Of a DNA stretch of 64,000 nt, positions 1 through 64,000 are shown in pieces. Both the position numbers and the translations under genes were made by a program. The stretch is from Trypanosoma brucei (Eukaryota). The notes below the pieces were generated by a model, which worked only from the letters and a program-made list of their open reading frames with translations, was not told the origin of the DNA and searched no databases. The stretch is taken from NCBI GenBank assembly GCA_000002445.1, contig CP000071.1, positions 576,001 to 640,000 of the forward strand, given 5' to 3'. Positions within the stretch are counted from its first letter, which is position 1. Each line of letters starts with the position of its first letter.

Positions 1-441
1 AGTGAAGGAGAAACAATATAATAAATTTCAGGAAATGAAAGTTTCCGCACGAAACGGAAAAGAAGGCCCACCACGGCGTAGAGCAGCGGTCACATAATGC
101 GCTGAGTGTTCCCTTCACCGTGAACTGTCTGCCTGTGCCGGCTACCTTAAATAGGGATCGGATTGGTTGGCGTCGTCACACTTTGCATACGTAAACGTAG
201 CACCTGCGCTTATTTCATCGTCTTTCCCTTTTCCTTCAGCGGAGTTGGACAGGCAACGCCGGAAAACAAAGTGGATAAATAAATAAGGGGATAGAAAGGG
301 AGAAAATAGGTGAGGACGGGCACACACGAAACACCCACATATGTATATATATATATATATGTATACGTTCCACCATTTTCTAGCTCCTTTTTTTTTCTTA
401 TCTTTCCCCTCTCCCTCAGCCACACATACTCCAAATCTCAT

Positions 442-822
442 TTAGATATCATCAGTAAGATCCAACTTCACTTTCCCGTCAACTGCGTTATCAAAGGCAG
501 GCATACCGAGGTACGGGCAGCCGGCGCAACGAAAGGCATCCCCCTTCGCGCAGTTCCCGCAGCCTCCTGGTGGCATGGCGCCCATCACTTGACTTCCACC
601 GGCCTCCAACTGCCGCTCCAACTCGGCTCGGCCGCAGGTGCAGTTCTTACAAGCCCGGCGCCGTGTCGCACAGTCCAACTTTTCAACCGTACTTTTGGCC
701 TCACGATCCTCAGCTGTAAGCAAATCATCCTCATCAATTGGTCGTCGTGTTTTGAGACTGAAGGCCTGTGTGGAGTTGGCGGCGTTGTGGGATGTTGATG
801 GAGCGGGGGATGACATTCTCAC
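442..822 (-). CDS. Anamorsin/CIAPIN1 (Dre2)-like Fe-S cluster domain protein, short form (126 aa)
   Basis: C-terminal CIAPIN1 signature: CKNCTCG ... [24 protein letters not shown], which closely matches the conserved anamorsin C-terminus. No N-terminal methyltransferase-like domain lies in the upstream ORF space. Confidence 0.7.
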
Positions 823-891
823 GAGACAGTTCCTTCCAGTGGATTACCGCTCGGCTGCCAACGTTGCTGCTGAATTGACTTCTTGCCTTTA

Positions 892-893
<2 letters not shown>

Positions 894-932
<39 letters not shown>
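894..932. repeat. (TA)n microsatellite (~19 units) followed by a T9 run
   Basis: Perfect alternating TA from 894 to 932, directly visible in the sequence. Confidence 0.95.
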
Positions 933-940
<8 letters not shown>

Positions 941-2295
941 CAATGCTAATTTCCCCTCCCCTCTAATTATACGAGAGTTTGCACTAGTACTTCGTCAACC
1001 ACGTACGACGCTATTTGTAAGAAAAATATCCGAGTTTCAAGACTAGAACTGTATTTTTTTTTTTTTGCGGTGTATGTGTTTGAACACAATGTGCCACTAT
1101 CTGTGTTGAAGGGTCCACATTAAAAAACAATAATGACAACAAGGGATGAAAGAGGTGAACAAAAAAAAAATCCGTATATTCAGTCAAGCTGCAGTGGCAT
1201 TTAAATGAAGCACTGTTGTGTTCAAACACATCATCACTAAAACACGAAACATCTTTTTTTTTTAAAAAAAATAGAGGGATGTTGTGAGGCGGAACCACGA
1301 ACGCGAGTGGCGCATGTGAACAAAATTTGAGGAACTCTGATTTTGGAAGGGCAACAGAGTAAACACAATAACAGAATGGGAAATGCTTCTCTAAAGGCAT
1401 GCCGACACATGCGCTTTTGTCGCTATTCACGTAGCGGGATGTAAAGAGCAGCTCAGATTGCGCTATGGGAGTGATTAAACAAATAAACACACAAACACAC
1501 AAAAAGCCACACGAAAAAAAAAAGAAAGGCAAGGAGACAATGAAAAATGTGTAAATCAGTCGCTCCTCCATCCTTCTTTTTTTTTTTTTACAAAAAAAAA
1601 ATTATTTTTATTTTCCTTCCCAGACTAATCTCAAACTTTTCAACCCACCACTCGTCCTCTTCTTCCCTTTCCTTTTCTTAACCACACATTTATCTATTTA
1701 TTCCGCACCACCTCATTATTTCACATCTCCCTATTTGTGAAGCCACCTTTTTTTTTTTAAAAAAAACATTAATGGAGAACTAAGGGAGCCAGCGACACTG
1801 CTAAAATATAAGTGCATAAGTACAACTGCGTATAGTCGTGCGAAAAAAAAAAAGAAAAAAAAACACACACATGTCAATGGGCAGACGGGCCAAAAGGAAG
1901 AGGTCTAAAAAAAAAAAGGAAAGAAGCAGGAAAAACATAAAACATAAAATATAAAACACAAAACATAAAACAGAAAAGAAGAAAAAGAAACAATGAAAGG
2001 CACAACTGATGAAGGATGAACAGCGCACTTCACGATAAGAAAGGAGAGGAATATCCCATTAAGAGATGAAAGAGGAAACAAATACAGCACTGTTTATCAT
2101 AACACCTTTTCCACACCGTCTTATTCCCCACTAAGATGCATTACAAACGCAAATAAATGAAAACGGATGAAGCGGGTAATTGAGGAACAAAAATGTCAAT
2201 GATGGGCACTCAGATCAGCGCGTAGTGATGTAAACAGATCATACACACAAAGCCAGAACCAACAAGAACAGCAAAAAAAAAAAAAAGAACACGAG

Positions 2296-2332
2296 TATAT
2301 ATATATATATATGTATATATATGTATGTATGT
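2296..2332. repeat. TA-rich (TA)n/(TATG)n microsatellite
   Basis: Sequence reads tatatatatatatatgtatatatatgtatgtatg. Confidence 0.9.
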
Positions 2333-2367
2333 TAGGCAATCCACCTTTCGCTGGTAAAAAACCTTTT

Positions 2368-2384
2368 TCTCTCTCTCTCTCTCT
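2368..2384. repeat. (CT)n dinucleotide repeat
   Basis: Sequence reads tctctctctctctctct. Confidence 0.9.
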
Positions 2385-3690
2385 GCGTCTTTTTTGTTTT
2401 TTTTTTCCTCCACGTAGCTTCATCAAGTGTTTTAAAAGCATTTTTTTTTGTTTTTATCTCCTTTTCCTCCCATAATTTCACATCGCAGATATGTGGTTGA
2501 TGCAAAATTCCACCACACTTTCGACAAGTTCCCTTCCGTATGCTCACAAACTTTCTGTCGCTTTGTGACTTTACTCTCTTAAATTAAAACAATTCTTCAT
2601 GCAAGTGCCCACCCTTGACGTTGCCTTAGCTGTATGCCTTTCCTGTCAATTTTTTTCTTTTTTTTCTTTTTGTTGACTTGCCGCCTTCTTTGTTACCCTT
2701 TTGTTGCATTTTCCTTAACATTTCAACGTTTCACTCCGGTTTTTCTTTCTTTTTCGTTTACTTCTTGACCCCTTTTCTTTGACTGTTGTTGTTGTTGTTG
2801 TTGTCGTTTCTCTCCCCTTCTTTACTTCTCCGATCATCAACGCATTTTTCTTCTTTTTTTTTTATTTTATTTTATTATTTTGCCTTACGGAAATTACACC
2901 ACAGGTGGAGGAACACACAATGAACAAACTTATCAAGCAGTAAATGGCCCTAAAAAGAAATATTTGGATAATCGCCGCACATTTAAGGATTACGCCTCCC
3001 CTGTCATTTTTTTTCTCTTTTTTTAATTTTTTGACCTGCCGCCGCCTTCCACGCGAAACGCATCGCGGAATTCCCTTCGTTTGTTTTCTCTCACATATGT
3101 GACATATATTTTTCTCTTTATTTTATTTTTGTTATTTTTAAATGATGAATTGACAGCGATGTTGCATAGTGTGAAGTAAATGGATCAGTACCCAACGCGC
3201 AACTAATCCCCCACTTCATCAGGGACGAAGTTGCGTAAATAATTGAATAACAAAAGTAAAAAAAAAAAAGGACAACAAACTACCTTCCGCTCCAACGTTT
3301 GAAAAAGATAAGAAAAAAAAAATTAAAAAGTGACGAAAAAAAAAAGAGCCGTGTTGTGAGCCTCTTCATTCACCCACTCCGATAATCATGAGATGAACAG
3401 AAAACAAGAGACCAAACAAACAACAATAATAAAAATAATAGTAATAAAACAACAGGGGAAACTGGTCTCTCAGAACAGAAAACACCAATCCAACAACGCT
3501 AATTAAACAAAAAGGAGTTAAATATCGTGGAGTAAATTAGAATCAAAAAAAAAAAAGAAAAACTCGAAGATCATGGATAGTAGTAATAGTAATAATGATA
3601 ATAGTAAAATATAACAAAAAAATCTATTGTTCATATATATATATTTCCTTCCTTCTGATCTCTTGGTTTCTCTCTTTTTTTTTTCCACGA

Positions 3691-5271
3691 TCAGGACTGC
3701 TGTGTTGCGTATGGATGGCACATACGCACCTCCGGTCCCAAAGAAATTCCCTCCGCAAAGTCCAGCACCCCAACCTCTTCTCCCTCTGCAAATTGATACG
3801 GTGCTGTTTGAATGCTTGGTCTGGCGTAATATTCCTCCACACACTCTTTTTCCCTTTCTTTATTACCTTCAACTCCATCTTCCAAACTTGTTGTTAATGC
3901 TACTGCCGACGTTACCGGTGTTGGTGATAACAAACCGCTTGTCATGACCCCACTGTTGGTTATTGGCCGCTCTCTCCGTCGTATCACTCCACAATGCTTG
4001 TAGAGATCCACAATTAATTCACCACAGCTAATTTCATTTCCATGTGGCCGCCCACCCACCCATTCATAAAGCCGCGGGTGAATGTAACTAAGCATCAGGG
4101 CGGAATTCGTGTCCAGAGGGCGCCCAACGTTTTCGTTGATAAACTCACGGAGAAGGCGCTTGCGTTGCGGAGTCCACTCAAAACCTTTCAATCGGCGCAC
4201 GGCAAAACGGCGGTAGCACCACTTCTCGTCGTGCCGCCCAAAGAGACGACGACTCGCTTCCACCAGCTGAACACAATTGTGTCGCACGTGGCCATTAACA
4301 TCAGGTGCATTGACATCAATGTTGTCAATGGCCTCCATAATAACCGCCCCACGCCTCGGTCGTCGCTCAAACAGCGACTGTCCTTCACCCATGATTCCTG
4401 CTGAGAGAGGCCTAGTCAACAACATACCACCGTACTCCGCATTTACGCTGTCAGCAATGTTGCCATCAACACTATTATTGTTACTCCTGCTGCTACCATT
4501 ATCACTGTTGTTGCGGATGTCATACGCAAAGCTTGTTCGCCTCGAGCGCAACCGGTCAAAATGCGCAGGCTCCACTACAACAGCTACATGCGAGTATCGC
4601 AATGCTGCGGCACGCATACCACTGTAGACATACTGTGCAGCAGTTATCTTTGAGCTGATTTCTCCAGTTCCCATCATGAGGATGATGTCCCCTTCACGAA
4701 GTGTTGGCTCCACGAGGGACCATTCTTCAAGTGGGTGCTCCTCCAGTGGGCTGAAGAGACGTCCCACCGCCTCCTGCTGCCGCCACCACAAAGCGAGACA
4801 CAACACCACATAACTACAGCACCCCAAAATACACGCTGCTGCCACAATCAAACACTTTCTTCCGCGGCACTGGGAGCAAAATCGGTTCCATCCGCTACGG
4901 AATGGGCGTAACACACTGAAACGTCCTAGTTGCTGTTGCTGTTGCTGTTGTTGCTGTTGTTTTGAGTATTGATGCTGATGCTGATGTGTTTGATGTTGCG
5001 TTTGCGAATGGTGATGCTGCTGTTTGTGATGGTAATGATGTGGTTGATACTGTGACTGTGTCTGTGAATGATGCTGATGCTGCTTCTGATGTGTTAAGGG
5101 GAACGAATTTGTGGCAAATGGTGCGATCGATGGGCGCAGTAACGCGTTTTGTGAACAACCTAAATGGATGAAACGACGGCTGTCGACGCGTGGCGCGTGG
5201 AAAAACAAACCCCGTATGCCCCATCGCCGCTGCTGCTGGATGAACAACCCCATCACCTCTACACTATGCAT
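3691..5271 (-). CDS. Membrane-anchored protein with a His/Gln-rich N-terminal region and a C-terminal permuted papain-fold domain (YiiX/YaeF-like, NlpC/P60 superfamily), putative
   Basis: 526-aa ORF with a poly-Q run (Q12) and an HQ-rich tract, and one predicted TM helix (CLIVAAACILGCCSYVVLCLALWW). Domain motifs GDIILMMGTGEISSKI...YSHVAVVV, a mid His (NGHVRHN) and ISCGELIVDLYKHCG fit the permuted Cys/His papain-like amidase pattern. The exact start is uncertain. Confidence 0.5.
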   Translation of the reverse strand: MHSVEVMGLFIQQQRRWGIRGLFFHAPRVDSRRFIHLGCSQNALLRPSIAPFATNSFPLTHQKQHQHHSQTQSQYQPHHYHHKQQHHHSQTQHQTHQHQHQYSKQQQQQQQQQQLGRFSVLRPFRSGWNRFCSQCRGRKCLIVAAACILGCCSYVVLCLALWWRQQEAVGRLFSPLEEHPLEEWSLVEPTLREGDIILMMGTGEISSKITAAQYVYSGMRAAALRYSHVAVVVEPAHFDRLRSRRTSFAYDIRNNSDNGSSRSNNNSVDGNIADSVNAEYGGMLLTRPLSAGIMGEGQSLFERRPRRGAVIMEAIDNIDVNAPDVNGHVRHNCVQLVEASRRLFGRHDEKWCYRRFAVRRLKGFEWTPQRKRLLREFINENVGRPLDTNSALMLSYIHPRLYEWVGGRPHGNEISCGELIVDLYKHCGVIRRRERPITNSGVMTSGLLSPTPVTSAVALTTSLEDGVEGNKEREKECVEEYYARPSIQTAPYQFAEGEEVGVLDFAEGISLGPEVRMCHPYATQQS

Positions 5272-5298
5272 CGAACCCTTTCTTCTATATTTATTTCC

Positions 5299-5350
5299 TC
5301 CTCCACTTCCACTTCCACTTCCACTTCCACTTCCACTTCCACCTCCACTC
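5299..5350. repeat. (CCACTT)n hexanucleotide tandem repeat (6 perfect + 2 degenerate units)
   Basis: ccacttccacttccacttccacttccacttccactt then ccacctccactc. Lies in the intergenic/5' flank of the 3691..5271 gene. Confidence 0.95.
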
Positions 5351-6232
5351 CTTTTTCTTTTTCTTTTTTTCTATAAATAAGTAAAAAAGTAAATATATTA
5401 ATAAATGTATCCCCCTGTTACCTCTCACTTACCCTTCTTTGCACTGACACCCCGCTAACGTGTGGCGCTTCACCGATTAAAACACTAGCCGATGTTTAGC
5501 TGTGAGTAGCGTTGATATGATGCCGCGTATGCGTACGTACGTGTGTTTTGTGTGCGCGTGTGTATTATTATTATTATTATTTTTTTTTTTGGGGGGGATG
5601 GGTGAAGGAAGGGATGGAACTAACAAAAATAAAGCAAACAAAAGTAAACCAACTCAAGTAAAGGGGGAAATAAAATAAAAATAAATATGGAACCGAGTGA
5701 AGGTCCCCCAGGGCGCTACGAATATTTGATAGAGACAAAAATAAGAAAAAAAGAGAGAAGAGCACATGAACAAAACAAAAAAAAAAACAGAGGAAAGGAA
5801 AAGAAACAAATGCTCCGTTTGACAGATTAATGCAAAGTGACAGAGGACAAACAGCTTTAAAAGAACACTAAAGAAGATCAGTAGCAACAGTAACTGAAAG
5901 AGAAAAGAAAGAAAAAAAAACAAGGGCAAACGCAAATAAAAGAGTTCCTCCTTGTACTTTACTAATTAAGTTATTTTTCGCCTCCCCGCCTGCGGTGGTG
6001 GTGGCCGGAAAGAGAGAAAAAGAGGAGAAAAAAAGAAAGAATGACTTGCCTTTTGCCACGCAACTGCCGCACACCGGTACCATTGTGAGAAGCGGAAACG
6101 AAAGGACGACGGCATTCGGTCAAGTCATTTTGAAGAGGGAGCGAAGGGGAGGGGGAGAAATTAATAAAGGAAAAAAAAAGAAAAGGGAACATATCGTTTG
6201 TGCCCCGTCGCTTCACCAGCAATTATACGCGA

Positions 6233-6264
<32 letters not shown>

Positions 6265-8140
6265 TACAATAATACGTGAAGGGGAAAGGGAGATAAAACG
6301 AAGAGACAGAAGGAATCCGCGTTCATTGAACGGCTCGCCGGTGCTACACATGTTTCCGCAAACCCCCCCCCAAAGTAAATATCACAAAGAAAGCAAAACT
6401 GCAGGAGATCAATGAGAAAAAACAACAACTGAAGACTATCGATGAAAACGTGTGACTCTCAGCACACGGCAATCATGTCACTACTGCTTAGCGAAGGAAA
6501 AGGTGAACGGGGCGTCTCCGTTTTATCACCGATGAAAAGCGTGTGGATGGAGCGCGGGTGAAATGAATAACCACAAAAAACTAGAAAAAAAAGACTTTTT
6601 TTTCCGGAGGAGGGGGGAGTTGGAGACAAAAAGGCACATTTGTTGTCGCAGAAGCGGTTCTGGTTCCTTTATGTCAGGCCTCGTTAGATTTTAAATCACA
6701 CATTTTCTCTTTACCAACCGTATATCCCTCTTACCTCAGCTCTACCGCACATATATCATATACAACACACATGTACATGTATGCCAATGAGAGGTAGGGA
6801 GATATGATACGTGCATGATGGGAAATTTAGCTAAAGGGGCAACAGGATCAATTAAAGAGGACAAAAATAAAAAAAGAAAAAAGAAAAAAAAAATAAGGGC
6901 GGTCTCCCTCATGGAAAGTAAATGCACCGTCCCCCCAACACCAGTGGATGGTTGGCGCAGTTTTGTGCCCTCGACGATAACAACGAGTAGTGTGACGTGT
7001 TAAAAGCAACGCAAAACAAAACAAAACAAAGAGAGAGAGAGATGACTGACCAAACTGAAGGAGATGCAATAAATATCAAAGGAAAGCGGAGAATTCCGCA
7101 AACCGAAACACTTCGCCCCCCCGCCTCCCTCCCTTTCTTCCCTCTTTGTCTTTCGTGTAATCCCCATTTCACATTTCTGTTCCATATTAACTTTTCTCCA
7201 AGCCCCTCTCCTCTCCTCACCTCCCCCACAAAAAAATATAATATAATATATATATATATATATTTAACCTTTAACTCAGTCGCCATTTTCCCCATCCATT
7301 TGCTTTTCCTTAAGTCCATGCCGCGCCTTCACAGAGAAGTGAGTAAAACAAGGAACATAAGAAGAGCCCAAAAGCCTCGTAATAGGTTTGAGCATTCGCA
7401 CACATGACGTAAATAAATAAATATATGTGTACATATATATGTAAAGCAAAGAGAGAGAGAAAGAAAGTCAACGACGCGAACGAAGCAAAATAAACATAAG
7501 GAAGAAAGAAGGGTAGCTGCGCATCGCACATTTACATGCACACCCACGGTGTCGAAACAATAAAAGCAACAACACTCAAAACAAAGGTAAAAAAGAAAAA
7601 AGAAGAAATATAGAGGGAGAAATACACATGGATTAAGAAAAATATGGAAGGGAAAGATGACTGATGGGTGGCTTGTAAAGACAAGATAGTGTCTTTTACA
7701 TTCTACTTCGCCACCTTTCCCCTAAAGGAGGTGGAAATCACACATAAGGACGCACATGCGCAGTAGAATGACCCCGATTGCACATAATAAACCCTCAAGT
7801 GTTAACGCAGCAGAGTTCAACACCGGAGATGAAGGGTAACTAGCAAGTTATACTGAGTTCTCCCTTTCTCCCCCCCCCCACGCACACATATATGCCTGTT
7901 GAAGCTCGTCTATGACGAACCAAAAGTACAGAATTCAATCTGTACGGCACCATTTTCCCCTGCTCATCTTGAACACGAGTAGTGGTAACTCTCATTATAT
8001 AACCAACTGTTTAGCCTGAACTGCTTCCCACTAACTTGGGCTTTACAACTCAACGCGGCAATTTACCCTAGACATGCGTACATAAAATACCGCACAAGAT
8101 AAATGATTTGTTTTTTTCTAACTGTGTCTTTACGCCCTTT

Positions 8141-10480
8141 TCAGCGCTTTTGAAGGTTTGAGCACCCCGCTGTATGGAGTTCTAAATACGCCTCAATCGA
8201 AAAGGTCGTCGTCCACTGTCTGAAGAATGGGTGACTGAGTAGCTCCCGTGCGGTGGGACGGCGCCGAGGTTCGGGGTCCATGCAGGAATGAATAAAGTCC
8301 AGAAATGCGTCACTGAGAGGCACATCTCGGGGGAAACGGCGGAGATCCAACGGCTCTTCCATACGGTGAATCGTTACAAATGGGTCCGCGCAGTCCGTGA
8401 GGTCAACGGGGTATTGTCCAACAGCGAACTCCGCCAGCGTCATGCCAACCGCCCAGATGTCGCTTGGCTTCCCGTGAGGCCTTCCCCGCTGTCGCTCGGG
8501 GCTCATATACTTACTTGTTCCGGAGCATTGCGGATCATCTCCAGTGGCTGCACCGCTTTCACTAGCGGACGCAACTCCCACGAGGGGTGGTGATTCGTAG
8601 CCACTGCCCGTGTGAATTCCGTTTATGCTGTGCCCATAACCGTTACCACTCATGTTACTGGCGGCATCGCTCTCAAACCCGTTGTCAACACTACCACGTT
8701 TGTTGTTAACGCGTGGGTTGCAGCGCCTTTCCTCGCACGAGTCGTCTCTGCTTTTAATTTTGACGTCAGCACCAGTGTCACCACTCGCGATAAAGTCTGC
8801 TGGGAAGTGGGGAAGCGACACAACACTTTCCTCTTCCCCTGTACATCGAGAGGATAACCCAAAATCACCAAGTTTCACTATTCCTCTGTTGTTGATTAGG
8901 ACGTTACCAGGTTTAATGTCACGGTGGACGAAACCCCTGCTGTGCATATGTTCCACACCGCGCAGAAGCTGCTCGCCCACCACGGCAACGAGCCTCTCAG
9001 GTACTGAAACCACTTTTCGCTCATCCTTCGCATCCACTTCACTTTCCCTCATTTCCTTTTCCTCGGTCATGCACACCGCCCCATCGCCATTGTGACGATT
9101 GCTACGATTACGTCGCCTCGCACCATGCGTGCCACCGTTTTGGTTCTGCCGCTTTTTTGTCCTACTACCGCCCGCACTAACGACTTGACAGTTCACATCG
9201 TTGCCGGTACTTACACCGTTAGACACGTCGTTATCCGTGACATAACCACCGAGTAATCTCTGCAACCGGTCCAGACCGCCGTAGTGCATGTATTCCATCA
9301 CAAAGTCGAGTGCCATTTCTTCTTTATTAAAGAACGCGTTGTACACCTTTACCATGAATGGGTTCCGGTAAGCCATATGAAGTGTTTGGAGCTCACGCAA
9401 AACAAAGCGGTGAAGCTGTCGGATGTAAGGCGATGCCCGCACACTGTGCGTACGGCAAATGTTCATATGTTCCCATCCATAAATCATCGAGGAGAGGTCA
9501 ATGCGTTTGACGGCGAGCAACTTCCCAGTGGGATAATGTTCTGCCATGTACACGTTTGCCGACGCCCCCTCACCCACAATTGACTTTAGTTTGACATCAC
9601 TGTACTTTACAGCGGTAAGACCAGGTTCATTGCTGCTGCTGGAGTCGGCGTTGTTGGGGGGGAGCACGGAGGGTGACGGGAGATTAAAGCTTGGCATGAC
9701 GTACGTGTGCGTTGCGCTATCACCACCAGCGGCAGCAAATGTGGGTCGCGGTGTGGTAAACCCCGAAGTTTTGGCGTTATGGGCATTTAGCGAATATGTG
9801 ATGGGGCTGTATGGCGTGTCGAGGCTAGTAGACAGTAGCGTAAAAGAGTTGTTGGACAGTGGTTCCGTCGTTAACGAAAGCTTTGGCTTCAGCAGCGCCC
9901 CGGGTACTGAGCGACGACCGTGTGAGCCCAATGGGGCTGGGGAAACTTCCCCTCCGTGAATCCCAAGATTTGCATTGAGTTGCAAGACACTTTCCATAGT
10001 GAGACACCCATCACCAGAAACAATAAAGGGACCAACATGTAGATGCTGACCATCATCGGACAGCGATATCCACTGCGCCCGCGGGTGGTGACCAAAAAAG
10101 TCTTCTGGAGCCAACATATTGAGTGAAGCCACCGAGGCACCAGCAGCGGTGCTGCACGCGGAGCGGTTCAGTAAAGGTGGGCGCAACTGCTGAAACCGGT
10201 CCCGTTTGGGTGTAACAGTGCTGGAAGCATGGGCTGTGAGCTGTAAACTGGAGGGAATGTGAAGTGGCTCTGTAGGGGGAAGCAATGACGGTGGAGTTAA
10301 GGAGAAGAGGGGCGGCGGCCGCTGCTTCACTTGCCGCCCTATTGCTGTTGCGGAGAGCACACCGTTGCAGCTACTGGGCGACTCCTCCGGGTTGCTCGTG
10401 ACGTTGTGTAACTGAGCACTAGCGCATGAATATATATTTCCGGGTATACTTCCATCTACCGTAGCAGTTTTATGGTCCAT
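8141..10480 (-). CDS. Serine/threonine protein kinase, STE7 (MAP kinase kinase)-like, with large inserts in the catalytic domain
   Basis: Kinase subdomains present: GEGASANVY, AVKRI, HRDIKPGNVLI, DFGLS, GTSKYMSPERQRG (MEK-like YMSPER), DIWAVGMTLAEF. There is a ~120-aa insert between DFG and the P+1/APE region and another between subdomains V and VI. Confidence 0.85.
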   Translation of the reverse strand: MDHKTATVDGSIPGNIYSCASAQLHNVTSNPEESPSSCNGVLSATAIGRQVKQRPPPLFSLTPPSLLPPTEPLHIPSSLQLTAHASSTVTPKRDRFQQLRPPLLNRSACSTAAGASVASLNMLAPEDFFGHHPRAQWISLSDDGQHLHVGPFIVSGDGCLTMESVLQLNANLGIHGGEVSPAPLGSHGRRSVPGALLKPKLSLTTEPLSNNSFTLLSTSLDTPYSPITYSLNAHNAKTSGFTTPRPTFAAAGGDSATHTYVMPSFNLPSPSVLPPNNADSSSSNEPGLTAVKYSDVKLKSIVGEGASANVYMAEHYPTGKLLAVKRIDLSSMIYGWEHMNICRTHSVRASPYIRQLHRFVLRELQTLHMAYRNPFMVKVYNAFFNKEEMALDFVMEYMHYGGLDRLQRLLGGYVTDNDVSNGVSTGNDVNCQVVSAGGSRTKKRQNQNGGTHGARRRNRSNRHNGDGAVCMTEEKEMRESEVDAKDERKVVSVPERLVAVVGEQLLRGVEHMHSRGFVHRDIKPGNVLINNRGIVKLGDFGLSSRCTGEEESVVSLPHFPADFIASGDTGADVKIKSRDDSCEERRCNPRVNNKRGSVDNGFESDAASNMSGNGYGHSINGIHTGSGYESPPLVGVASASESGAATGDDPQCSGTSKYMSPERQRGRPHGKPSDIWAVGMTLAEFAVGQYPVDLTDCADPFVTIHRMEEPLDLRRFPRDVPLSDAFLDFIHSCMDPEPRRRPTARELLSHPFFRQWTTTFSIEAYLELHTAGCSNLQKR

Positions 10481-11574
10481 TTGAATGTGTCTTCTTCTGC
10501 CCGCTATTCCGTGCCGAGGCCGAAAGGTATCGGATAACCAAACTTGGTGAATGAAAGAATCACGCCCACTGCGTATATATATGTATATATTCTAAGATAT
10601 TTCCTTCGTTTCTCTCCACCCGTGAGCGCGTGTGCGTCCTTGCACCACGCCTCCCTTTCCTTGCCTTCGACTTTCCCCGTGTCTTCCTCTGTATAATCCC
10701 TCAAATCCACTTTTCTAATTCAGTTTTTTTTTTCTGCTCTCCTCGGAGATTACAGTGGGTCCAGAGGTTAGATAGAAAAAAGGAGAGAAATGGAATGACA
10801 TCCAATCAGAGAAGAAGGAGGAGGGGGAGGGGAGGAGGGATATGTATGTCGCAAACAATCTCGACTTAAAGAATGACAACAAGCCCGAAAAAACAACACA
10901 ACAACGAAAACAACGCCACTGGATAACACAGCAGTCAGCGGACGCTTATGGTACACTTTGAGTCAAGAAGGACGAGGAGGTGGATAACGAAAACAATCAA
11001 ATCAACATCATCTTCCCCCCCTTTTTTTTCTCGCTACCTTTCTTTCCATATTTCTCCGTAACCGTGCATTACCGTTGTCATTTTCGTCGTATGTAGTTTC
11101 GTATTAAAAAAAAAAAAAGACACCCCTTTCATGGCATCCTTCCTTGTGTCTCACTCTTTAATTTACTGTCTTTCTTTTCTTTTCTCTTTTCAGTTGTTGT
11201 TCAATTTCCCATCGTTACGATCATTCATTAATATGCGCTGCCAGTCCCGGCTGCAGTTCTTGTAGACACACACCGACAAAAAAAAAAGGAATAAAGAAAA
11301 AAAAAACAGAGATTATGGGATAATTGTGTAAAAACACCGCGCTGAATATCATTGTCTAACAAGCTTTTCCATATTCTTATTTCTTCACCGATGTCCACAC
11401 ACTCTTTCCCCACTTCTTCCCGCTGTTGTACAACCGTTGCGCATTCAACGAAGTAAAGTTAAAAATATGTGAGGGTTGAGAGAAGGGAAAAGAGATGAGG
11501 GTTGAAGAAAACACATGCACACAAACTCCCACGTGTGTGCATACATTATGTGTGTAGTAGATGTGTACATATAA

Positions 11575-11665
11575 ATGCGTACAAGTACATGCAACTACAT
11601 ACATACATGTACATATATGCATATATATGTATATATGTATATAAATATTTATTTATATACACTTG
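11575..11665. repeat. Alternating purine-pyrimidine (CATA/TGTA/TATG)n low-complexity tract
   Basis: acatgcaactacatacatacatgtacatatatgcatatatatgtatatatgtatataaatatttatttatatac. Confidence 0.85.
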
Positions 11666-12910
11666 TTTGTGTGATTGTTGACCAAACTTCCTGTTTCATG
11701 GCATTACCACACGCCCTTGAGAGGTGCTGCGGCGCCGGAATATGTAGCCTCCTTTTTTGCCTCCCATTCACTCACTCATTCATTCATTCAATCATTTTTT
11801 TTTCTCGTGCATTTTGCTCATTGTATTTTGTCACGCGGCAGAACCCCAGGGCTCATGTGAAAGACGAAACCAAAGGAATTAAAAGCGTAAGTTATAAAAT
11901 GATAGAATGAAGTGTGGGGAGGGAAAAAGGGATTTTTCTTTTTTTTTTTTTAAAAGGGGGAGAAAGTGCCAAAGAGCAAAGTGAGCAACACCAAGAGAAA
12001 TAATAATAATAATTATTATTATTTTTTGAGACTCACACAAACAGGGTACAGTTTCCAACGGCCTCAATAAAAAAAGAGTGCGTGGATAAGGGGGGAAAAG
12101 AGATATTAAACAGGGGAAGAAATAAATAAGAAGGAAAAAAAAAACAAAAGTAGATCAGGATGAAAACATTTCCCTTGAAATATATTTGTCTTGACAAATC
12201 CAGAAGATGATATAAGCCCCCTCACAACACCCATTACCCATTTCGGCCTTTTACAACAGCACACAAAATTAGGCAGTAAATTCCCCGTTTCGAGCCCCCC
12301 CCCCCCAAAAAAATGCGTTTCGGCCCCTCAACTCCCGGTTGTGAATGTCGTGGTAATAACGATAAAAATATTGAAATAATAATGAAAATCAAAGTAGTTA
12401 TGAATTAAATATACCTACGCTCGCTCTCTTCCTCTTCCTCTTCCTTTCCCTCTCCCTCCCTTTTCATCATTTCTATATTTTGATCACTTACTGAATAGTT
12501 CTTTTTTTTTTTTTTAAGTCTGAACAATGGGTTGCCAGTTCAATCGGCATAATATAATTTCGGGTTTGGTATCAACTTGGCAGTTACGTTACCATCACCC
12601 CAAATCCTCCCCGTTTCATCACTATTTTATTTTTCCCCCTTCTTGATTTCTGTATGTTTACATTATTTACCATATTCGCACCACCTCATCCGCTACGTAA
12701 GTCACAGATGTGTCTGCTGCCTCTAAGTACCTTTAATCGCGTTTATACATTTGATGAATTCATTTACAGTTGTACATAACTTCACATTACCTCGGAGAAA
12801 AATAAAATTAATACAAAAAAAAGAAAAAAGACAGTTGTACATCCGTACATATATTTAATATATATATATATATATGCCTGTTCACTTATACGCATCTGTA
12901 CACCGAAATG

Positions 12911-13381
12911 TCAGCGGAGCAGGCGACAACCCGGAGTAAAGAACTGCATCCTACTGGCATCCGGCACTATACGCCAGGAGCCAATATTAATACTGCGGAA
13001 CTCTTGGCAGCAGGCACACGGGGCACAGCAACAGAAGACACAGAAAAAGTCACCAATGATATTCCCAGATGTGCCAGTACGCTTGCGGAGGTTGTAACGT
13101 GTGAACCAGCGGGCGCATGGACAAAGGAGAACCATGAGGCAATGCGGCCAAACGGAACACACATCGCCCAAACTCGACGCATATGTTTTGCACAAGATAC
13201 AAGGTGAACAGAATAAACAGTTGAAGATGCAGAGAAGTGCGTTGGCAAAATCAGGGGCGCCGCAGCAGGGCGCCAATCGCCAAAACTCCCAAACGAATCC
13301 GGCGGTACCATTCCAGCCGCATTGGTCAAAGCCAATGATACCGAGGAACCCCGTACGGTTAATCTCAGCGCAAAGAGACAT
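12911..13381 (-). CDS. PLAC8-family cysteine-rich protein (candidate small gene)
   Basis: 156-aa ORF with CCxxPCxxCQE-type signature (FCVFCCCAPCACCQEFRSI) and an upstream Cys cluster (FDQCGW...APCCGAP). It is the only plausible ORF in a ~3.5 kb gap and is co-oriented with the minus-strand transcription unit. Confidence 0.45.
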   Translation of the reverse strand: MSLCAEINRTGFLGIIGFDQCGWNGTAGFVWEFWRLAPCCGAPDFANALLCIFNCLFCSPCILCKTYASSLGDVCSVWPHCLMVLLCPCARWFTRYNLRKRTGTSGNIIGDFFCVFCCCAPCACCQEFRSINIGSWRIVPDASRMQFFTPGCRLLR

Positions 13382-13981
13382 GACTTTGGAAAAGAAGTGC
13401 GCGCTTAATTCCCCTTAGTTGAAAAAAAAAGGGGGAAAAATAACTGAATGTTGACGCCGCGGCAATGTTGTGTGGCCCTTCTTAGCGGGTGCTCTTTCAC
13501 CCTTTTGTATCTACTTGGGGTACAAATGGGCAAGGTGTTGTTAGATGTCTGTCCACTTCGCAACCTCAAAACGTTTAGTCAAACCTTCGCCACAAAAAGC
13601 CTATGCAGGCAATAGTGATAACTTTTGTTTTTTCGATAGCTTGTCTGCAGATGAGAAGGTGTGGGGGTGGTTACGGGATGTACAAGGTAGAGTATGGCAG
13701 TAGACGAAATACAACTTGACGAAGAAGCAACCAAACATCACGGCAAAATACGTGTAAAGTTACCTATAAAGAAGGGAAGTAAAATACCAAGAATAATTTA
13801 TACGGTGGACCACATAGAAAGAAGAATTATATGTAGGGTGGTAGTGACGAGAGAACCCGTTGCGGCACGTAGCAAAACTGACGAAAGGGAAGAACATATG
13901 GACAATTAAGCGTACATGCAAACAACGACAAGGGTCATATGTGTATACATGTACTACTACATAGGCCTTGCCTTTCCATCA

Positions 13982-15865
13982 CTAACGCCGTAACTTCCCC
14001 ACCTGAAGGTCGAAGGGATCGAGTGTCATGAGGGAGCATAGAAATGAGGTGAGTTGAAGCACCTTCGCAGTCCCATGCATGGGTTCCTCGCCGCGTTGCT
14101 TTCGTACTCGCGGGGGAGTTGCGAGTGGCGATACGCCATGAAGTTGACTCCCTACAGTGTTTTGCCACTTTGAGTACTGACATTCTCCCGCACAAGATTC
14201 GGCGCTGAGCATCGATCGCACAACAAATCGCATGGACACACTGTGGATGAGCTCCGACATGAACACCTTCAACAACATCACAGCAACAAGGACAAGCAGC
14301 AACAGCAATGGAGCGTTTCTAAAGAGTGCGTGAGCGATAGGTGAAAAACTCCACAGAAGGAGTGCGGCGTATGGGACCGGAACAAACCCCGTCCGTCGAA
14401 CATATTTGGGGAAAAAACCATCGCTCGGCCGCAGCAGTTTGCGCAAATCCTGAGAGTCGTACAGCGCACTATCCACACAGCAGGCTCGGATATGCGTGAG
14501 TCGCCACAGCACCGTTTCCGCAGCCATATCGATAAGGGTGAGTTGCGTGAAACTTCGGTAGACGCTAAGAGAAATACCATTGAACTTCGCCACGAAGAGA
14601 TGCTTCGTAAAATCCACTGCTACTTCCGACAGAAGTACAAAAAGTGTATCGGCAAAATCCAGACCACAGAAGCGTTCGTGCATGTGCTGCATAACCATAA
14701 CAAGTACAAACAAAAGGAACTTCACGCGCTCAATTGCGTCTGCTGCCGCTACAGAGTACAATGACTCCCTGTTGTGTTTTTTGTACACAGCCCCCTTAAG
14801 TTCACTCAAGCTGCTGCTGACGATGAGAGTAAGAAGCAAATTCCCTTCCGAGTTAACTGCAACGTTGAGCGTTACAACAGAGAGCAGCAGTACAACAGCA
14901 TGAGCAGCGACACTCACCACAGCCACGACAGCGCTCAGCACAGGGAGCCACGTGGCGGCGAAGCGCTCACACTGCTCACCACAGGTTTGTGCGGCTCCCC
15001 GCCAATCCCCCACACACGCCGTGAGCACCTCCGTCGCCTCGTGCGAAAGCGCTGACAACAGCTTGTCGGCAACTTCCAAAATGTTGAAGACCATCATGAG
15101 CTTGATGAAAGAAGTGCGACGCACAGCATGATAGAGATACGCATAAAGCTCCACGGTCTTGAACGACAGGAGAGTGTAAGTAAGCACACCTACGACGATG
15201 AGCACCAAAGCCACTGCATCCCGCCGCTCAAAACGGTGCACACTAACGATCAACTTGAGTGGAAGAATCAGAAGCGACAGAAGATTCTCCACCATGCCAA
15301 GTATTGTGAGGGCAAAAAAGTACTCAATGTCAACGAACATATCGGGCATACGAACAAAGTGCCGAAGCTGCTTAACGAAGCCTATGTCCTGTTGCCCGCA
15401 CATGGTGCTACCTTCGTGGCGTGAGGCATCGGGGCAGCGCTCCCGGTCTGACGGACCAAAGAGACTGCGCAGCAGCCGCGCTTGCATTTGGCAGGTAACC
15501 AACACCGGCTGGCGCGAGCCTCTAATGCTTTGGGAAAAAAGTGTTGGCCGCAGGAAGAGAGAAAAGGAGTAAAAAAGAGACAAGACGGTCATACAAGTGG
15601 CTTTGAGGATGCACACCTGAATGTCTGCAAGGATAGGAGTGATACAATCAAAAGGGATTGATTCCAAAAGCAGAGACACGTAACACCGGCCGCCATGCAC
15701 AATCACACATACCTTCCCCTGTGCATTCATATGACGAGAATGCAACTCAAACCCCGTAGGGAGCAGTGAGCAGTCTCGTTCGAGACGTAGCCACGTGTAA
15801 ACAGATGATCCGAAGAAGGTGGTGCGGCAACAAACATACAGGATCCGATACGGAGGGTGGAACAA
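13982..15865 (-). CDS. TAPT1/Emp65-like multi-pass membrane protein (DUF747 family)
   Basis: Multi-TM ORF. Segment IKLMMVFNILEVADKLLSALSHEATEVL matches the conserved TAPT1 core (IKLYVI[FY]N.LE[VI].D+L..SFGQD.L). The true start is probably an internal Met (around 15487 or 15403): the maximal ORF leaves only 49 nt to the upstream gene, and a polypyrimidine tract lies at ~15545..15590 on the coding strand. Confidence 0.65.
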   Translation of the reverse strand: MFHPPYRILYVCCRTTFFGSSVYTWLRLERDCSLLPTGFELHSRHMNAQGKVCVIVHGGRCYVSLLLESIPFDCITPILADIQVCILKATCMTVLSLFYSFSLFLRPTLFSQSIRGSRQPVLVTCQMQARLLRSLFGPSDRERCPDASRHEGSTMCGQQDIGFVKQLRHFVRMPDMFVDIEYFFALTILGMVENLLSLLILPLKLIVSVHRFERRDAVALVLIVVGVLTYTLLSFKTVELYAYLYHAVRRTSFIKLMMVFNILEVADKLLSALSHEATEVLTACVGDWRGAAQTCGEQCERFAATWLPVLSAVVAVVSVAAHAVVLLLSVVTLNVAVNSEGNLLLTLIVSSSLSELKGAVYKKHNRESLYSVAAADAIERVKFLLFVLVMVMQHMHERFCGLDFADTLFVLLSEVAVDFTKHLFVAKFNGISLSVYRSFTQLTLIDMAAETVLWRLTHIRACCVDSALYDSQDLRKLLRPSDGFFPKYVRRTGFVPVPYAALLLWSFSPIAHALFRNAPLLLLLVLVAVMLLKVFMSELIHSVSMRFVVRSMLSAESCAGECQYSKWQNTVGSQLHGVSPLATPPRVRKQRGEEPMHGTAKVLQLTSFLCSLMTLDPFDLQVGKLRR

Positions 15866-15913
15866 TAAAGCCAGTCTTTCCTCCCTCTTCGCCGTTCAAC
15901 AACATCTAGGAAC

Positions 15914-16852
15914 TCACACTACAGCAGCATCGTGCTGGGTTGCAGCGGTGTCTGCCGTTGTCTGTTGGACCCTGCTGCTGAGGGCAGCGAGCGCGATATT
16001 TCGACGACGTTGTGCCTCTTCTTCTGTAGATCCCGGGAGTAACGCCCCGGCCGCAGCACCTTGAAGAACAGGTACCGCAACGGTGTCAGTGATGCCTCCA
16101 GACCCGCTTCCAGCGCGGCTGCCATCCCCACTACCCTGTTGCCGTGGCGCTTTCGATACCATGCCGCAAAGCTTGAGTAAAGGTTCCAAAAGCACACTCA
16201 GGGGCACCACCGAGGGCGTGTTAAGAGCCGACTGCAGATACCAAGTCGTGAGAAGCCCAAGGAGCGCTGGAGTGAAAACGCTGCCCAAGAAAACTTTGGT
16301 TCCTCCAACATCGTTCTCTGTGATGCGGTGCTGCCCGCGAAAAAGCCAGTCAATTACAAGTGTAATTGCTAGTAACGCCGTTGGTACGTGCTGCCGCTGC
16401 ACCTGGCGCGGAAGTTGGGACGGAAAAGCAGGAGACCTTGGCGAAACCCCCACCCACGGAACAAGAATGCCCGAAGCCGCAGGCCACACCCCACAGTAGC
16501 ACTGAAGGAACCACGTGAATCCAACGTTGTACAGTAACGCGCTCAGTATGAGCAGTGTAAGGGAGGCAGACACAGTCGATGCAGCAATTAATCTCACCAG
16601 AGCTCGGGTCCCGATGATGCTCTCCACTGCCACACCGAAAGTTAGCATGTAAACCGCGCTGCAAACAGCCAGCACTATATTGGTCTCAACTACGACGTAC
16701 GTGATTAGGTTCCAAGGGTAGCTTCTGGCAGAAAAAGTGTGGGCGGGGATGAAACCAAGCACGCGCGGAACCACGGTGGAAAAAGTACTGAGCAGAGCTG
16801 TTCCACACAGCACGGCGGCAATTGCTCCGCTAACTGCACCCTCACCAGCCAT
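15914..16852 (-). CDS. Polytopic membrane protein, function unknown (possibly rhomboid-fold/TMEM115-like)
   Basis: 312-aa ORF with about 6 hydrophobic helices and a C-terminal Gly/Ser/Ala-rich tail. Co-oriented with the transcription unit. The family assignment is a weak impression only. Confidence 0.55.
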   Translation of the reverse strand: MAGEGAVSGAIAAVLCGTALLSTFSTVVPRVLGFIPAHTFSARSYPWNLITYVVVETNIVLAVCSAVYMLTFGVAVESIIGTRALVRLIAASTVSASLTLLILSALLYNVGFTWFLQCYCGVWPAASGILVPWVGVSPRSPAFPSQLPRQVQRQHVPTALLAITLVIDWLFRGQHRITENDVGGTKVFLGSVFTPALLGLLTTWYLQSALNTPSVVPLSVLLEPLLKLCGMVSKAPRQQGSGDGSRAGSGSGGITDTVAVPVLQGAAAGALLPGSTEEEAQRRRNIALAALSSRVQQTTADTAATQHDAAVV

Positions 16853-17274
16853 GCGACCGCGGCCGCCACGTCAAGTTATATGAAGCTTAATATAGGAAAG
16901 TTCCTAAGGGTCTTTTCACGATGTTAAGAGCAAGAGGGAGGACGTGAAAGTAGAAGGAAAGACAACGACCGCACTGCCAAAGTAAGCGGGCGATCGAAAA
17001 GATAGAAAGTCACACTTGTTTTTCTTTTCGAATGCCGTTAATTGCTGACCTTTACTTGTCATATACACACCAAAATCCACTGATAGAGGAACAAAAAACC
17101 GGAAGCCACACGTGGGCAACGCTCGGAGAGGTAACTGTATCCACTATGATACAAAGGGGGAGAGTACACTCGACATCACTGAGAGAGGAAGCATATTTAA
17201 AATTCTTTACTAAAGTGTCGCAATGAAGTCCAACATTGTAAACCAGAAAGGTGCAACAGAGCCTTACGGGTCCC

Positions 17275-18504
17275 CTACAAGTCACTAATCAAAATGGCAA
17301 CGGAGGAGGCGGAGAAAATGCCACCATTTCCGTATACCAGGGCCCGTTTTGGTACCGGTGTAAGCTGGCGGTCCCCTGCCTCCTCAGAAAGCTGCGCTAT
17401 AGCTTCAGTTATGTTGTACATCGCTGGAACTTCCCACGGGGCACCAAAGCACTGCAGCCCACCATGTGTGTTGATAGGGAACTTGGAAGGGTCCAATACG
17501 CCCCCGTTGTTGAGCATTTCGTTATAGGCTGTTTCCATGAATTCGCCGCCCTTTCCCTCGGGGCACAGGCCAACCGCCTCAACAGCCTGAATCAAACAAA
17601 TAGGAAAGCAGTCATACAAACCAAAGAAGTGAATATCGCCCACGTTCAGATTAGCGGAGAGAAACGCATCCCGAGCAGCATGACGACAAGAGAAAATATC
17701 CGGCACGATGTCATCGCTGGAACCTGGTGGAAAAAGTGGACCAGACGCTTCTGCGACGCTGGCGATTATCGGCTTTGAGCCGCCTAGGTGCCGTTGCTCC
17801 TGTTTCCCCTGCGCAAAGTGTTCGGCGTAGTGCGCTTCGCCTGAAACAATGAGAGCCACGGCACCGTCCGCGCGTCGGGCACACTCTAGCAAATTCGTGA
17901 CTGGCGCCACACAGCGGGAATGCAACACCTCATCAAGGGTGTAGGCTTTCCGGCACATTGCCTCGGGATGCCTCTCAGCCATTTTACTCATCAGTACGGG
18001 CACCATGGCTAGCTGCTCACGTTTCAAGCCATAGCGACTCATGTACCACTGAGCATAGCGGTCATAACCATGTGGAATGCACGGCTCTGGCAGCCCGCTT
18101 CTCCGCAGCGATGCATTGGAGCGCTCTGCAAACGCGCCACTTCCCATGCTCAACACGGCATCTGCGGCAATGACAGCAACCGTCTGTGCGCATCCAGTCC
18201 GCACCAAATCCACGGCCATCCCAAGAGCCGTAATAGGACCTGCCCCACCCGTGTCGACGGTGCGAACTATAAACTTTCCCTTCGTGGGGAATAGGCCAGC
18301 CACTGTGGCTATGTGGTGTGCTTGCATGAACTGTGGGCTTGCCAACGAGGGCACCGCGATGAGAGCTTGCAAGTCACACTGCTTCATGTTTGCATCAACC
18401 AGGGCACATTTGAGAGCGGATGCAGCAAGTTCGTCGACTGACTTATGCAGCTTACCAATACCCGTGCGACCGACACCGACAATGCGCACAACCTGAGATG
18501 CCAT
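17275..18504 (-). CDS. SCP2-thiolase-like protein (thiolase fold, lacks the canonical nucleophilic Cys)
   Basis: 409 aa with thiolase-fold signatures (GVGRTGIGK, C-terminal GNGGIFSAS). The N-terminal catalytic-Cys position reads TVDTGGAGPITALG (no Cys). A YDCF loop is present. This matches the trypanosomatid thiolase-like protein family. Confidence 0.8.
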   Translation of the reverse strand: MASQVVRIVGVGRTGIGKLHKSVDELAASALKCALVDANMKQCDLQALIAVPSLASPQFMQAHHIATVAGLFPTKGKFIVRTVDTGGAGPITALGMAVDLVRTGCAQTVAVIAADAVLSMGSGAFAERSNASLRRSGLPEPCIPHGYDRYAQWYMSRYGLKREQLAMVPVLMSKMAERHPEAMCRKAYTLDEVLHSRCVAPVTNLLECARRADGAVALIVSGEAHYAEHFAQGKQEQRHLGGSKPIIASVAEASGPLFPPGSSDDIVPDIFSCRHAARDAFLSANLNVGDIHFFGLYDCFPICLIQAVEAVGLCPEGKGGEFMETAYNEMLNNGGVLDPSKFPINTHGGLQCFGAPWEVPAMYNITEAIAQLSEEAGDRQLTPVPKRALVYGNGGIFSASSVAILISDL

Positions 18505-18808
18505 GAGTCGTTGAAGGCTAGTATCTTAGTCTGTTATTACCTTTTCAGCTGCTTTCGTAGGGATATCAGGGTGCCAGAATGAAACGAGAACTTGCGCACC
18601 GCACAAAAAAATATCGTCCCCCCAAATTGTAACCAAGTTCCCACACTACCAGAGATACCGAACAGCCCACCTCCCCCCAAAAAAAAATTTCGAACCGCCC
18701 CAACGCAATCTTTCAATTAACACCATTATCATACTTTTGCCTCGGCACAAGCACGTGTATATGACTCCCCCATGTATTTACCTACAGCACTTTAACACCG
18801 TCCCCACG

Positions 18809-20539
18809 CTAAATAATCCAACCACTGGCTACCACATACCACGAAGCAGAATGCACAGCGGAGCTCACAGACAGCGTAACTGGATTAATGGGGCAGTACC
18901 CAACCAGCGTCTGCCCGGCGGTGGCAGCTCGGACCGGCGTGTCAAACTCAACGACTGCGAAGTTGACGCTCGTTCCACCAGCGAACTCTTGGACCTCGCA
19001 TGCGCGAAACCGTAGCACTGCCGGATGCAGAGGGTCCTGGTGCCGTGTACAGCAAGAACATCGCAGACACACCTCTTCCCCTTCCTCTCCATGCCGCGGT
19101 GATCTCGATGGTGGGAATGCCAGAGACAACATCAGCAGCTGCGTCATACGTAGTGGAAGTACAACATCGCTCAACTTGACAAGTGTGTTATACAGAAGTG
19201 GGTGGTTCCATCGATTCACCAGCCACACATTTCGCAGGTACCGAATGCAGCAGTTTTCCCCACACTTCTCATACCCATGGATGGGTGACACCTCTTTCCG
19301 TTGCACGTAGTAACATCTCGGGGACCCGCTATTCCCGGCTGCACCGCGTATCCGCTGTCCAACTGTGAGGTAATGAGCCGGCAGCAATGTCCGATCTTGC
19401 CTTCTTACAATTCCTGGAATGTTGAGTTGGTCAGCCGCTATTATTTGCTCCGTCTCGGCATCCAGATATTTTGTCTCTTCATCCGCGTGAACACCTTCTC
19501 CACCGGACTCTTCTGGAGCCGATGCCATGTACTCCGTGAGGAAGGCACCGAATCCACCACCCTTCCCTGACTTTCGCTTATATCGTTCACCTACAAAGCA
19601 CAACCCCGTACTTGTCTTCTTTGCACTGACACGTGTCAGACCAAGATGGGAAGCAACTACTCGAACATCCGCCTTGCGCTGGAATACATGACCTAATGGA
19701 AAAATCACGTTCGACAGCTGCAGCTGCGAGAGACGTGACAAAAACAGTGTTTGATCGTTGAGGTCTTGCCCTGCAGTGAACGGGCGTGCAATGACACGTG
19801 TATATCTACCGTTCCCCGACTCACTTGCCGCAGCTGAACAAAATACGGTGTCTGCTAGAGAAATGGTACGCGCGTAGTGGCCCGTTGCGACATATTGGGC
19901 TCGTCCTGACGTATGCAATGCGTGAAGAAGTGCACCAAACTTTATCTCCGAATTGCACAGGACATCAACGTTGAGCGTGTTGCCGCGTGCGTAAGAATTC
20001 AGCATTCGATCAAAACACGACGTTACGTAGTGGGAGCTAAAGTTGAACAGTGGAAGAGCTTCACTCTCTGACAGCAAACCCGCAAAGCGCGCCACTTCAG
20101 CAGCGTCGTGGTAATCTTGCTCCGCAGCCTCACACCATCTACGCCGATGATTCCCTCCAACATTCTCACATGTATCACTCGCACTGCCATCAGAGTCCTC
20201 GCTCACATCGTCCCAGTTTTTCATGAAGAGAGGGAAGTAATGCACTGCAGTGGTAGGGTTTTGTTGCATCGGAGTTGTTGCACTACTTTGAGTGATGTCT
20301 GCCCATGCCCGCCGCTTCACGATGGCGTCCATCACGGTGTCTAATGGGAGGGGACGCGGTGACCGCCAGAGCGCTTCCACGTCTCGCCATGTACTTACGC
20401 AACGACATAGGAAAAGCGCAGCGACGGCACTGTCTACTCCACCTGACAGCGCGACAGCTACCCTCACCGCCTGGGACGTCATGCACCGAATCGTGCTCCT
20501 TTCCCTTTGTTGCTTGCGTATAGCAGAAAACACCACCAA
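18809..20539 (-). CDS. MTU1: tRNA-specific 2-thiouridylase MnmA/MTU1-like (mitochondrial tRNA thiolation)
   Basis: N-terminal PP-loop motif AVALSGGVDSAVAA. Other matches: YVATGHYAR, and the MnmA C-terminal pattern (CFVGE...F..F) followed by a long eukaryote-type C-terminal extension. Confidence 0.75.
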   Translation of the reverse strand: MVVFSAIRKQQRERSTIRCMTSQAVRVAVALSGGVDSAVAALFLCRCVSTWRDVEALWRSPRPLPLDTVMDAIVKRRAWADITQSSATTPMQQNPTTAVHYFPLFMKNWDDVSEDSDGSASDTCENVGGNHRRRWCEAAEQDYHDAAEVARFAGLLSESEALPLFNFSSHYVTSCFDRMLNSYARGNTLNVDVLCNSEIKFGALLHALHTSGRAQYVATGHYARTISLADTVFCSAAASESGNGRYTRVIARPFTAGQDLNDQTLFLSRLSQLQLSNVIFPLGHVFQRKADVRVVASHLGLTRVSAKKTSTGLCFVGERYKRKSGKGGGFGAFLTEYMASAPEESGGEGVHADEETKYLDAETEQIIAADQLNIPGIVRRQDRTLLPAHYLTVGQRIRGAAGNSGSPRCYYVQRKEVSPIHGYEKCGENCCIRYLRNVWLVNRWNHPLLYNTLVKLSDVVLPLRMTQLLMLSLAFPPSRSPRHGEEGEEVCLRCSCCTRHQDPLHPAVLRFRACEVQEFAGGTSVNFAVVEFDTPVRAATAGQTLVGYCPINPVTLSVSSAVHSASWYVVASGWII

Positions 20540-21456
20540 ATGCTACGCTATGAAGCCGATGTGAACATGAAGGCCTTCTTTGCGGCCTGCCCTTGAGATA
20601 AAAACACCACGTTGCCTTCAAACGTAATTAGGGGGAAAAAGAAGGAAAGCGGGAGGTACAAGAGAATGCTGGATACCCAGAATGGGTGGAAAATAGCAGT
20701 ACAAAGAGATAGGAGGAGCCGACGGGTATGAAAAGGACTAACAAACGCGCTGCAAGCAAACAGAATAAAACAGCAAAGACACACGCAAATGTGGTCGAAG
20801 GAGGTAAGCAAAAAAGTCATTTGGCTGTGGAACCGCGTACGGCCTCTTCCCCAACACGGGGAAAACGGAAGGAGGTATGGGGCCAATTTGAGGAACAGAC
20901 AGACAAGAATGGTAAGGGGCTATATATATATATATATATAGCGAAGGGACGGCGCACCTATGCCACCGCCGTTCTATTTTTTCTTGATCACACGTACGGT
21001 CCTGCTACCAAATAGATCCGATGAACAGGGCATAACAGGTAAGGGAAGAAAGAATATTACCCGCGCCGTAGATACAGCCATACAAATGCACGGCTGTCGT
21101 TCCCTCCCTTTTCCCTCTCTTGGTTGTTTTTCTTCGTTGCCACCGGGCACCGCGGCAGTGACAAAATGGAGGAGGATACAATAAATCACGCTCATACCCC
21201 CTATCTCATTTGCTGTACGTTAAGTTGCCGCCCGGAGAAGATAAAGAGAGGGAGAGGGTCAAGTGGCGCACCCCCGCGTTTTGTTTTTTTGCCTTCTGTT
21301 CAAATTACTTTCCACCTCGTGTTATTTCTCTCGGATGATTGTGATTGTTTTTGTTACTTTCATTTTTTTTTCTGCGTCCTGTTTAGCTCCCCCACGTTAG
21401 TTCCTTCCTTCTTTTTATGACTCAACCTCATGCCGGGGGGACCCCATTCAAGCCCA

Positions 21457-24400
21457 TCAACGCTGCTGAGCTTCAATATACCATGTCAGATAGTCTCGCA
21501 CCGTCGACACGATGGAGCCACCAGCCGCGGTCAACAGCTGCACAAGTCCCTTAAAAACCTCCGGGTCACGCACAACATCAGCGAGTTCCGATTGGCGCTG
21601 CCCCGTTAACGCTGAGGTCTCGGGATCCAGCTGGTACATCAGATTCTTTACCCAATGGACTACTACGGAGGTGAGCTCCTGGTACATCCCTACATTGCAA
21701 CTACGCACATGTTGTTGCTCTCGTGGGCTTAGTTGTTGGCCAACGGGGCTATCCGACATGCTGTCACCCGTCCGTCGCGGTTTACGCGATCCAGATGACA
21801 ACGATTGCACAAAGGCCACCTCTTCAAGAATTTCTACAAGTACGTGCCGTAGGTGGGAGAAATCCATCTGCAAAGCGAGCGACAAGTAGGCGTTTAACCC
21901 CCCACGCACGGCGGTGTGCGGGAGTAGTGCACTACTTTTGCTCAGCGGTGTTGCTTCACGACCTTTGGTGACGGATTGCATGACAAACTGATCCATCTCA
22001 GATGCGTGATTGACACGCCAAAGCACGGCAAAAAAAGCCCCTTCGGCATCAAGCAGTAATTCAGCCATCAATTTGTAATTACACGGGGGTGGGGACCACC
22101 ATACCGGCTGCTCACACCCTTCTGTGGTACTCGCACCTTCATCACCGCTAAAAGGTCTCTCGGACCTTGTGTACATAGCGGGCGTGATAGCCGCCAACAC
22201 CTTCGGCAATGGAGACAGCAGTGGCGCCATCAAATTGCAGTACTCCACGAGCTGCTCGTCGGAAAGCACAGTGGAGTCAGTGCCTGACGAAAGACCCTCC
22301 TCGCACCCAGCAACAGTCCCCTGTTTCTTTCCTGGGAGGTCGTTGGGAGCCACCTTCGAATGCTCAGACACCTGCTCTTCATGCAACATTCTCATGCTCA
22401 GCGTGACACAACCGCGGCTTCCAGTAATATTACACGGGTCGGAAGCCGACAAGGCACGAATGGCACTTCGCCCTGCCTTCGAGTAGGCCCCCAGCATCTG
22501 CGACAACCCGGCATCCCAACGGCTGCCAACATACTGGGCATTATGCGGCACGATAGATTGTTTGAAAAGATGGGTATCGAGAAGCACAAGACTGACACTG
22601 TTGATGATAGCGTTAAGACACCGGTCACCCGCCGCCTTCTCCCGGGCGGCGGATGATTCGGAAAGCTTTCCGAGAGCTGCCACGCACAACGTGGCGCATT
22701 GCATCATGGAACGCACGGCCAGCGGTCGAACATGTGAAGAGGACTTTTGCGATACGGCAAGCGGTAGCAAGCACCGCTCCATAACGACTGCACCGAGTGA
22801 AGCCACGTCCTCCAGTGATGCATCTACGATTAGTTCATGCGACATGAAATTTAAAAGCTGTGGAAGTGTTGCGTGGAAGGCCACAGCTGGGCACTTCCGC
22901 ATCGTCGGCGGCGTGCGAAGGTTCAAAATGGCGAAGCTTACTCTACCCACGTCTTCCGCCGCCTCCGGAGTGTTCGCCGAAGATTTAGAGCCTGGTGCAG
23001 TGTGTCCCAGAAGTACTTGTAATACGGTATCAGCTAGTTGCACAGCGAGGTGCTGCTTTTGGTCGCGTACACCCAATTGCTTTGAAACAGCCCGTAGCAC
23101 CCCTATAGCCTCCGTTCGCGTTTCTTGGGTATGGCAGCCCAAAAGCATGCATATACGCTCCAACGCGTGCAGCACGGTAAAGTCATCCTGCCCTTGTATT
23201 CCTTGCAGTAAACGTCGCGTCAGCTGCACTTGTACTTCATTTAGGCCGTCGACCTCATAGTCATCTTCGTCTGAGGTCACCGCTGTCGCCTCTAATGAGG
23301 TTGTCACTTCGCGGTTAAGTGCGGCGGTGCAAACACAGGACAGCTGCGCTAGGCACGACTGGGCGCTCTCCACGTCACTACACATTCCACCAACGTAAGC
23401 TACGTTACAAAGGAGCGATAACAGCACATTAAGGGGCTCCTGCCGCATCTGAACGCTTGGGGGCACACTGCCGGCGCCACAGCAGATGAGAACGAGTTTT
23501 TGCAGCACGTGAACGGCTAAGCTGCAGGTCTCAGTGCCAACAGTGCTCTTACCTGAGAGCGCATGAGCCACTGAGTGCAACAGCCTTTCCCACACCAACG
23601 CCATGGTAAATGAGACACGTGTTTGAACACCGCGTGTCGTTCGTTGCTTAACGGAACTCTCCGCTAGAACGGTGCACGAAACCAACTCCTTCACTCCTTG
23701 CAACATATGCATTTGCACTACTGACGAGTTCACGCAGCGTTCGTGGCACATCTGAAAGAAACAAAAGCAGTTTGCAAGCTCCGTGAGTTTAACAGCTTGA
23801 TGTGAACAGTTAGCGTCACGGACGCAGGAGTTCCACACAACGCTGAGGACGTCTACAACGAAACTTGTCACGGCGTGCAGGCACTCGTCTCCTTTCTCCC
23901 TTCGCGCTTCAACGACGTCCACCAGTGCCGGCATAACAATGCCACTGAGATCACGAACATTAATTAAATTAGTAACAACGGGACCCAGCTCCTGGTCGTG
24001 GGAAATGACAGAGTAGCTGAGTACTCGGCGCACGACGTATAGGGCAGCAGTTAGAGTCGGGAAATCCATGCCTTGGTCCCGCAACAAGGCTGCAACACCC
24101 TGCAGTAACTCACGAACTGCTACCACGATCACGGGTGGGGCTTCATGAACGCTCATATTACAGTATTCCCGAGTGATTTCCTCCAGGTGGCCGAAGAGTG
24201 ACTCCATTTGCACCAATATTGCCCTTCGTTGCTGCTGTTGTGACTGCGACTGCTGTTGATATGACTGCTGGGACTGCGTTTGACTCTGCTCCTTACGGAT
24301 GGTAACCAGCAGCTCCACCACCGGCAACCAGCACCTGGAGGAAAAGTGTACACTGTGCCGAGAGGACGCAACCTCGAGCAAACAACCGTGGCAAACGTCC

Positions 24401-27400
24401 CGTAGGGAATCAAAAGCGGAGAGCCGCACCAGTGCCATTTGTGCGGCATCACATTCCGTGTGCAGACCAAAGGCCGCCGACAAAAGCAGACTGCTGCGCA
24501 GTCCAGTCGCGTAGAGCAGCAGGGCGTCTTCCGGAATTTGGTTTCCGTCCACAGCAGCTCCAAACACTGCATTAAGCGAGGGCCACGTGCTCAGGAACAA
24601 ATCCTGTGTGACGCTCGTCCAATATTCTTGTTCCGTGTCTCCACCCTCCCGTATCTCACCATCATCCTCGCATAGTCTGCTGCTGCGAAAGAGCAGCTCA
24701 CGCGTTTCATCCGTAAGACGCCGCCGCACTACATTGAATTCCGCCTCTTTGCGATCTTCACTTGTGAAGAAGAACGCATCCATCCTCATGTGTGACACCA
24801 CTGAGCCACGTCGCTTCGCTTCTGTTAGCATGGACTCGTGCACGTTGGACAAAGAGCGTGTGCTGACCTCCTCGAAGACGCTGTCCGTGAAGCGACGGGG
24901 GAAATCTTTATTGTCATTGCAACCTCGCATCTGCGCGTAAAAAGAGGCCGCAGTCATTTTTGTCGTGGAGACGTTTGGGTTGTGCAGGTTGGTATTCAAC
25001 ATGATAATTCCTATACCAGCAATGAAACACGCATCCTCCGATGCGAATGGAAAGACGTCCGTATCCACGCAACTCCTTGATCCTGCCTTATAGTATGCAC
25101 TGCAGAAGAACTCGATGAGACGCTCAATTCGCTGTCCCTCCTTGGGCAGCTTCACGACACGGAACAGTTCCCTCAGTCCGTTTATGAGTGTCTTTCCAGC
25201 CAGCGGTAGCAAGTCCATGAAAGCTCGACATACCTGGAGAGATATAACAGCTGGGTATGACAGAATCTCTGCAACTGCATCGGAGTTCAGCGACGGAGTT
25301 TCCATAAGGAACTGCGCGATGTGTTGCACCTTCTCCTCGGCCTGAGGCGTGGCGGGCTCCGGTATATGACGGTGCGACCAATTATTCTCCGCTATGGCGC
25401 GGTCAGCCTCTGTTTGCCACTCCTCGTCCCTGATGTTAAATAACTTCCGTAGCCCCTTTATGGGTGAGCTATTGATGGCTTCTACAAAACGCAGCTGTTC
25501 TATTTTCTTCTTCCGGTTTAGCAACCTTGGAAGCGGCTTCCAGTTGGACAGGCCAGTGTTCTGGGGAATCTGTTTCGTTAATATTTCTACCACCAGCGCG
25601 AGGCCGTGAAGCGCCAGAAATGGCACGGATCGCTGCATCATAACTGTACCGTCATCTGCGAAACTAGCGCAATTCACTGTCTGAGTCACGTTAGCGGAGT
25701 CGCCTCCACCAGTTTCAGCGTAAACGATGCTTTCGTTGCTGGCCTCTGCGTTGCCCACAGCGCTGCCGCTCGCAGTGCCTGAGGCGCGTGGTTTCGGACC
25801 CTCGATGTCCACGAACTCCTCCGGCCTCGCCGTGCAAACCGCCCGGGAGAGCACGGTGACAACCTTCTGGATCAAATTGAGCTGGTGCCAGTGAACATTG
25901 AGGTCAAAGCGACGGTAGCAACGTAAAAGAAGTGGTGCCTCACCCGAAACGGCCGAGCCTTGAAAAAACGTATCGATGATATGATGAAGGAAAGATCGTT
26001 GCATAAAGGGCGGTGTGCTGTCAGACCCCAGTAATCCAAAGATTCCATTACAGTAGATGGAGCCAACCTCCGTGGAGAGGCAGTCAGGACATGACGTCAC
26101 GACCCGTCGGAGGGTCTCCAAACCGGCATCCAACACCGAAGGCCGCAGGGACATGACACAGTTGAAAATGCCATCTAATATGCGCTTCCTCCAGTTGTCG
26201 TGTCGTAACACGTACTCCAGTTCCGCGGCACTTCCTTCGCACAGCTCACTCACGGTATCCTTCAGTAAACGAACCGCCAAGAATTGGCCCTCGGCACGAT
26301 CACCGCAGTGCTGAGCAACACACGCCGTGTATTCTGGGGAGAAAGATGTAGCTAACACCGACTCCAGCACACAGCAGAGAATGCGGTGGCTTCGTGAATG
26401 GATTGGCACGTTATCATCAAACTCTGTGGACCTTGATAACGTCACAGAATCATCCACTGAGGCATCACCGCACCTACTCAAGTGCGAGGTACGTCCATAC
26501 CACTTTGCAAACCCAAACAGATTACTTACAACGTCACTCTTTGTCGTCCGTTCATCCTCAGAGGCCGTGGCACTTTTAACTGACACAATGGAAAACAAGT
26601 ACCCGACGACGGGGCGGACAAGACCCACGAGATGCGTAATACTTTCGAGCAACGTGGGTCCGAGTAGCCGTTTCAGTTCCTCCACCCGCTGCTCTGCCAT
26701 GCACCGGTCCTCCTCGTCATCGGCAGCGCGTACCTCACCGTTGTGACCGTTGCCAGTAGCCTCGACCATGTCCTGTATATGACCTATCTCGCGGGATGCA
26801 AATTGCCTCTCAAAATGAACGACGCATTGACGCAACTGCTTCAGAATATCTATACACACCTGTACTGCGAAGCGCACCGAAGGAAAGTCTGTCGACCCTG
26901 AAAGCGTATCAACACAAATTCCTATAGTGTTCCTACAAACGTTAATATCGTGTCCGAGACTCACGAACAATGGGTTGCTTTCTTTACGGCGCGCAGCGCC
27001 ATTTCCTCCTGCCTCCCCTCCATTGTTCGCAGTTGGATCGTCATACACTTCCCTAAGTACCTGCCGCAGGGTGTTGTCGATGATGGAAAAGCAACGAGTG
27101 ATGACAATACGCGCTGCGTTGCGCGCAATATTGCGTAACTTACCGTTCTCCGATGAAGTACCAACAAACAAGGTGGCAAGAAACCTTGCAAGATCCTCCA
27201 AATTTCGTTTAGATAAGTCACTGGAGAAGCCCGCATTGGGGTCTGGGTGGACCAGTTGGCCTCTCTCATCGCCTTCAGCTGCCACCGCCGTCGCGGGTGA
27301 AGGGTCTTCACACGGTGACGCGCTTGGTGAAGAATTTGGTGGGGGTTTAGGGTCTTCAGCAGCCCCCGTGTCGGCCTCGGAGGCGCCTTGACGCAACGGT

Positions 27401-27648
27401 CCCGACGCCTCACCACCAGTTCTTTCAGTAACTGAAGCGTTACCACTTGCAGACCCTGACGATGTCGTTGCATCCCCTAAACTCACCTCTTTTATCCATT
27501 CATCGACGTTCCGAAGTACCTCCTGTAGTTTCCCCTTAGGGGTTCCGCTCACCACGTGTCGTGCCTGCAGGAGAAAGGCATGCAATTGAACCATAAAAGT
27601 TGCGCGGTTCTCTAGGTCCACCACCGTCTTATTTGGTGCGAGCTGCAT
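21457..27648 (-). CDS. Sec7-domain ARF guanine-nucleotide exchange factor, BIG/GBF1-like (2063 aa)
   Basis: Central Sec7 domain: LPKEGQRIERLIEFFCSAYY...DACFIAGIGIIMLNTNLHNPNV...FYAQMRGCNDNKDFP. The catalytic Glu lies in the PKEGQRIERL motif. Long armadillo-like flanks. Confidence 0.85.
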   Translation of the reverse strand: MQLAPNKTVVDLENRATFMVQLHAFLLQARHVVSGTPKGKLQEVLRNVDEWIKEVSLGDATTSSGSASGNASVTERTGGEASGPLRQGASEADTGAAEDPKPPPNSSPSASPCEDPSPATAVAAEGDERGQLVHPDPNAGFSSDLSKRNLEDLARFLATLFVGTSSENGKLRNIARNAARIVITRCFSIIDNTLRQVLREVYDDPTANNGGEAGGNGAARRKESNPLFVSLGHDINVCRNTIGICVDTLSGSTDFPSVRFAVQVCIDILKQLRQCVVHFERQFASREIGHIQDMVEATGNGHNGEVRAADDEEDRCMAEQRVEELKRLLGPTLLESITHLVGLVRPVVGYLFSIVSVKSATASEDERTTKSDVVSNLFGFAKWYGRTSHLSRCGDASVDDSVTLSRSTEFDDNVPIHSRSHRILCCVLESVLATSFSPEYTACVAQHCGDRAEGQFLAVRLLKDTVSELCEGSAAELEYVLRHDNWRKRILDGIFNCVMSLRPSVLDAGLETLRRVVTSCPDCLSTEVGSIYCNGIFGLLGSDSTPPFMQRSFLHHIIDTFFQGSAVSGEAPLLLRCYRRFDLNVHWHQLNLIQKVVTVLSRAVCTARPEEFVDIEGPKPRASGTASGSAVGNAEASNESIVYAETGGGDSANVTQTVNCASFADDGTVMMQRSVPFLALHGLALVVEILTKQIPQNTGLSNWKPLPRLLNRKKKIEQLRFVEAINSSPIKGLRKLFNIRDEEWQTEADRAIAENNWSHRHIPEPATPQAEEKVQHIAQFLMETPSLNSDAVAEILSYPAVISLQVCRAFMDLLPLAGKTLINGLRELFRVVKLPKEGQRIERLIEFFCSAYYKAGSRSCVDTDVFPFASEDACFIAGIGIIMLNTNLHNPNVSTTKMTAASFYAQMRGCNDNKDFPRRFTDSVFEEVSTRSLSNVHESMLTEAKRRGSVVSHMRMDAFFFTSEDRKEAEFNVVRRRLTDETRELLFRSSRLCEDDGEIREGGDTEQEYWTSVTQDLFLSTWPSLNAVFGAAVDGNQIPEDALLLYATGLRSSLLLSAAFGLHTECDAAQMALVRLSAFDSLRDVCHGCLLEVASSRHSVHFSSRCWLPVVELLVTIRKEQSQTQSQQSYQQQSQSQQQQRRAILVQMESLFGHLEEITREYCNMSVHEAPPVIVVAVRELLQGVAALLRDQGMDFPTLTAALYVVRRVLSYSVISHDQELGPVVTNLINVRDLSGIVMPALVDVVEARREKGDECLHAVTSFVVDVLSVVWNSCVRDANCSHQAVKLTELANCFCFFQMCHERCVNSSVVQMHMLQGVKELVSCTVLAESSVKQRTTRGVQTRVSFTMALVWERLLHSVAHALSGKSTVGTETCSLAVHVLQKLVLICCGAGSVPPSVQMRQEPLNVLLSLLCNVAYVGGMCSDVESAQSCLAQLSCVCTAALNREVTTSLEATAVTSDEDDYEVDGLNEVQVQLTRRLLQGIQGQDDFTVLHALERICMLLGCHTQETRTEAIGVLRAVSKQLGVRDQKQHLAVQLADTVLQVLLGHTAPGSKSSANTPEAAEDVGRVSFAILNLRTPPTMRKCPAVAFHATLPQLLNFMSHELIVDASLEDVASLGAVVMERCLLPLAVSQKSSSHVRPLAVRSMMQCATLCVAALGKLSESSAAREKAAGDRCLNAIINSVSLVLLDTHLFKQSIVPHNAQYVGSRWDAGLSQMLGAYSKAGRSAIRALSASDPCNITGSRGCVTLSMRMLHEEQVSEHSKVAPNDLPGKKQGTVAGCEEGLSSGTDSTVLSDEQLVEYCNLMAPLLSPLPKVLAAITPAMYTRSERPFSGDEGASTTEGCEQPVWWSPPPCNYKLMAELLLDAEGAFFAVLWRVNHASEMDQFVMQSVTKGREATPLSKSSALLPHTAVRGGLNAYLSLALQMDFSHLRHVLVEILEEVAFVQSLSSGSRKPRRTGDSMSDSPVGQQLSPREQQHVRSCNVGMYQELTSVVVHWVKNLMYQLDPETSALTGQRQSELADVVRDPEVFKGLVQLLTAAGGSIVSTVRDYLTWYIEAQQR

Positions 27649-28174
27649 CGGTCAGTGTCCCACTAATAGGCAAACAAGTTCACCCTAATCCTTGTTACTT
27701 CCTTCCTTTCCTTTCCTTTCCCCTCTTTAACAATGCACCTTTTCGTGCGTCCTAATTACGAGCGGCTTCCTACTTCACTTACTCACCAAGTTCCACATTT
27801 CGAGTACAAAGATATTGGGAGGGAGAAAACAGCCAAATCAAACACAGGGGGAGTGTAAGGCCAAAGACCAAAATGTGTAGGTGGGGCGCAAAGCGAAGGC
27901 AAAAGAAGAATCGAACAGACTTACTTCGAACAGAAGTACGGATTGCTTTCATCCGAAGAAGCAAAGGATAGATAAAGATCGCACTCACCTAACAGCTGCG
28001 ATGCAGCAGTGATAGCCTCGATGAGCTGCAGCGGCATCAGCAACAATCGGTCGCTCACGGCAACGCATCTAAAAATTAGTAACGGCAACTAGTCCACACC
28101 AAAAACGAACGCATAGGCGAGATTGTACACGGAAGTCACAGTAGCAGCGACGGAAAGAGTAGTTCGATCCATTA

Positions 28175-29605
28175 CTAACCTACTGAGCCCCTGAGTGTTT
28201 CCCCAACGCACTCCACAAGTCGTGTTGGAAAGTGCTTTACCTCACGAGGTTCGTTAGCACTGGAGCCACTGTACTGATAACTCAGCTTTCGCTTCATCAA
28301 GGAGATGAATTCGTCAAAGTCCAGTGCACCGTCTCCGTTACGGTCAAAGAGGGCCATAATAAGGTCGAGCTCTTCCTCTTTGAATGGTCTCACACCAGCT
28401 GCCTTCACAACGCGGTTAAATTCACGCTTTCCCAGTGAGAGTCCTGACTCCATGAAAAGACGCACCGCCTCCCCTATAGTATCTGCTTCACGCATAACCT
28501 GATGAAAGCCAATCCATTGGTCCACCGTGACCGTTGTGTTAATCCCTCTCATCCTTCGTATGTTCTCCACTACGTAAAAAGGTACATTGCTTCCAATCAT
28601 CTGTTTCGCCAAAAGTTTTCCAAACTCCTCGGCACCGATGCAACCAACATTATTGGGGTCGAACAGGTGAAACTCCGCCCGCCAGATGGCCTCATTAATG
28701 GCATTAATACTCCCCTCCATCTCGTCGTAGGAGCAGCGAAGTTCCCCATCATCGCCAAAGAGTCGCCTGACAATTCCGTTCTTGCAGCCGGTTGTCAGGG
28801 AATTCGCCTCGTTAGCGGTGCAGCCCAAGCCGCGCAGAACACCTGCAAACTCACTAAGTCCTAGGGTACCAACCCTATCCTTGTCTACGATAGTGAATAA
28901 CATGCGGATGTCCTTCAACTTTGCCGTCAATAAAACCATGAGGAACGTATACTCGGTTAAGTTGAGACAAACATTGCCGTCAGCATCCAGCGAAGCAAAG
29001 AGATCAGACATATCTTCTAGCGACGAAGCCCCCAGGGGTTCATCCTTCCTGAGGACTAACACTGAGCGCACAAAGTCCTCCATTGTCATAAGCATCGCCC
29101 CGTCGTCGGCTGACCGCACCGACGCATAGTGCCTGAAGCGGCTCTTAATGCTACGCAAGTAATAGGGAATTAGGTACTCCGGAGTGGCCAGGGGGTGACA
29201 CAGAACCGTAGCGGCACCCCAGGAGGAGGCACCGATGCAGGCCACACAAAGGGTGAGTGCTGTGCACCCCATGCGACTGTCACCAACGATACGTTGACAC
29301 ATCTCACGCAGCCACAGTCGCGACCACAGCATGGCGGTAACGGAATATGAATGGCAGTGTCCAGCCTGAGGAAAGGAAACCTTGACCGCTCGCCATATTG
29401 AGAGCATCCCTTTTTTTTTATATTTTGTCTCTGTGCTCCCCTTAGAGCTGAATAAACAAATGATGTTCACTCTGACAGCAAACCTTTGTGTGCTTCCCGA
29501 CACACGGACACATCGCGAAAAGAAGCAACGCAAAAGCGGAAAGAAAACGTGGAAAGAAAAAAGCAGACAGAGCAGCGAGCGGAACAGAGGTCCGTCACCT
29601 AACAT
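28175..29605 (-). CDS. MICU1-like EF-hand protein (mitochondrial calcium uptake regulator family)
   Basis: Two canonical EF-hands (DADGNVCLNLTEYTFLM; DRNGDGALDFDEFISLM). The N-terminal RFRHYASVRSADDGAMLMTMEDFVRSV resembles the MICU1 FRQFASIE..MTPRDFL motif. The N-terminus is consistent with a presequence. Confidence 0.65.
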   Translation of the reverse strand: MLGDGPLFRSLLCLLFSFHVFFPLLRCFFSRCVRVSGSTQRFAVRVNIICLFSSKGSTETKYKKKGMLSIWRAVKVSFPQAGHCHSYSVTAMLWSRLWLREMCQRIVGDSRMGCTALTLCVACIGASSWGAATVLCHPLATPEYLIPYYLRSIKSRFRHYASVRSADDGAMLMTMEDFVRSVLVLRKDEPLGASSLEDMSDLFASLDADGNVCLNLTEYTFLMVLLTAKLKDIRMLFTIVDKDRVGTLGLSEFAGVLRGLGCTANEANSLTTGCKNGIVRRLFGDDGELRCSYDEMEGSINAINEAIWRAEFHLFDPNNVGCIGAEEFGKLLAKQMIGSNVPFYVVENIRRMRGINTTVTVDQWIGFHQVMREADTIGEAVRLFMESGLSLGKREFNRVVKAAGVRPFKEEELDLIMALFDRNGDGALDFDEFISLMKRKLSYQYSGSSANEPREVKHFPTRLVECVGETLRGSVG

Positions 29606-29804
29606 CTGCAGGCAAAGTTAGTTATCAATCCGTTAAATACGCACCTCCCCCTACCACCAATAGTGCCCAATACTACAGGTCATAAGACGTTAAGACTGCC
29701 AACTGCCATCAACGTAACGTTCAAACGTCCAAGGAAAATCTTGGCGACAACATAAATGTAGAAAAACAAGAAGTCAATGCACAAAAGCGGGTGCACGGGC
29801 AACG

Positions 29805-32800
29805 CTACTCTTTCCGCTCCTCGGGGCGCAGGATGCCAACAACCGCCCCATGATTTTTACCGACGTCGAAGTATCGGGCGACCTCAACTACATCTTTTGG
29901 CTCAACGCTTAGGAGAGCGTCACGCATTTCTTGCTTCTGCTCCGGTCGGATTCCGTGAAGGAAATATGACTCACCAAAACTGTCTGCGGCATAGGGCGCG
30001 TCAATCCCCGCAAAAAGCCGGAGCTTTGACTCGTCCACCCGCAGCTGGGTAACATTGCTTGCCTCACTCAGCCAATCCCCTGCCTCTTTGAATACACGAA
30101 CCGTCGCTTCGGGTGTGGGGTCACGGTAGCTAGACATGGTAACACCACCCACCTCTGCACCTAATGTGGCCTTAACCCCTGACCCATAGGCTCCCCCTTC
30201 CTCACGAACACGACGGTGCAAATATTCGTTGGCGAGCAACTGGCATGCAACCCGCAGCGGCGCTTGCTGTTTATGGGTCCAGTCCAGGTCGTTCGCTATA
30301 GCGATGGCGGCATAAGAGGTGTCGATAGGTAAACTCCTGCACAGTTCAACAACGTCTTCGCGTGCTATGCGCCCCAAGGAGGGGAGACATGCACACGAAG
30401 ACGTATCTTCTCCTTTTGGGAAGCCGCTTAGAAATGAAGCAAGCATGTTCTCCACTTCACACCGGTGCTGCTCCTCACATGTTGCCCACAACACGCCGCG
30501 ACAGAGGTTTGCGGCAAACGACTGCACAAAGCATGAATGGTGTTCAAGTATCGTTGCAACTGCTGAGTGGGAGATGCCCTCGTTGCTGCTTTGAAGTTTC
30601 TCAAGCATCTCTGAGGCGTAACTTGACTGGGCCAAACCATGCCATGACTCTCTCACAGCGCCACAGCGAGTCAAGTGCGACACCGCGAGGGAGGTGGCCA
30701 CACGGTTGCCCTCATGTTGTAGCCGCTGAATCACACCCGAACAACGGGCCTTCGCCACCGAGAGGGTACGGCCACGCACCCCATCATCCTCAACGGAGGT
30801 GTGTGGCTCCAGAAGTGTCATTTTGAGTAGTTCCAGCGCATCGTGTAGTTTCTCTTTAGTCGTGTAAAAGCCGTAAGCGGTTCCAGTAATGTACTCTGAC
30901 TTGTTGCAATATGACTGATTGAGTTGCGGGGAGAAAGAGAATCCGCCGCAGACGAGGTCGGTAGCAATGGAAAGTTCTTTAAACGTGTATTTTCCTGCTC
31001 CGAGACTTCCTAGCAGGGAATGGGAAAGGGGTATACCCGCAAGTGCATCATTCTCTGCCTTCTCAAGAAGCAACACCGTAGCCGCACTAAAAGGTGCCAG
31101 ACCGTGCACATACACCAAGCCATTTGTTGGGTACCCAATCGTGTACACCCCCACTGGTGGTTTCAGAGGAGGAGGAGCGCGTAACAGAGAAGTATTCTGC
31201 CCATCAGCCTTTGGTTGTGGCAGTGGCTCCTGAAAGGATTGACAGGGGATGTCACCTACCTTCAGAGTCGGTAAAATGTCACCGTTCTGCGGTGCCCGCA
31301 CACGCTCGAGCCATTTCTCTGTTTCCTTTTTTATTTCGTCTTTTTGGGCATCCGTTGCTCCATCATTAAGTTTCTCTTCCATATGGGTGATCGTATCGCG
31401 AAGGGAATCTAGGAAATCCTTCTTAGCAGACACCGACACCAGCGCACGATGGGGGTTGTTGAGGAGATTCCGCGAAATGCGTGGCAAAAGCGACTTGGCC
31501 TGTTCAGCCTCCAGTTGCCGCAGATGCGGCAACCAATCGATAAAGTCCAAAGGGTTGTTCTCCGCTCGACATAGCCCCATGGCACAGAGACCCGTACAAA
31601 GGTTAACGCCGTAATCTGCCGCTCGATGCCGTTGTTGAAGTTCCTCCTGAAAAATGACCGATTGTACGCGCCGTTGCTCAAATCCCTCCTTGGATACCCT
31701 CTCCAACGCTGTAATCACAGCGCTAAGTACCTCTTCGTCTGAGTTGGCACGAGCTTCGTCGACTCCTTCGACCCCGTAAGAAACGAGTGGAGACGCCAAA
31801 TAACTACTGTAGCCATTCATAGGAGCGTAGCGGCTGCCAATCTGTGATTCGATCAGAGCCTGGTAAATAGGGGAACTGGGGCCACTGGACAAAAGTATAT
31901 CTAAAACACTAAGCTCCACAATATCCTTCATGTTTTTATCCTCCTTCTGGACCCCAAAGGAAACAGACACACGCTTTTGGCACTGCGGGTTCCCCATAGG
32001 ATTAAGTGGTCCCTCCATGGTCACTCTCTTTGGCTCTGCGAAGCGGTTCTTCTCTGCCAAACCAAAAACAGCAACGACCTCGCCCCTTTCAAACGATGAG
32101 AAGTACTCATTTAGGGTGGCCATCCAACTCCCAGGGTTCTGCTCACCGTAGGTAATGGTAATGCTGTTGGTAGGGTGGTAGTGCCTCTTATGGAAAGCCA
32201 CCAGCTCCTCGTATGTGAGCTTCAGCACCTCCGGCGGATAACCACCAGATATATGTTCGTAATGAGTGTTGGGGAGCATAGTCTTCATGAGTGAGTGGGC
32301 GTAGTGCTGGGAGGGCTCCGAGACAACGCCACGCATCTCGTTGAAGACGACCCCATTATACACGAGTCGCCTTTTCGCCGAATCATCTTCCTCCACCTCC
32401 ACACGGTGTCCCTCCTGCTTGAAGTCTTCGAGGCGCAACAATGGGTGGAACACCGCGTCCAGGTAAACATCAAGAAGGTTACAAAAATCTCGTGCATTTG
32501 TTGTGGCAAAGGGGTACAACGTGTAATCAGCCCCTGTCATCGCATTCATAAAGTTGTTTAAGGATCGCTTTAGCATCATAAAGAAAGGGTCCCTAACGGG
32601 ATACTTCTTGCTTCCACAGAGCGTGGTATGCTCCAACACGTGTGAAATGCCTTTATTATCTTTGGCCGGGGTGCGGAAGCCGATGCAGAAGGTGCAATTG
32701 CGATCGTTAGTATCGAGGTGATAGTAAAGGGCCCCGGTAGAGTCGTGTTGCCATTCGTAAGCCGTAATATTGAGCTCGTCAAACCTGCGCGTCGACTTAT

Positions 32801-33011
32801 GCGTGAAACCATGGGCGTTCTTCAACTTCAGGAGAGGGTGCCCACCGCGCGGCATGGCGCTCGCAGCACAAAGCGGAACAGCACAACGTCGAATCATGTC
32901 GCTAACCTTCTTGACGGTACCACCAATTTCACGTGACTTGTCTACAGTTTTCTTGATCACACTCCTTATTACCCCCTCTTCCTTCTTTGCTCTTGCTCCG
33001 TCACTACACAA
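29805..33011 (-). CDS. Presequence protease (PreP/Cym1), M16C pitrilysin-family metallopeptidase
   Basis: 1068 aa. Inverted zinc motif HVLEH...E (ISHVLEHTTLCGSKKYP). Family-typical length and four-domain architecture. Confidence 0.85.
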   Translation of the reverse strand: MCSDGARAKKEEGVIRSVIKKTVDKSREIGGTVKKVSDMIRRCAVPLCAASAMPRGGHPLLKLKNAHGFTHKSTRRFDELNITAYEWQHDSTGALYYHLDTNDRNCTFCIGFRTPAKDNKGISHVLEHTTLCGSKKYPVRDPFFMMLKRSLNNFMNAMTGADYTLYPFATTNARDFCNLLDVYLDAVFHPLLRLEDFKQEGHRVEVEEDDSAKRRLVYNGVVFNEMRGVVSEPSQHYAHSLMKTMLPNTHYEHISGGYPPEVLKLTYEELVAFHKRHYHPTNSITITYGEQNPGSWMATLNEYFSSFERGEVVAVFGLAEKNRFAEPKRVTMEGPLNPMGNPQCQKRVSVSFGVQKEDKNMKDIVELSVLDILLSSGPSSPIYQALIESQIGSRYAPMNGYSSYLASPLVSYGVEGVDEARANSDEEVLSAVITALERVSKEGFEQRRVQSVIFQEELQQRHRAADYGVNLCTGLCAMGLCRAENNPLDFIDWLPHLRQLEAEQAKSLLPRISRNLLNNPHRALVSVSAKKDFLDSLRDTITHMEEKLNDGATDAQKDEIKKETEKWLERVRAPQNGDILPTLKVGDIPCQSFQEPLPQPKADGQNTSLLRAPPPLKPPVGVYTIGYPTNGLVYVHGLAPFSAATVLLLEKAENDALAGIPLSHSLLGSLGAGKYTFKELSIATDLVCGGFSFSPQLNQSYCNKSEYITGTAYGFYTTKEKLHDALELLKMTLLEPHTSVEDDGVRGRTLSVAKARCSGVIQRLQHEGNRVATSLAVSHLTRCGAVRESWHGLAQSSYASEMLEKLQSSNEGISHSAVATILEHHSCFVQSFAANLCRGVLWATCEEQHRCEVENMLASFLSGFPKGEDTSSCACLPSLGRIAREDVVELCRSLPIDTSYAAIAIANDLDWTHKQQAPLRVACQLLANEYLHRRVREEGGAYGSGVKATLGAEVGGVTMSSYRDPTPEATVRVFKEAGDWLSEASNVTQLRVDESKLRLFAGIDAPYAADSFGESYFLHGIRPEQKQEMRDALLSVEPKDVVEVARYFDVGKNHGAVVGILRPEERKE

Positions 33012-33583
33012 TATAACGGGAAAAGGATCAACACAACGACGACAGCAAGGGAAGGAGAAACAACATAATCGGACATTATTATTGTGAACACAGAGTCAAA
33101 GCAAGTGGCTCCCCCGCAAGCCTCCTCACAACCGCTAGTGCCCATGCTACCAGCGCTGCATGACATGCGAGAGGGCTGGCACACGAACATGTATCCCTCA
33201 GTTTATTTGTTGCCTACAACAGGAGGGGAGACAATGTGGCGTCCACCCCAAGCGGAGAAGAGCCAATAGGTCATTCATAAAAGTACTAAAAAACAATGGG
33301 AACAACTGCGTGCCAACTTCAGTAGAGAAGCAGGATAATAGGGAGGAAAAGCGTACGATAAGTGGTACAAGAGGAAGACAAAAATGAAGGAAACATTAAC
33401 GTTGTTGGTGGGGACCGTGGAAGACCCCGTTTGAATGAAGCAAGAGAAGATAAGGACCAATCATCCCAGAAAATGACATCAGCATCCACTTGCAAACACT
33501 TGCGGTTGCTCACCTCTCCCTCTTCCCTTTCCCACACTAATTTGTTCCCCTCTCAAATCCCTGTAACACACGCTGTCCTTCTA

Positions 33584-33598
33584 CCCCCCCCCCCCCCC
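33584..33598. repeat. C15 homopolymer (G15 on the minus strand)
   Basis: Intergenic tract reads ctaccccccccccccccccag. Confidence 0.9.
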
Positions 33599-34512
33599 AG
33601 TGACCTCATGCGAAAAGTCTCGCACCCCGATGCCATCCAACGAAACCTTCTCAGGGGGGCCCGGAAGCAAAAGGAGGTTTAAGTAAGAGTCCGTGGAGTG
33701 CGTTTTGAAAGCACCTTACAGTCGATTGTTTCCTTCCGCAGAAGGTTTTGGCTTTTTATCACACAACTCCACTTCTTCAGGAGCACACAGTCGTGCCTCC
33801 CCACCCACAATTCTCTGGGTTACGTATTCCTTTTTTGACTGTTTATGTCTTATGTTGTTCATTCAGCTCTTGGATTCTTTGACACCTTGTTTTTGCATAG
33901 CATTTCATTTCGTATGAATAAGATTGTTCCGTTTCCTTAGTTTCCCTTTTTTCTTTACAATGTCTGTTGGGAGGGATGTTTCACCCTGATATTTTAGTTT
34001 CTTTCTCCCTTTCTTCCTTTCACCTATTTGATGTTGTTTGACGATTTGAAATTTAGGTCCATCTGCCACTCCGCTCCCGCATTTCTGCTGCCTATCCGTG
34101 TAGTACACCAACCGTACCACATCCAACACCCTTCATCAATTTACCTAGATCTTAAAAAGCATTTTCTTCTTTTTATTTTATGTGGAGGCATCTCCCCGGA
34201 ACACCCTAGACATTTTTCTCTCCACTTTAAGTACAGGCAGAACGCATACGCTGTGTTTCCCTTTTCTTTTTTTTTTTAAACCCCCCGATAGGCCCTTCCT
34301 TTTTGCCCTCCCTTTAGTTTTGTTTGTTCGCTTTTCATTTCGCCTTCATACCCCACCTGCCCGTACTCTCAATCACACTACAAAATTTCCCCCTTTCCGC
34401 CTTCTCCATGCTTTTCTTTTTTTTTTCTCCCTTAAACATTTTTTCCTCGTTCCGGAAGGGTCCATGTTCTTCAAACACCCACTGCTACCTGGTACTCTCG
34501 TCAACCGTTCAA

Positions 34513-36363
34513 CTAATCCTCCACCTCAATGACGGAGCCTTTCGTACCGGCCGAGTTCACCGCCGCACCGGCGGTTGGGATGTTGGAGATGTACATATCA
34601 TCCACATCCTCGTCTTCGACTCCAAAGTTGACGAAGTACTGACGGTTTTCACGATACTTAAGCACTCCGTAGACCACAAGGCAGGCGACGGCAACCACTG
34701 TACCACATATTGCAAAGATTGAAAGTACGCGACCCCAACCCATCCTAGGGTTAGGGTCGTCACCGAGCGCGAACATATCCCTGCTTCCTTCTGCTGATTC
34801 GATGCCTGCCGCCGCAAGCGCTTCCGAACCCTGCTTTGATGCAGATATGATGTAATTTTGACGCTCTACTGTGTCACATGTGCGGTCTTCACCCAGTTCC
34901 TCACAGAAGATTGATATGAACAGCCGCACACGGCCGTCCTTTCCGTGTGTGACGCGAGACAGGGCCATTGCCGTACGTGGCACGCACAGAGCCTTACTCA
35001 GGGTCTGCAGATAGTTGGACGGTAACGTTTTACTTTTCAGGGTTAGCATAATACTGTTGTACATGCTCCACCTATTCTCCGGAGTGTTGGGTGGTGCCAT
35101 TGGGCAGAGTTCTTTTGTCACAGGGTCAACGGGCTGTCTGTAAGTGATGTTACCGTCGGCATTGGTGATGTCGGCAGCACTGTTGACGATGTCGATACTT
35201 GGCACCTCTACCCACGGCATTCCTGTGCGCTTGAAGCATACCTTATAGGCTCCCCCACGTTTGAGCACCCATGACCATAGCACAGAAGTCGCCTTTGGTC
35301 CAAATCTATCTTCAGGTTCAAGAGCAAGAGTTTCTGGCACGCCACCTGCAGCGGACGCGTCGCAATCCTCGGTATCTGAGACAAATTTTGCCTGGTTCCT
35401 TCGGGGGCGTGTGTCCAAATCGGATCCATAGAACTTGATGGTCGTACGCTTCATAACGTATACTTTTCCGTCAGCATTCTGGCCACCAACTACCTGGTAG
35501 TACGAAGGATTGACCTCAAAGCTGCGGACAACACCAACCTCTGTCACATCTTCCGTGTTTGCCTTGCGGCTACAGATACGATAGGCGCGTGCGGTATCGA
35601 TGAAGACATCTCGGGCGGCGAACGTAGAAGTGTTAGCTCCGGTGAAGTCTTCGTCAAACAGTGGCGGGCTGGAAGGGTGACTCATCAAATAGCTATTGGA
35701 ACCGGTGCTTGTTGAGCATTCTTCTTTTGCGCTGATAAGGAAAAACTCCTCGCGTTCTGAGACACCCCCTTTCGTACTGTCTGAGCTTCGGAAGATGAAG
35801 CGAGTCGGAACACTGTTCTTTGCGTGAACAATTCGCGGTTGAACACCAACCAGTACAGGAACGTCACTAACCGCTGCCACCTTAGCGTCATGTGTAAACC
35901 TGAAGGAGACGCGCGCCTCCAGACCACACTCATGGTTAGCCGCCGTATTAGCGAACACCAACGAAAGGTCTGACTTATGCGCAAGTCGAATTGCCACATC
36001 GGAGAGCGATCCACCTGCCATATCCTTCACATCGTATTCCTCCGTAACCTGCTCTCCAGACTTACTGTCCTTGTACGTGGCACGTACAAACAGGCGGAAC
36101 GAGAATTCCGTCTGGTGGTCAATTTGGCACGGCCCGGGGCCCATGTCTTTTGCGTTAGTGGTATCAACCGGTTTCACTTCGTACGCAAGACAGTGAATCG
36201 TTAGATTCCGCCCAGGTTTGTCAAACCTTTGCACCACCCACTCTTTGCCTGGAAGCCCACCCCCTGTGTATTCATTTTCCGAGCAAGTAGGAAACAGACT
36301 CAGCGCCCGCACAGAGGCGTGCGACAGTTGGAGAAGTAGAGCAACAAAGAAAGAACGCCGCAT
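34513..36363 (-). CDS. Type I transmembrane (glyco)protein with a large lumenal domain and short acidic cytoplasmic tail
   Basis: N-terminal signal peptide (MRRSFFVALLLQLSHASVRA). Single TM near the C-terminus (LSIFAICGTVVAVACLVVYGVL), multiple N-x-S/T sites, and tail ...EDEDVDDMYISNIP. I could not place the lumenal domain. Confidence 0.6.
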   Translation of the reverse strand: MRRSFFVALLLQLSHASVRALSLFPTCSENEYTGGGLPGKEWVVQRFDKPGRNLTIHCLAYEVKPVDTTNAKDMGPGPCQIDHQTEFSFRLFVRATYKDSKSGEQVTEEYDVKDMAGGSLSDVAIRLAHKSDLSLVFANTAANHECGLEARVSFRFTHDAKVAAVSDVPVLVGVQPRIVHAKNSVPTRFIFRSSDSTKGGVSEREEFFLISAKEECSTSTGSNSYLMSHPSSPPLFDEDFTGANTSTFAARDVFIDTARAYRICSRKANTEDVTEVGVVRSFEVNPSYYQVVGGQNADGKVYVMKRTTIKFYGSDLDTRPRRNQAKFVSDTEDCDASAAGGVPETLALEPEDRFGPKATSVLWSWVLKRGGAYKVCFKRTGMPWVEVPSIDIVNSAADITNADGNITYRQPVDPVTKELCPMAPPNTPENRWSMYNSIMLTLKSKTLPSNYLQTLSKALCVPRTAMALSRVTHGKDGRVRLFISIFCEELGEDRTCDTVERQNYIISASKQGSEALAAAGIESAEGSRDMFALGDDPNPRMGWGRVLSIFAICGTVVAVACLVVYGVLKYRENRQYFVNFGVEDEDVDDMYISNIPTAGAAVNSAGTKGSVIEVED

Positions 36364-36940
36364 CTCCCACCTTTTCTCTCACCTTCACGTTGTCTGTCAC
36401 AATTCTTAACTGTCTTTCCACCCACACAATTTCCTTTCTTGTTTCGTTTCCTAATGTTTGATACTTGCACCGTCGAATCCTTCTCCCCACTCTTCCGGTT
36501 TTTGTCGGTTACTCTGCGTTGTGCTTCGCTCACACACACGTTCTTGGAGGCACGACCGTGTTTGCATGGTCAATATAGCACGAAGAGCAAGAAAAAGAAC
36601 AAAGATGAGGGTGCAGAAGAGTCCACGGGTATGGAGGGCCGGAAAAGGGGAAATATGGTACAAATCAAAATGTGACACTTTATTTACTCACAAAGCGTGT
36701 GTGAAGAACGGACTTGCTTGTGTGTAAAAGCAAGCATGTGGTCACACACACACATACCACAAAACTCCTCGCGCCGACTCGTTCGAGGGAAGGGGCTTAA
36801 AGATTGCGTGGTGGGGGCGCTTTTCAGGCAGCACTGATGAGAGCAACCCAATGGGAAGCAACGATCTCGAAATGCAGGAAACTAGTCGCCTAATCCCCTC
36901 CCCTGTCAGCATGCTTTGTGATTACGTCCACCCCTTTTTC

Positions 36941-37570
36941 TCACTTCTTTCCACCCCCATCCTTACCCTTTTCTCCCGCACCGCCGGACCGCCTTGACGA
37001 TCCACGCTCCTTTTGAAACAAATCCACAGCCTTCATGTTCACTTGGCGCATGCGGAACATAACTTTCGCCATCCTTCGTTTCACCTGATTGTCAAGTATC
37101 TGCTGCTGCCACGGCGATTCAAACGCCTCCTTGCTCTCTTTGTCGAACAACTCCTCCGTGTACCAGTGCTGTGCGGCTATTTTATTTTCATAAATGCCTG
37201 GGTATGTCCACTCCGGGCCAATAACCGGGTCTTTTTGGTCCTTGAAAATAGCTATGGGGAGCGACATACCCTCTTTCCCGTACGTATACACATTCAAGGG
37301 CACTTCCTTGACCTCTACAAGTTTACGGTGCTCCATGCGTCCATGGTGCGCCTGCTTGAAGCGGCGCCGCTCCCTCTCCAACTCCCGTTCAGTGGGGGCC
37401 GCATCGTATGGCAAATAGACCTGTTTATAGTCTGGCGTATCCGCCGGCTTGCCGGTACGTTTCAGGAGGAAAGGAGTTGCCCTCACCAACTTGAACGCGT
37501 TTATTTGCAGCATATCAATCCAACCATGAAGACGGTTGAGTTGCTGCAGCGGTGGCAAAGGAAGAAACAA
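36941..37570 (-). CDS. Hypothetical protein (209 aa), basic Gly/Lys-rich C-terminus
   Basis: ORF co-oriented with the transcription unit with non-random composition. No family recognised. Confidence 0.45.
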   Translation of the reverse strand: MFLPLPPLQQLNRLHGWIDMLQINAFKLVRATPFLLKRTGKPADTPDYKQVYLPYDAAPTERELERERRRFKQAHHGRMEHRKLVEVKEVPLNVYTYGKEGMSLPIAIFKDQKDPVIGPEWTYPGIYENKIAAQHWYTEELFDKESKEAFESPWQQQILDNQVKRRMAKVMFRMRQVNMKAVDLFQKERGSSRRSGGAGEKGKDGGGKK

Positions 37571-38629
37571 ACAAGTGGAATAAAATTAAACGCGCGAAGG
37601 TGGGGATAACACAAGTACAACTGAAACAGACAATGAAAAACTGATCATTCATCCTTCCTCACATCTCTGTTCAAACCAAGCCCATGTTTTTCACCGTTAC
37701 TGCTGTTTCCCCGCTGTATCTTTTGTTGCGAACCGAAACAGTACAACAAGGCGCCGTATCGAAAACTTCAACAAACAACAACACACGAGTGCGCAACGAA
37801 GTCCCCTAAATCCTAACACCCTTCACCTTTGCAGTCCCCCCCCCGGTGCATTAAATTTATCTATACCCGGAAACTACAAAATGAGGAAACGCCCTCTTCA
37901 ACATCTCAAGCACGTTTTAATGCCCCTTCAGTTCTCTCAACATTTCTTCCTTATTCCCGCAAATTTACGGAACTGCGCCACTTGTTCGCAGCAACAAGTT
38001 CCCCCAACCCTTCATTACGACCAAGGCTCCACCCACCCCGGCCACACAGGTACTTTCATATACATGCCTCCATCTAATTTTCCTTGCTATAGTCTCTTGC
38101 TTATAATCACTACTTTCCTCTCTCCAACTTCCGCCCCCTGAGCACTCACCCGCTTCCTTTCGTTGCCACCGGCCACCCCAAGTATATGCACGGTGTGCAT
38201 ATATTAGCACAGCCTGTTCCTATTTGTTTTGGTGCAGTGCATATAAATGAACATACTGCTACGATTGTAGTAATGTTTGCTGTTGTCAATTTAACCCAGC
38301 GAGAAGCTCCCTAAAAGAAATAACGAACGGATGGGAATATTTAAAAGGAAAAGAATTACATTGTGATATCTATCTTCGTCCGCTACCTGGTCAAAGACTA
38401 ACTGATAAAAAATTAGGTTAAGTAAACGTTCCCACAATCAAACGAATAGCAAAACATTCCTTTTGTTGTGTTAAGACGAACCCACGGACGAAAGAGAAAG
38501 CGGCCAGATCAGCCGGGAAAAAATAAGATTAGAAAGGGGGAGGAATAATTTCCATCGGGTGACATTTTGCCCGAATACCTATCCTCTCCCCTCTCGCTCC
38601 ACATCATACAGGCTCCATACGATACACCA

Positions 38630-39559
38630 TTACCATGTCTTCTTCCAGTAGCGGAAGGTTGTCCGTCCGTAAATGCGCCAGTTTGTGTTCTTCTGGCAGT
38701 AATGTAGCAGAATGCAGTTCACCAGACCCAGTGTAGTGAAACACTTCCAAAACATAACGCGACGGTCGTCGTACTCCGACTCAGCAGACCACCGAAGGAA
38801 GTTGACGACGTCCTTCGCCATTTGACTTATCGTTGCGGGCGTGCCATCCTCATAATCCACCATCCCGTCAGAGAGCGGGGGCGGCATAGAGAGGACGCAG
38901 TCCTTAAAGTACGGGTTCCAGAACTGGCCAGGTTTCAACTCAGGCGCAAAAGGGGGGATTTCCATCAACTCACCGTTGCCCCAGTTGTAGCCTGTGATGA
39001 GAGAAAAGATGTAATCCGGACCCCCCTCCTTGCCAAACACCGAATGTTGAAGATCCGGCGGCTCAGAGCCATTGTTGGCAAACTGCGCCGCGCGCTGGTT
39101 CGGAAACGGAATGGGAAGCGTGTCTGTCGGTTTGCCAGGTCGTGGGTTCAACATTCCCTGTGCATCCGGAGCTGAATCAACCACTTCATACTGCGAGGCC
39201 AACTGTTTGATCTCTTCACGTGTCATGAAGCCTTGAAAGTGCGTGAAAGTCATGCGACCCAGGGGGTGACACGGTGCGAACACTTCAGTGTATATTTGGC
39301 GGCCACGTCGTACGGAGGGCCAATCCAAGCTGTGCCAGATCTCAAAGCGATCGTTGTGATTCCAGTACCAATCCCTTTTGATGGGGTGAGCTTTCTTACC
39401 TGCCATGTTTGTTATGTTCTGCAGACTACAGAAAAGAGGGTAAAAGTGTTGTCTCATTTTCCGCGGTAGATGACGAAAAACGACAGAAACCATGGATTGA
39501 ACCAATGGGTAAAGAACGCGAGCACCAAACTCATGCATATAAACTTCAATTACAAGCAA
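38630..39559 (-). CDS. CYC1: Cytochrome c1, heme protein (bc1 complex subunit), kinetoplastid single-Cys heme-binding type
   Basis: Cytochrome c1 fold signatures: IWHSLDWPSVRRGRQIYTEVFAPCH. The heme motif is A-P-C-H (one Cys) rather than CxxCH, as described for trypanosomatid c-type cytochromes. C-terminal TM anchor. Confidence 0.85.
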   Translation of the reverse strand: MLVIEVYMHEFGARVLYPLVQSMVSVVFRHLPRKMRQHFYPLFCSLQNITNMAGKKAHPIKRDWYWNHNDRFEIWHSLDWPSVRRGRQIYTEVFAPCHPLGRMTFTHFQGFMTREEIKQLASQYEVVDSAPDAQGMLNPRPGKPTDTLPIPFPNQRAAQFANNGSEPPDLQHSVFGKEGGPDYIFSLITGYNWGNGELMEIPPFAPELKPGQFWNPYFKDCVLSMPPPLSDGMVDYEDGTPATISQMAKDVVNFLRWSAESEYDDRRVMFWKCFTTLGLVNCILLHYCQKNTNWRIYGRTTFRYWKKTW

Positions 39560-40278
39560 CGAAATCTACGAGAGGCGTCGACGAGATAGGTGAAAGAGTT
39601 TTAAAAAAAAAAAACGTTTTAAATCGAGCGTCGTCAGTGGACTACGGTTGCGATAGCTCATACAACGACCACTACAGCCGTTGCCGATGTTCCAGTTGCG
39701 GTAAACAAGTGCACAACTCAAAAAATATGCCTCGATGGTCTACACGCCACTAAGCAGTGTGAATGCCAGCAGGTACGCACCTTGACGTTGGCATTGTGCC
39801 CGTGGATTGGGGGCACACGTTAGAACACCATTCTCAGAGTTCTTGTGCTCCCGCGTGTCCTCTTTCTAGTGTAATGCTCACGATGGTGGCACTTACCGCA
39901 GAGTTGCATCGTCCACAAACATCGCTCCTACTCAATTTACCATTTGGCATTTTTGTATACCCCGCCCACTGCGTACTCAGCGGGAGGGCCCACTTTGAAA
40001 GAAGAGCAAAAGGCTCTAAGCCAATCAAGCCCACAATTATGAAGGCGCCACCTTTCGAGCTTCAAATTTAATCCACGCGCAAGTTTGTACCTGCGCGCTT
40101 GCATATAAACAATCTATGGTATAGCGTGGAGGGACACTAAACACCTTTTAGCCACTTTGTTTCTTTTCCCACCTACTACACTGTTTCTATTCTATCAAAA
40201 ACCTAGAGGTTGCTGTCCTCGCTCCCTCGGGTTGCCCAGTGTACGGGCACAAGCGCAATACGTGCTCACTTCCTACCG

Positions 40279-41481
40279 CTACTTTTTAATCCCTGGAGCA
40301 CAAGGCTCCATTTCGTCACGCGTTAAGCGCGACGGCGATGGTGGGACAACAGTTCCATCAGAACATACCCTTTTCCGTACCGGGCTCTCTGTCGCCAACA
40401 CCTCTGTGTCGCTATCGTCCCCCGCCGAGGACTGCGTATCTGGCGTCACCGGCAAGTTGTTTTCCTCAGTCCCAGCTATTTCCCTGCCCCCGCATCCCAC
40501 TGTTGCTCGCGGTGCAGCCCCTGGTTTCCACTTCCTTAGCATATATGCGGGCAAGCTGCGGGTGGGGTGCATGGGTAAAGGATTTTTGATGTTCGCTGGA
40601 ATGGTTGCGGCTTTCGCCCCGAACATCTCATGCTTCGCGGCCCCACGGAGTGTGCTTCTTCCGCTGCGCAAGGATTTGGGAGCTGACCGAGCGACACAGA
40701 CACTAGAGCCGTCAACCGAAGCTCCAACATTCACAGTGTCGACTGTTGAGGAAACAACAGCTCCCGGAGCTGCGGAACTTTCACACGTTAGCGCTGCGAT
40801 GTCGCTGGTGGCGTTGCTTTTTGTGGAGCGGGACACCCCTGTGTCAGTCAGTGCGGAGGCGGGGTAAGCGGGAAGAGGCAGCTCAACGTCCACTCGACAA
40901 TTATGGAGAAAATCGCAGCCAAAATTGGTCCTCAGATCACTGAGTACCGTGGCTACCTGTGCAGGCACTGTACCGTGAGAGGTGGTTTGCACTCCATACT
41001 TCTGTGAGAAGAGACCCCATGGGGTCTTCAATAAAACGTCTCTCAAAGTTATGGGACTAATAGGAAGCTTCAGGAAGAACCGAGGCAATAGAAATACCTC
41101 GAGCTGCTCGGCATCTTCTTTAATCTCCCTTAACCTGTCACAACACAAGGACATTTCTTCCGGGTCACCCATTCCCCAGAGCAAAACCCGTGTCAGACGT
41201 GCGAGCAACTCCACTACTACGACACCTATAGACAACCGCATCGCGGCAGAACGCTTCCTTTTACCCAAGTTGCCCCCAATCCACTCAACAGCATTATTGC
41301 ACAGTGACAATAAATCGGAAGGTTTCAATGACTCTCCGCCGCCTTCGTTCGCACCGAACACACTTCGATGAATATCCCCCAGGATACTTTCCAACGTTTG
41401 TTCATCACGCGAGGTGCACCGAGATAGGGCAGAAACGCACTTCATAAGGTCCTCTTCGTGCATTCTATGACTACCAACCAC
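40279..41481 (-). CDS. Hypothetical protein (400 aa), Ser/Thr/Ala-rich middle region
   Basis: Long ORF co-oriented with the transcription unit. No recognisable domain. Confidence 0.5.
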   Translation of the reverse strand: MVGSHRMHEEDLMKCVSALSRCTSRDEQTLESILGDIHRSVFGANEGGGESLKPSDLLSLCNNAVEWIGGNLGKRKRSAAMRLSIGVVVVELLARLTRVLLWGMGDPEEMSLCCDRLREIKEDAEQLEVFLLPRFFLKLPISPITLRDVLLKTPWGLFSQKYGVQTTSHGTVPAQVATVLSDLRTNFGCDFLHNCRVDVELPLPAYPASALTDTGVSRSTKSNATSDIAALTCESSAAPGAVVSSTVDTVNVGASVDGSSVCVARSAPKSLRSGRSTLRGAAKHEMFGAKAATIPANIKNPLPMHPTRSLPAYMLRKWKPGAAPRATVGCGGREIAGTEENNLPVTPDTQSSAGDDSDTEVLATESPVRKRVCSDGTVVPPSPSRLTRDEMEPCAPGIKK

Positions 41482-41920
41482 AGGTACTGTAAAAAAAAAA
41501 AAAGTGATAAAGCTAATAATACGAGAATAGGAAGGTAAAAAGAACGATCAGCGAGAGTTCGTGCACCTCTATGACCAGGGAGGGGGGAGGGGAGGGGAAA
41601 GCACCCTTGAGCACGAATCTAAACTGGTACCACCGAAGCGCAAATCACTTACATATTTCTTCCGCAGCGCGAACCTTCTGTTCGATAAGGGCGGCCGCCA
41701 ACAAGTCAATATGTGGAAAAAAAAAAAACAAAGGAACCGCGCCCAACAAATAAATAAATAATAATAATAGCACACCATTTGGTGTTCATCTTCCATTTTC
41801 CCCATTGGAATACCGAGGATGAACGGATACGCATGAGCCCGTCTATCAAACCATGCACCACCACAGTGAAGGGTAGCGCACGCGGCCACCCTGCCGACAA
41901 AACACATCGATCTGTGTCTC

Positions 41921-43105
41921 CTACAAATGCGGTTTTCTTCCAATATCGCCGTCTTGCGCAACCTCACGAATAATTTTAGCACAACCTTCGAGCTGCTCGA
42001 GGGTGACGAATTCGTTAGCTCCATGCGCCTGCAGAATCGAGCCAGGGCCGCAAACACCAACAGGGATACCGATACCCTGGTAATGTCCAGCTTCCGTGGC
42101 ATACGCAACCTTACGTACCGCGTTATCCCTTGCAATACGACGAAGCAAAATGAGAAAAGGATCTTCCTCATCCGCCTGCTTCAGAGGTGGTGCGCCGACC
42201 ATCTTCACAATTTCAATGCTTGCGCAATCGAATTCCGTCTTCATTAGTGGGAGGAGTTCACCTTCTGCATAGGTTTTGATTTGTTTTTCAATCAAACCCA
42301 AGTCAGTATTTGTTAGGTAACGCATCTCAAATACGAATTCACAAACTGCGGGTACGGTGTTCTCAGCGTTACCACCAGTCACAAGATTGGTTGATATCGT
42401 CGTGTTGGGAACGTCAAAGTATGAATCACACGTTCCGTTGCACCGGAAATCCTCGGCGATTTCGCGTATCTTCACAATGAGTTTAGCGGCATAGTCGATG
42501 GCATTGCAGCTCCGGCGTGTAAGTGCATACGAAGAGTGTGCCGCCTTCCCCTGCACACGAGCGCGGTAAACTGCTATTCCCTTGTGTGCAACAACAACCT
42601 GATTGGATGTTGGCTCCCCAACAATGCATCCGTAAGCCTTGACCCCTTGTTCACGAAGAAACTGGGTTAATACTTGGCCGCCAATACACCCCACTTCCTC
42701 ATCGTACGTCCACGCAAGGTGAATAGGTTTCCTTCGCTTCATTTGAAGAAGCTCTGGTACAAGAGACATGCAAACCGCGATGAAACCCTTCATATCACAC
42801 GTGCCTCGTCCATAGAACTTCCCATCTCTTTCTGTTAGAGTGAAGGGGTCACTCTCCCATTTCTGGCCATCTACCGGGACTACATCTGTATGACCGGAGA
42901 GGATAATTCCACCATCTGTTATCCCACCCTCACCTGCCAACGTTGCCCATAGATTCGCTTTTGTTTTCTCGTCGTTGTACACTAACGTGCTCGGTACGCC
43001 AAGGGCCGTAAGGTAGCTTCTTATGCAGTAAATGAGCTCGAGGTTCGAATTTCGGCTGGTAGTGTCATACGAAACAAGTTTCGCCAACCACTCTCTGCAG
43101 TTCAT
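41921..43105 (-). CDS. M20-family metallopeptidase, acetylornithine deacetylase (ArgE)/DapE-like
   Basis: Metal-binding motifs LSGHTDVVPV, GRGTCDMKG and dimerisation-domain pattern; 394 aa. Confidence 0.8.
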   Translation of the reverse strand: MNCREWLAKLVSYDTTSRNSNLELIYCIRSYLTALGVPSTLVYNDEKTKANLWATLAGEGGITDGGIILSGHTDVVPVDGQKWESDPFTLTERDGKFYGRGTCDMKGFIAVCMSLVPELLQMKRRKPIHLAWTYDEEVGCIGGQVLTQFLREQGVKAYGCIVGEPTSNQVVVAHKGIAVYRARVQGKAAHSSYALTRRSCNAIDYAAKLIVKIREIAEDFRCNGTCDSYFDVPNTTISTNLVTGGNAENTVPAVCEFVFEMRYLTNTDLGLIEKQIKTYAEGELLPLMKTEFDCASIEIVKMVGAPPLKQADEEDPFLILLRRIARDNAVRKVAYATEAGHYQGIGIPVGVCGPGSILQAHGANEFVTLEQLEGCAKIIREVAQDGDIGRKPHL

Positions 43106-44029
43106 CTTAGAAAAAGTTTATAGGTGGCCTATCCTAACAAATGTGCGTCCCTTACCTTCTTATATAAGCTGCCTCTAGGTGGTGCACATACAACAAATGA
43201 AAATATATATCATTTTCCTTTTTGTGGCGACAACCCGGCCGCTGTAACGGAGGTTTACGGCACCTTCTCCGAGAACGTAGTGGGGACACAGTCGTTACGA
43301 CAGCCTTGTTCACATCGCCATTGTCATATGCCCGCTATGATGCGACGTAACGGGAGAAATAAAAATGAATGCACCATAAACCCTTAAGAAAATAATGCAT
43401 TCCAACAGACCGAAAAATCCGACGCCACCTGCTGTCTGGTCCCTATTCCACTACAGCCACACACGGTGCACATGATAGAGAGCGGCAAACTTCATAGTGC
43501 GTTAAGTAACAAATGCGATAATTGTTCAATAACAACTCAGAAGCGAACTGCCTGGCGTGAGTAAAGAAATCAGCCCCCCCTCAACTTACCACATTTTTTC
43601 GCCCGCCCATTGTTCGTCACACCCCATGAGCAATGGTGCCTGAGTTCTTTCGGAGCAAACGTCTGCAAATAATAAGGGGGGTTTCGCCGTCTATATCAAT
43701 CGACACAGTGATCGGTAGGTTACCGGGAACTAAACAAAAACATTTTGGGCCTTTTCCAGTTGTGTGGGTCCATACTCGACAAGCACATTCACCTCCTACC
43801 TATCATTTGCAAAAAACAAGTCGAAGCACAAAGTTATTTTGTATATCATCCGATGTTCGTACACGTCTGCCTTCGCATTAACGCAGGGAATAGCAAATAT
43901 ATGCACATTTGCTTTTGAACGCAAAGGAGATACACAATGGATACAAAAACACGTAGCAGGTAACATACCACTTGATAAGTTGAATAGCTGAAGTGAGCTA
44001 TCCAAAAAGATATATGTCAGACGTGTGGT

Positions 44030-44917
44030 TCATCTCCGTCGGTGAATGAAAAAAGGGCCATCCCTCGTACACCATTCCACGCTGCACTCCTGCCAGCGAT
44101 AATCGGTCATGGCGAAAAGCCGGAACGCCTCTGGGTCACGGATCGCAGCGACAGAGCGGCTATGCGGATAAAGATCGTCAAAACATAGTATCCTCGTTCC
44201 GCTTGGAACCCGCCTGAAACGTTCGGAGAGATAGTGAGTCAGGGACTTTGGAAACAACAAGTTCGATAGAAGAATTACGGTTTTACCCCTTTCTGACTCA
44301 AAAAGTCTTTCATCCGCCAAAATCTTTGTCATATCGGAAGTAATTATGTTAACTTCCGGCATGCTTCGTCCCGAAGACCCCTCAAGTTCCGGTCTGATGA
44401 CCTCCCAAGCCTTTTTTGCAACTTTAGCGTTGTGTTCACTTATTTCAATTCCAACACAACGAGCACCAGTTAAAAAAGCTACCTGAAACAAAATAGATCC
44501 ATTACCACACCCCAGGTCGTAAAAGGTGTCTTCGGACGTTATTTCCATTAGGCGAACCATTCGCGAGACAAAGGTAGGTAGCAGGGACTTGGCACATAGA
44601 TGACGTGACCCTGACACTTCCGTTATGCGCTTGATATCTAAGCGTCTGAATGTGGCGTCCAAGAGACGTTCGAAGAAGACGCAGTGGCACTGGTCTGCTA
44701 GACAGTGGTGACAACCGCTTTTGTTGGGGTTACCCCGCAGAGGCAGATTGTACGGTTCATGAGGTGTCCCAGCTCCAAGTTCACCCTTGGGTACCAGTTC
44801 CCCCAATGGTGGTTTAAGTGCTTGTACACGATTCTCAGCCACACATTTGATTTCCCCTATCGGCTTACCTGAAGCCTCGCTTCTGGTACGTTTCCGGGAT
44901 ATTAGCAATCCAGGCAT
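44030..44917 (-). CDS. DOT1A: DOT1-family histone H3K79 methyltransferase-like protein (295 aa)
   Basis: Class I SAM-MTase motif [27 protein letters not shown] followed by a DOT1-like ...[15 protein letters not shown] and an acidic/aromatic motif. Size and neighbourhood match the kinetoplastid DOT1A as I recall it. The symbol is tentative. Confidence 0.65.
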
Positions 44918-45145
44918 AGATGTATGTAGTTTATAACTATTCTCACTACCACAATGTCATAATTATGAGGCAGATGCATGTTGCCAAGGTAGGATGACAT
45001 CAGAAAAACAATAAGTTTGAAGTTGTAAGCATAAAAAAAAAAGAAGCAAACAGGGTACGAGAAGCCACATAGAAAGAAATTTGCAACAATTATACAGGAA
45101 AATCCGGTAATCGCCCAAACAAAAGAATCTTAGTGGACACACGCA

Positions 45146-45976
45146 CTAATTCTTGAGTGCATCAAGGCGCTTCTGAATTGCCTGTTTTCTCCTTTCAAGA
45201 TGTTTTATGCGAAATTCTTCTTCAGTTGGTAACACGACATCAACAATGAAGGTTTCCTCAGCCATTTGGCTACGCCCAGGCGACGACTCGCTGCCGTGTG
45301 AATACACTGACCTAAGGTTACGCTCGGCCTCAGTTTCAATGCAGCGTAATAAGTCCTCGGAACCGCGTGAAGCAAGCTCCTCGCGGTAGAGAGTAGATGG
45401 TTTTGGCGCATCATCGTCGTCATCATCGGAATTCGATGAAGCATGTGAACCAGACTCCCAACCATCCTCTTCATTTTCCACATGGGCAACGACCTCCTTT
45501 GCATCGTCCCTTTTAGCCTCTGGTAGTCCAGCAGCGCACCCGAAGTAGATCTTTCGTGGAGCAGCCCTTCTGTGGGTTTCACCGTTTAGAGTGGCCAACC
45601 TGCGCTCCCATAAATTCTTCTTGGAAATTAGTTGATTTACTTCATCGTTTTTAGCGCGGACGACGACCTCGCCATGGGTTTCGATACTGACCAACTCAGG
45701 GTTCCGAAGTCGGGCAACCTTGTCTCCAATTTCTTGCTTGGTCTTGAAAATAACAAACTTCACAACATTGACATCGGCAGTTTCGAGTGGGCTAGAGGGA
45801 AGACTGCGTATTCCAAGGCTCGATAACCGCTTCTCATCAGCCTTGCGCTTCGCTAATCGGTAAAGGACGGTATTTTGTCTCTCTCTTTTCCTCGCTAATC
45901 TACCCTCGATTTCCCGCAAGTAGTCTTGCATACTATAAAAATACTGGAAATGAGCAAGTTGCGGATATATATGCAT
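45146..45976 (-). CDS. ISY1: Pre-mRNA splicing factor ISY1-like protein
   Basis: Collinear matches to ISY1: EVNQLISKKNLWERRLATLNG (cf. DEINKLLREKGHWEVRIKELGG), YFGCAAGLPEAK (cf. YFGAAKDLPGV), and a C-terminal basic helix ending RRKQAIQKRLDAL. Confidence 0.6.
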   Translation of the reverse strand: MHIYPQLAHFQYFYSMQDYLREIEGRLARKRERQNTVLYRLAKRKADEKRLSSLGIRSLPSSPLETADVNVVKFVIFKTKQEIGDKVARLRNPELVSIETHGEVVVRAKNDEVNQLISKKNLWERRLATLNGETHRRAAPRKIYFGCAAGLPEAKRDDAKEVVAHVENEEDGWESGSHASSNSDDDDDDAPKPSTLYREELASRGSEDLLRCIETEAERNLRSVYSHGSESSPGRSQMAEETFIVDVVLPTEEEFRIKHLERRKQAIQKRLDALKN

Positions 45977-46213
45977 TTTTTTTAAAAAAAGAAAAACACG
46001 TTCCCCCTAAAGTAACGTGCAGCGACAAGTTAAACAGAAGAGGCATTGTACCATATAAATGTAGTCCCAGTTAAATCTGTACTAAGGAGGGAAGAGGAAA
46101 AACACTTCTTACCGCTGATTTGCTGAGTACTACTACCCCACTCCCCTCTAATCTTAAGTCAGCGACCTGCCGTACAACTCCCCCAGCGAATCACAGGTTA
46201 TGGGCCGACGCCC

Positions 46214-48103
46214 TTAGTCGGCCTTTCCATAACGATATATCCATCGAACAAACAAAAAACAGGCCAAGAAGCCTACAGATCCAGCTGCTACCGAAAAGAG
46301 AAAACTTAGTAAACCCATATAACCGACATACAAAACTGTGGGAACCATGCCCTCTATTTTCACACTTCCCTCCGTGGCGTAGTAGAGAGTGTAGAGGAAC
46401 AGGTACAACCCTGAGCTTGATCCAATGAAAAACGACTTCCACCACCAACGGTGATCCTCTGCACAAAGAGAATAGTAAATAAAAACTATCGCGGTCTCTG
46501 CGGTAATAATGACAAATAGAACGCCAACTAGGAAGAGGAAGCCGAAAATATAGTAAAATCTGTTCAGCCAGATTGCACCCAAAATAAAATAAGTCTCGAA
46601 AAAAACGGCAGCAAAAGGCGGGACGCCTGCTGATAAAACTGCCAGTGTTGACGAATACCAAGGCTGGGCGGGTATGTGGCGCGGAATCTGGTTGTAATTT
46701 GATGGAACGGATATGGTTCCCTGTTTGAATCCCAACACAGCACCGAAGTACACTAGTGGGAGACTGACAAAGAACCAGATACATACCACCAAAACAACTG
46801 AAGAAAACGGAACGGCGGCACTACTCGACTGAGACCAAACGAGTAGGTTTACCACAAAAAATATGGCAAATGATGACGCCGGTACAATGGTCCCGGTAAG
46901 AAAAACATACATCCACTTTGTTCTATTCCATAGTTTCAGCAGACGCGCTGAAACATACCCACCAGTAACACCAAGGAGAGCAAAGCAAACGAGGAGTGCT
47001 GTGAAAAGGCTGCCGCGGTTTTGTGGGGAGAAAAAGCCCATGGTGGCAAACACGACGACGGTGAACGACATACCTAATAGTTGTACACCAGCGCCGGTAA
47101 AGCACGCAAGAAGCCACCCATTGGGTGGCGGCCGAAAAACATCGCGACACAGTAACTTCCAGCCTATGTCATCTAAATATTCCGTTTCATCTATGTCCAC
47201 ATCGGCTAACTTGCCCAGGTCGCGGCGAACGATACGGACCAGCAAGACAGCAATAACGATTGTGAGAAAGATGACGAGTAAAGTAGAGTTCATAATGGAG
47301 TACCAGTGGTTTTTTTCCTTGTGAACACTTAAATAAATATCCCACCTAGTAGACCATTTTTCTTTACTCTCGATCCACGAAACGCCATAGCTCCATATGA
47401 TCCGGTCGGTATCCGCTGGGAGTGGCGCTATGTTAGATGCAAGGTGACCGTCGAGCGGTTGTGCACAAGGCGCTTCAGATTTGTGCGCTACAGAAGAAGC
47501 CTCAGCAACAAATGTCAAAATACGGTACTTTTCTTCGCCTCCATTTTGTTTAACGTTGTCTGGCGTATAACTGATAGTAAAATGTATGTGGTTGTTAACG
47601 TAACTTCTCCCATCGCGCATAAAACCGAGTGGAACTCCCATTACAAAATTATTGTTCCCACTCGCCTCGGCAAGAGGAAGACCGTCCATGAGAAGGTTAA
47701 TACGGTAATTTTTCTCAATGGCCTTCTTAAGGAACCTCGTCTGCTTATCTTTGTCCACCCCTTTTTCACAGACAACGCTGCAGCTGACGTTGCTGAGCAA
47801 ACGGATGTTTTCATAAGGAGATGTCTTAATCCGATCGCCCATAAGGGAACCTCCAATATTGTTTGATTTCTTTGAGATAGGTTCCTTTGGGCGGCATGTC
47901 GGAAGGGCTTTGTAGTAGTCATACGGTAAGTGGGTTCTGAGTGACGTCAGAACATTAACCTCAATCGGTACCACCTCATTCCGCGCAAATGCATGAGGGT
48001 TGATGCTTGGTAAAAGACAATCAACACTTCCACAAACGGCAATCAACCAAACGGTTAAGCTAACAAGATGTCCATATAGATTGTTGAGAAGCATCGCCAT
48101 CAA
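46214..48103 (-). CDS. Transmembrane 9 superfamily (TM9SF/nonaspanin, EMP70) protein
   Basis: 629 aa. N-terminal signal and lumenal domain followed by 9 TM helices. Conserved nonaspanin blocks (DVFRPP, GAGVQLLGM, FLGYSPA-like). First gene of the minus-strand unit next to the strand-switch region. Confidence 0.85.
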   Translation of the reverse strand: MMAMLLNNLYGHLVSLTVWLIAVCGSVDCLLPSINPHAFARNEVVPIEVNVLTSLRTHLPYDYYKALPTCRPKEPISKKSNNIGGSLMGDRIKTSPYENIRLLSNVSCSVVCEKGVDKDKQTRFLKKAIEKNYRINLLMDGLPLAEASGNNNFVMGVPLGFMRDGRSYVNNHIHFTISYTPDNVKQNGGEEKYRILTFVAEASSVAHKSEAPCAQPLDGHLASNIAPLPADTDRIIWSYGVSWIESKEKWSTRWDIYLSVHKEKNHWYSIMNSTLLVIFLTIVIAVLLVRIVRRDLGKLADVDIDETEYLDDIGWKLLCRDVFRPPPNGWLLACFTGAGVQLLGMSFTVVVFATMGFFSPQNRGSLFTALLVCFALLGVTGGYVSARLLKLWNRTKWMYVFLTGTIVPASSFAIFFVVNLLVWSQSSSAAVPFSSVVLVVCIWFFVSLPLVYFGAVLGFKQGTISVPSNYNQIPRHIPAQPWYSSTLAVLSAGVPPFAAVFFETYFILGAIWLNRFYYIFGFLFLVGVLFVIITAETAIVFIYYSLCAEDHRWWWKSFFIGSSSGLYLFLYTLYYATEGSVKIEGMVPTVLYVGYMGLLSFLFSVAAGSVGFLACFLFVRWIYRYGKAD

Positions 48104-50550
48104 CCTGAAGAGGATCTAAATGCAGATTGCAGTGGTAAACGAAAGGAGTTGTTCATTCATAAACACACGTGTATTCACGTACGTATACAGGCCGACAAAC
48201 ATATCCACGGATATGTTCACGTATGCAAGTGCTAAAGAGAATTCATTTTATGAAACGAAAGGACATATTTACAAACAGAACGCTGCACCACAAGGGCAGC
48301 CGCATGAAAGACTCGAGAGTGTCGAAAGAAAGAAAGAAAGGAAACTAACTGTACCGCTCCGGTTTTATTACACAAGCTTGATGTCCAGTAACCACGGTGC
48401 ATGCATCACGCCAACAACACTACCTCACGAACGCCATATTTTCGAGAAGGCCTAACAACAATAAAAGGAGGACCTCCTGCCCAAATCGCAGACGCCGCCC
48501 TACGGTCCAACAACATCAGAAGGGGAGCACCTGTGGTTTCGACCTCCCACGAGGGCCATGGCGGTAGCATCGCTCCGCGACCTTTACATGCAAACGAAGA
48601 ACTTGCGTGTGAGCCAGGTGCCTGGGGAGTGTTGTCCTAGCTGCCTGCCCCCGGGGCTCTGCGCTTACTCACTCCGGCCCCCACGCTGTGTGGCTGGGGG
48701 AGGGGTCGGAGGGCTGACCTGGCCGCCCTTTTATCACTCTCCTCCATCTCCTCCTCCCACTTCCGTTTTGAAACTATCGCCCTGGAAGCGGCGTCGGCGT
48801 TACGGCATGCAAGATCCAAGTCGATCGGAATGCGACTGGGGCGATTCCCAGAAAAAAAAACCAGGCGGCACGAAGTAAAACTTCTTAAACAAAAGGGTCC
48901 CAAAGAGCAGTCAACCAGGTGGGGACATTCAAGATATGGCTTGCGAATGCATTTCTAGGCTAAATATGGAGCCACAGGGACATAATAAAAGCACTAGCTA
49001 GCACAATTTTGATACTTCGGTTGCGCTTGCTTGGTTAACCAGTTGGGCGCGTGGTGCCCGCCAGCTGGTTGGACGGGGTTCTATGGAGTCACCTGGCCGT
49101 CCGTGGAACAACCAAGGGTTTCTGCCCGTTGTACGCGATGCCACCCTTGTGGGGCTCAACTGCCGGGCCCAGTGGCGTTTTTGCTTAGAGATTTCGTCTT
49201 TATAAATGGAGACTCCTGTATCCCCTCCCCACGAGCGGCCGCCGTGGGTTGTGGGCCGAATTGTCGGTGCCCAGCACCCCGTCCTTCGGAATGCACCCAG
49301 AGGTCGTCAATTCCTTTGAGAAGGCTATGTCCGGCCTGGTGGTCGGTGTCCGGCAACCTGATTGGTGGCAGGGTCCGCCGTACTCGCGGAGGGGCACGGC
49401 ATGTACGCCACTTCCTTTGCACAAGCAAGGTGAGTGTTTTTCCCTTGCGTGCCCGTATGTGTTTATCGTGCTCATTTCTTTTTTACGATACTCATTTTTG
49501 TTGGGACAGGGGGGTTGGTGAGTAGATGGGTAGGCCCGTGTGTGGCTGAATAATGGCGTTTGTGTTTTTACCTTTATAGGTAATGTAGGAGGGGAACGAA
49601 TGATTGGACTGAGTTACAATGAAGAAGACTGCTCACTGTTCCGTAGGTGCTAGCGAACCGTGGTTTGAGATGCGTTTTTTTGTTTTTGCGTAGAATTCAA
49701 TTTTCGATGGTTACCGAGGGAGGTCTAGCTGGTGAGCAGTGATCTCGTCGCGACTATTGATGAAAACGACATCAGTTTTATTTTTGTACTTCGCGATCAG
49801 TAGCGTACACCTACGTTATTTATATCTTTATTCCTTTTCGTGGAACCTCGTGAATCCCTTGTGTTTCTGGGGATGGGGTCGTTCCTGCGTTGATGGCAAC
49901 TTGTGGAAGGTTCTTCGTATTTTCAATGATTGACCGTTTTGCGTTTTGATGTTGGGATCTCAGTGCCGAAGAACTGAATGAAGGGAAATCCTTGGACACT
50001 GATAAAGCATATCAATGGTGTTCCAACGGACGGTTAGTCATTTGCCTTTATTGTACATATTCTTTTTTTAAGGTTTGAAAATCTTGGCTGCCTCACCGTT
50101 GAAGTATCAAAGCGGGGCCACATTTGCTTTTGTTACTTATGTTGGATCAGATAGGTTCTGCTGTGTCGGAGCGTTTCACCCCGCCACCGTGCCCGCTTGG
50201 ATGCATGCTTGTCTCCATTGAGTGTGAGAGTCCCAGAAAATAAGGGGTTGGTATATGCTGACGGCACATACCGTTTTTACCTATTCTTTAAAATGTAAGC
50301 AGGGGTTTACCTGTTTCTTACTTACCTATTCTTAACGATGCTGCCTCCTCCCAACGTTGGCCGTGGACATATACTGAAAATATTTTGGAGGAGTGCGCAG
50401 TACAAGATGGAACTTTGGTTGCAGTCCTGCTGATCCATCCATATGCTGTGACAGTGTCAACCGATCTTTTCGGAAAAAGCACGTTGGCTATGACTATTTT
50501 TCATTTGCCATCCCCAACTCTTTTGAAGCCATTGTTGTAATCTAGTCTGC
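48104..50550. promoter_or_regulatory. Divergent strand-switch region, the probable bidirectional Pol II transcription start region
   Basis: All upstream CDS are on the minus strand and all downstream CDS on the plus strand. The 2.45 kb gap has no credible ORF. It contains a GC-rich island (~48540..49420), a G-run at 48696..48720, GT-rich plus-strand tracts at ~49428..49560, and CA-rich plus-strand tracts (GT-rich on the minus strand) at ~48400..48560. Confidence 0.75.
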
Positions 50551-50988
50551 ATGTTTTCGTTACGGGAGATACTTTCGCAACTTCCCTCCGACGGTGCAAC
50601 TAAATGGATACGGGTTGAGAATGTTAAATCCCCCATGTCAAGTTTGGATGTTTCCCAGTTGTTTCCCGATGCAGTGAGTTGGGATTTTTTGTCGAGTGTT
50701 CAAAGGACAGACTATCTCGTCACTTTTCGGAGTGAATCATTCGCTAGAAAAGCGATGCGAAGTGCATGCGGGTTTTCATACCTTGGTGAGAGGCTCAAGT
50801 TTTCATATGCGGAGCCTGGCGACATTGCAGAAGGCGCATCACCCGCGCGAGTGACAATTGCCCACCCCCGTCTATATTTGCTGCCTCCAGAGTTTTCTTA
50901 TGAGGAGCGAGTAGCTGAAGCAGATCGTATTATTGCATCTGTGAGCACAACCGATTCGTATAACAACGCCTGGGTAGATACCTACTAG
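50551..50988 (+). CDS. Small hypothetical protein with an RRM-like fold pattern (145 aa), first ORF of the plus-strand unit
   Basis: RVENVKSPMSSLDVSQLF...DYLVTFRSESFARKAM...YLGERLKFSYAEP resembles an RRM-like beta-alpha-beta layout. Weak; it could be non-coding. Confidence 0.35.
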   Translation: MFSLREILSQLPSDGATKWIRVENVKSPMSSLDVSQLFPDAVSWDFLSSVQRTDYLVTFRSESFARKAMRSACGFSYLGERLKFSYAEPGDIAEGASPARVTIAHPRLYLLPPEFSYEERVAEADRIIASVSTTDSYNNAWVDTY

Positions 50989-51235
50989 TTGGGCGCACTG
51001 CGGTTACAAGCCGTTTCCCCAATTTTTACCTTTTTGTTTCAATGCGTAACCACTTAATGCAGCAAAAGCGCTTGATCTACTTGTTGAGGCTTATAACCAC
51101 TGTGAATTACGCAATCAAGTAGTATCCACACCAGTCTAAGGTTGAGGTGGCATCTCTACTGTCTACCACTCCCCTCTTTAAAGCTGCCGCTGTTGTTGAT
51201 GTTTTCTCTTCATCTTTGGATACACGGCAAAACAA

Positions 51236-53434
51236 GTGTGGTTTAGATTATCACTTGCAAGTAAAGAACTTAACTGTGTGTGTTTTTTTAAAGCAACTAA
51301 CATGCTCTCGTGGAATCCCGAAAGTTATGTCTCTGAAGCCGTTTCGCGCATTCTTGCAGAGGAAGCGAAACAGGGACGAGGTGGGGCGATACCATCTTAC
51401 TATGATGCAGTCACGTCACACCTGGAGGCACACGAATTATCCAAATCAATCAAAGTTGCATTAGAGGAGCAGAGAAGGCAAAACATTGGTATTTCCTGCG
51501 ATATTGGAGGAAACGTGTTGGAAATCTTATTTAACCCTGTCGACATCGAGGACGCTGGTGTTGCAGAAGAGCGTGTTAAAAAATGCGTAGCGGATATCGG
51601 ATGTCTTTTTGGGAACGTGTCGGATGAGTTGAATTCATTAAATGGAAAGAGTGGCTTAGTCGCCGTGTCTGAGGATGTTCTTGACATATTACACCATTTG
51701 CAAAGCATGGGTTTGTTGACAAATTTTCGTTTCAATCCAGTTTCAGAGAAGTTGGGGTGCATTCTGTCAGCGACCGATAGGTCAAGTATTTTAAAATCAA
51801 TGGTTCTGTACAACTCGCAGGTGGAATGGCCAAAAGGTATGACTCTGAATTTCACTGACTACATGAAGGCATGGCTTGTTGACAGAGTTGCTGCCCGATT
51901 GGAAGTTTTAAATGAGCACCGTGGTTGTTTGATCAGACTTGAGGATTTCGCGCGTGTATTTGGTACATCACGAGGCAGTTCAGTGTGGAAGTACGGTGTG
52001 TCTGTTTCCGACCTCGACGGCGAGCAAAAGTTTATTGGTTGCTTGGAGTTGGATGCACTCCGTCCCACTGCCGCCGCACATGCTGTTGAAGACCCGTTTT
52101 TTGATCATTTGGGCATGCAGTCCTGTGTTGCGTGCTGCCGAACGACAACTACGTCGTATTGCCTGGCCAATGCTCTCTCCGTGTGCTCCCACGGAGAAAA
52201 GGCGCTATTTTTCGTGCGTGAGTGGAGGGAAGTCAACGGTCCCGAGTCGAAGGACTCGCTTTTGAGTTTCACACTTTACTTTGGGTATGGAAAGCCCATA
52301 TCTGATGAAGGGGACGTACGTATAGGGGAAAATGATGATAAGCGAATCTACCTCCATAGTGAGAAAGACCAAATTGTTCGTACTTACAAACAGATGGGAG
52401 ACGTCAAACGGTACGAATCGCATGTGGAAACCGTTATTGCAAATAGCAAAAATGCTGATTTATTTCACAACATATCGGGTTACATCGGCGAAACAACGTG
52501 TGAGAACTTGGAAAGAGCCATGTCTTTGTTTCCTCGTATGTGTGTTGTTGCCTCTTGCATTGGCAACGAGAATGCTGTTTGTGTTTCTGTTCTTAAGGCG
52601 GCTGATGTTCTGAGGGGAGACGCTACGTTCGTATTTTGTATATCACAAAGATCACCATTGTTCAACCATGTGTTCGCACCACGATCGCAGGTAACGTTGA
52701 ATTTTCTGTTCGACAATGCACAGGCGGTGTGCCAAGCTATAAATGACACGTATCCCCTATGGATCAATGAGACCGGAAATGAGCCCGTCGTCTTTGAGAG
52801 TGAATCGAGGACTTACGTTACAACAAAAGCTTTGATGGACATCTCCAAGCAGGTCGCCTTTGAAACTGCGGAGTCGTTTCTTGTTGGTGAAGAAGTGCTG
52901 GTTGTGGGCCGGTGCCTTGACAGTATCCCAAGTACAGTAGTAATAAATGTGAAAAACACACTTGTTCTGCAAGACCACGTTCCCCCACAGGAATTCTACC
53001 CCTTTCTCTTCACGATCGTTCACAAGATATATGGTACTGTTGGCTTCGTTGGGTATGGGTGCCAATTGTGTTCCCTGTCTCCTCTGACAATGTACATTTA
53101 TTCTCCAATTGAGTCATCTCAGTTTGCTTTGGACGAAGTGTATACGGGTCCAAAATGTAATTTGACTTTTCTTTCGAGTTTTGGAGCACCAATTTTTGAC
53201 GGCAAAGATTTCGAAGAACTGGGTTGTGGCATGCCAATGGCTGCCAGCAGCGTCTCCTCACTGCCTCAGCAGAACATTTATTTTCAAGTAGAGGGCATGC
53301 TGATACGCATCGTGCGAGACATCAGCGACAAATACGTTATCTGTGTGGTGGCTGCTAACGAGTGCAGGTTTAATCAGACCGATCCTTGTAAGCTGCTTGT
53401 GCGCCCGGATGATGAGCGCCTCATCCCAGCTTAA
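51236..53434 (+). CDS. Hypothetical protein (732 aa from the maximal ORF; alternative start at 51302, MLSWNPES...)
   Basis: Long ORF with coding-like composition, co-oriented with the transcription unit. No family recognised. Confidence 0.6.
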   Translation: MWFRLSLASKELNCVCFFKATNMLSWNPESYVSEAVSRILAEEAKQGRGGAIPSYYDAVTSHLEAHELSKSIKVALEEQRRQNIGISCDIGGNVLEILFNPVDIEDAGVAEERVKKCVADIGCLFGNVSDELNSLNGKSGLVAVSEDVLDILHHLQSMGLLTNFRFNPVSEKLGCILSATDRSSILKSMVLYNSQVEWPKGMTLNFTDYMKAWLVDRVAARLEVLNEHRGCLIRLEDFARVFGTSRGSSVWKYGVSVSDLDGEQKFIGCLELDALRPTAAAHAVEDPFFDHLGMQSCVACCRTTTTSYCLANALSVCSHGEKALFFVREWREVNGPESKDSLLSFTLYFGYGKPISDEGDVRIGENDDKRIYLHSEKDQIVRTYKQMGDVKRYESHVETVIANSKNADLFHNISGYIGETTCENLERAMSLFPRMCVVASCIGNENAVCVSVLKAADVLRGDATFVFCISQRSPLFNHVFAPRSQVTLNFLFDNAQAVCQAINDTYPLWINETGNEPVVFESESRTYVTTKALMDISKQVAFETAESFLVGEEVLVVGRCLDSIPSTVVINVKNTLVLQDHVPPQEFYPFLFTIVHKIYGTVGFVGYGCQLCSLSPLTMYIYSPIESSQFALDEVYTGPKCNLTFLSSFGAPIFDGKDFEELGCGMPMAASSVSSLPQQNIYFQVEGMLIRIVRDISDKYVICVVAANECRFNQTDPCKLLVRPDDERLIPA

Positions 53435-53547
53435 TATATATTGCAACTTAGGAGGGCGTTGCCCTGGGGTAAGGTGTGAGAGAATAACGGGGAGGTAATG
53501 CCTTTTGCGGTTAAAAAACCGCTTTCTTTTATACGGCGTCGTCAGCG

Positions 53548-53695
53548 TTGTTTTTTTTTTTTTTTAACAGAGGAAATTGTTATTATTATTTTTTTTCGAA
53601 TGTTTTCCTCCCCCTTTTTGATGTATCTGCCAAACCTCTTGCTGTTCCAGGTTGTGTTTATCATTGACGGTTGTTGTTACTATTTTTAACGTCCG
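53548..53695 (+). promoter_or_regulatory. Polypyrimidine tract / trans-splice acceptor region for the downstream 53740 CDS
   Basis: T16 run and CT-rich stretch (tgtttttttttttttttaacag ... ttttcctcccccttttt ... ctgttccag) with AG dinucleotides shortly upstream of the ATG. Confidence 0.55.
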
Positions 53696-53739
53696 ATGAC
53701 AATGCCAATGCCACTTCTTCGTGCATAGTAAGGTAGAAT

Positions 53740-55044
53740 ATGGTGGTGGAGTACCTTGGTCCAGCAGACGTGCAGCGTTTGCTTGCGCTCCTTAGCGAAG
53801 GGAATTGTAAGTTTTCTTTCGTAGAGAAAGAATTTAAGGAAACGTTTTCTAAAGACACTTTCGCTAAGGTGTCAAGGGCCATACAACGAATGATTCATGA
53901 TATGATTGCCTCACCTGACGGTGTTGGACTAGTGTCATCTTTTTTCGTTCTTGATGTTATGTGCAAGATGAACTGTGAACAGGCGAAGTCAGCGTTTTAT
54001 GATGCGTTGCTAGAGTTGGAGCGAATCATGCGGCAAGACGTTTGCGTCATGGAGCAGATCAAGTATGCCTCAAAGGAAGCAAAGGAAGGAAGAAGAGCAC
54101 ACGAATCTGTTAATTCAGAGAGATACCGTCTACGTTCAGCGGTGAAGAGTTTTGCCTTTCGGTTACTTGCCAACAGGGTTGCGCCTGATGAAACACCACT
54201 CATGGCCATAAGTGACAAGCAAGAACAAATCGACACCGCCCTAAACGCATGGGAGAGCAACAGTATATGTCTCAAGGAACCCATTGCGGGTGTTGCAGAG
54301 GCGTGGACGCTAGAGGCAGAGAAAAATGCATGTGGAACCCTTTCCAGGATTTCTGCAACCCTTGATAATGGAGGACGGGCTGCGCTGGTACTGAAACCGG
54401 TAACACCCCAACTTCCTTCGTTGTCCCTGGTGTCTGGTGAGCTTCAGTTTCTGCTGCCGGCTTCTCCTCTAAACGATCTCCTTTTAATTAACAGTGAGGT
54501 TCCAACGGAGGAGTGGAAAACTGCAAAAAGAATGGTTGCCGCAGGTTGCAAGGGGCTACTTAATAAAGAGGAGCAGCAAAAATTGCTCCAAACACTTTTG
54601 GCAGGGGACGTCTTTGCGCGTGTTGGAATAAGCAGTGTGGTACTCAGTCGCATGGCCGAACACAATCCAGATGTTGCCGCCTCGCTAATACTGAAGCTTC
54701 CAGCCCAGGAGGCAAACCAATGCGTTCAGAGTATACTAAAGAGTTCTGTGCCATCGGAGCATGTAGAAACTGTCTTGTTACATGCTTCAAAAGTGCTGCA
54801 GCAAGCGAGCTTTCGTGCATACATTACCAACAAGCTTCATCATTTCAAAGAAAAGACGACACTATCCAACGAGGACAAAGATGAGGTGAAAAATTTTGTC
54901 AGGACTCTTCACCAGCTTTTAACAAAAGCGTCGAAAGAAAACAAGGAGTTATACGTTGCTGACACGCTAAAGACTGATATAACTCGACTTTGTGAGAGGT
55001 GTGATATTCCTGAAGTGGTTACGAGATGGGATGAACTAAAGTAA
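53740..55044 (+). CDS. Hypothetical alpha-helical protein (434 aa), possibly the CCR4-NOT subunit CNOT11-like
   Basis: Solid ORF. The CNOT11 suggestion rests mainly on the recalled gene order of the T. brucei locus, not on a motif I can verify by eye. Confidence 0.55.
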   Translation: MVVEYLGPADVQRLLALLSEGNCKFSFVEKEFKETFSKDTFAKVSRAIQRMIHDMIASPDGVGLVSSFFVLDVMCKMNCEQAKSAFYDALLELERIMRQDVCVMEQIKYASKEAKEGRRAHESVNSERYRLRSAVKSFAFRLLANRVAPDETPLMAISDKQEQIDTALNAWESNSICLKEPIAGVAEAWTLEAEKNACGTLSRISATLDNGGRAALVLKPVTPQLPSLSLVSGELQFLLPASPLNDLLLINSEVPTEEWKTAKRMVAAGCKGLLNKEEQQKLLQTLLAGDVFARVGISSVVLSRMAEHNPDVAASLILKLPAQEANQCVQSILKSSVPSEHVETVLLHASKVLQQASFRAYITNKLHHFKEKTTLSNEDKDEVKNFVRTLHQLLTKASKENKELYVADTLKTDITRLCERCDIPEVVTRWDELK

Positions 55045-55388
55045 CGAATACTTTCTTTGGTAAACAAACGATGAGTACAGTTCGATAAGGAGGCTGAGAT
55101 GATTTCCCCCCTGTCTGTTGTCGAATGCGCAGAAGCCAAACTGTTGCTCGGTGGTGTCTCAGGCAGCAAAGAGCGTCACATCCATGTCTGTTTAATCCCT
55201 TTCTTCATTCTACTTTTGTCACTTATTCCCCTCCAGACCTTACGTCAACGTGACCGTGGATGCATATATAAATATATACATAGTTTTGAAGGGCACATAA
55301 TTACTGGGCAGTTTTGTTTGCTCGTTCTATACTTGATTGTGAGTCCTGAAGGGACACACCAACAAAAAGACTTCTATTCTGTTGTGGC

Positions 55389-56303
55389 ATGATCGGCGAG
55401 TCAGAAGCATTCGTTAGTTTCGTATATTTAACACCTGCGGAAGGCCTTCCGTGTGAAACTGTTGATCGTTACCCGCAAGCTCAACTGAAGGAAGGAAGCT
55501 CCTGCTCTGAAACGTCTGCCTTGTCTAGGAGCGACGCTTCGGCTGAAGTCACGCCCGGTAAGGAGAATTGGGAAAGCAAGGTGTACGTAAAATTTTTCGA
55601 TGCACTTCGGAAGATAGCAAAAGTGCAGTGGTTTTCCGTTGAGGCTGGTACAAAAATGATGTACTTATACGAAATGATACGCGCCTGGCTCCCAGAGGTG
55701 ACTAACGTAGTGTGTTATACAGCCCATAGTGATAACTGGGGGAGACATTTCCCCCTTATCAAAGATGTGCTGTCACCTGGGACAGACGTTCCAGAAAGGG
55801 TCTTCTGCCAAGAGGTTTTTCTTCCACCGTGCAGAGATATGTGGAACTGGGGCATAGTTAATGTTGTTGTTATGCAACCACATGGTGATTTTACAACTGG
55901 CTATGTTCCCTTGGTGGTGCATGGATTGTTCATGCGCAGTAGGGAAACATTGGAGGAACAGATCAGTCAGATGTGCTGTACTTCGTCTGCAGAGATCAGC
56001 TACATGAGGATGCTGCCCTTGCTTAATTGTTCGATTCGTGACGGACTCGTAGAACTGACATCGTTTTTTCAAGAAAATGAGGAGGTTGAAGCTCTTTCAC
56101 AAGTGGCTGTTGTTTACCCGGCGCTTACAACTGGGGATTTGGTGTGTGCTGATGTTGAAAGTCGAGTAGGGCAAAGATACACTATGCAAGGCATGATAAA
56201 GCGTTGCCATCATAAAAATGGGATTGTTTGCTACGATGTGGAGGACACTGTTCTCGGTTACGTTGCAGAGGGCCTGACATGTGTCCAAGTTTTACCGCTG
56301 TAG
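55389..56303 (+). CDS. Hypothetical protein (304 aa)
   Basis: ORF co-oriented with the transcription unit, preceded by a CT-rich tract (55190..55250). No family recognised. Confidence 0.5.
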   Translation: MIGESEAFVSFVYLTPAEGLPCETVDRYPQAQLKEGSSCSETSALSRSDASAEVTPGKENWESKVYVKFFDALRKIAKVQWFSVEAGTKMMYLYEMIRAWLPEVTNVVCYTAHSDNWGRHFPLIKDVLSPGTDVPERVFCQEVFLPPCRDMWNWGIVNVVVMQPHGDFTTGYVPLVVHGLFMRSRETLEEQISQMCCTSSAEISYMRMLPLLNCSIRDGLVELTSFFQENEEVEALSQVAVVYPALTTGDLVCADVESRVGQRYTMQGMIKRCHHKNGIVCYDVEDTVLGYVAEGLTCVQVLPL

Positions 56304-56486
56304 GAAAACGGCGACAGTCAGTTGTTCTGCATAAGTTGTTACGTTATTTCCTTCCTCATTCATCATTTTTACTTACCCGTGTTTGTGGAATGGCTGTCAA
56401 ACGCACATGTCTAGTGCACTCTTTGCTCGTGCATTCGGAACTCTTTTTTCATTGGTGCTTCCGTGCACTGTAGGTAGGTTGAGGAC

Positions 56487-57920
56487 ATGCAAAATAAGTC
56501 TTGGGCCCTGCCTATCAAACAAGTTCCTGTTGTGGAGAAGCTTGACCGGTCTATTGTGTGGAACAATGTTCGCTTATGCTATGAGCAAAAGCTTTTCGGT
56601 CAGATCTCGTGCATTCGGTACAACAATGCTGGGACGGTCGTTGGTTGTGCCTCTACAAACCAGCTCTCCCTTTTACGAGTACCCCAGACAGAGGGCGTGA
56701 TTACTAACGAACAGCGCGAGAGGAAATGTTTCTCGCTTCGGTTCAGGGATGACGACAAAATGACTATTATGTCTGTTGACCAACGTGTTGTTATTCGGTC
56801 AACCGAAACGCTGTTCGAACGGCAGTTTCCTGGCCATGTTAGGGAGGTACGAGACGCTCTTTTTCTTGATCGCCGCAGCTTTGTGTCTGGAAGTGATGAC
56901 ACAACTATAAAACTCTGGGATGTTATGGGCGAGTGTGAACTAGCTGTGGGAAAAGCTCACACCGACTACGTGCGTTGTCTCGAAAACCGCTCACCAGGCT
57001 GCTTCTTCAGTGGCTCTTATGACCACGTTATCAACTTGTGGGACACACGGGCTGGGTTTTCGTGCCCGACTCAGACAAGCGGCCAAGCAGTTCCGAACCC
57101 TGTCGAGTCATTACTTTGCTTGGACACCAACCTACTGGTTTGTGGCGCGTCCGACCAAATAATACTATTCGATATCCGAAAAGGTCTTTCGTTGCCTCTT
57201 ACTCAGGATTCTTACCATACAAAGACCGTGGTTGCGCTTGGCTACTCCAAAAAATACAACGTGCTTCTCAGTGGGTCACTCGATCAACGAGTGAAAATAT
57301 TTTCCCTAGAGAGAGGATGCCCGGACCCTGTTGCCAGTAAAAAGTTTGACGCTCCGGTAACCGCGGTGGCGGTTCACCCTCGTTCGTCCGAATTTGCTGT
57401 GGGCACGGCGAGCGGCGACCTTCGTATCATGAAACTGGGAAGCGCTTCTGATGGAGACGAGATGGGTGGTGGGAAAGACGAGGAAAGTAGGGGGCGCCAA
57501 AAAGATGAGGAGCTCATAGCTATGAAAGTAAATGATGTGCGTCGTCAGCTTGTATCCTATCAGTACAACCGGGCATTGAAGACTGCGCTTTACTCTCGTC
57601 ATGCCGACGTCGTGGTTTCCACTCTTGAAGAACTTCTTCGCCGCGGGGCGTTGCACGTGGCATTGAGTGGTCAAAATGATAGGACGATAGCGCGCATCCT
57701 TCGTTTTGCGCTCGGTTTTATTGACACCCCACAATTCTGTGAGTCAATGATGGTCGTGTTGGACACGATCTTCGATATCTATGGAACGTGCGTGGGCAAA
57801 AGTATATTTTTGCATAGGGAACTGATGAAGGCCCATCGCCGGCTCGGCAGTGTCCTTGCAAACCTCCAAAGAATGGCGGGCACACTGAGTATAATGGAGT
57901 TAATAGTAAATGACGTATAA
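56487..57920 (+). CDS. UTP15: U3 snoRNP / SSU processome protein UTP15-like (WD40 repeats plus UTP15 C-terminal domain)
   Basis: WD repeats (SGSDDTTIKLWDV, SGSYDHVINLWDTRAG, SGSLDQRVKIFS). Collinear matches to UTP15: TDYVRCLENRSPGCFFSGSYDH (cf. [24 protein letters not shown]) and HTKTVVALGYSKKYNVLLSGSLDQRVK (cf. [27 protein letters not shown]). Confidence 0.75.
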   Translation: MQNKSWALPIKQVPVVEKLDRSIVWNNVRLCYEQKLFGQISCIRYNNAGTVVGCASTNQLSLLRVPQTEGVITNEQRERKCFSLRFRDDDKMTIMSVDQRVVIRSTETLFERQFPGHVREVRDALFLDRRSFVSGSDDTTIKLWDVMGECELAVGKAHTDYVRCLENRSPGCFFSGSYDHVINLWDTRAGFSCPTQTSGQAVPNPVESLLCLDTNLLVCGASDQIILFDIRKGLSLPLTQDSYHTKTVVALGYSKKYNVLLSGSLDQRVKIFSLERGCPDPVASKKFDAPVTAVAVHPRSSEFAVGTASGDLRIMKLGSASDGDEMGGGKDEESRGRQKDEELIAMKVNDVRRQLVSYQYNRALKTALYSRHADVVVSTLEELLRRGALHVALSGQNDRTIARILRFALGFIDTPQFCESMMVVLDTIFDIYGTCVGKSIFLHRELMKAHRRLGSVLANLQRMAGTLSIMELIVNDV

Positions 57921-58172
57921 GGAGCGTTAAACAGGAAGTAATAATCGTGGATTTGCGATGCACCTAGTTGAGTTCTACCCGTCACGCAGCCGTAAGACGT
58001 GGCGGTTCCCTAAGACTTGCTGCGAAATAGTTTTTCGCAGCCGCTTGTTTTTACTGCACCCATCAAACTGATTGCACGGTCTACTATGCTCTATTTAGGA
58101 GGACAATCAAAAACGATAAGGGGTAAAGTTACTTTAAAATAAAGACAAAGTATTGCTAAAGGGAAAAAGAAA

Positions 58173-58853
58173 ATGCTTCGCCGTTTCTCCATGTTGCCAT
58201 TATCTGGTGGCATTGCCCGCCGCTCCTTCTTCCGGACGGCACCACTGTTTAACCTCGACTATCAGGCATACCGAACAGCTACTGTACGCGAAGCAGCGCC
58301 TGAGTTCGCTGGAAAGGCTGTGGTGGACGGAAAGATCAAGGACATCAGCATGAACGACTACAAGGGAAAATATATTGTTCTCTTTTTCTACCCTCTTGAC
58401 TTCACGTTTGTCTGCCCAACGGAAATTGTTTCCTTCTCAGATTCTCACGCTGAGTTTGAAAAACTGAACACGCAAGTCATAGCCGTGTCCTGTGACAGTC
58501 ACTTTTCACATCTCGCGTGGGTTGAAACTCCCCGAAAAAAGGGGGGTCTGGGAGAAATGAAGATTCCCTTGCTATCCGACTTCACAAAGGAGATATCTCG
58601 GGACTATGGGGTGTTGGTCGAAGAACAGGGACTTTCACTGCGCGCTTTGTTCGTCATTGATGACAAAGGGATTCTTCGCCATGTGACCATCAACGATTTG
58701 CCCGTCGGTCGGAATGTTGACGAGGTGCTCCGCGTCGTGCAAGCGTTCCAATACGCCGATAAGACTGGCGACGTTATTCCTTGCAACTGGAAGCCAGGGA
58801 AGGAGACGATGAAGGTGGAAGCAGCGAAGGAATACTTTGAGAAGAATCTATAG
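58173..58853 (+). CDS. mTXNPx: Mitochondrial-type 2-Cys peroxiredoxin (tryparedoxin peroxidase)
   Basis: Peroxidatic Cys motif FTFVCPTEI and resolving Cys motif VIPCNWKPG. ~35-aa N-terminal presequence-like extension ([24 protein letters not shown]); 226 aa. Confidence 0.9.
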
Positions 58854-59126
58854 GAAATAACATCTTTCTGGGGCACCGGTGTTGGGGGAACTCTTGTCTC
58901 ACACGGGCATAAACTTACACAAGATTGAATATTTCTGTGTTAACTGTATCTTGGCTTGGCTATTCAAGCCATGGGTATGTAGTTTTGTTTTTGCCCCGGT
59001 CGCGGCCACCTACTGTGCCAGCTTGCTGGTGCAGCTACGATGGGGAGGGAAAAAGGTGAAAAAAATACCCAGTGAGAGGTGACAGTTTTACAGGAGCATA
59101 ATACAACGCCCGTATATATAAATACG

Positions 59127-59160
59127 TTTTTTTTTTCTTTTATTGTGTGTGTGTGTGTTG
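59127..59160 (+). promoter_or_regulatory. Polypyrimidine tract plus (TG)8 upstream of the cyclophilin gene (trans-splicing/polyadenylation signal region)
   Basis: T-run then ttttattgtgtgtgtgtgtgttg, followed by AG dinucleotides at ~59170..59180. Confidence 0.55.
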
Positions 59161-59331
59161 AGGTGTTGCTCTGAGCTGGGAAAGTGAGATGGGGGAACAA
59201 AACCCGGAGCGGCTATGCTAAAGAGCCCGCAAAATTTTCGGAAGTGTGGTCTGTTATTTGTGTCAACGTTTGATTTTTTGTATGCGTGTAACCTCTTTCC
59301 CCCCGTTTTATTTTCTTCAGGTAAGGAGTCA

Positions 59332-60120
59332 ATGCCCAAGGTAAGCGTCCCACCTAAGACGGAGCGCCACGGGAAGATCGAGGCGCCAGAGACTAATAAT
59401 CCCAAAGTCTTCTTTGATGTGTCTATAAATGAGAAAGCAGCGGGACGGATTGTTATGGAATTGTACGCGGACACTGTGCCGAGGACAGCGGAGAATTTCC
59501 GTGCACTATGCACGGGCGAGAAGGGTCGTGGGAAGAGTGGAAAGCCGCTGCATTACAAGGGGTGCATTTTCCACCGAGTTATACCAGGTTTCATGCTACA
59601 AGGGGGTGACATCACACGTGGAAATGGCACCGGTGGAGAGTCCATATACGGCACAACGTTTCGTGACGAGAGTTTTGCCGGAAAAGCCGGAAAGCATACC
59701 GGACTCGGTTGCCTGTCCATGGCTAACGCGGGACCCAACACCAACGGTTCGCAGTTTTTCATCTGTACAGCCAACACACCGTGGTTGAACGGAAAGCACG
59801 TTGTGTTTGGTCGTGTTACTGAGGGAATTGACGTGGTGAAGAGCATTGAACGGTTGGGTTCCGATTCGGGGAAAACGCGCGGTCGAATCATCATCGCGAA
59901 TTGTGGTGAGCTGCAGACGCAGAAGGAAGGTGCAGCCAAAAAGGAGAAGGTTAAGGCGAAGGAAGGAAACAATGCAGGGAAGCTGTCCACCATTGTCGAA
60001 GGGACCGGTGGAGCAAAGCGTCCACGTGAAGATGTGGAGGATTTGGAAGAACGGAAGAAACGCATCCGAGAGAAGAGGGAGAGGATAGCGAAACTCCGCG
60101 CCCAGGCGGAAGAGAAATAA
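59332..60120 (+). CDS. Cyclophilin-type peptidyl-prolyl cis-trans isomerase with Lys/Glu-rich C-terminal tail
   Basis: Canonical CYP domain ([10 protein letters not shown]...[20 protein letters not shown]...[13 protein letters not shown]...[11 protein letters not shown]). An in-frame upstream ATG at 59215 would add a 39-aa hydrophobic extension. A 10-codon uORF starts at ~59188. Confidence 0.8.
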
Positions 60121-60420
60121 GCGGGAAAAACCGACGTATGGTGGTGCTGTATGAAGGGCATTATCTTGAAATGAACACGCCACGGGGAGGGGGATATCAA
60201 GATCACGTTTAACACTTATTTGATTACTATTTCACCAGGCAACCTTCTTGACCCCTCCTTTTCACCTTAACAGTCTAAAGGAAAAGGATGTGGGAGGCAT
60301 CATCGCGATCGCTTTATTCCCACAGACCCTTTCCCACCTGTGACATCCATCTCTGTCTTTCCCTTTCCTCATCCGCATCATTCCTTTCTTTAGTAAATCA
60401 GATATATCATTGCTGGTCCC

Positions 60421-60981
60421 ATGCTGAGGGGAAGGTGGGGTATTTTCCAATGTACGTTGATATTCCGCGCGAGCTTTCATGATGTGAGGTCGAAGAAAAT
60501 GTGGGAGCGGCGACAAAGGGAGTTGCAAAAAGCTGGGGAGCAGATGGAATTAGATGAGGATGTGACGCCACCACCAAGTATACCGCGATCATCGAGGGTA
60601 GCAACCCGTGACGAAAGCTGTGAAGGGGATAAGGAAGCCATGTTGGCGCTTCTCCAAGAGCAATGGCAGCGCCGAGTTGCCCGCCGAGAAGCTTTTATCC
60701 AGTGGCAAGCAGGGCAGCGTGAAAAGGGTGCGGCACAGCGGCTGGTGCGCCAGGCCAAAACACAAGAGAAATTCAAGTCTCATCGTTACCACACACAAAG
60801 TGGGAGGATCATTTCTGTGGGCCTCGCCCGGGAAGACGGCACAAGTAGTAATTCTGACGCCTCTGTTGACTTGTACTCGGTGGGAATGTGCGGCTCCCAG
60901 CTGCGTTCTGCTGACTTTCTTGTCCAACCTGGTTCTCGAAACACCCATGGAACCGTCAACCTTGTTCTTCAGAAGCGGTGA
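60421..60981 (+). CDS. Hypothetical protein (186 aa maximal ORF; alternative start at 60499, MWERRQRELQ...)
   Basis: ORF co-oriented with the transcription unit. Gln/Arg-rich predicted helix. No family recognised. Confidence 0.4.
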   Translation: MLRGRWGIFQCTLIFRASFHDVRSKKMWERRQRELQKAGEQMELDEDVTPPPSIPRSSRVATRDESCEGDKEAMLALLQEQWQRRVARREAFIQWQAGQREKGAAQRLVRQAKTQEKFKSHRYHTQSGRIISVGLAREDGTSSNSDASVDLYSVGMCGSQLRSADFLVQPGSRNTHGTVNLVLQKR

Positions 60982-61160
60982 GGTTGCATTTGTCAAAGGG
61001 GAGAGAAACCACGGTCTGCCCCACGCTACTTGTAGCACTTTTTTCTTCTTCCACACTTTGTTATGTCGAAAAGAAGTGGGGGAAACTACACATATGTGTG
61101 TGCTACCTGCCGGAGGCTGCGTAAAGCTACAACGATGGACTATTCTTTAGCTTTAATACC

Positions 61161-61223
61161 GTTCTTGTTTTCTCTTTTTTTCTCGTGGCACTTCCCCATT
61201 TTTTTGCCCCTATTTTGTGGGGG
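61161..61223 (+). promoter_or_regulatory. Polypyrimidine tract upstream of the arginase-like gene
   Basis: gttcttgttttctctttttttctcgtggcacttccccatttttttgcccctattttgtg. Confidence 0.55.
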
Positions 61224-61306
61224 CAAAGTGATTTGGTGGCAGTTACTGTCATCGTGCTAACCACATTCTAAGCGCGACCAAAGTCAAGCTAACGTGCATA
61301 TATGGG

Positions 61307-62308
61307 TTGCACATGTTCTCCAAGTTCCTGATGAACGTTAAGGGTGTGACGCCCCGTGGGAGCGATTGGGCCAATCGACTCGGTCCTGTGGCTCTCTTTG
61401 GTTACGGGGCAGGCATGCCACGGCGGGCTCCACTCCTAGACTTTTTTCTTCAATCACCACGCGACTGTGACCATTACGCGGAGTTAACTATTCATGATAA
61501 GGGCCCAATTGAGTGCCCTCCTGAAACTGTTATGTTTATGCCCGTTTTAAATTGTGGTCAAATGTTGGATGAAGCAGCGGGAACAGAGACTCCCACAAGC
61601 GACGAGTGGTACCTGGGATCACTCGAGGCGTCAACGGAGCTGTTAGAAAAGGGCTATGTTCCGGTCAGCGTGGGCGGGGATGGCTCAGCGACGCTTTCAA
61701 TGGTTGAGGCGTACAAGCGACTGTTCCCATCTGACGACATTGTTATTGTTCACTTTTCGGCACGTCCATCTGTGAGCGACCCACGGTCGCCGCTGAGAGT
61801 GCTTTTGGATAAGGGGTTGCTAAAGGGCGTTGTTAGCGTGGGTAACCGTCAAGTGTCATCGGAGGACAGGAAGGTTCGGAAGCTTCATAAGATGTTTTAC
61901 ATGGATATGCACGCCATATACTCCAAGGGACTTTTTTGCATACGTGATATCAGGAATGACTACCCCGTTTTCATAAGCATTGATGCCAGCGTGTTAGACC
62001 CCGCGTTTGCCCCCGCCGTTGACAGCCCCGTTGCTGGAGGGCTCTCGACACGCGATTTGCTTCACATAATGAACGGCATCCGTGGACCCAAGGTGGTAGG
62101 AATTGACGTTTACGGCTACAACCCCGACCTTGATGTGTACAGGAAGGACAATGTCGGCCTTACCGCAATTGCGTTATCGAAAATAATAAAAGAGGGAATA
62201 CTTAAGGCATACAGCATATCGACTCACACGGAGGAAGAGGGGATGGAACGGGTTAAGATGCTACAGCGTCAGGGGACCGTCTCTGAAAATCCGTACCCCG
62301 ATCATTGA
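61307..62308 (+). CDS. Arginase/agmatinase-fold (ureohydrolase) protein with degenerate metal-binding motifs (arginase-like protein)
   Basis: Ureohydrolase fold blocks are present but the ligands are substituted. GGDGS replaces GGDHS. DMHAIYS replaces DAHxDxN. SIDASVLDPAFAP replaces SxDxDxxDP. 333 aa. Confidence 0.85.
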   Translation: MHMFSKFLMNVKGVTPRGSDWANRLGPVALFGYGAGMPRRAPLLDFFLQSPRDCDHYAELTIHDKGPIECPPETVMFMPVLNCGQMLDEAAGTETPTSDEWYLGSLEASTELLEKGYVPVSVGGDGSATLSMVEAYKRLFPSDDIVIVHFSARPSVSDPRSPLRVLLDKGLLKGVVSVGNRQVSSEDRKVRKLHKMFYMDMHAIYSKGLFCIRDIRNDYPVFISIDASVLDPAFAPAVDSPVAGGLSTRDLLHIMNGIRGPKVVGIDVYGYNPDLDVYRKDNVGLTAIALSKIIKEGILKAYSISTHTEEEGMERVKMLQRQGTVSENPYPDH

Positions 62309-62853
62309 GTCATTCAAGGCTGCGTCAGTTTCGGATCTCGCTGCGGTACCGCTTACCGCGATATCACTGTTTCGGGAGTGGTGTCGTATTATTTTTTTTT
62401 GTTACCGTTCTTGGACTTCGTGGTTCTTATTTTGCTCAGGTCTTACTTCCTTTCGTTTAGTGATCCGCGACTTCTTACTCCAGTAGCTACATCTTGTTAT
62501 TGGATCCATGCACGTTTACTCCCACATTTGCACAGGTTCTTACTCTTTCCCATTGTCTCCCTTCGTCCATCAAATTCAACTTTTTGTTAAACACCGGATA
62601 CTCTTCTGCTTTACTACCCACCTGCAATTATCATTCGATCCTCAAAATAGCCACGTAGTGATAAAACATTATTTATCAGTTTTCAGGTTGTGGAGGATTC
62701 AAGAGGAAATATTTAAGCACAAGGGACGGTGGAGAGAAGAAAGGTATAGCAATAGCATAGAGTAGGGTCATATACTCATATATTTCGCCAGGGAGAAACT
62801 AAGGGGAGGCCTGTAAAAGATATACAAGGGACACATCTTGAAAGGGGCTGCAA

Positions 62854-64000
62854 ATGGCCGATTCAAATGCTGTCGTGGAACACCGGGAGGAGTCTGATGT
62901 AAACATCCAACTTGAGCAACGGAGAAGTCAGGTGCGGGGCCTCGAGATCCAACTGACGAGAAAGGAGGCCGAGCTCCGCCGCGCAAAGGAAGAACAGGCG
63001 CTTCTGAAGGAGCTTCACGCGGTGAATGAGGTGACGCTTCGCAAGAAGCAGCAGAAGGAGTCCGATGGCGCTGGAAGTCGTCTCAAGATCCCTCGGGAGT
63101 CGTTGGATGAAATTCTTCGCCTCGAAGGTGAAATTAAATGTGCGAACAGGCGCACCGTTGAGCTGCAAAATGAGGCCAGCACAACGTCCGTCCAGCTGAA
63201 CGATGTGGAAAAAGGAATTGAAAGCATATGTAACCGTACAGCCCTGGTGAAGCAGGTAACCGGGTGGATAAGTTCCGGCAGTCAATCAAGCAGTGTAGTT
63301 GGAGTGTCGAGCGAGTGGATAATGAGAAAAAAGGTTTTGACGGAGCTTCAGGATGAACAGAACGCCATTAAGGCATTGACAGCGCTATTGGACAAGCAGG
63401 CTGAATTTTACACAAAGCGGCTGGAAGAACAGAGGACCAAGGACGAGGAATTCGCCGAGGCACAGCGCGTCCTTCGTGAGAAAACTGTTCAGTACGAAAA
63501 TCTGCTGGGTGAACTGAAGTCTTTCGAACGCCTTACGAAGAAGAAGGAGCGCCTTCTCGATACCGCTAGTGGGAAGGTGACCGATGATTACAAGACCGTT
63601 AAGATGATTGAGGGAGACAAAAAAGTTTTGTACGCCAACTTGTCCAAACTTCAGGAGGCAAATGTAAGGAACTCAAAGTCAATCCTCTCCCTTGAGATGC
63701 GTCTACGACAGCTGGAGACCAAACTCGAGGCAGTAAACCTCTTCCTGCAGCAGGTGTTCGCGGACGTTGAAGAAGAGGACGAGCACATCGAAAATATACC
63801 TGAGGGTGCCACTGAGGTACCACTTGAGCAGTTCGAGGAACTTTGCCGGGAGCTAGAACTCTCTCGTGCCACGCTTCTTCATCGTGAAGAGCAACTCAAT
63901 GCCGGTGACGCGAAGGTTGAGCAACTAGAGCGGAAGACCACAATTCTCGAAAATGCCATCGCTTCTCACGCTGTATCAGCTCAACTTCAGGTGAAGGGTA
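62854..64000 (+). CDS. Coiled-coil protein, 5' partial in window (continues beyond 64000)
   Basis: Open reading frame from ATG 62854 with no stop to the window end (382 codons). Heptad-rich Glu/Lys/Leu/Gln composition (LEQRRSQVRGLEIQLTRKEAELRRAKEEQALLKEL...). The ORF track omits it because it is unterminated. Confidence 0.6.
   Translation, partial: MADSNAVVEHREESDVNIQLEQRRSQVRGLEIQLTRKEAELRRAKEEQALLKELHAVNEVTLRKKQQKESDGAGSRLKIPRESLDEILRLEGEIKCANRRTVELQNEASTTSVQLNDVEKGIESICNRTALVKQVTGWISSGSQSSSVVGVSSEWIMRKKVLTELQDEQNAIKALTALLDKQAEFYTKRLEEQRTKDEEFAEAQRVLREKTVQYENLLGELKSFERLTKKKERLLDTASGKVTDDYKTVKMIEGDKKVLYANLSKLQEANVRNSKSILSLEMRLRQLETKLEAVNLFLQQVFADVEEEDEHIENIPEGATEVPLEQFEELCRELELSRATLLHREEQLNAGDAKVEQLERKTTILENAIASHAVSAQLQVKG

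What the first reader, a model, noticed from the sequence alone, without database searches (positions are those of the whole stretch)
3691..5271. His/Gln-repeat, membrane-anchored protein carrying a permuted papain-like (YiiX/NlpC-P60-type) domain
The N-terminus is extreme low-complexity ((CAG/CAA)n-encoded Q12, HQ-rich), followed by one TM helix. The C-terminal half carries the ordered motifs GD[IL][IL]..G..S..I........YSHV, a conserved His, then CxELI. These are typical of permuted papain-fold amidases and acyltransferases (the YaeF/YiiX and LRAT-like families). Such enzymes act on lipids or peptidoglycan-like amides and are unusual in trypanosomes. The poly-Q/His tract could be expansion-prone.
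Basis: inference. Interest (0 to 1): 0.5.

Follow-up and report, generated by a model that had tools for sequence, protein, structure and literature searches.

The report
Mitochondrial membrane-anchored YiiX-like thiol enzyme
This trypanosome gene (Tb927.8.1770), so far labelled only "hypothetical", encodes a mitochondrial, single-pass membrane protein whose large domain is a very divergent relative of the bacterial YiiX/YaeF lipid-binding cysteine enzymes, which gives a testable idea of what this conserved parasite protein does.

Summary
Window 3691..5271 (-) is a 526-aa ORF with a His/Gln-rich tract (Q10, not Q12), one TM helix (aa ~139-163) and the motifs GDII..., YSH228V and C416GELI. The protein is identical to T. 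equiperdum TEOVI_000662800 and corresponds to T. brucei Tb927.8.1770 (Q582A5).

- The family profile aligns at 99.7% HHalign probability to bacterial proteins that are bona fide Pfam PF05708 members.
- His228, Glu313 and Cys416 align with the BcPPNE triad and are invariant across kinetoplastids.

New points:
- The family's fourth catalytic residue (Tyr) is Leu/Met throughout this eukaryotic clade.
- Two disordered insertions split the domain.
- Pfam does not detect the protein.
- Published proteomics place it in the ATOM40-dependent mitochondrial importome.
- Charge asymmetry around the TM helix predicts a domain facing the intermembrane space.

It is most likely a membrane-tethered thiol acyl-hydrolase or acyl-transferase acting on a lipid or lipidated substrate. 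Activity and topology are inferred. The poly-Q length varies (Q8 or Q10) among Trypanozoon genomes.

The parts
3691..5271 (-). Complete ORF, 526 aa plus stop. It corresponds to T. brucei Tb927.8.1770 / UniProt Q582A5 and is identical to T. equiperdum OVI TEOVI_000662800.
5095..5271 (-). N-terminal Arg-rich region (aa 1-59), the presumed mitochondrial targeting sequence. The TREU927 annotation starts at Met7.
   Evidence: Sequence. Orthologues begin MLRxxRR or MFRxxxR. TargetP-positive, and listed in the ATOM40-dependent importome of Peikert 2017.
4930..5094 (-). His/Gln-rich low-complexity tract (aa 60-114), ending in Q10 (aa 105-114, window 4930-4959). It is present only in T. brucei-group species and T. 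congolense. The Q run is Q8 in two other Trypanozoon genomes.
4783..4857 (-). Single transmembrane helix (aa ~139-163). Its N-terminal flank is positively charged and its C-terminal flank is neutral to acidic.
   Evidence: Kyte-Doolittle maximum 2.6. AlphaFold helix 136-172 with pLDDT 87-95. Flank charges are +3 to +7 against 0 to -4 in all 20 full-length orthologues.
3712..4734 (-). Permuted NlpC/P60 (YaeF/YiiX-like, Peptidase_C92-type) domain, aa ~180-520, interrupted by two disordered insertions.
4588..4590 (-). His228 codon (CAT), within the Y-S-H-V motif. It is equivalent to His49 of BcPPNE and YiiX.
   Evidence: PMC3142127
4333..4335 (-). Glu313 codon (GAG), within the IMEAIDN motif. It is equivalent to Glu64, the third triad residue. 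D316/N317 are equivalent to Glu67/Asp68 of the BcPPNE S1' site.
   Evidence: PMC3142127
4114..4116 (-). Leu386 codon (CTG), within the G-R-P-L-D motif. This is the position of the family's conserved catalytic Tyr (YiiX Tyr115 in GKPYD; BcPPNE Tyr127). It is Leu, Met or Ile in the whole eukaryotic clade.
   Evidence: PMC3142127
4024..4026 (-). Cys416 codon (TGT), within the S-C-G-E-L-I motif at the start of a helix. It is equivalent to the catalytic Cys154 of BcPPNE and Cys128 of YiiX.
4369..4551 (-). Disordered, length-variable insertion 1 (aa 241-301), lying between the His strand and the Glu strand. The two residues are 15 apart in BcPPNE and 85 apart here.
   Evidence: pLDDT below 50; variable among orthologues
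3850..3954 (-). Disordered, length-variable insertion 2 (aa 440-474), lying between the Cys helix and the C-terminal strand region. It is about 150 aa longer in Leishmania.

Best explanation
The ORF encodes a nuclear-encoded mitochondrial protein conserved across Kinetoplastea. It has three parts: an Arg-rich N-terminal targeting region, one transmembrane helix, and a C-terminal YaeF/YiiX-type circularly permuted NlpC/P60 (papain-fold) domain. In the T. brucei and T. congolense lineage a dispensable-looking His/Gln-rich spacer follows the targeting region.

The N-terminal flank of the helix is positive and the C-terminal flank is acidic, and a targeting signal precedes the helix. The helix most likely arrests in the inner membrane, leaving the N-terminus in the matrix and the catalytic domain in the intermembrane space.

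The domain keeps the Cys416-His228-Glu313 triad and the polar S1' residues of BcPPNE (Ser227, Asp316, Asn317, Tyr353). It therefore probably works as a thiol enzyme. Cys416 would attack an acyl (ester, amide or thioester) linkage of a membrane lipid or lipidated molecule and form an acyl-thioester intermediate. That intermediate would be resolved by water (hydrolase, phospholipase or deacylase activity) or by an acceptor (acyltransferase activity). The oxyanion-stabilising Tyr of the bacterial family is replaced by Leu/Met, so this step must be handled differently.

Shown here or in the literature: the fold, the homology, residue conservation, and mitochondrial import (from published proteomics). 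Inferred: inner-membrane location, topology, catalytic activity and lipid-type substrate.

Approximate confidences:
- YiiX-family domain: 0.93
- Mitochondrial: 0.9
- Domain facing the intermembrane space: 0.6
- Catalytically active on an acyl or lipid substrate: 0.55
For: Fold:
- The AlphaFold model has a confident core (pLDDT above 85 at aa 180-240, 305-440 and 475-520).
- Foldseek's only significant PDB hit is 3kw0.
- In the viral library the model hits Marseillevirus OPG091, which is of the poxvirus G6R family, at E 8.5e-6.

Sequence:
- 3 of 22 orthologues hit PF05708 and 4 of 22 hit NCBIfam 'YiiX family permuted papain-like enzyme', all below threshold, and no other enzyme family recurs.
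- A family-profile search found about 200-aa bacterial proteins. Seven of the eight chosen are PF05708 members, one scoring above the gathering cut-off (bacterial gene context).
- HHalign of the family against these proteins gives 99.7% probability, E 1e-25, over 208 columns.
- These proteins hit 3kw0 at 9.5e-17 and 2if6 at 4e-6.

Residues:
- His228, Glu313 and Cys416 align with His49, Glu64 and Cys154 of BcPPNE. They are invariant in all 22 kinetoplastid orthologues and in nearly all wider relatives. Numbering is from PMC3142127.
- G194-D195 and R359 match the superfamily's 'GD' motif and its Arg partner.
- The BcPPNE lysine-binding residues Ser48, His49, Glu67, Asp68 and Tyr90 correspond to the invariant S227, H228, D316, N317 and Y353.

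Location:
- Tb927.8.1770/Q582A5 is in the mitochondrial reference set of Peikert et al. 2017 (mitochondrial proteome, TargetP-positive).
- It is flagged in the ATOM40-dependent importome: fold change 0.70, p 0.043, 5 peptides.
- It is not listed in the outer-membrane proteome.

Topology: flank charges around the TM helix are consistent in all 20 full-length orthologues.

Substrate class: YiiX crystallised with a fatty acid in a hydrophobic S1 tunnel. Characterised permuted NlpC/P60 enzymes (LRAT, PLAAT, Tox-Act1, TseH, LnsA) act on acyl lipids or lipoproteins.
Against: - The query itself has no Pfam, NCBIfam or PDB sequence hit.
- HHalign of the family profile against the single 3kw0 sequence is weak (6.6% probability, Cys helix only). 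The sequence link therefore depends on intermediate sequences that were themselves found with the family profile.
- The Tyr that Xu et al. call essential is Leu/Met here. This could mean altered chemistry or loss of activity.
- MitoFates did not predict a presequence.
- The protein is absent from the 2009 mitochondrial membrane proteome list.
- The ATOM40 RNAi effect is modest.
- No experiment bears on topology, activity or substrate.
Confidence: 0.6

Rival explanations
1. The protein is a pseudoenzyme or structural protein. The papain-like domain would be retained as a scaffold, for example as an accessory subunit of a mitochondrial membrane complex, and no longer catalyse anything. This would parallel Euglena complex-I subunit NDUEG7, a TM-anchored permuted papain-like domain facing the intermembrane space.
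For: - The conserved catalytic Tyr is replaced by Leu/Met in the whole clade.
- Xu et al. regard this Tyr as essential.
- Some relatives have lost the Cys. The Angomonas deanei homologue has Glu to Thr and Cys to Asp, and two environmental sequences have Cys to Pro.
Against: - Cys416, His228 and Glu313, and the S1'-type residues S227, D316, N317 and Y353, are invariant across Trypanosoma, Leishmania, Leptomonas and Bodo. Cys, His and Glu are also kept in Cryptobia, although position 316 is Asn there. Such conservation is hard to explain without catalysis or ligand binding.
- The protein is not in the T. brucei respiratome list.
- There is no sequence similarity to NDUEG7, even at E<=10. NDUEG7 also has 3 TM helices against 1 here.
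- LRAT needs only the Cys/His dyad.
Confidence: 0.2
2. The domain is the same enzyme type, but it faces the mitochondrial matrix or sits in the outer membrane rather than facing the intermembrane space.
For: Topology was only inferred from flank charges and the order of signal then TM helix. Some presequence-plus-TM proteins are sorted conservatively. ERV1 knock-down had no significant effect (0.76, p 0.27).
Against: - The N-flank is +3 to +7 and the C-flank 0 to -4 in every orthologue.
- The T. brucei helix contains no Pro and is followed by charged residues, which is typical of stop-transfer anchors (established knowledge of TIM23 lateral sorting).
- The protein is not in the outer-membrane proteome column, and its level depends on ATOM40.
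- Stop-transfer inner-membrane proteins do not need the MIA/ERV1 pathway, so the ERV1 result is uninformative.
Confidence: 0.25
3. The protein is a peptidoglycan-type or peptide amidase or peptidase, as for canonical NlpC/P60 enzymes.
For: It belongs to the NlpC/P60 superfamily. BcPPNE bound a free amino acid in S1', and the equivalent residues are conserved here.
Against: - Trypanosomes have no peptidoglycan (established knowledge).
- The closest structures are the permuted YiiX and BcPPNE, whose S1 pockets are hydrophobic and in one case hold a fatty acid.
Confidence: 0.05
4. The motif resemblance is chance, and the protein is a kinetoplastid-specific fold unrelated to papain-like enzymes.
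For: The query gives no direct Pfam or PDB sequence hit. The direct profile-versus-3kw0 HHalign is weak.
Against: - HHalign to PF05708 members gives 99.7% probability.
- Two independent HMM libraries both point to YiiX/C92 for several orthologues.
- All three triad residues align.
Confidence: 0.03

Closest known systems
YaeF/YiiX-like permuted NlpC/P60 enzymes (Pfam PF05708 Peptidase_C92; structures B. cereus BcPPNE 3kw0 and E. coli YiiX 2if6; poxvirus G6R/OPG091)
   Same: - Same permuted order of catalytic residues: GD strand, then Ser-His, then Glu, then Cys at a helix start.
- Same triad: His228, Glu313, Cys416.
- Conserved equivalents of the BcPPNE S1' residues.
- Membrane association, which is typical of the group.
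   Different: - Eukaryotic and mitochondrial, with an N-terminal targeting region and a TM anchor in place of a bacterial signal or lipoprotein peptide.
- About 340 aa instead of about 170-200, because of two disordered insertions and a conserved C-terminal extension.
- The conserved catalytic Tyr (GKPYD) is Leu/Met (GRPLD or GRPMD).
- Below the Pfam and NCBIfam thresholds.
LRAT / PLAAT (HRASLS) family (Pfam PF04970), the eukaryotic permuted NlpC/P60 phospholipase A1/2-acyltransferases
   Same: Permuted His-then-Cys order, thioester chemistry on acyl lipids, and a single-TM membrane tether. This is the best-characterised model for how the protein may work.
Euglena gracilis complex-I accessory subunit NDUEG7 (PDB 8iuf chain E7)
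   Same: A euglenozoan inner-membrane protein with a permuted papain-like domain in the intermembrane space. Its predicted placement is similar.
Bacterial permuted NlpC/P60 lipid-targeting toxins and lipoprotein acyltransferases (TseH, Tox-Act1, LnsA)
   Different: They form distinct clades, are secreted toxins or envelope enzymes, and show no close similarity.

Membership tests
YaeF/YiiX-like permuted NlpC/P60 (PF05708 / MEROPS C92) | Scores above the curated Pfam or NCBIfam threshold for the family | tested here: not met
   The query has no hit. 3 of 22 orthologues hit PF05708 (best E 0.0067) and 4 of 22 hit NF007458 YiiX (best E 0.0014), all far below the cut-offs.
YaeF/YiiX-like permuted NlpC/P60 (PF05708 / MEROPS C92) | Significant profile-profile homology to bona fide members | tested here: met
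   HHalign of A1 against A3 gives 99.7% probability, E 1e-25, 208 columns. Seven of the eight A3 sequences are PF05708 hits, one above the gathering score. A3 hits 3kw0 at 9.5e-17 and 2if6 at 4e-6. Caveat: the A3 sequences were found with the A1 profile, and A1 against the single 3kw0 sequence is weak.
YaeF/YiiX-like permuted NlpC/P60 (PF05708 / MEROPS C92) | Fold of the solved family members (five-stranded sheet plus permuted Cys helix) | tested here: met
   [not shown]
YaeF/YiiX-like permuted NlpC/P60 (PF05708 / MEROPS C92) | Circularly permuted order: catalytic His N-terminal and catalytic Cys C-terminal | tested here: met
   His228 precedes Cys416. They align with His49 and Cys154 of BcPPNE.
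YaeF/YiiX-like permuted NlpC/P60 (PF05708 / MEROPS C92) | Third polar triad residue (Glu64 in BcPPNE and YiiX) | tested here: met
   Glu313 in the IMEA motif aligns with Glu64 in IMES, and is invariant. It lies 85 residues after the His, instead of 15, because of an insertion.
YaeF/YiiX-like permuted NlpC/P60 (PF05708 / MEROPS C92) | Conserved catalytic Tyr (YiiX Tyr115, BcPPNE Tyr127; the papain Gln19 equivalent) | tested here: not met
   The position is Leu386 (GRPLD against GKPYD). It is Leu, Met or Ile in every member of the eukaryotic clade, and Tyr (rarely Phe) in the bacterial relatives and both structures.
YaeF/YiiX-like permuted NlpC/P60 (PF05708 / MEROPS C92) | Cys-His-Glu side chains in catalytic geometry, and a hydrophobic S1 pocket | not testable with these tools
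   Model coordinates are not returned by the tools. Only alignment-level equivalence could be shown.
YaeF/YiiX-like permuted NlpC/P60 (PF05708 / MEROPS C92) | 'GD' motif on strand 1 with its Arg partner on strand 5 (NlpC/P60 cluster signature, PMC10318531) | tested here: met
   G194-D195 and R359 are invariant. This was tested at the sequence level only.
LRAT / PLAAT (PF04970) | Profile or fold similarity closest to LRAT-family members | tested here: not met
   [not shown]
Canonical NlpC/P60 peptidoglycan endopeptidases (PF00877) | Cys N-terminal to His (non-permuted order) | tested here: not met
   [not shown]
Euglena NDUEG7-type complex-I subunit | Detectable homology to NDUEG7 and presence in complex I | tested here: not met
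   [not shown]
Mitochondrial presequence-plus-stop-transfer inner-membrane proteins | Imported into mitochondria through the outer-membrane translocase | tested here: met
   This rests on the literature, not on a test run here. Tb927.8.1770/Q582A5 is flagged in the ATOM40-dependent importome and the mitochondrial proteome, and is TargetP-positive but MitoFates-negative.
Mitochondrial presequence-plus-stop-transfer inner-membrane proteins | Single TM helix with a positive matrix-side flank, and the C-terminal domain in the intermembrane space | tested here: inconclusive
   The charge asymmetry is consistent in all orthologues. Actual membrane and topology were not determined.

The most novel reading that the evidence does not exclude
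Kinetoplastids (and related uncultured protists) possess a previously unrecognised enzyme anchored in the mitochondrial inner membrane and facing the intermembrane space. It is of the YiiX type and has replaced the family's oxyanion Tyr, with the conserved Tyr/His at position 402 possibly taking over that role. It remodels or deacylates a mitochondrial lipid (for example cardiolipin, PE or an N-acyl amine lipid) or a fatty-acylated protein. No enzyme of this family has been assigned such an activity in any mitochondrion.
Probability: 0.3. Interest if true: 0.6.

Novelty: new variant of a known kind. Interest (0 to 1): 0.42.

Why it matters
About half of trypanosome genes are labelled 'hypothetical'. 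This one is conserved from Bodo to Leishmania and Trypanosoma, is made as protein, and is imported into the mitochondrion. Even so, Pfam gives it no domain and no paper in the searched library mentions it.

Assigning it to the YiiX/YaeF branch of the NlpC/P60 superfamily, with an intact Cys-His-Glu triad, turns it into a concrete enzyme candidate. It would be a membrane-tethered thiol acyl-hydrolase or acyl-transferase in an organelle whose lipid remodelling enzymes in trypanosomes are poorly known.

It also bears on the enzyme family itself:
- It would be a eukaryotic, organellar clade of a family regarded as bacterial and viral.
- The clade has systematically lost the Tyr considered essential, which is informative about the family's mechanism.
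- It parallels the papain-like intermembrane-space subunit of Euglena complex I.

No close counterpart turned up outside Euglenozoa-like protists, bacteria and large DNA viruses in the searches run here (a human counterpart was not searched for specifically), so the protein is of some interest for parasite-specific biology.

Tried and rejected
- Direct Pfam, NCBIfam and PDB sequence searches with the query alone gave only low-complexity noise (Zip, CLN3, TFIIA, SepX) from the His/Gln tract.
- The A1 profile against PDB sequences found nothing.
- HHalign of A1 against the single 3kw0 sequence was weak: 6.6% probability, Cys helix only.
- The afdb50 fold library was not available.
- I first guessed the gene lay near the thiolase Tb927.8.2540. 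This was wrong. The thiolase-like ORF in the window is a different gene. The correct ID, Tb927.8.1770, came from the UniProt accession in the Peikert 2017 tables.
- Orthology with Euglena NDUEG7 was considered and rejected. NDUEG7 is LRAT-like, has 3 TM helices and shows no sequence signal.
- No text in the paper library mentions Tb927.8.1770 or its accessions.
- The TrypTag supplements that are held, and the diplonemid mitoproteome tables, have no entry for it.
- The sub-mitochondrial map of Pyrih et al. 2023 is not held.
- Most wider relatives come from unnamed metagenome contigs, so the distribution outside Kinetoplastea could not be named.
- The window has no tRNA or Rfam features.
Full report
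**The observation.**
The minus-strand ORF at 3691..5271 is real and 526 aa long. Its GC content is about 0.52, against 0.35-0.45 in the flanks. Residues 60-115 are extremely His/Gln-rich, with 25 Q and 15 H in 56 residues. The tract ends in a run of ten glutamines, not twelve, encoded by mixed CAA/CAG codons. TRF finds the corresponding array at 4929-4961. A single strongly hydrophobic segment follows at aa ~139-163, with a Kyte-Doolittle maximum of 2.6. AlphaFold predicts it as a confident helix. The conserved His is the one inside YSHV.

**Identity and conservation.**
The protein is 100% identical to T. equiperdum OVI TEOVI_000662800 and essentially identical to T. brucei TREU927 XP_847010 / UniProt Q582A5. 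Via that accession it is Tb927.8.1770. The neighbouring window ORFs match the published neighbours: the EF-hand protein at 28175-29605 is MICU1 (Tb927.8.1850), and the M16C protease at 29805-33011 is the pitrilysin-like Tb927.8.1860. Orthologues exist in all Trypanosoma lineages sampled, and in Leishmania, Leptomonas, Bodo saltans and Cryptobia. A wider set of N-terminally anchored relatives comes from unnamed eukaryote-like metagenome contigs. None of the orthologues returned in the first homology search carries a precomputed Pfam domain, and sources call them 'hypothetical'. The His/Gln tract occurs only in the T. brucei group and T. congolense. Among four Trypanozoon genomes the Q run is Q10 in T. 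equiperdum OVI and TREU927, and Q8 in DAL972 and T. b. equiperdum. The 520-aa TREU927 model differs only in starting at Met7.

**Is it a permuted papain-like (YiiX-type) domain?**
Direct searches with the query alone gave nothing beyond low-complexity noise, and the family profile found no PDB sequence. Four lines of evidence nevertheless converge.

1. When each orthologue was scanned separately, the only enzyme family that recurs is YiiX/C92. PF05708 is hit by 3 of 22 (best E 0.0067), and NCBIfam 'YiiX family permuted papain-like enzyme' by 4 of 22 (best E 0.0014).
2. An exhaustive profile search returned 54 proteins. Among the 47 more distant ones, PF05708 is the only Pfam family matched, by 10 members with best E 1.7e-9.
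3. Eight of these are proteins of roughly 180-230 aa; the one whose genomic context was checked lies on a bacterial-type contig, and seven are PF05708 members, one above the gathering score. Their alignment matches the kinetoplastid family at 99.7% HHalign probability (E 1e-25, 208 columns). It also matches the solved structures 3kw0 (E 9.5e-17) and 2if6/YiiX (E 4e-6).
4. The AlphaFold model has a confident core, with pLDDT above 85 for aa 180-240, 305-440 and 475-520.
   - Foldseek finds 3kw0 as the only significant PDB match.
   - In the viral library the model hits a Marseillevirus OPG091 protein at E 8.5e-6. OPG091 belongs to the poxvirus G6R branch of the same family.

**Residue mapping.**
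I used the HMMER alignments to 3kw0 and 2if6, the residue numbering of Xu et al. 2011 (PMC3142127) and a joint MAFFT alignment.

- His228 corresponds to His49, Glu313 to Glu64, and Cys416 to Cys154 of BcPPNE (Cys128 of YiiX). All three are invariant in the 22 kinetoplastid sequences and in nearly all wider relatives.
- The BcPPNE residues that hold the bound lysine in S1' are Ser48, His49, Glu67, Asp68 and Tyr90. They correspond to the invariant S227, H228, D316, N317 and Y353.
- The superfamily's GD motif and its Arg partner (PMC10318531) correspond to G194-D195 and R359.
- The family's fourth catalytic residue is the Tyr of GKPYD in YiiX (Tyr115, which hydrogen-bonds the fatty-acid head group) and Tyr127 in BcPPNE. 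Here it is Leu386 in GRPLD. It is Leu, Met or Ile in every member of the eukaryotic clade, and Tyr (rarely Phe) in the bacterial relatives.
- Xu et al. consider this Tyr essential. A Tyr/His at position 402, conserved within the clade, is a candidate substitute, but this could not be checked without coordinates.
- Two disordered, length-variable insertions (aa 241-301 and 440-474) interrupt the domain.
- The conserved C-terminal segment (aa 475-520) aligns with the C-terminus of the bacterial proteins.

**Location.**
In the supplementary tables of Peikert et al. 2017 (PMC5436138), Tb927.8.1770/Q582A5 belongs to the mitochondrial reference set.

- It is marked for TriTrypDB annotation and for the mitochondrial proteome of Panigrahi 2009 / Mach 2013.
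- It is TargetP-positive and MitoFates-negative.
- It is not marked in the outer-membrane, membrane-proteome or respiratome columns.
- It is flagged as part of the ATOM40-dependent importome. In whole-cell extracts the fold change is 0.70 with p 0.043, from 5 peptides and 16.5% coverage.
- ERV1 knock-down had no significant effect.

The orthologues start with short Arg-rich N-termini of the MLRxxRR or MFRxxxR type. In all 20 full-length orthologues the 15 residues before the TM helix carry +3 to +7 net charge, and the 15 residues after it carry 0 to -4. With a targeting signal preceding a Pro-free helix, the standard stop-transfer route would leave the N-terminus in the matrix and the catalytic domain in the intermembrane space. 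This is inference, not data.

**Mechanism proposed.**
The protein is most likely a membrane-tethered thiol enzyme. Cys416, activated by His228 and Glu313, would attack an acyl linkage of a lipid or lipidated molecule at the membrane surface and form an acyl-thioester. Water or an acceptor would then resolve that intermediate.

The substrate class is inferred from three points:

- YiiX holds a fatty acid in a hydrophobic S1 tunnel, and permuted NlpC/P60 structures have hydrophobic S1 pockets.
- Characterised permuted members act on acyl lipids or lipoproteins: LRAT, PLAAT, Tox-Act1, TseH and LnsA.
- This protein has a membrane anchor.

The conserved polar S1' residues suggest an amine- or amino-acid-like leaving group or acceptor.

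**Novelty and verdict.**
This is a divergent YaeF/YiiX-type domain, not LRAT-type and not a peptidoglycan enzyme. It is a core kinetoplastid mitochondrial protein rather than an oddity, and it lacks the family's Tyr. No paper in the searched library mentions the gene. I rate it a new variant of a known kind, of moderate interest. It converts a conserved 'hypothetical' mitochondrial protein into a testable enzyme candidate, but its activity, substrate and topology remain unproven.

Noticed in passing
window 5302-5349 (+ strand): A near-perfect (TCCACT)8 hexamer array, which reads (AGTGGA)n on the coding strand. It lies about 30 nt upstream of the ATG of this gene, in the presumed 5' UTR or intergenic region, and is followed by (CTTTTT)3.
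   Followed up: no
window ~48100-51240: All long ORFs to the left of this gap are on the minus strand, and those to the right are on the plus strand. This looks like a divergent strand-switch region, a probable polycistronic transcription start zone. No tRNA or Rfam features occur anywhere in the window.
   Followed up: partly
window 17275-33011 (- strand): Two other ORFs in the same transcription unit, MICU1 (Tb927.8.1850) and the pitrilysin/PreP-like M16C protease (Tb927.8.1860), are listed as mitochondrial; a thiolase-like protein and an MnmA/Mtu1-like tRNA thiolase ORF (localisation not checked) lie in the same unit. The thiolase-like ORF is not the well-known Tb927.8.2540.
   Followed up: partly
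P0048 (Angomonas deanei ADEAN_000968700): The homologue in this endosymbiont-bearing trypanosomatid keeps the Ser-His but has Thr in place of Glu313 and Asp in place of Cys416. It may be a degenerate, non-catalytic copy.
   Followed up: partly
[not shown]
   Followed up: yes
window 4795-4878 (aa 132-158): The T. brucei TM helix and its N-flank are unusually Cys-rich, with seven Cys at C132, C135, C140, C147, C151, C152 and C158. Only C158 and Y154 are nearly invariant among orthologues.
   Followed up: no
P0032-P0034 (966-1317 aa, unnamed Logan contigs): These are much longer relatives with Ser/Thr-rich N-terminal extensions of 300-600 aa in front of the same TM-plus-domain module. Their position 316 is Val instead of Asp.
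   Followed up: no

What the first reader, a model, noticed from the sequence alone, without database searches (positions are those of the whole stretch)
48104..50550. Divergent strand-switch region with the layout of a bidirectional Pol II transcription start region
Gene polarity flips here: 19 genes run leftward on the minus strand and 10 run rightward on the plus strand. The 2.45 kb between them has no ORF. It contains a GC-rich island, unlike the AT-rich, homopolymer-rich intergenic DNA elsewhere in the window. GT-rich tracts sit on the template-appropriate strand on each side: CA-rich on plus at ~48400..48560 (GT-rich for the leftward unit) and GT-rich on plus at ~49428..49560 for the rightward unit. 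That arrangement matches the GT-rich elements reported to drive Pol II initiation and H2A.Z deposition in T. brucei. Trypanosome Pol II promoters are still poorly defined, so a compact case like this is useful.
Basis: partly seen in the sequence, partly recalled or inferred. Interest (0 to 1): 0.6.

Follow-up and report, generated by a model that had tools for sequence, protein, structure and literature searches.

The report
Known trypanosome bidirectional transcription start region
This is the gap between two back-to-back gene arrays on Trypanosoma brucei chromosome 8, which was already published in 2010 as a two-way RNA polymerase II start region; its GC-rich core is real, but the short "GT-rich tracts" flagged here are no denser than in ordinary spacers between genes.

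Summary
The window is T. brucei TREU927 chromosome 8, 576,001-640,000. The offset is exact: it was checked against published ORF, poly(A) and splice-site coordinates. The interval is the divergent strand-switch region between Tb927.8.1940 (EMP70) and Tb927.8.1945/1950.

Kolev et al. 2010 (Table S14) already list both flanking units as "Divergent" Pol II transcription units, based on 5'-triphosphate RNA-seq. The main interpretation is therefore right but not new.

**Confirmed:**
- The polarity flip: 19 leftward and 10 rightward ORFs.
- No credible coding ORF in the gap.
- Two GC-rich blocks (48541-48800 and 49021-49430). These are the two most GC-rich stretches of the whole 64 kb, coding sequence included.
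- The minimum of cumulative strand asymmetry for the whole window falls between these blocks (48782 and 49006).

**Not confirmed:**
- The two short GT tracts are ordinary. They sit at about the 90th and 98.6th percentile of other spacers, occur at comparable density there, and contain none of the published GT-rich 10-mers.
- Only a broad rightward GT domain (about 49.3-50.3 kb) is unusual.
- The right 480 bp of the "empty" gap holds a published processed transcript, Tb8.NT.36 (50073-50434).

The GC blocks show no homology, no RNA structure and no extra conservation. Their role is unknown; my best guess is nucleosome or promoter context. Interest is low.

The parts
46214..48100 (-). First gene of the leftward unit: EMP70/TM9SF endosomal membrane protein, Tb927.8.1940
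   Evidence: 628-aa ORF, 99% identical to the T. b. gambiense 'endosomal integral membrane protein', Pfam PF02990. The published poly(A) site 622047 equals window 46047.
48311..48345 (-). Polypyrimidine tract on the minus strand ((GAAA)n on plus, 48317-48345) followed by the first AG (plus-strand CT at 48312-48313). This is the predicted splice-acceptor region for EMP70.
   Evidence: Read from the sequence. The acceptor position is my inference; no published coordinate was recovered. The repeat length varies between strains.
48346..48540 (-).
   Evidence: CA 0.64 over 48400-48560; the best 133-nt window is 0.684, starting at 48385. This is about the 90th percentile of other intergenic DNA, and no Wedel 10-mers are present.
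48541..48800 (.). GC-rich block I (GC 0.64)
   Evidence: The top GC window of the whole 64 kb at 260 and 410 bp. No repeats, Rfam hit, RNA structure or homology.
48801..49020 (.). AT-richer central spacer (GC 0.455) with an A9 run at 48852. It holds the inflection point of strand asymmetry.
   Evidence: The whole-window minimum of cumulative G-C is at 48782. The minima of T-A and of GT excess are both at 49006.
49021..49430 (.). GC-rich block II (GC 0.61)
   Evidence: The second-highest GC window of the 64 kb. RNA fold z-score -1.03. The 164-aa ORF inside it looks non-coding and has no true homologues.
49431..50072 (+). Broad GT-rich, G-skewed domain on the rightward sense strand. It ends in a polypyrimidine tract (about 50040-50069) and the AG at 50071-50072.
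   Evidence: GT is 0.61-0.64 over 640-1000 bp starting about 49324, the 99.9th percentile of the window. GC skew is +0.295 in 49501-50000, the highest in the window. Ten Wedel 10-mer hits fall in two clusters, at 49674-49679 and 49775-49778.
50073..50434 (+). Tb8.NT.36: the first processed transcript of the rightward unit, with low coding potential
   Evidence: Kolev 2010 Table S7 gives 626073-626434 (+), 0.55 RNA per cell. An AG lies immediately upstream. Only 1 variant in 362 nt among T. brucei-group strains, against 7.2 expected (P=0.006). Its ORFs score as non-coding, and the fold z-score is +0.39.
50529..51112 (+). Tb8.NT.37, the mRNA of Tb927.8.1945 (CDS 50551-50988, 145 aa). This protein is restricted to the T. 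brucei group, with a T. congolense homologue.
   Evidence: Kolev Table S7 gives 626529-627112, with an AG at 50527-50528. Named 'T. brucei spp.-specific protein'; the T. congolense homologue is 66% identical. Codon score 0.115.

Best explanation
The interval is the divergent strand-switch region of Trypanosoma brucei chromosome 8 (TREU927 coordinates about 624,104-626,550). It lies between Tb927.8.1940 (EMP70) and Tb927.8.1945/1950 and is already catalogued as a bidirectional RNA polymerase II start region.

**Likely mechanism.** RNA polymerase II initiates in a dispersed way on both strands within the ~1.7-kb core between the two first splice-acceptor regions (about 48345 to 50040). Sense primary transcripts are made usable by trans-splicing at the first acceptors. 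On the right these are published: 50073 (Tb8.NT.36) and 50529 (Tb927.8.1945). On the left I predict an acceptor at about 48311 for EMP70. Upstream leader RNA is discarded.

**Direction.** Direction is probably favoured by G+T excess on each sense strand. That excess changes sign at 48.8-49.0 kb. It is strong and sustained only on the rightward side.

**Chromatin.** Competence for initiation is thought to come mainly from the chromatin marks known for all such regions (H2A.Z/H2B.V, H4K10ac, H3K4me3, bromodomain factors), which spread several kb into both arrays.

**GC blocks.** The two GC-rich blocks flanking an A-rich spacer are most likely nucleosome-favouring or promoter-context DNA on either side of a central accessible spacer. 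This step is inference only.

**Shown versus inferred.** Shown: the locus identity, the polarity, the composition, the published transcription-unit assignment and the published first transcripts. Inferred: the exact start sites, any role of the GC blocks, and the left acceptor.
For: **Locus identity**
- The window is 99.2-99.7% identical to T. b. gambiense DAL972 chromosome 8 and to T. equiperdum assemblies.
- An offset of +576,000 reproduces four published coordinates. The Tb927.8.1930 ORF (621146-621976) equals window 45146-45976. The Tb927.8.1940 poly(A) site (622047) gives the reported 166-nt 3'UTR. The starts of Tb8.NT.36 and Tb8.NT.37 each fall directly after an AG.

**Published evidence of initiation**
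- Kolev 2010 Table S14 lists both units as 'Divergent'.
- The text reports sense and antisense 5'-triphosphate read enrichment at every divergent unit, coinciding with the histone marks of Siegel 2009.

**Sequence evidence**
- Polarity flip.
- The whole-window minimum of cumulative strand asymmetry lies inside the gap.
- The sustained rightward GT domain is at the 99.9th percentile.
- Wedel 10-mers occur only on the sense strand on both sides: 10 to 0 on the right, 2 to 0 on the left.
- No competing feature was found: no tRNA, Rfam family, repeat, coding ORF or structured RNA.

**Comparative evidence**
- EMP70 is the first gene of its array, with a divergent neighbour, in T. cruzi, T. theileri and T. 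melophagium as well.
- A GC-rich block followed by a GT-rich block and then a polypyrimidine tract also lies upstream of EMP70 in T. theileri, T. cruzi and T. vivax, although T. vivax has a same-strand upstream gene rather than a strand switch.
Against: - No read-level data could be examined here, so the start sites within the gap are not located.
- The leftward side lacks a distinctive GT signal.
- The hallmark long G runs of T. brucei start regions are absent; the longest are G6 and C5.
- The GC blocks evolve at about the neutral intergenic rate among T. brucei-group strains: 15.7 versus 20.0 events per kb, P=0.22.
- The GC blocks have no sequence counterpart in other species, so there is no sign that their sequence is functionally constrained.
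- The cross-species compositional resemblance rests on three or four loci and has no statistical control.
Confidence: 0.87

Rival explanations
1. One reading: the two short tracts (48400-48560, CA-rich on plus; 49428-49560, GT-rich on plus) are the GT-rich promoter elements of Wedel 2017. On this view they drive initiation and H2A.Z deposition in each direction.
For: Both tracts have the skew on the appropriate sense strand. Both lie upstream of the first acceptor of their unit. Synthetic GT-rich elements do drive orientation-dependent reporter expression.
Against: The skew values are at about the 90th and 98.6th percentile of ordinary intergenic windows. Equally skewed tracts occur at 0.98 per kb elsewhere, against 0.82 per kb in the gap. 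Neither tract contains any Wedel 10-mer, and there are no long G, T or GT runs. The windows densest in Wedel 10-mers are the long AT-rich spacers at 1-8 kb inside the leftward array.
Confidence: 0.15
2. The two GC-rich blocks are the functional core: two separate, oppositely oriented, sequence-specific Pol II promoters of the kind reported by Cordon-Obras et al. 2022, or else nucleosome-positioning elements. Block I would serve the leftward array and block II the rightward array.
For: They are the two most GC-rich stretches of the 64 kb. They sit symmetrically around the strand-asymmetry inflection, each followed outward by a sense GT-rich stretch, a polypyrimidine tract and the first acceptor. 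A similar GC-then-GT layout lies upstream of EMP70 in T. theileri, T. cruzi and T. vivax. Later papers summarise divergent regions as holding two oppositely oriented core promoters.
Against: There is no excess conservation within the T. brucei group. There is no shared motif or alignable sequence across species. The Cordon-Obras motifs could not be obtained for a test. High GC content could instead be a mutational by-product.
Confidence: 0.25
3. The GC-rich core is a decayed remnant of a gene or mobile element left at an evolutionary rearrangement breakpoint. On this view it has no role in initiation.
For: The gap is a synteny breakpoint: the partner array differs in every species examined. 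The first rightward gene is restricted to African trypanosomes. A 106-aa ORF in block I is annotated as a gene in DAL972 only. The blocks evolve at the neutral rate.
Against: There is no coding signature, no Pfam match and no true homologue of the 164-aa ORF among 1.84 billion representatives. There is no translated or nucleotide similarity to the neighbouring loci of other trypanosomes or to the rest of the window, and no repeats. GC content exceeds that of real coding sequence here.
Confidence: 0.15
4. The central spacer and GC blocks additionally serve as an ORC1/CDC6 binding site, and possibly as a replication origin.
For: Tiengwe 2012 report at least one ORC1/CDC6 site at 62 of 88 (70%) divergent regions. 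The sites lie centrally between the twin H4K10ac peaks, and 19 early origins are centred on divergent regions.
Against: Nothing specific to this locus was recovered. The chromosome 8 origins named in the text are at 1.45 and 1.9 Mb, not 0.62 Mb. No sequence signature exists to test.
Confidence: 0.4
5. An unannotated small RNA gene (tRNA-like, snRNA, snoRNA or other structured RNA) lies in the GC-rich core and explains its composition.
For: Some T. brucei Pol II units start next to tRNA, snRNA or rRNA genes (Table S14).
Against: ARAGORN found nothing. Rfam found nothing at gathering thresholds and only chance-level hits (E of 3 or more) at relaxed thresholds. Fold z-scores are -1.03 and +0.91. 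Kolev classed both units as 'Divergent', not 'next to tRNA/snRNA'.
Confidence: 0.03

Closest known systems
T. brucei divergent strand-switch regions as Pol II start regions (Siegel et al. 2009, recalled from memory and as cited; Kolev et al. 2010, PMC2936537)
   Same: This is the same organism and the very same locus. It shows divergent arrays, sense and antisense primary transcripts reported for every divergent unit, and processed transcripts beginning just inside the gap.
   Different: Nothing essential differs. This example lacks the long sense-strand G runs often noted at such sites. It has an unusually GC-rich two-block core, a feature I did not find described in the papers read.
GT-rich dispersed promoters of T. 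brucei (Wedel et al. 2017, PMC5579346)
   Same: Sense-strand G+T excess appears on both sides of the inflection. It is strong and sustained on the right. The few matching 10-mers are found only on the sense strand.
   Different: Wedel's elements are rich in long G and T homopolymers and (GT)n, and they were defined over the 5' fifth of ~10-kb H2A.Z domains. Here there are no such runs.
Sequence-specific 75-bp unidirectional Pol II promoters in T. brucei divergent regions (Cordon-Obras et al. 2022, Cell Rep 38:110221; known only through citing papers, and from memory of the abstract)
   Same: The symmetric layout, with two distinct blocks facing outward from a central spacer, fits the reported 'two promoters, each unidirectional'.
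   Different: The paper and its motifs were not available, so no motif comparison was possible. The blocks here are 260-410 bp, not 75 bp.
Leishmania major chromosome 1 strand-switch region (Martinez-Calvillo et al. 2003; from memory and as cited)
   Same: Bidirectional Pol II initiation from a short region between divergent gene arrays, with no canonical promoter.
   Different: It is a different genus. As I recall, the Leishmania region is under 1 kb and centres on C/G tracts; no such tract is present here.
Mammalian CpG-island bidirectional promoters (analogy drawn by Kolev 2010)
   Same: A GC-rich, TATA-less region with divergent sense and antisense initiation.
   Different: CpG is not enriched here: observed/expected is 0.79 in the blocks against 0.94 for the whole window. 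The T. brucei genome shows no CpG depletion (window-wide observed/expected 0.94), so the CpG-island concept does not transfer.

Membership tests
T. brucei divergent strand-switch Pol II transcription start region | Two gene arrays diverging from a common gap | tested here: met
   19 minus-strand ORFs lie to the left and 10 plus-strand ORFs to the right. Gene tables of three T. brucei-group assemblies agree.
T. brucei divergent strand-switch Pol II transcription start region | Primary (5'-triphosphate) transcripts arising in both directions | not testable with these tools
   No reads were available. In the literature the feature is met for this locus: Kolev 2010 Table S14 lists both units as 'Divergent', and the text states enrichment at every divergent unit.
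T. brucei divergent strand-switch Pol II transcription start region | Enrichment of H2A.Z/H2B.V, H4K10ac, H3K4me3 and BDF3 | not testable with these tools
   No ChIP tracks were available. Kolev states that the read enrichment coincided with all sites marked by Siegel 2009.
T. brucei divergent strand-switch Pol II transcription start region | Switch of G-over-C and T-over-A strand asymmetry at the gap | tested here: met
   The whole-window minima of cumulative G-C (48782) and T-A (49006) both lie inside the gap.
T. brucei divergent strand-switch Pol II transcription start region | First trans-spliced transcripts begin just outside the initiation zone | tested here: met
   On the right, the published starts 626073 and 626529 map to 50073 and 50529, each directly after an AG preceded by pyrimidines. 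On the left the acceptor is only predicted.
GT-rich promoter (Wedel 2017) | Enrichment of the published coding-strand 10-mers near the 5' end of the start region | tested here: not met
   The two claimed tracts have zero hits. The gap has 10 sense hits on the right (two overlapping clusters) and 2 on the left, against up to 20-22 per 2 kb in ordinary internal spacers.
GT-rich promoter (Wedel 2017) | Long homopolymeric G or T stretches, or (GT)n, on the sense strand | tested here: not met
   The longest runs in the gap are G6, T7, C5 and A9, with no (GT)4 or longer.
GT-rich promoter (Wedel 2017) | Sense-strand G+T excess beyond the local background | tested here: inconclusive
   The short tracts are ordinary. 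The right half at 640-1000 bp scale is at the 99.9th percentile; the left half is at the 83rd.
GT-rich promoter (Wedel 2017) | Orientation-dependent reporter activity and H2A.Z deposition | not testable with these tools
   This needs an experiment.
Sequence-specific 75-bp Pol II core promoter (Cordon-Obras 2022) | Presence of the published functional motifs under a Pol II ChIP-seq peak | not tested
   The paper is not held in the library, so the motifs are unknown to me.
CpG-island-type promoter | CpG enrichment relative to the genomic background | tested here: not met
   CpG observed/expected is 0.79 in the blocks, 0.94 in the window and 0.99 in the EMP70 coding sequence.

The most novel reading that the evidence does not exclude
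The twin GC-rich blocks flanking an A-rich spacer, each followed outward by a sense GT-rich stretch, a polypyrimidine tract and the first splice acceptor, could be a compositional promoter architecture for trypanosome polycistronic units. On this reading it is not sequence-conserved. GC-rich DNA would position the first variant-histone nucleosomes, or the two unidirectional core promoters, around a central accessible spacer. The layout would be maintained upstream of EMP70 from T. brucei to T. cruzi and T. theileri despite complete sequence turnover.
Probability: 0.2. Interest if true: 0.45.

Novelty: already known. Interest (0 to 1): 0.17.

Why it matters
How RNA polymerase II chooses start sites for trypanosome gene arrays is still debated, between dispersed GT-rich chromatin-driven initiation and short sequence-specific promoters. 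This locus adds no new case, because it is already in the published catalogue of start regions.

The check does show two things. First, sense-strand GT skew read by eye does not separate start regions from ordinary spacers, because the skew is a property of whole arrays. Second, the one feature that does stand out here, a two-block GC-rich core centred on the strand-asymmetry inflection, could be tested cheaply genome-wide against existing Pol II and H2A.Z maps.

Tried and rejected
- **tRNA and Rfam scans** of the window and of the gap: nothing at gathering thresholds, and only chance-level hits when relaxed.
- **Direct, inverted and tandem repeats:** only short chance pairs and a (GAAA)4 tract.
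- **Structured RNA:** fold z-scores of -1.03, +0.91 and +0.39 for block II, block I and Tb8.NT.36.
- **Hidden gene or pseudogene:** no Pfam match. Codon-usage scores look non-coding. A full HMMER search with the 164-aa ORF returned two hits that are artefacts of tandem-repeat proteins. The 106-aa ORF is not in the protein collection as a TREU927 product.
- **Homology of the gap** to the T. congolense, T. vivax, T. cruzi, T. theileri, T. melophagium and T. grayi loci, or to the rest of the window: only low-complexity matches.
- **Footprinting with T. congolense** failed. The only contig with EMP70 is truncated. The T. congolense orthologues of Tb927.8.1945 and Tb927.8.1950 have no contig on record.
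- **Conservation within the T. brucei group.** An apparent two-fold deficit of variable columns in the GC blocks disappeared once indels were counted as single events.
- **G-quadruplex motifs:** none in the gap. **CpG enrichment:** none.
- **Literature:** Cordon-Obras 2022 and Siegel 2009 could not be retrieved, so their motifs and tracks were not compared.
- **Replication-origin role:** no locus-specific information was found.
Full report
**Where the window comes from.** The 145-aa ORF that opens the rightward array is encoded identically in T. b. gambiense DAL972 chromosome 8 (FN554971.1) and in two other T. brucei-group assemblies, one of them T. equiperdum. Twenty kb around it is 99.2-99.7% identical to the window.

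Published TREU927 coordinates then fix the origin exactly. Kolev et al. 2010 (PMC2936537) give the Tb927.8.1930 ORF as 621146-621976, and the window has an 831-nt minus-strand ORF at 45146-45976. The Tb927.8.1940 poly(A) site at 622047 gives their 166-nt 3'UTR from the EMP70 stop at 46214. Two of their transcript starts, 626073 and 626529, map to 50073 and 50529, each directly after an AG.

The window is therefore Tb927_08 576,001-640,000, and the finding covers about 624,104-626,550. Flanking gene identities agree with the literature:
- Tb927.8.1930 is ISY1 (Pfam hit; the gene ID appears in a pre-mRNA splicing-factor paper).
- Tb927.8.1940 is the 'endosomal integral membrane protein'.
- Tb927.8.1945 is a hypothetical protein.
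- Tb927.8.1950 is the next gene, 710 aa.

**Checking the observation.**
- *Polarity flip: real.* There are 19 minus-strand ORFs of at least 150 aa to the left. To the right are nine complete plus-strand ORFs and a tenth that runs off the end.
- *No credible coding ORF in the gap.* The 106-aa and 164-aa ORFs inside it score like spurious ORFs in a codon-usage test trained on the window's genes: -0.06 and -0.075, against -0.023 +/- 0.075 for spurious ORFs and 0.00-0.21 (all but one at least 0.055) for real genes. The neighbouring 145-aa gene scores 0.115. They have no Pfam match. The 164-aa ORF has no true relative among 1.84 billion representative proteins; the two hits are short matches repeated along tandem-repeat proteins.
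- *GC island: real and strong.* It has GC 0.58 over 900 bp, against at most 0.48 in the 25 other intergenic regions. At 260-410 bp it supplies the two most GC-rich stretches of the entire 64 kb, coding sequence included. It is really two blocks, 48541-48800 and 49021-49430, separated by a spacer of GC 0.455 that carries an A9 run.
- *Short GT tracts: do not hold up.* The right tract (GT 0.707) is at about the 98.6th percentile of same-size sense-strand windows from ordinary intergenic DNA, and the left tract (CA 0.64) at about the 90th. Equally skewed tracts occur at 0.98 per kb in 18.4 kb of ordinary spacers, against 0.82 per kb in the gap.
- *One broader GT signal does stand out.* The right half at about 49324-50324 has GT 0.61-0.64, the 99.9th percentile of the window. 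The left half is at the 83rd.
- *The gap is not empty.* Kolev's Table S7 places a processed transcript, Tb8.NT.36, at 50073-50434, and the Tb927.8.1945 mRNA (Tb8.NT.37) at 50529-51112.

**What it is.** Kolev et al. list 'Tb927.8.1940 -> Tb927.8.1670 (-) Divergent' and 'Tb927.8.1950 -> Tb927.8.2660 (+) Divergent' among their putative Pol II transcription units. They state that 5'-triphosphate reads, both sense and antisense, were enriched at every divergent unit and at all sites carrying the histone marks of Siegel et al. 2009. The locus is thus an already catalogued bidirectional start region.

Nothing else competes for the sequence. There is no tRNA, no Rfam family, no repeat and no exceptional RNA structure.

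**Anatomy.** Reading outward from the centre, the whole-window minima of cumulative G-C (48782) and T-A (49006) fall in or at the edge of the central spacer.
- *Leftward:* GC block I, then a modestly sense-GT-rich stretch (48346-48540), then a polypyrimidine tract on the minus strand ((GAAA)n on plus, 48317-48345), then the first AG. I predict the EMP70 acceptor there, at about 48311.
- *Rightward:* GC block II, then the broad GT-rich and G-skewed domain (GC skew +0.295 in 49501-50000, the window maximum), then a polypyrimidine tract, then the published acceptor at 50073.

Both start zones must therefore lie within about 48345-50040. Placing them more precisely needs read data.

**How it most likely works.** From established knowledge of these regions (Siegel 2009, Kolev 2010, Wedel 2017), Pol II initiates dispersedly on both strands. 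It does so within chromatin marked by H2A.Z/H2B.V and H4K10ac, which spreads roughly 10 kb in total into the arrays. Sense transcripts become productive through trans-splicing at the first acceptors.

Sense-strand G+T excess can confer direction in reporter assays, and the rightward domain here would fit that role. By Wedel's own descriptors, however, this locus is a weak example. The gap holds only two small clusters of them on the right. Runs of G and T are short. Ordinary AT-rich spacers at 1-8 kb of the window carry far more of these 10-mers.

The strand skew is a property of whole arrays. It marks the switch point rather than a discrete element.

**The GC blocks.** These are the one unusual feature, and their role is unresolved.
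- They show no excess conservation among T. brucei-group strains: 15.7 events per kb, against 20.0 in other spacers and 5.4 in coding sequence (P=0.22). An apparent deficit was due to multi-column indels.
- They have no sequence counterpart in T. vivax, T. cruzi, T. congolense, T. theileri, T. melophagium or T. grayi.
- CpG is not enriched, and there is no G-quadruplex motif.
- EMP70 heads its array next to a divergent neighbour in T. cruzi, T. theileri and T. melophagium as well. The partner array differs everywhere, so the gap is an old array boundary and a synteny breakpoint.
- Upstream of EMP70 in T. theileri, T. cruzi and T. vivax there is again a GC-rich block followed by a GT-rich block and a polypyrimidine tract. 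This is suggestive, but it rests on a handful of loci with no control.

My preferred reading, at low confidence, is that the blocks provide nucleosome-favouring or core-promoter context on each side of an accessible spacer. That would fit the 'two oppositely oriented core promoters' reported by Cordon-Obras et al. 2022, as summarised. I could not obtain that paper to test its motifs. A neutral origin, either mutational bias or rearrangement debris, is not excluded.

**Verdict.** The main interpretation is right but already known. The argument from short GT tracts is not supported. The GC-rich two-block core is real and mildly interesting, and it could be checked quickly against public Pol II and H2A.Z tracks.

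Noticed in passing
window 50073-50434 (+): The published low-abundance transcript Tb8.NT.36 (0.55 RNA per cell) is far less variable among T. brucei-group strains than other non-coding DNA: 1 event in 362 nt against 7.2 expected (P=0.006, uncorrected for six tests). Yet its ORFs score as non-coding and it has no special RNA structure. It may be a functional small ORF or RNA, or this may be chance.
   Followed up: partly
window 33584-33598 (C15 on plus, so G15 on the leftward sense strand): A 15-nt G run lies on the sense strand in a 1.5-kb internal spacer of the leftward array, next to a strongly purine-skewed stretch (33.5-34.5 kb). G10 is the most enriched start-region 10-mer in Wedel's list, yet Kolev lists no internal start site in this array.
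   Followed up: no
window 1572-3690, 5272-8140, 10481-12910: Three unusually long (2.1-2.9 kb), AT-rich (GC 0.34-0.41) spacers inside the leftward array carry the highest density of Wedel's 'start-region' 10-mers in the window (14-22 sense-strand hits per 2 kb). The 10-mer list therefore largely reports T-rich spacer or UTR composition.
   Followed up: partly
window 48558-48878 (+); L001 8003-8323: A 106-aa ORF inside GC block I is annotated as a gene in T. b. gambiense DAL972, but not in the T. equiperdum assemblies or in TREU927. It looks non-coding by codon usage and is probably an over-prediction in GC-rich DNA.
   Followed up: yes
window 50551-50988 (+): The first rightward gene, Tb927.8.1945, is restricted to the T. 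brucei group with a 66%-identical T. congolense homologue (labelled RRM domain-containing); Pfam finds no domain. One paper reports that its mRNA is among the very few that fall when the VSG-mRNA stabiliser CFB2 is depleted (PMC8051951).
   Followed up: partly
L006 (T. vivax), L008 (T. cruzi), L009 (T. theileri), L010 (T. melophagium), L011 (T. grayi): The array EMP70-ISY1-DOT1-M20 peptidase is conserved across Trypanosoma, but whatever lies upstream of EMP70 differs in every species. It is a trans-sialidase in T. cruzi, an RNase PH gene in T. melophagium, and same-strand genes in T. vivax and T. grayi. The array boundary is thus a recurrent rearrangement point.
   Followed up: partly
window 41578-41597 (+) and 7116-7142 (-): These are the only canonical G-quadruplex motifs in the window apart from the G15 run, and none lies in the strand-switch gap. 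The one at 41578 is on the antisense strand of the leftward array.
   Followed up: no
window 48324-48327, 49587, 50062: The strain-to-strain indels in the gap fall in the (GAAA)n tract, next to a short G run (GGGG at 49582-49585; a GGG insertion after 49587 in two of the three other assemblies), and in the T run of the polypyrimidine tract just before the 50073 acceptor. Both predicted splicing tracts therefore vary in length.
   Followed up: no

What the first reader, a model, noticed from the sequence alone, without database searches (positions are those of the whole stretch)
61307..62308. Arginase-fold pseudo-enzyme: ureohydrolase with its Mn-ligand motifs mutated
The ORF keeps the three ureohydrolase sequence blocks, but key metal ligands are replaced. 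GGDGS stands in for GGDHS. DMHAIYS stands in for DAHxD. SIDASVLDP stands in for SxDxDxxDP. A binuclear Mn cluster therefore cannot be built. This matches the arginase-like protein of T. brucei that was crystallised without metals. Its substrate and function remain unknown, which makes it a worthwhile target.
Basis: partly seen in the sequence, partly recalled or inferred. Interest (0 to 1): 0.55.

Follow-up and report, generated by a model that had tools for sequence, protein, structure and literature searches.

The report
Known metal-free arginase-like protein TbARG
This gene encodes the already crystallised Trypanosoma brucei arginase-like protein TbARG, which has the arginase shape but has lost its manganese-binding residues; the finding is real but is a rediscovery, and the protein's function is still unknown.

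Summary
The ORF is real. The true ATG is at 61313 (331 aa). Its product is 100% identical over all 331 residues to PDB 4RHI/4RHJ/4RHK, the T. brucei arginase-like protein TbARG, gene Tb927.8.2020 (Hai et al. 2015). So it does not merely resemble that protein; it is that protein.

The third is wrong. DAHxD aligns with S149-A-R151-P-S153, not with DMHAIYS (198-204). The conclusion survives: five of six Mn ligands are replaced, and so is the conserved Glu (G268).

What I add:
- All 52 members of the TbARG-like clade keep at most 3 of 6 ligands. All 49 next-closest ureohydrolases keep the full set.
- The clade includes free-living kinetoplastids, so the loss predates parasitism.
- The gene changes more slowly between T. 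brucei and T. cruzi than any of its six syntenic neighbours.
- The clade has its own invariant polar residues (R189, D198, H251, R257).

It is therefore a selected, neofunctionalised pseudo-ureohydrolase and not a relic. The literature reports no arginase activity and no known function. Novelty: already known. Interest: low.

The parts
61313..62308 (+). Coding sequence of TbARG (Tb927.8.2020): 331 codons plus the TGA stop at 62306-62308. There is no intron.
   Evidence: ORF list. 100% identity over 331 aa to PDB 4RHI chain residues 21-351. Pfam PF00491 E 9e-32. Gene id from PMC3341325.
61307..61312 (+). In-frame TTG-CAC just upstream of the real ATG.
   Evidence: Sequence gggTTGcacATGttc. The PDB construct and all orthologues begin at MFSKF...
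61161..61216 (+). Pyrimidine-rich tract (84% C/T, including a 17-nt pure C/T run at 61168-61184) about 100 nt upstream of the ATG. I infer that it is the polypyrimidine signal for trans-splicing of this mRNA.
   Evidence: Sequence and count. The function is inferred from general trypanosomatid gene structure (own knowledge) and was not tested.
61673..61687 (+). Motif 1, GGDGS (residues 121-125). G124 (61682-61684) replaces the His ligand of GGDHS.
   Evidence: Aligned to GGDH of 6VSU. Canonical homologues have His 49/49; the clade has Gly 37/52 and His only 2/52.
61757..61771 (+). True counterpart of DAHxD: S149-A150-R151-P152-S153. All three ligands (Asp, His, Asp) are replaced.
   Evidence: Aligned to LDAHPD of 6VSU and to DAHxD of canonical homologues. 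PDB variants S149D/R151H/S153D exist. S149 is S 41/52 and G 8/52 in the clade, against D 49/49 in canonical proteins.
61898..62008 (+). Residues 196-232, YMDMHAIYSKGLFCIRDIRNDYPVFISIDASVLDPAF. This is the most conserved segment of the clade.
   Evidence: Segment conservation is 0.77, against 0.55-0.69 for the other segments. D198 is 52/52 in the clade but variable in canonical enzymes. H200 is H/Q/N/Y.
61976..62002 (+). Motif 3, SIDASVLDP (residues 222-230). D224 is the one ligand kept, and S226 replaces Asp.
   Evidence: Aligned to SIDVDCLDP of 6VSU. 51/52 clade members keep at least one Asp at 224/226.
62105..62125 (+). DVYGYNP (residues 265-271). G268 (62114-62116) replaces the Glu that is invariant in canonical enzymes (D-V-V-E-x-N-P).
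   Evidence: Aligned to DVVEFNP of 6VSU. The clade has G 51/52; canonical proteins have E 49/49.
62198..62305 (+). C-terminal tail, residues 296-331 (..STHTEEEGMERVKMLQRQGTVSENPYPDH). It is conserved in the clade, whereas canonical relatives have only 6-22 residues after this point.
   Evidence: Tail lengths are 30-41 residues in the clade members that reach the C-terminus (31-41 in the near-full-length ones), against 6-22 in canonical homologues. T306, E309, G321, Y328 and P329 are conserved at 87% or more in the clade.

Best explanation
The locus is the Trypanosoma brucei gene Tb927.8.2020. It encodes TbARG, a 331-residue protein with the arginase/ureohydrolase fold that has no binuclear manganese site and is not an arginase.

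Shown here: five of the six metal ligands are replaced (H->G124, D->S149, H->R151, D->S153, D->S226), and only D224 is kept. The Glu that is invariant in active family members is Gly268. These losses are shared by the whole TbARG-like clade, which reaches free-living kinetoplastids. The gene sits in a conserved syntenic position. It is under stronger amino-acid constraint than its housekeeping neighbours. The clade has its own invariant polar residues.

From the literature: the protein crystallises without metal, has no arginase activity, and has no assigned function.

Inferred mechanism (my estimate is about 0.45, untested): the protein is a neofunctionalised, non-hydrolytic homo-oligomer. 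Its remodelled former active-site region, and possibly its clade-specific C-terminal tail, would bind a small ligand or a protein partner. That would make it a binding or regulatory pseudoenzyme and not a catalyst of guanidino-group hydrolysis.
For: Identity: 331/331 residues match PDB 4RHI/4RHJ/4RHK 'Arginase' of T. brucei. P0001 is named T. brucei brucei 927/4. The gene id is in PMC3341325.

Ligand loss: alignments to 6VSU and to canonical homologues. Of 52 clade members, 0 keep more than 3 of 6 ligands, whereas 49/49 next-tier homologues keep H-D-H-D/E-D-D plus Glu.

Not an arginase, agmatinase or HutG equivalog: 54.9, 72.9 and 45.3 bits against cut-offs of 227.6, 174.3 and 229.

Selection: 78.6% identity to T. 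cruzi, the highest of 7 syntenic genes. dN is 0.135, the lowest of the 7 (peroxiredoxin 0.157, cyclophilin 0.168), with synonymous sites saturated. R189, D198, H251 and R257 are 52/52 in the clade and variable in canonical proteins; R247 is also 52/52 but is shared with most canonical proteins (39/49).

Antiquity: a clade member comes from the free-living prokinetoplastid PhM-4 transcriptome. Another lies on a groundwater metagenome contig with the same cyclophilin / 186-aa ORF / ARG-like order.

Literature: lacks key residues, and T. brucei has no classical arginase activity (PMC3341325). Unable to convert arginine to ornithine (PMC5602898). Lacked arginase activity (PMC6522824). Inactive (PMC10820115). 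Functions of such metal-free arginase proteins are 'elusive' (PMC11271267).
Against: Nothing argues against the identity. Against the inferred binding/regulatory mechanism:
- No ligand or partner is known.
- I could not place the clade-invariant residues in three dimensions, because the tools return no coordinates, so their position relative to the old active-site cleft is unknown.
- As I recall the abstract of Hai et al. 2015, the knockout had no growth phenotype in cultured bloodstream forms. The paper is not held in the library.
- Strong conservation fits an unrecognised metal-independent catalytic activity equally well.
Confidence: 0.9

Rival explanations
1. TbARG is a true enzyme with a new, metal-independent chemistry on an unknown substrate. 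It would use the retained carboxylate(s) at 224/226 and clade-specific His and Arg residues in place of the Mn cluster.
For: Very strong purifying selection. 51/52 members keep an Asp at 224 or 226. H147 is 51/52, H251 is 52/52, and His at 267 is 35/52. D198, R189 and R257 are invariant. Conserved sets of polar residues are typical of catalytic or binding sites.
Against: No activity has been reported. Papers read here call the protein inactive or of elusive function. Positions 151, 153 and 226 vary freely (R/K/D/H/F.., S/T/R/L.., D/S/G/N), which is unusual for a catalytic centre. The spatial clustering of the invariant residues was not tested.
Confidence: 0.25
2. TbARG is the non-catalytic partner subunit of an active ureohydrolase paralogue. 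The model is MetCb, the metal-free subunit of the bacterial metformin hydrolase MetCaCb.
For: MetCb is a precedent for a metal-free arginase-family pseudoenzyme that works by binding an active paralogue (PMC11271267). Leishmania and free-living kinetoplastids have both an arginase and this protein.
Against: [quoted passage not shown] There is no second ureohydrolase anywhere in the 64-kb window (tblastn). By my recollection of the Hai et al. abstract, the recombinant protein forms homo-oligomers.
Confidence: 0.05
3. It is a cryptic arginase or agmatinase that acquires metal or activity only in vivo or in particular life-cycle stages.
For: Databases still name orthologues 'arginase' or 'agmatinase, putative'. 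PMC3341325 reported arginine-to-ornithine conversion by an unknown route when ornithine is absent. Engineered variants with 2-4 ligands restored exist in the PDB, and PMC11271267 says metal binding can be restored in such proteins.
Against: Only 1 of 6 ligands is present and the invariant Glu is Gly. Scores are far below the equivalog cut-offs. T. brucei extracts show little or no arginase activity. The labelled ornithine was later traced to serum arginase in the medium (PMC6522824).
Confidence: 0.03
4. It is a decaying relic: an ex-enzyme drifting toward pseudogenisation with no function.
For: Loss of the catalytic residues. No growth phenotype of the knockout in cultured bloodstream forms (recalled from the Hai et al. 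2015 abstract; not read here).
Against: The ORF is intact. Identity is 55-83% across trypanosomatids and 32-45% to free-living kinetoplastids. dN is the lowest of seven syntenic genes. About 35 positions are conserved specifically in this clade. Synteny is conserved.
Confidence: 0.02

Closest known systems
TbARG, the arginase-like protein of Trypanosoma brucei (PDB 4RHI, 4RHJ, 4RHK; engineered variants 4RHL, 4RHM, 4RHQ; Hai, Kerkhoven, Barrett & Christianson, Biochemistry 2015, 54:458)
   Same: Identical sequence, 331/331 residues. Same gene, Tb927.8.2020.
   Different: Nothing. The window simply contains this gene.
Kinetoplastid orthologues annotated 'arginase', 'agmatinase, putative' or 'agmatinase-like protein' (T. 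congolense, T. vivax, T. cruzi, Leishmania, Phytomonas, Angomonas and others)
   Same: 55-83% identity over the full length. Same G124/S149/G268 signature, same C-terminal tail, and the same gene order in T. cruzi.
   Different: Ligand positions 151, 153 and 226 vary. For example, Leishmania has D226 (IDADVLDP) and several monoxenous species have H151. No member regains more than 3 of 6 ligands.
Catalytically active agmatinase and plant-type arginase branch of the ureohydrolases (e.g. Arabidopsis arginase 6VSU, agmatinases 7LOL/7LBA, NCBIfam TIGR01230)
   Same: Closest active relatives by sequence (6VSU E 3e-15; TIGR01230 is the best NCBIfam hit). Shared fold and shared structural residues G121, G122, R179, D229, P230, A233, P234, G242, G243 and E294.
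   Different: The active enzymes have the full H-D-H-D-D-D ligand set and the Glu. TbARG has 1 of 6 ligands and Gly. TbARG scores 72.9 bits against a cut-off of 174.3. Homology covers only residues ~100-296.
Leishmania arginase (PDB 4ITY), the genuine glycosomal arginase of trypanosomatids
   Same: Same superfamily and the same group of organisms (E 2.7e-8).
   Different: It is a different paralogue that is not syntenic and is absent from T. brucei (PMC3341325). It is active and Mn-dependent.
MetCb, the metal-free pseudoenzyme subunit of bacterial metformin hydrolase MetCaCb (PMC11271267)
   Same: An arginase-family protein that lost its metal-coordinating residues yet is functional.
   Different: MetCb acts in a heterohexamer with the active paralogue MetCa encoded next to it. 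T. brucei has no active paralogue, and none is in the window.

Membership tests
Ureohydrolase / arginase superfamily (Pfam PF00491) | Significant match to the family profile above the curated threshold | tested here: met
   111.1 bits, E 9.1e-32, cut-off 22; residues 54-294 match profile positions 47-276 of 280.
Ureohydrolase / arginase superfamily (Pfam PF00491) | Arginase alpha/beta fold | tested here: met
Catalytically competent ureohydrolases (arginase, agmatinase, formiminoglutamase and others) | Six ligands of the binuclear metal site: His (GGDHS), Asp-x-His-x-Asp (DAHxD), Asp-x-Asp (SxDxDxxDP) | tested here: not met
   The positions are G124, S149, R151, S153, D224 and S226, so 1 of 6 is kept. 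49/49 canonical homologues have the full set.
Catalytically competent ureohydrolases (arginase, agmatinase, formiminoglutamase and others) | Invariant Glu in the D-x-x-E-x-x-P strand. Its role in positioning the guanidinium group is from own knowledge of rat arginase E277. | tested here: not met
   G268 here. The clade has G 51/52; canonical proteins have E 49/49.
Catalytically competent ureohydrolases (arginase, agmatinase, formiminoglutamase and others) | Score above the curated equivalog cut-off of a functional family | tested here: not met
   Agmatinase TIGR01230 72.9 against 174.3. Arginase TIGR01229 54.9 against 227.6. HutG TIGR01227 45.3 against 229.15.
Catalytically competent ureohydrolases (arginase, agmatinase, formiminoglutamase and others) | Measured hydrolysis of a guanidino substrate | not testable with these tools
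   The literature reports no arginase activity (PMC3341325; PMC5602898; PMC6522824).
TbARG-like metal-free clade of Kinetoplastea | Full-length homology, including the first ~100 residues and the ~36-residue C-terminal tail | tested here: met
   17 representative clusters at E<=1e-30; the near-full-length ones align over roughly residues 1-331. The next tier (E>=2e-19) matches only about residues 80-300.
TbARG-like metal-free clade of Kinetoplastea | Signature substitutions: no His at 124 (Gly in 37/52), Ser/Gly at 149, Gly at 268; plus clade-specific invariant R189, D198, H251, R257 (R247 is also invariant but shared with most canonical proteins) | tested here: met
TbARG-like metal-free clade of Kinetoplastea | Conserved genomic position: cyclophilin, then a small conserved ORF, then the ARG-like gene, then a ~420-aa ORF | tested here: met
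   T. cruzi L001/L002. Downstream synteny in a Logan-assembly contig from SRR7085473, L003. Groundwater contig L004, partly: cyclophilin and a weak 186-aa-ORF match are upstream, but the ~420-aa ORF homologue lies about 7 kb downstream, not adjacent.
Pseudoenzyme partner of an active paralogue (MetCb type) | An active ureohydrolase paralogue in the same genome or locus to pair with | tested here: not met
   No second ureohydrolase in the 64-kb window. [quoted passage not shown] The whole genome could not be searched here.

The most novel reading that the evidence does not exclude
The metal-free state is not a quirk of parasites. It is an ancient, pan-kinetoplastid neofunctionalisation that predates parasitism, being present in free-living prokinetoplastid and bodonid-like genomes. 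The clade has fixed its own set of polar residues (R189, D198, H251, R257, plus one obligatory Asp at 224/226) and a conserved C-terminal tail. Together these could perform a still undescribed metal-independent catalytic or metabolite-sensing function on the arginase scaffold.
Probability: 0.3. Interest if true: 0.55.

Novelty: already known. Interest (0 to 1): 0.15.

Why it matters
The finding itself changes little. The protein, its metal-free crystal structure, its lack of arginase activity and its gene knockout have been published since 2015, and reviews cite it routinely.

Its biological relevance is already appreciated. Because T. brucei has only this inactive protein and no arginase, the parasite must import ornithine to feed ornithine decarboxylase, which is the target of eflornithine.

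The open question is what the protein does. My comparative results sharpen that question slightly:
- The ligand loss is shared by every member of a deep clade that includes free-living kinetoplastids.
- The protein evolves more slowly than neighbouring genuine enzymes.
- A short list of clade-invariant residues is now available for mutagenesis.

Tried and rejected
1. I tried to read the primary paper by DOI and by PMC4303290. It is not held, so details of the knockout, the oligomer and metal reconstitution rest on citing papers and on my memory of the abstract.

2. I searched for newer functional work with 'Tb927.8.2020', 'TbARG' and 'agmatinase-like protein' + Leishmania. Only the 2012 metabolomics paper and incidental citations turned up, with no functional assignment.

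3. dN/dS against T. cruzi: synonymous sites are saturated (pS 0.78-0.82), so no ratio can be given. Only dN was compared across the syntenic genes.

4. Structure prediction and fold search were deliberately not run. A crystal structure of the identical sequence exists, and the tools return no coordinates, so the cavity could not be inspected anyway.

5. I considered D198-M-H200 as an 'offset' ligand pair. I rejected it because it aligns with a non-ligand stretch of canonical enzymes and H200 is not conserved.

6. I considered a MetCb-like enzyme/pseudoenzyme pair. I rejected it for T. brucei because no paralogue is present.

7. The metagenome contig for P0041 returned no DNA because the file was too large. 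The organisms behind most Logan and JGI clade members remain unnamed.

8. A tRNA scan of the window found nothing.

Full report
**The object.** An uninterrupted ORF runs from 61307 to 62308 on the + strand. The first two codons, TTG-CAC, are an artefact of the bacterial start-codon rule. The ATG at 61313 gives a 331-residue protein beginning MFSKFLMNVKG. No other ORF of 60 aa or more lies within the gene on any frame; one at 61063..61260 ends upstream. A pyrimidine-rich tract (84% C/T, 61161-61216) lies about 100 nt upstream. This is what one expects of a trypanosomatid trans-splice acceptor region; that reading is an inference from general knowledge.

**Identity.** A search of all PDB chain sequences returns 4RHI/4RHJ/4RHK ('Arginase') at E 1e-226. 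All 331 residues are identical to chain residues 21-351; the first 20 chain residues are a tag. The large protein database gives the same sequence, labelled Trypanosoma brucei brucei 927/4 GUTat10.1. [quoted passage not shown] That paper is cited in PMC5602898, PMC10820115, PMC6522824, PMC11271267 and PMC6988801. The gene is Tb927.8.2020 (PMC3341325).

**Checking the three motifs.** Pfam PF00491 matches residues 54-294 at 111 bits. I mapped ligand positions in three ways: the HMMER alignment to Arabidopsis arginase 6VSU, a MAFFT alignment with a canonical bacterial agmatinase, and a 101-sequence alignment of 52 clade members and 49 canonical homologues.
- Motif 1: GGDGS (121-125) aligns with GGDHS, and G124 replaces His.
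- Motif 3: SIDASVLDP (222-230) aligns with SIDVDCLDP. D224 is retained and S226 replaces Asp.
The real counterpart of L-D-A-H-P-D is F-S149-A-R151-P-S153.

The PDB confirms the motif 2 placement independently. The deposited engineered variants of this protein are S149D/S153D (4RHQ), S149D/R151H/S226D (4RHL) and S149D/R151H/S153D/S226D (4RHM), as read from the alignments. H200 of the supposed 'DxH' is H, Q, N or Y across the clade.

**How far the loss extends.** An exhaustive phmmer search over 1.84 billion representatives gives 17 clusters at E<=1e-30; the near-full-length ones align over essentially the whole protein. The score then drops sharply to E of about 1e-19, where hits cover only about residues 80-300.

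Across 52 sequences of the full-length clade, the number of canonical ligands retained is 0 (1 sequence), 1 (31), 2 (18) or 3 (2), and never more. All 49 next-tier proteins have H-D-H-D/E-D-D and the Glu. The individual positions behave as follows:
- Position 149 is S (41) or G (8).
- Position 268 is G in 51/52.
- Position 124 is G in 37/52.
- Positions 151, 153 and 226 vary freely.
- 51/52 keep at least one Asp at 224/226.

The clade also has about 35 positions conserved at 85% or more that are not conserved in canonical enzymes. These include R189, D198, H251 and R257, which are invariant at 52/52; R247 is invariant too but is shared with most canonical proteins (39/49). There is also a conserved C-terminal tail of about 36 residues, against 6-22 residues in canonical relatives.

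**Taxonomic reach.** Named orthologues cover Trypanosoma, Leishmania, Porcisia, Novymonas, Phytomonas, Herpetomonas, Angomonas and Strigomonas at 65-83% identity. A 32%-identical member (P0062) carries the EukProt label PhM_4. PhM-4 is Papus ankaliazontas, a free-living marine prokinetoplastid (PMC7052976, PMC7859406). That culture was fed a free-living bodonid, so either way the source is a free-living kinetoplastid. A roughly 40-46%-identical member (P0052) lies on a 28-kb groundwater metagenome contig (L004). Nearly all genes on that contig are on one strand, and cyclophilin and a weak homologue of the 186-aa ORF sit upstream of it. A 57%-identical member (P0035, L003) has the same downstream neighbours as in T. 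cruzi. The ligand loss therefore predates trypanosomatid parasitism. This is a modest extension of the published picture, which spoke of 'parasitic orthologues' (my recollection of the abstract).

**Selection.** The T. cruzi locus (L002) has the same gene order as the window: a 434-aa ORF, a 304-aa ORF, a UTP15-like WD40 protein, a peroxiredoxin, a cyclophilin, a 186-aa ORF, TbARG, then a ~420-aa ORF. TbARG is the most conserved of the seven comparable pairs, at 78.6% identity against 76.0% for the peroxiredoxin, about 68% for the cyclophilin, and as low as 46% for others. It also has the lowest non-synonymous divergence, dN 0.135 against 0.157-0.516. Synonymous sites are saturated (pS about 0.8), so dN/dS cannot be given as a number but must be far below 1. 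This excludes a decaying relic.

**What it is not.** It falls far below the curated thresholds of the agmatinase, arginase and formimidoylglutamase equivalog models. Agmatinase is the nearest, and plant-type arginase and agmatinase structures are the nearest active PDB relatives. This suggests an agmatinase-like ancestor, which is an inference. The literature is consistent:
- The protein lacks key residues, and T. brucei extracts show little or no arginase activity (PMC3341325).
- It cannot convert arginine to ornithine (PMC5602898).
- Labelled ornithine once attributed to the parasite comes from serum arginase (PMC6522824).
- Reviews call it inactive (PMC10820115).
- The metformin-hydrolase paper lists it among metal-free arginase-family pseudoenzymes whose functions are 'elusive' (PMC11271267).

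**How it most likely works.**
- Shown: there is no metal site and no guanidinium-clamping Glu. The fold is preserved. Clade-specific constraint is strong and ancient.
- Inferred: the protein has been re-used for something other than metal-dependent hydrolysis of guanidino compounds.

I favour a non-catalytic binding or regulatory role for the homo-oligomer, at about 0.45. Three observations support this. The former ligand positions 151, 153 and 226 drift freely, which is unusual for a catalytic centre. Other residues and a new C-terminal tail are frozen. No activity has surfaced in a decade.

A new metal-independent enzyme activity is the main rival, at about 0.25. A MetCb-like partnership with an active paralogue is unlikely. 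T. brucei and T. cruzi keep this gene although arginase occurs only in Leishmaniinae among trypanosomatids, and no second ureohydrolase is present in the window.

**Verdict.** The object is an already published, crystallised protein of still unknown function. Novelty: already known. Interest: low (0.15). The comparative additions are the clade-wide ligand census, the presence in free-living kinetoplastids, the slowest evolution in its syntenic block, and the list of clade-invariant residues. These are useful for anyone pursuing the function, but they do not change the category.

Noticed in passing
window 48104-51235: All long ORFs from 3.7 to 48.1 kb are on the minus strand, and all from 51.2 kb onward are on the plus strand. 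The GC skew changes sign at about 48 kb. This looks like a divergent strand-switch region between two polycistronic units. Its ~3 kb interior was not examined.
   Followed up: no
window 53740-63999 (+); L001/L002 (T. cruzi): The plus-strand unit around TbARG keeps its gene order in T. cruzi: a 434-aa ORF (weak CNOT11 match), a 304-aa ORF, a UTP15-like WD40 protein (56487-57920), a peroxiredoxin (58173-58853), a cyclophilin (59215-60120), a 186-aa ORF, TbARG, and a ~420-aa ORF that runs off the window end at 62854-63999.
   Followed up: partly
window 60421-60981 (+) and 62854-63999 (+): Two conserved ORFs flank TbARG and have no Pfam match. The 186-aa ORF is 46% identical to T. cruzi, is detectable next to the ARG-like gene on the Logan contig L003 (32% identity), and gives only a weak 54-residue match on the groundwater contig L004. 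The downstream ORF is 64% identical to T. cruzi and 39% to L003. Their functions are unknown.
   Followed up: partly
L004 (ENA ERZ1292630, Hainich groundwater metagenome contig, 28 kb), gene at 10001-11119: A 65% GC contig with nearly all genes on one strand. It carries a TbARG-like gene with cyclophilin and a weak 186-aa-ORF match upstream, in the same order as in T. brucei, while the ~420-aa ORF homologue lies about 7 kb downstream. It appears to be a fragment of a free-living kinetoplastid genome in a 0.2-um-filter groundwater sample.
   Followed up: partly
window 1-14000: GC content is lower and patchy here (0.37-0.46, with one 0.52 block), compared with about 0.52 at 14-32 kb. The cause is unknown.
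   Followed up: no
window 21457-27648 (-): A very long ORF of 2063 aa. Others on the minus strand include EMP70 (46214-48103) and an Isy1-like splicing factor (45146-45976). The 2063-aa ORF was not analysed.
   Followed up: no
TbARG residue 267 (window 62111-62113): T. brucei has Tyr at a position next to G268 where 35 of 52 clade members, including all other Trypanosoma species sampled, have His (DxHGY). This is a lineage-specific change in an otherwise conserved motif. Its significance is unknown.
   Followed up: partly
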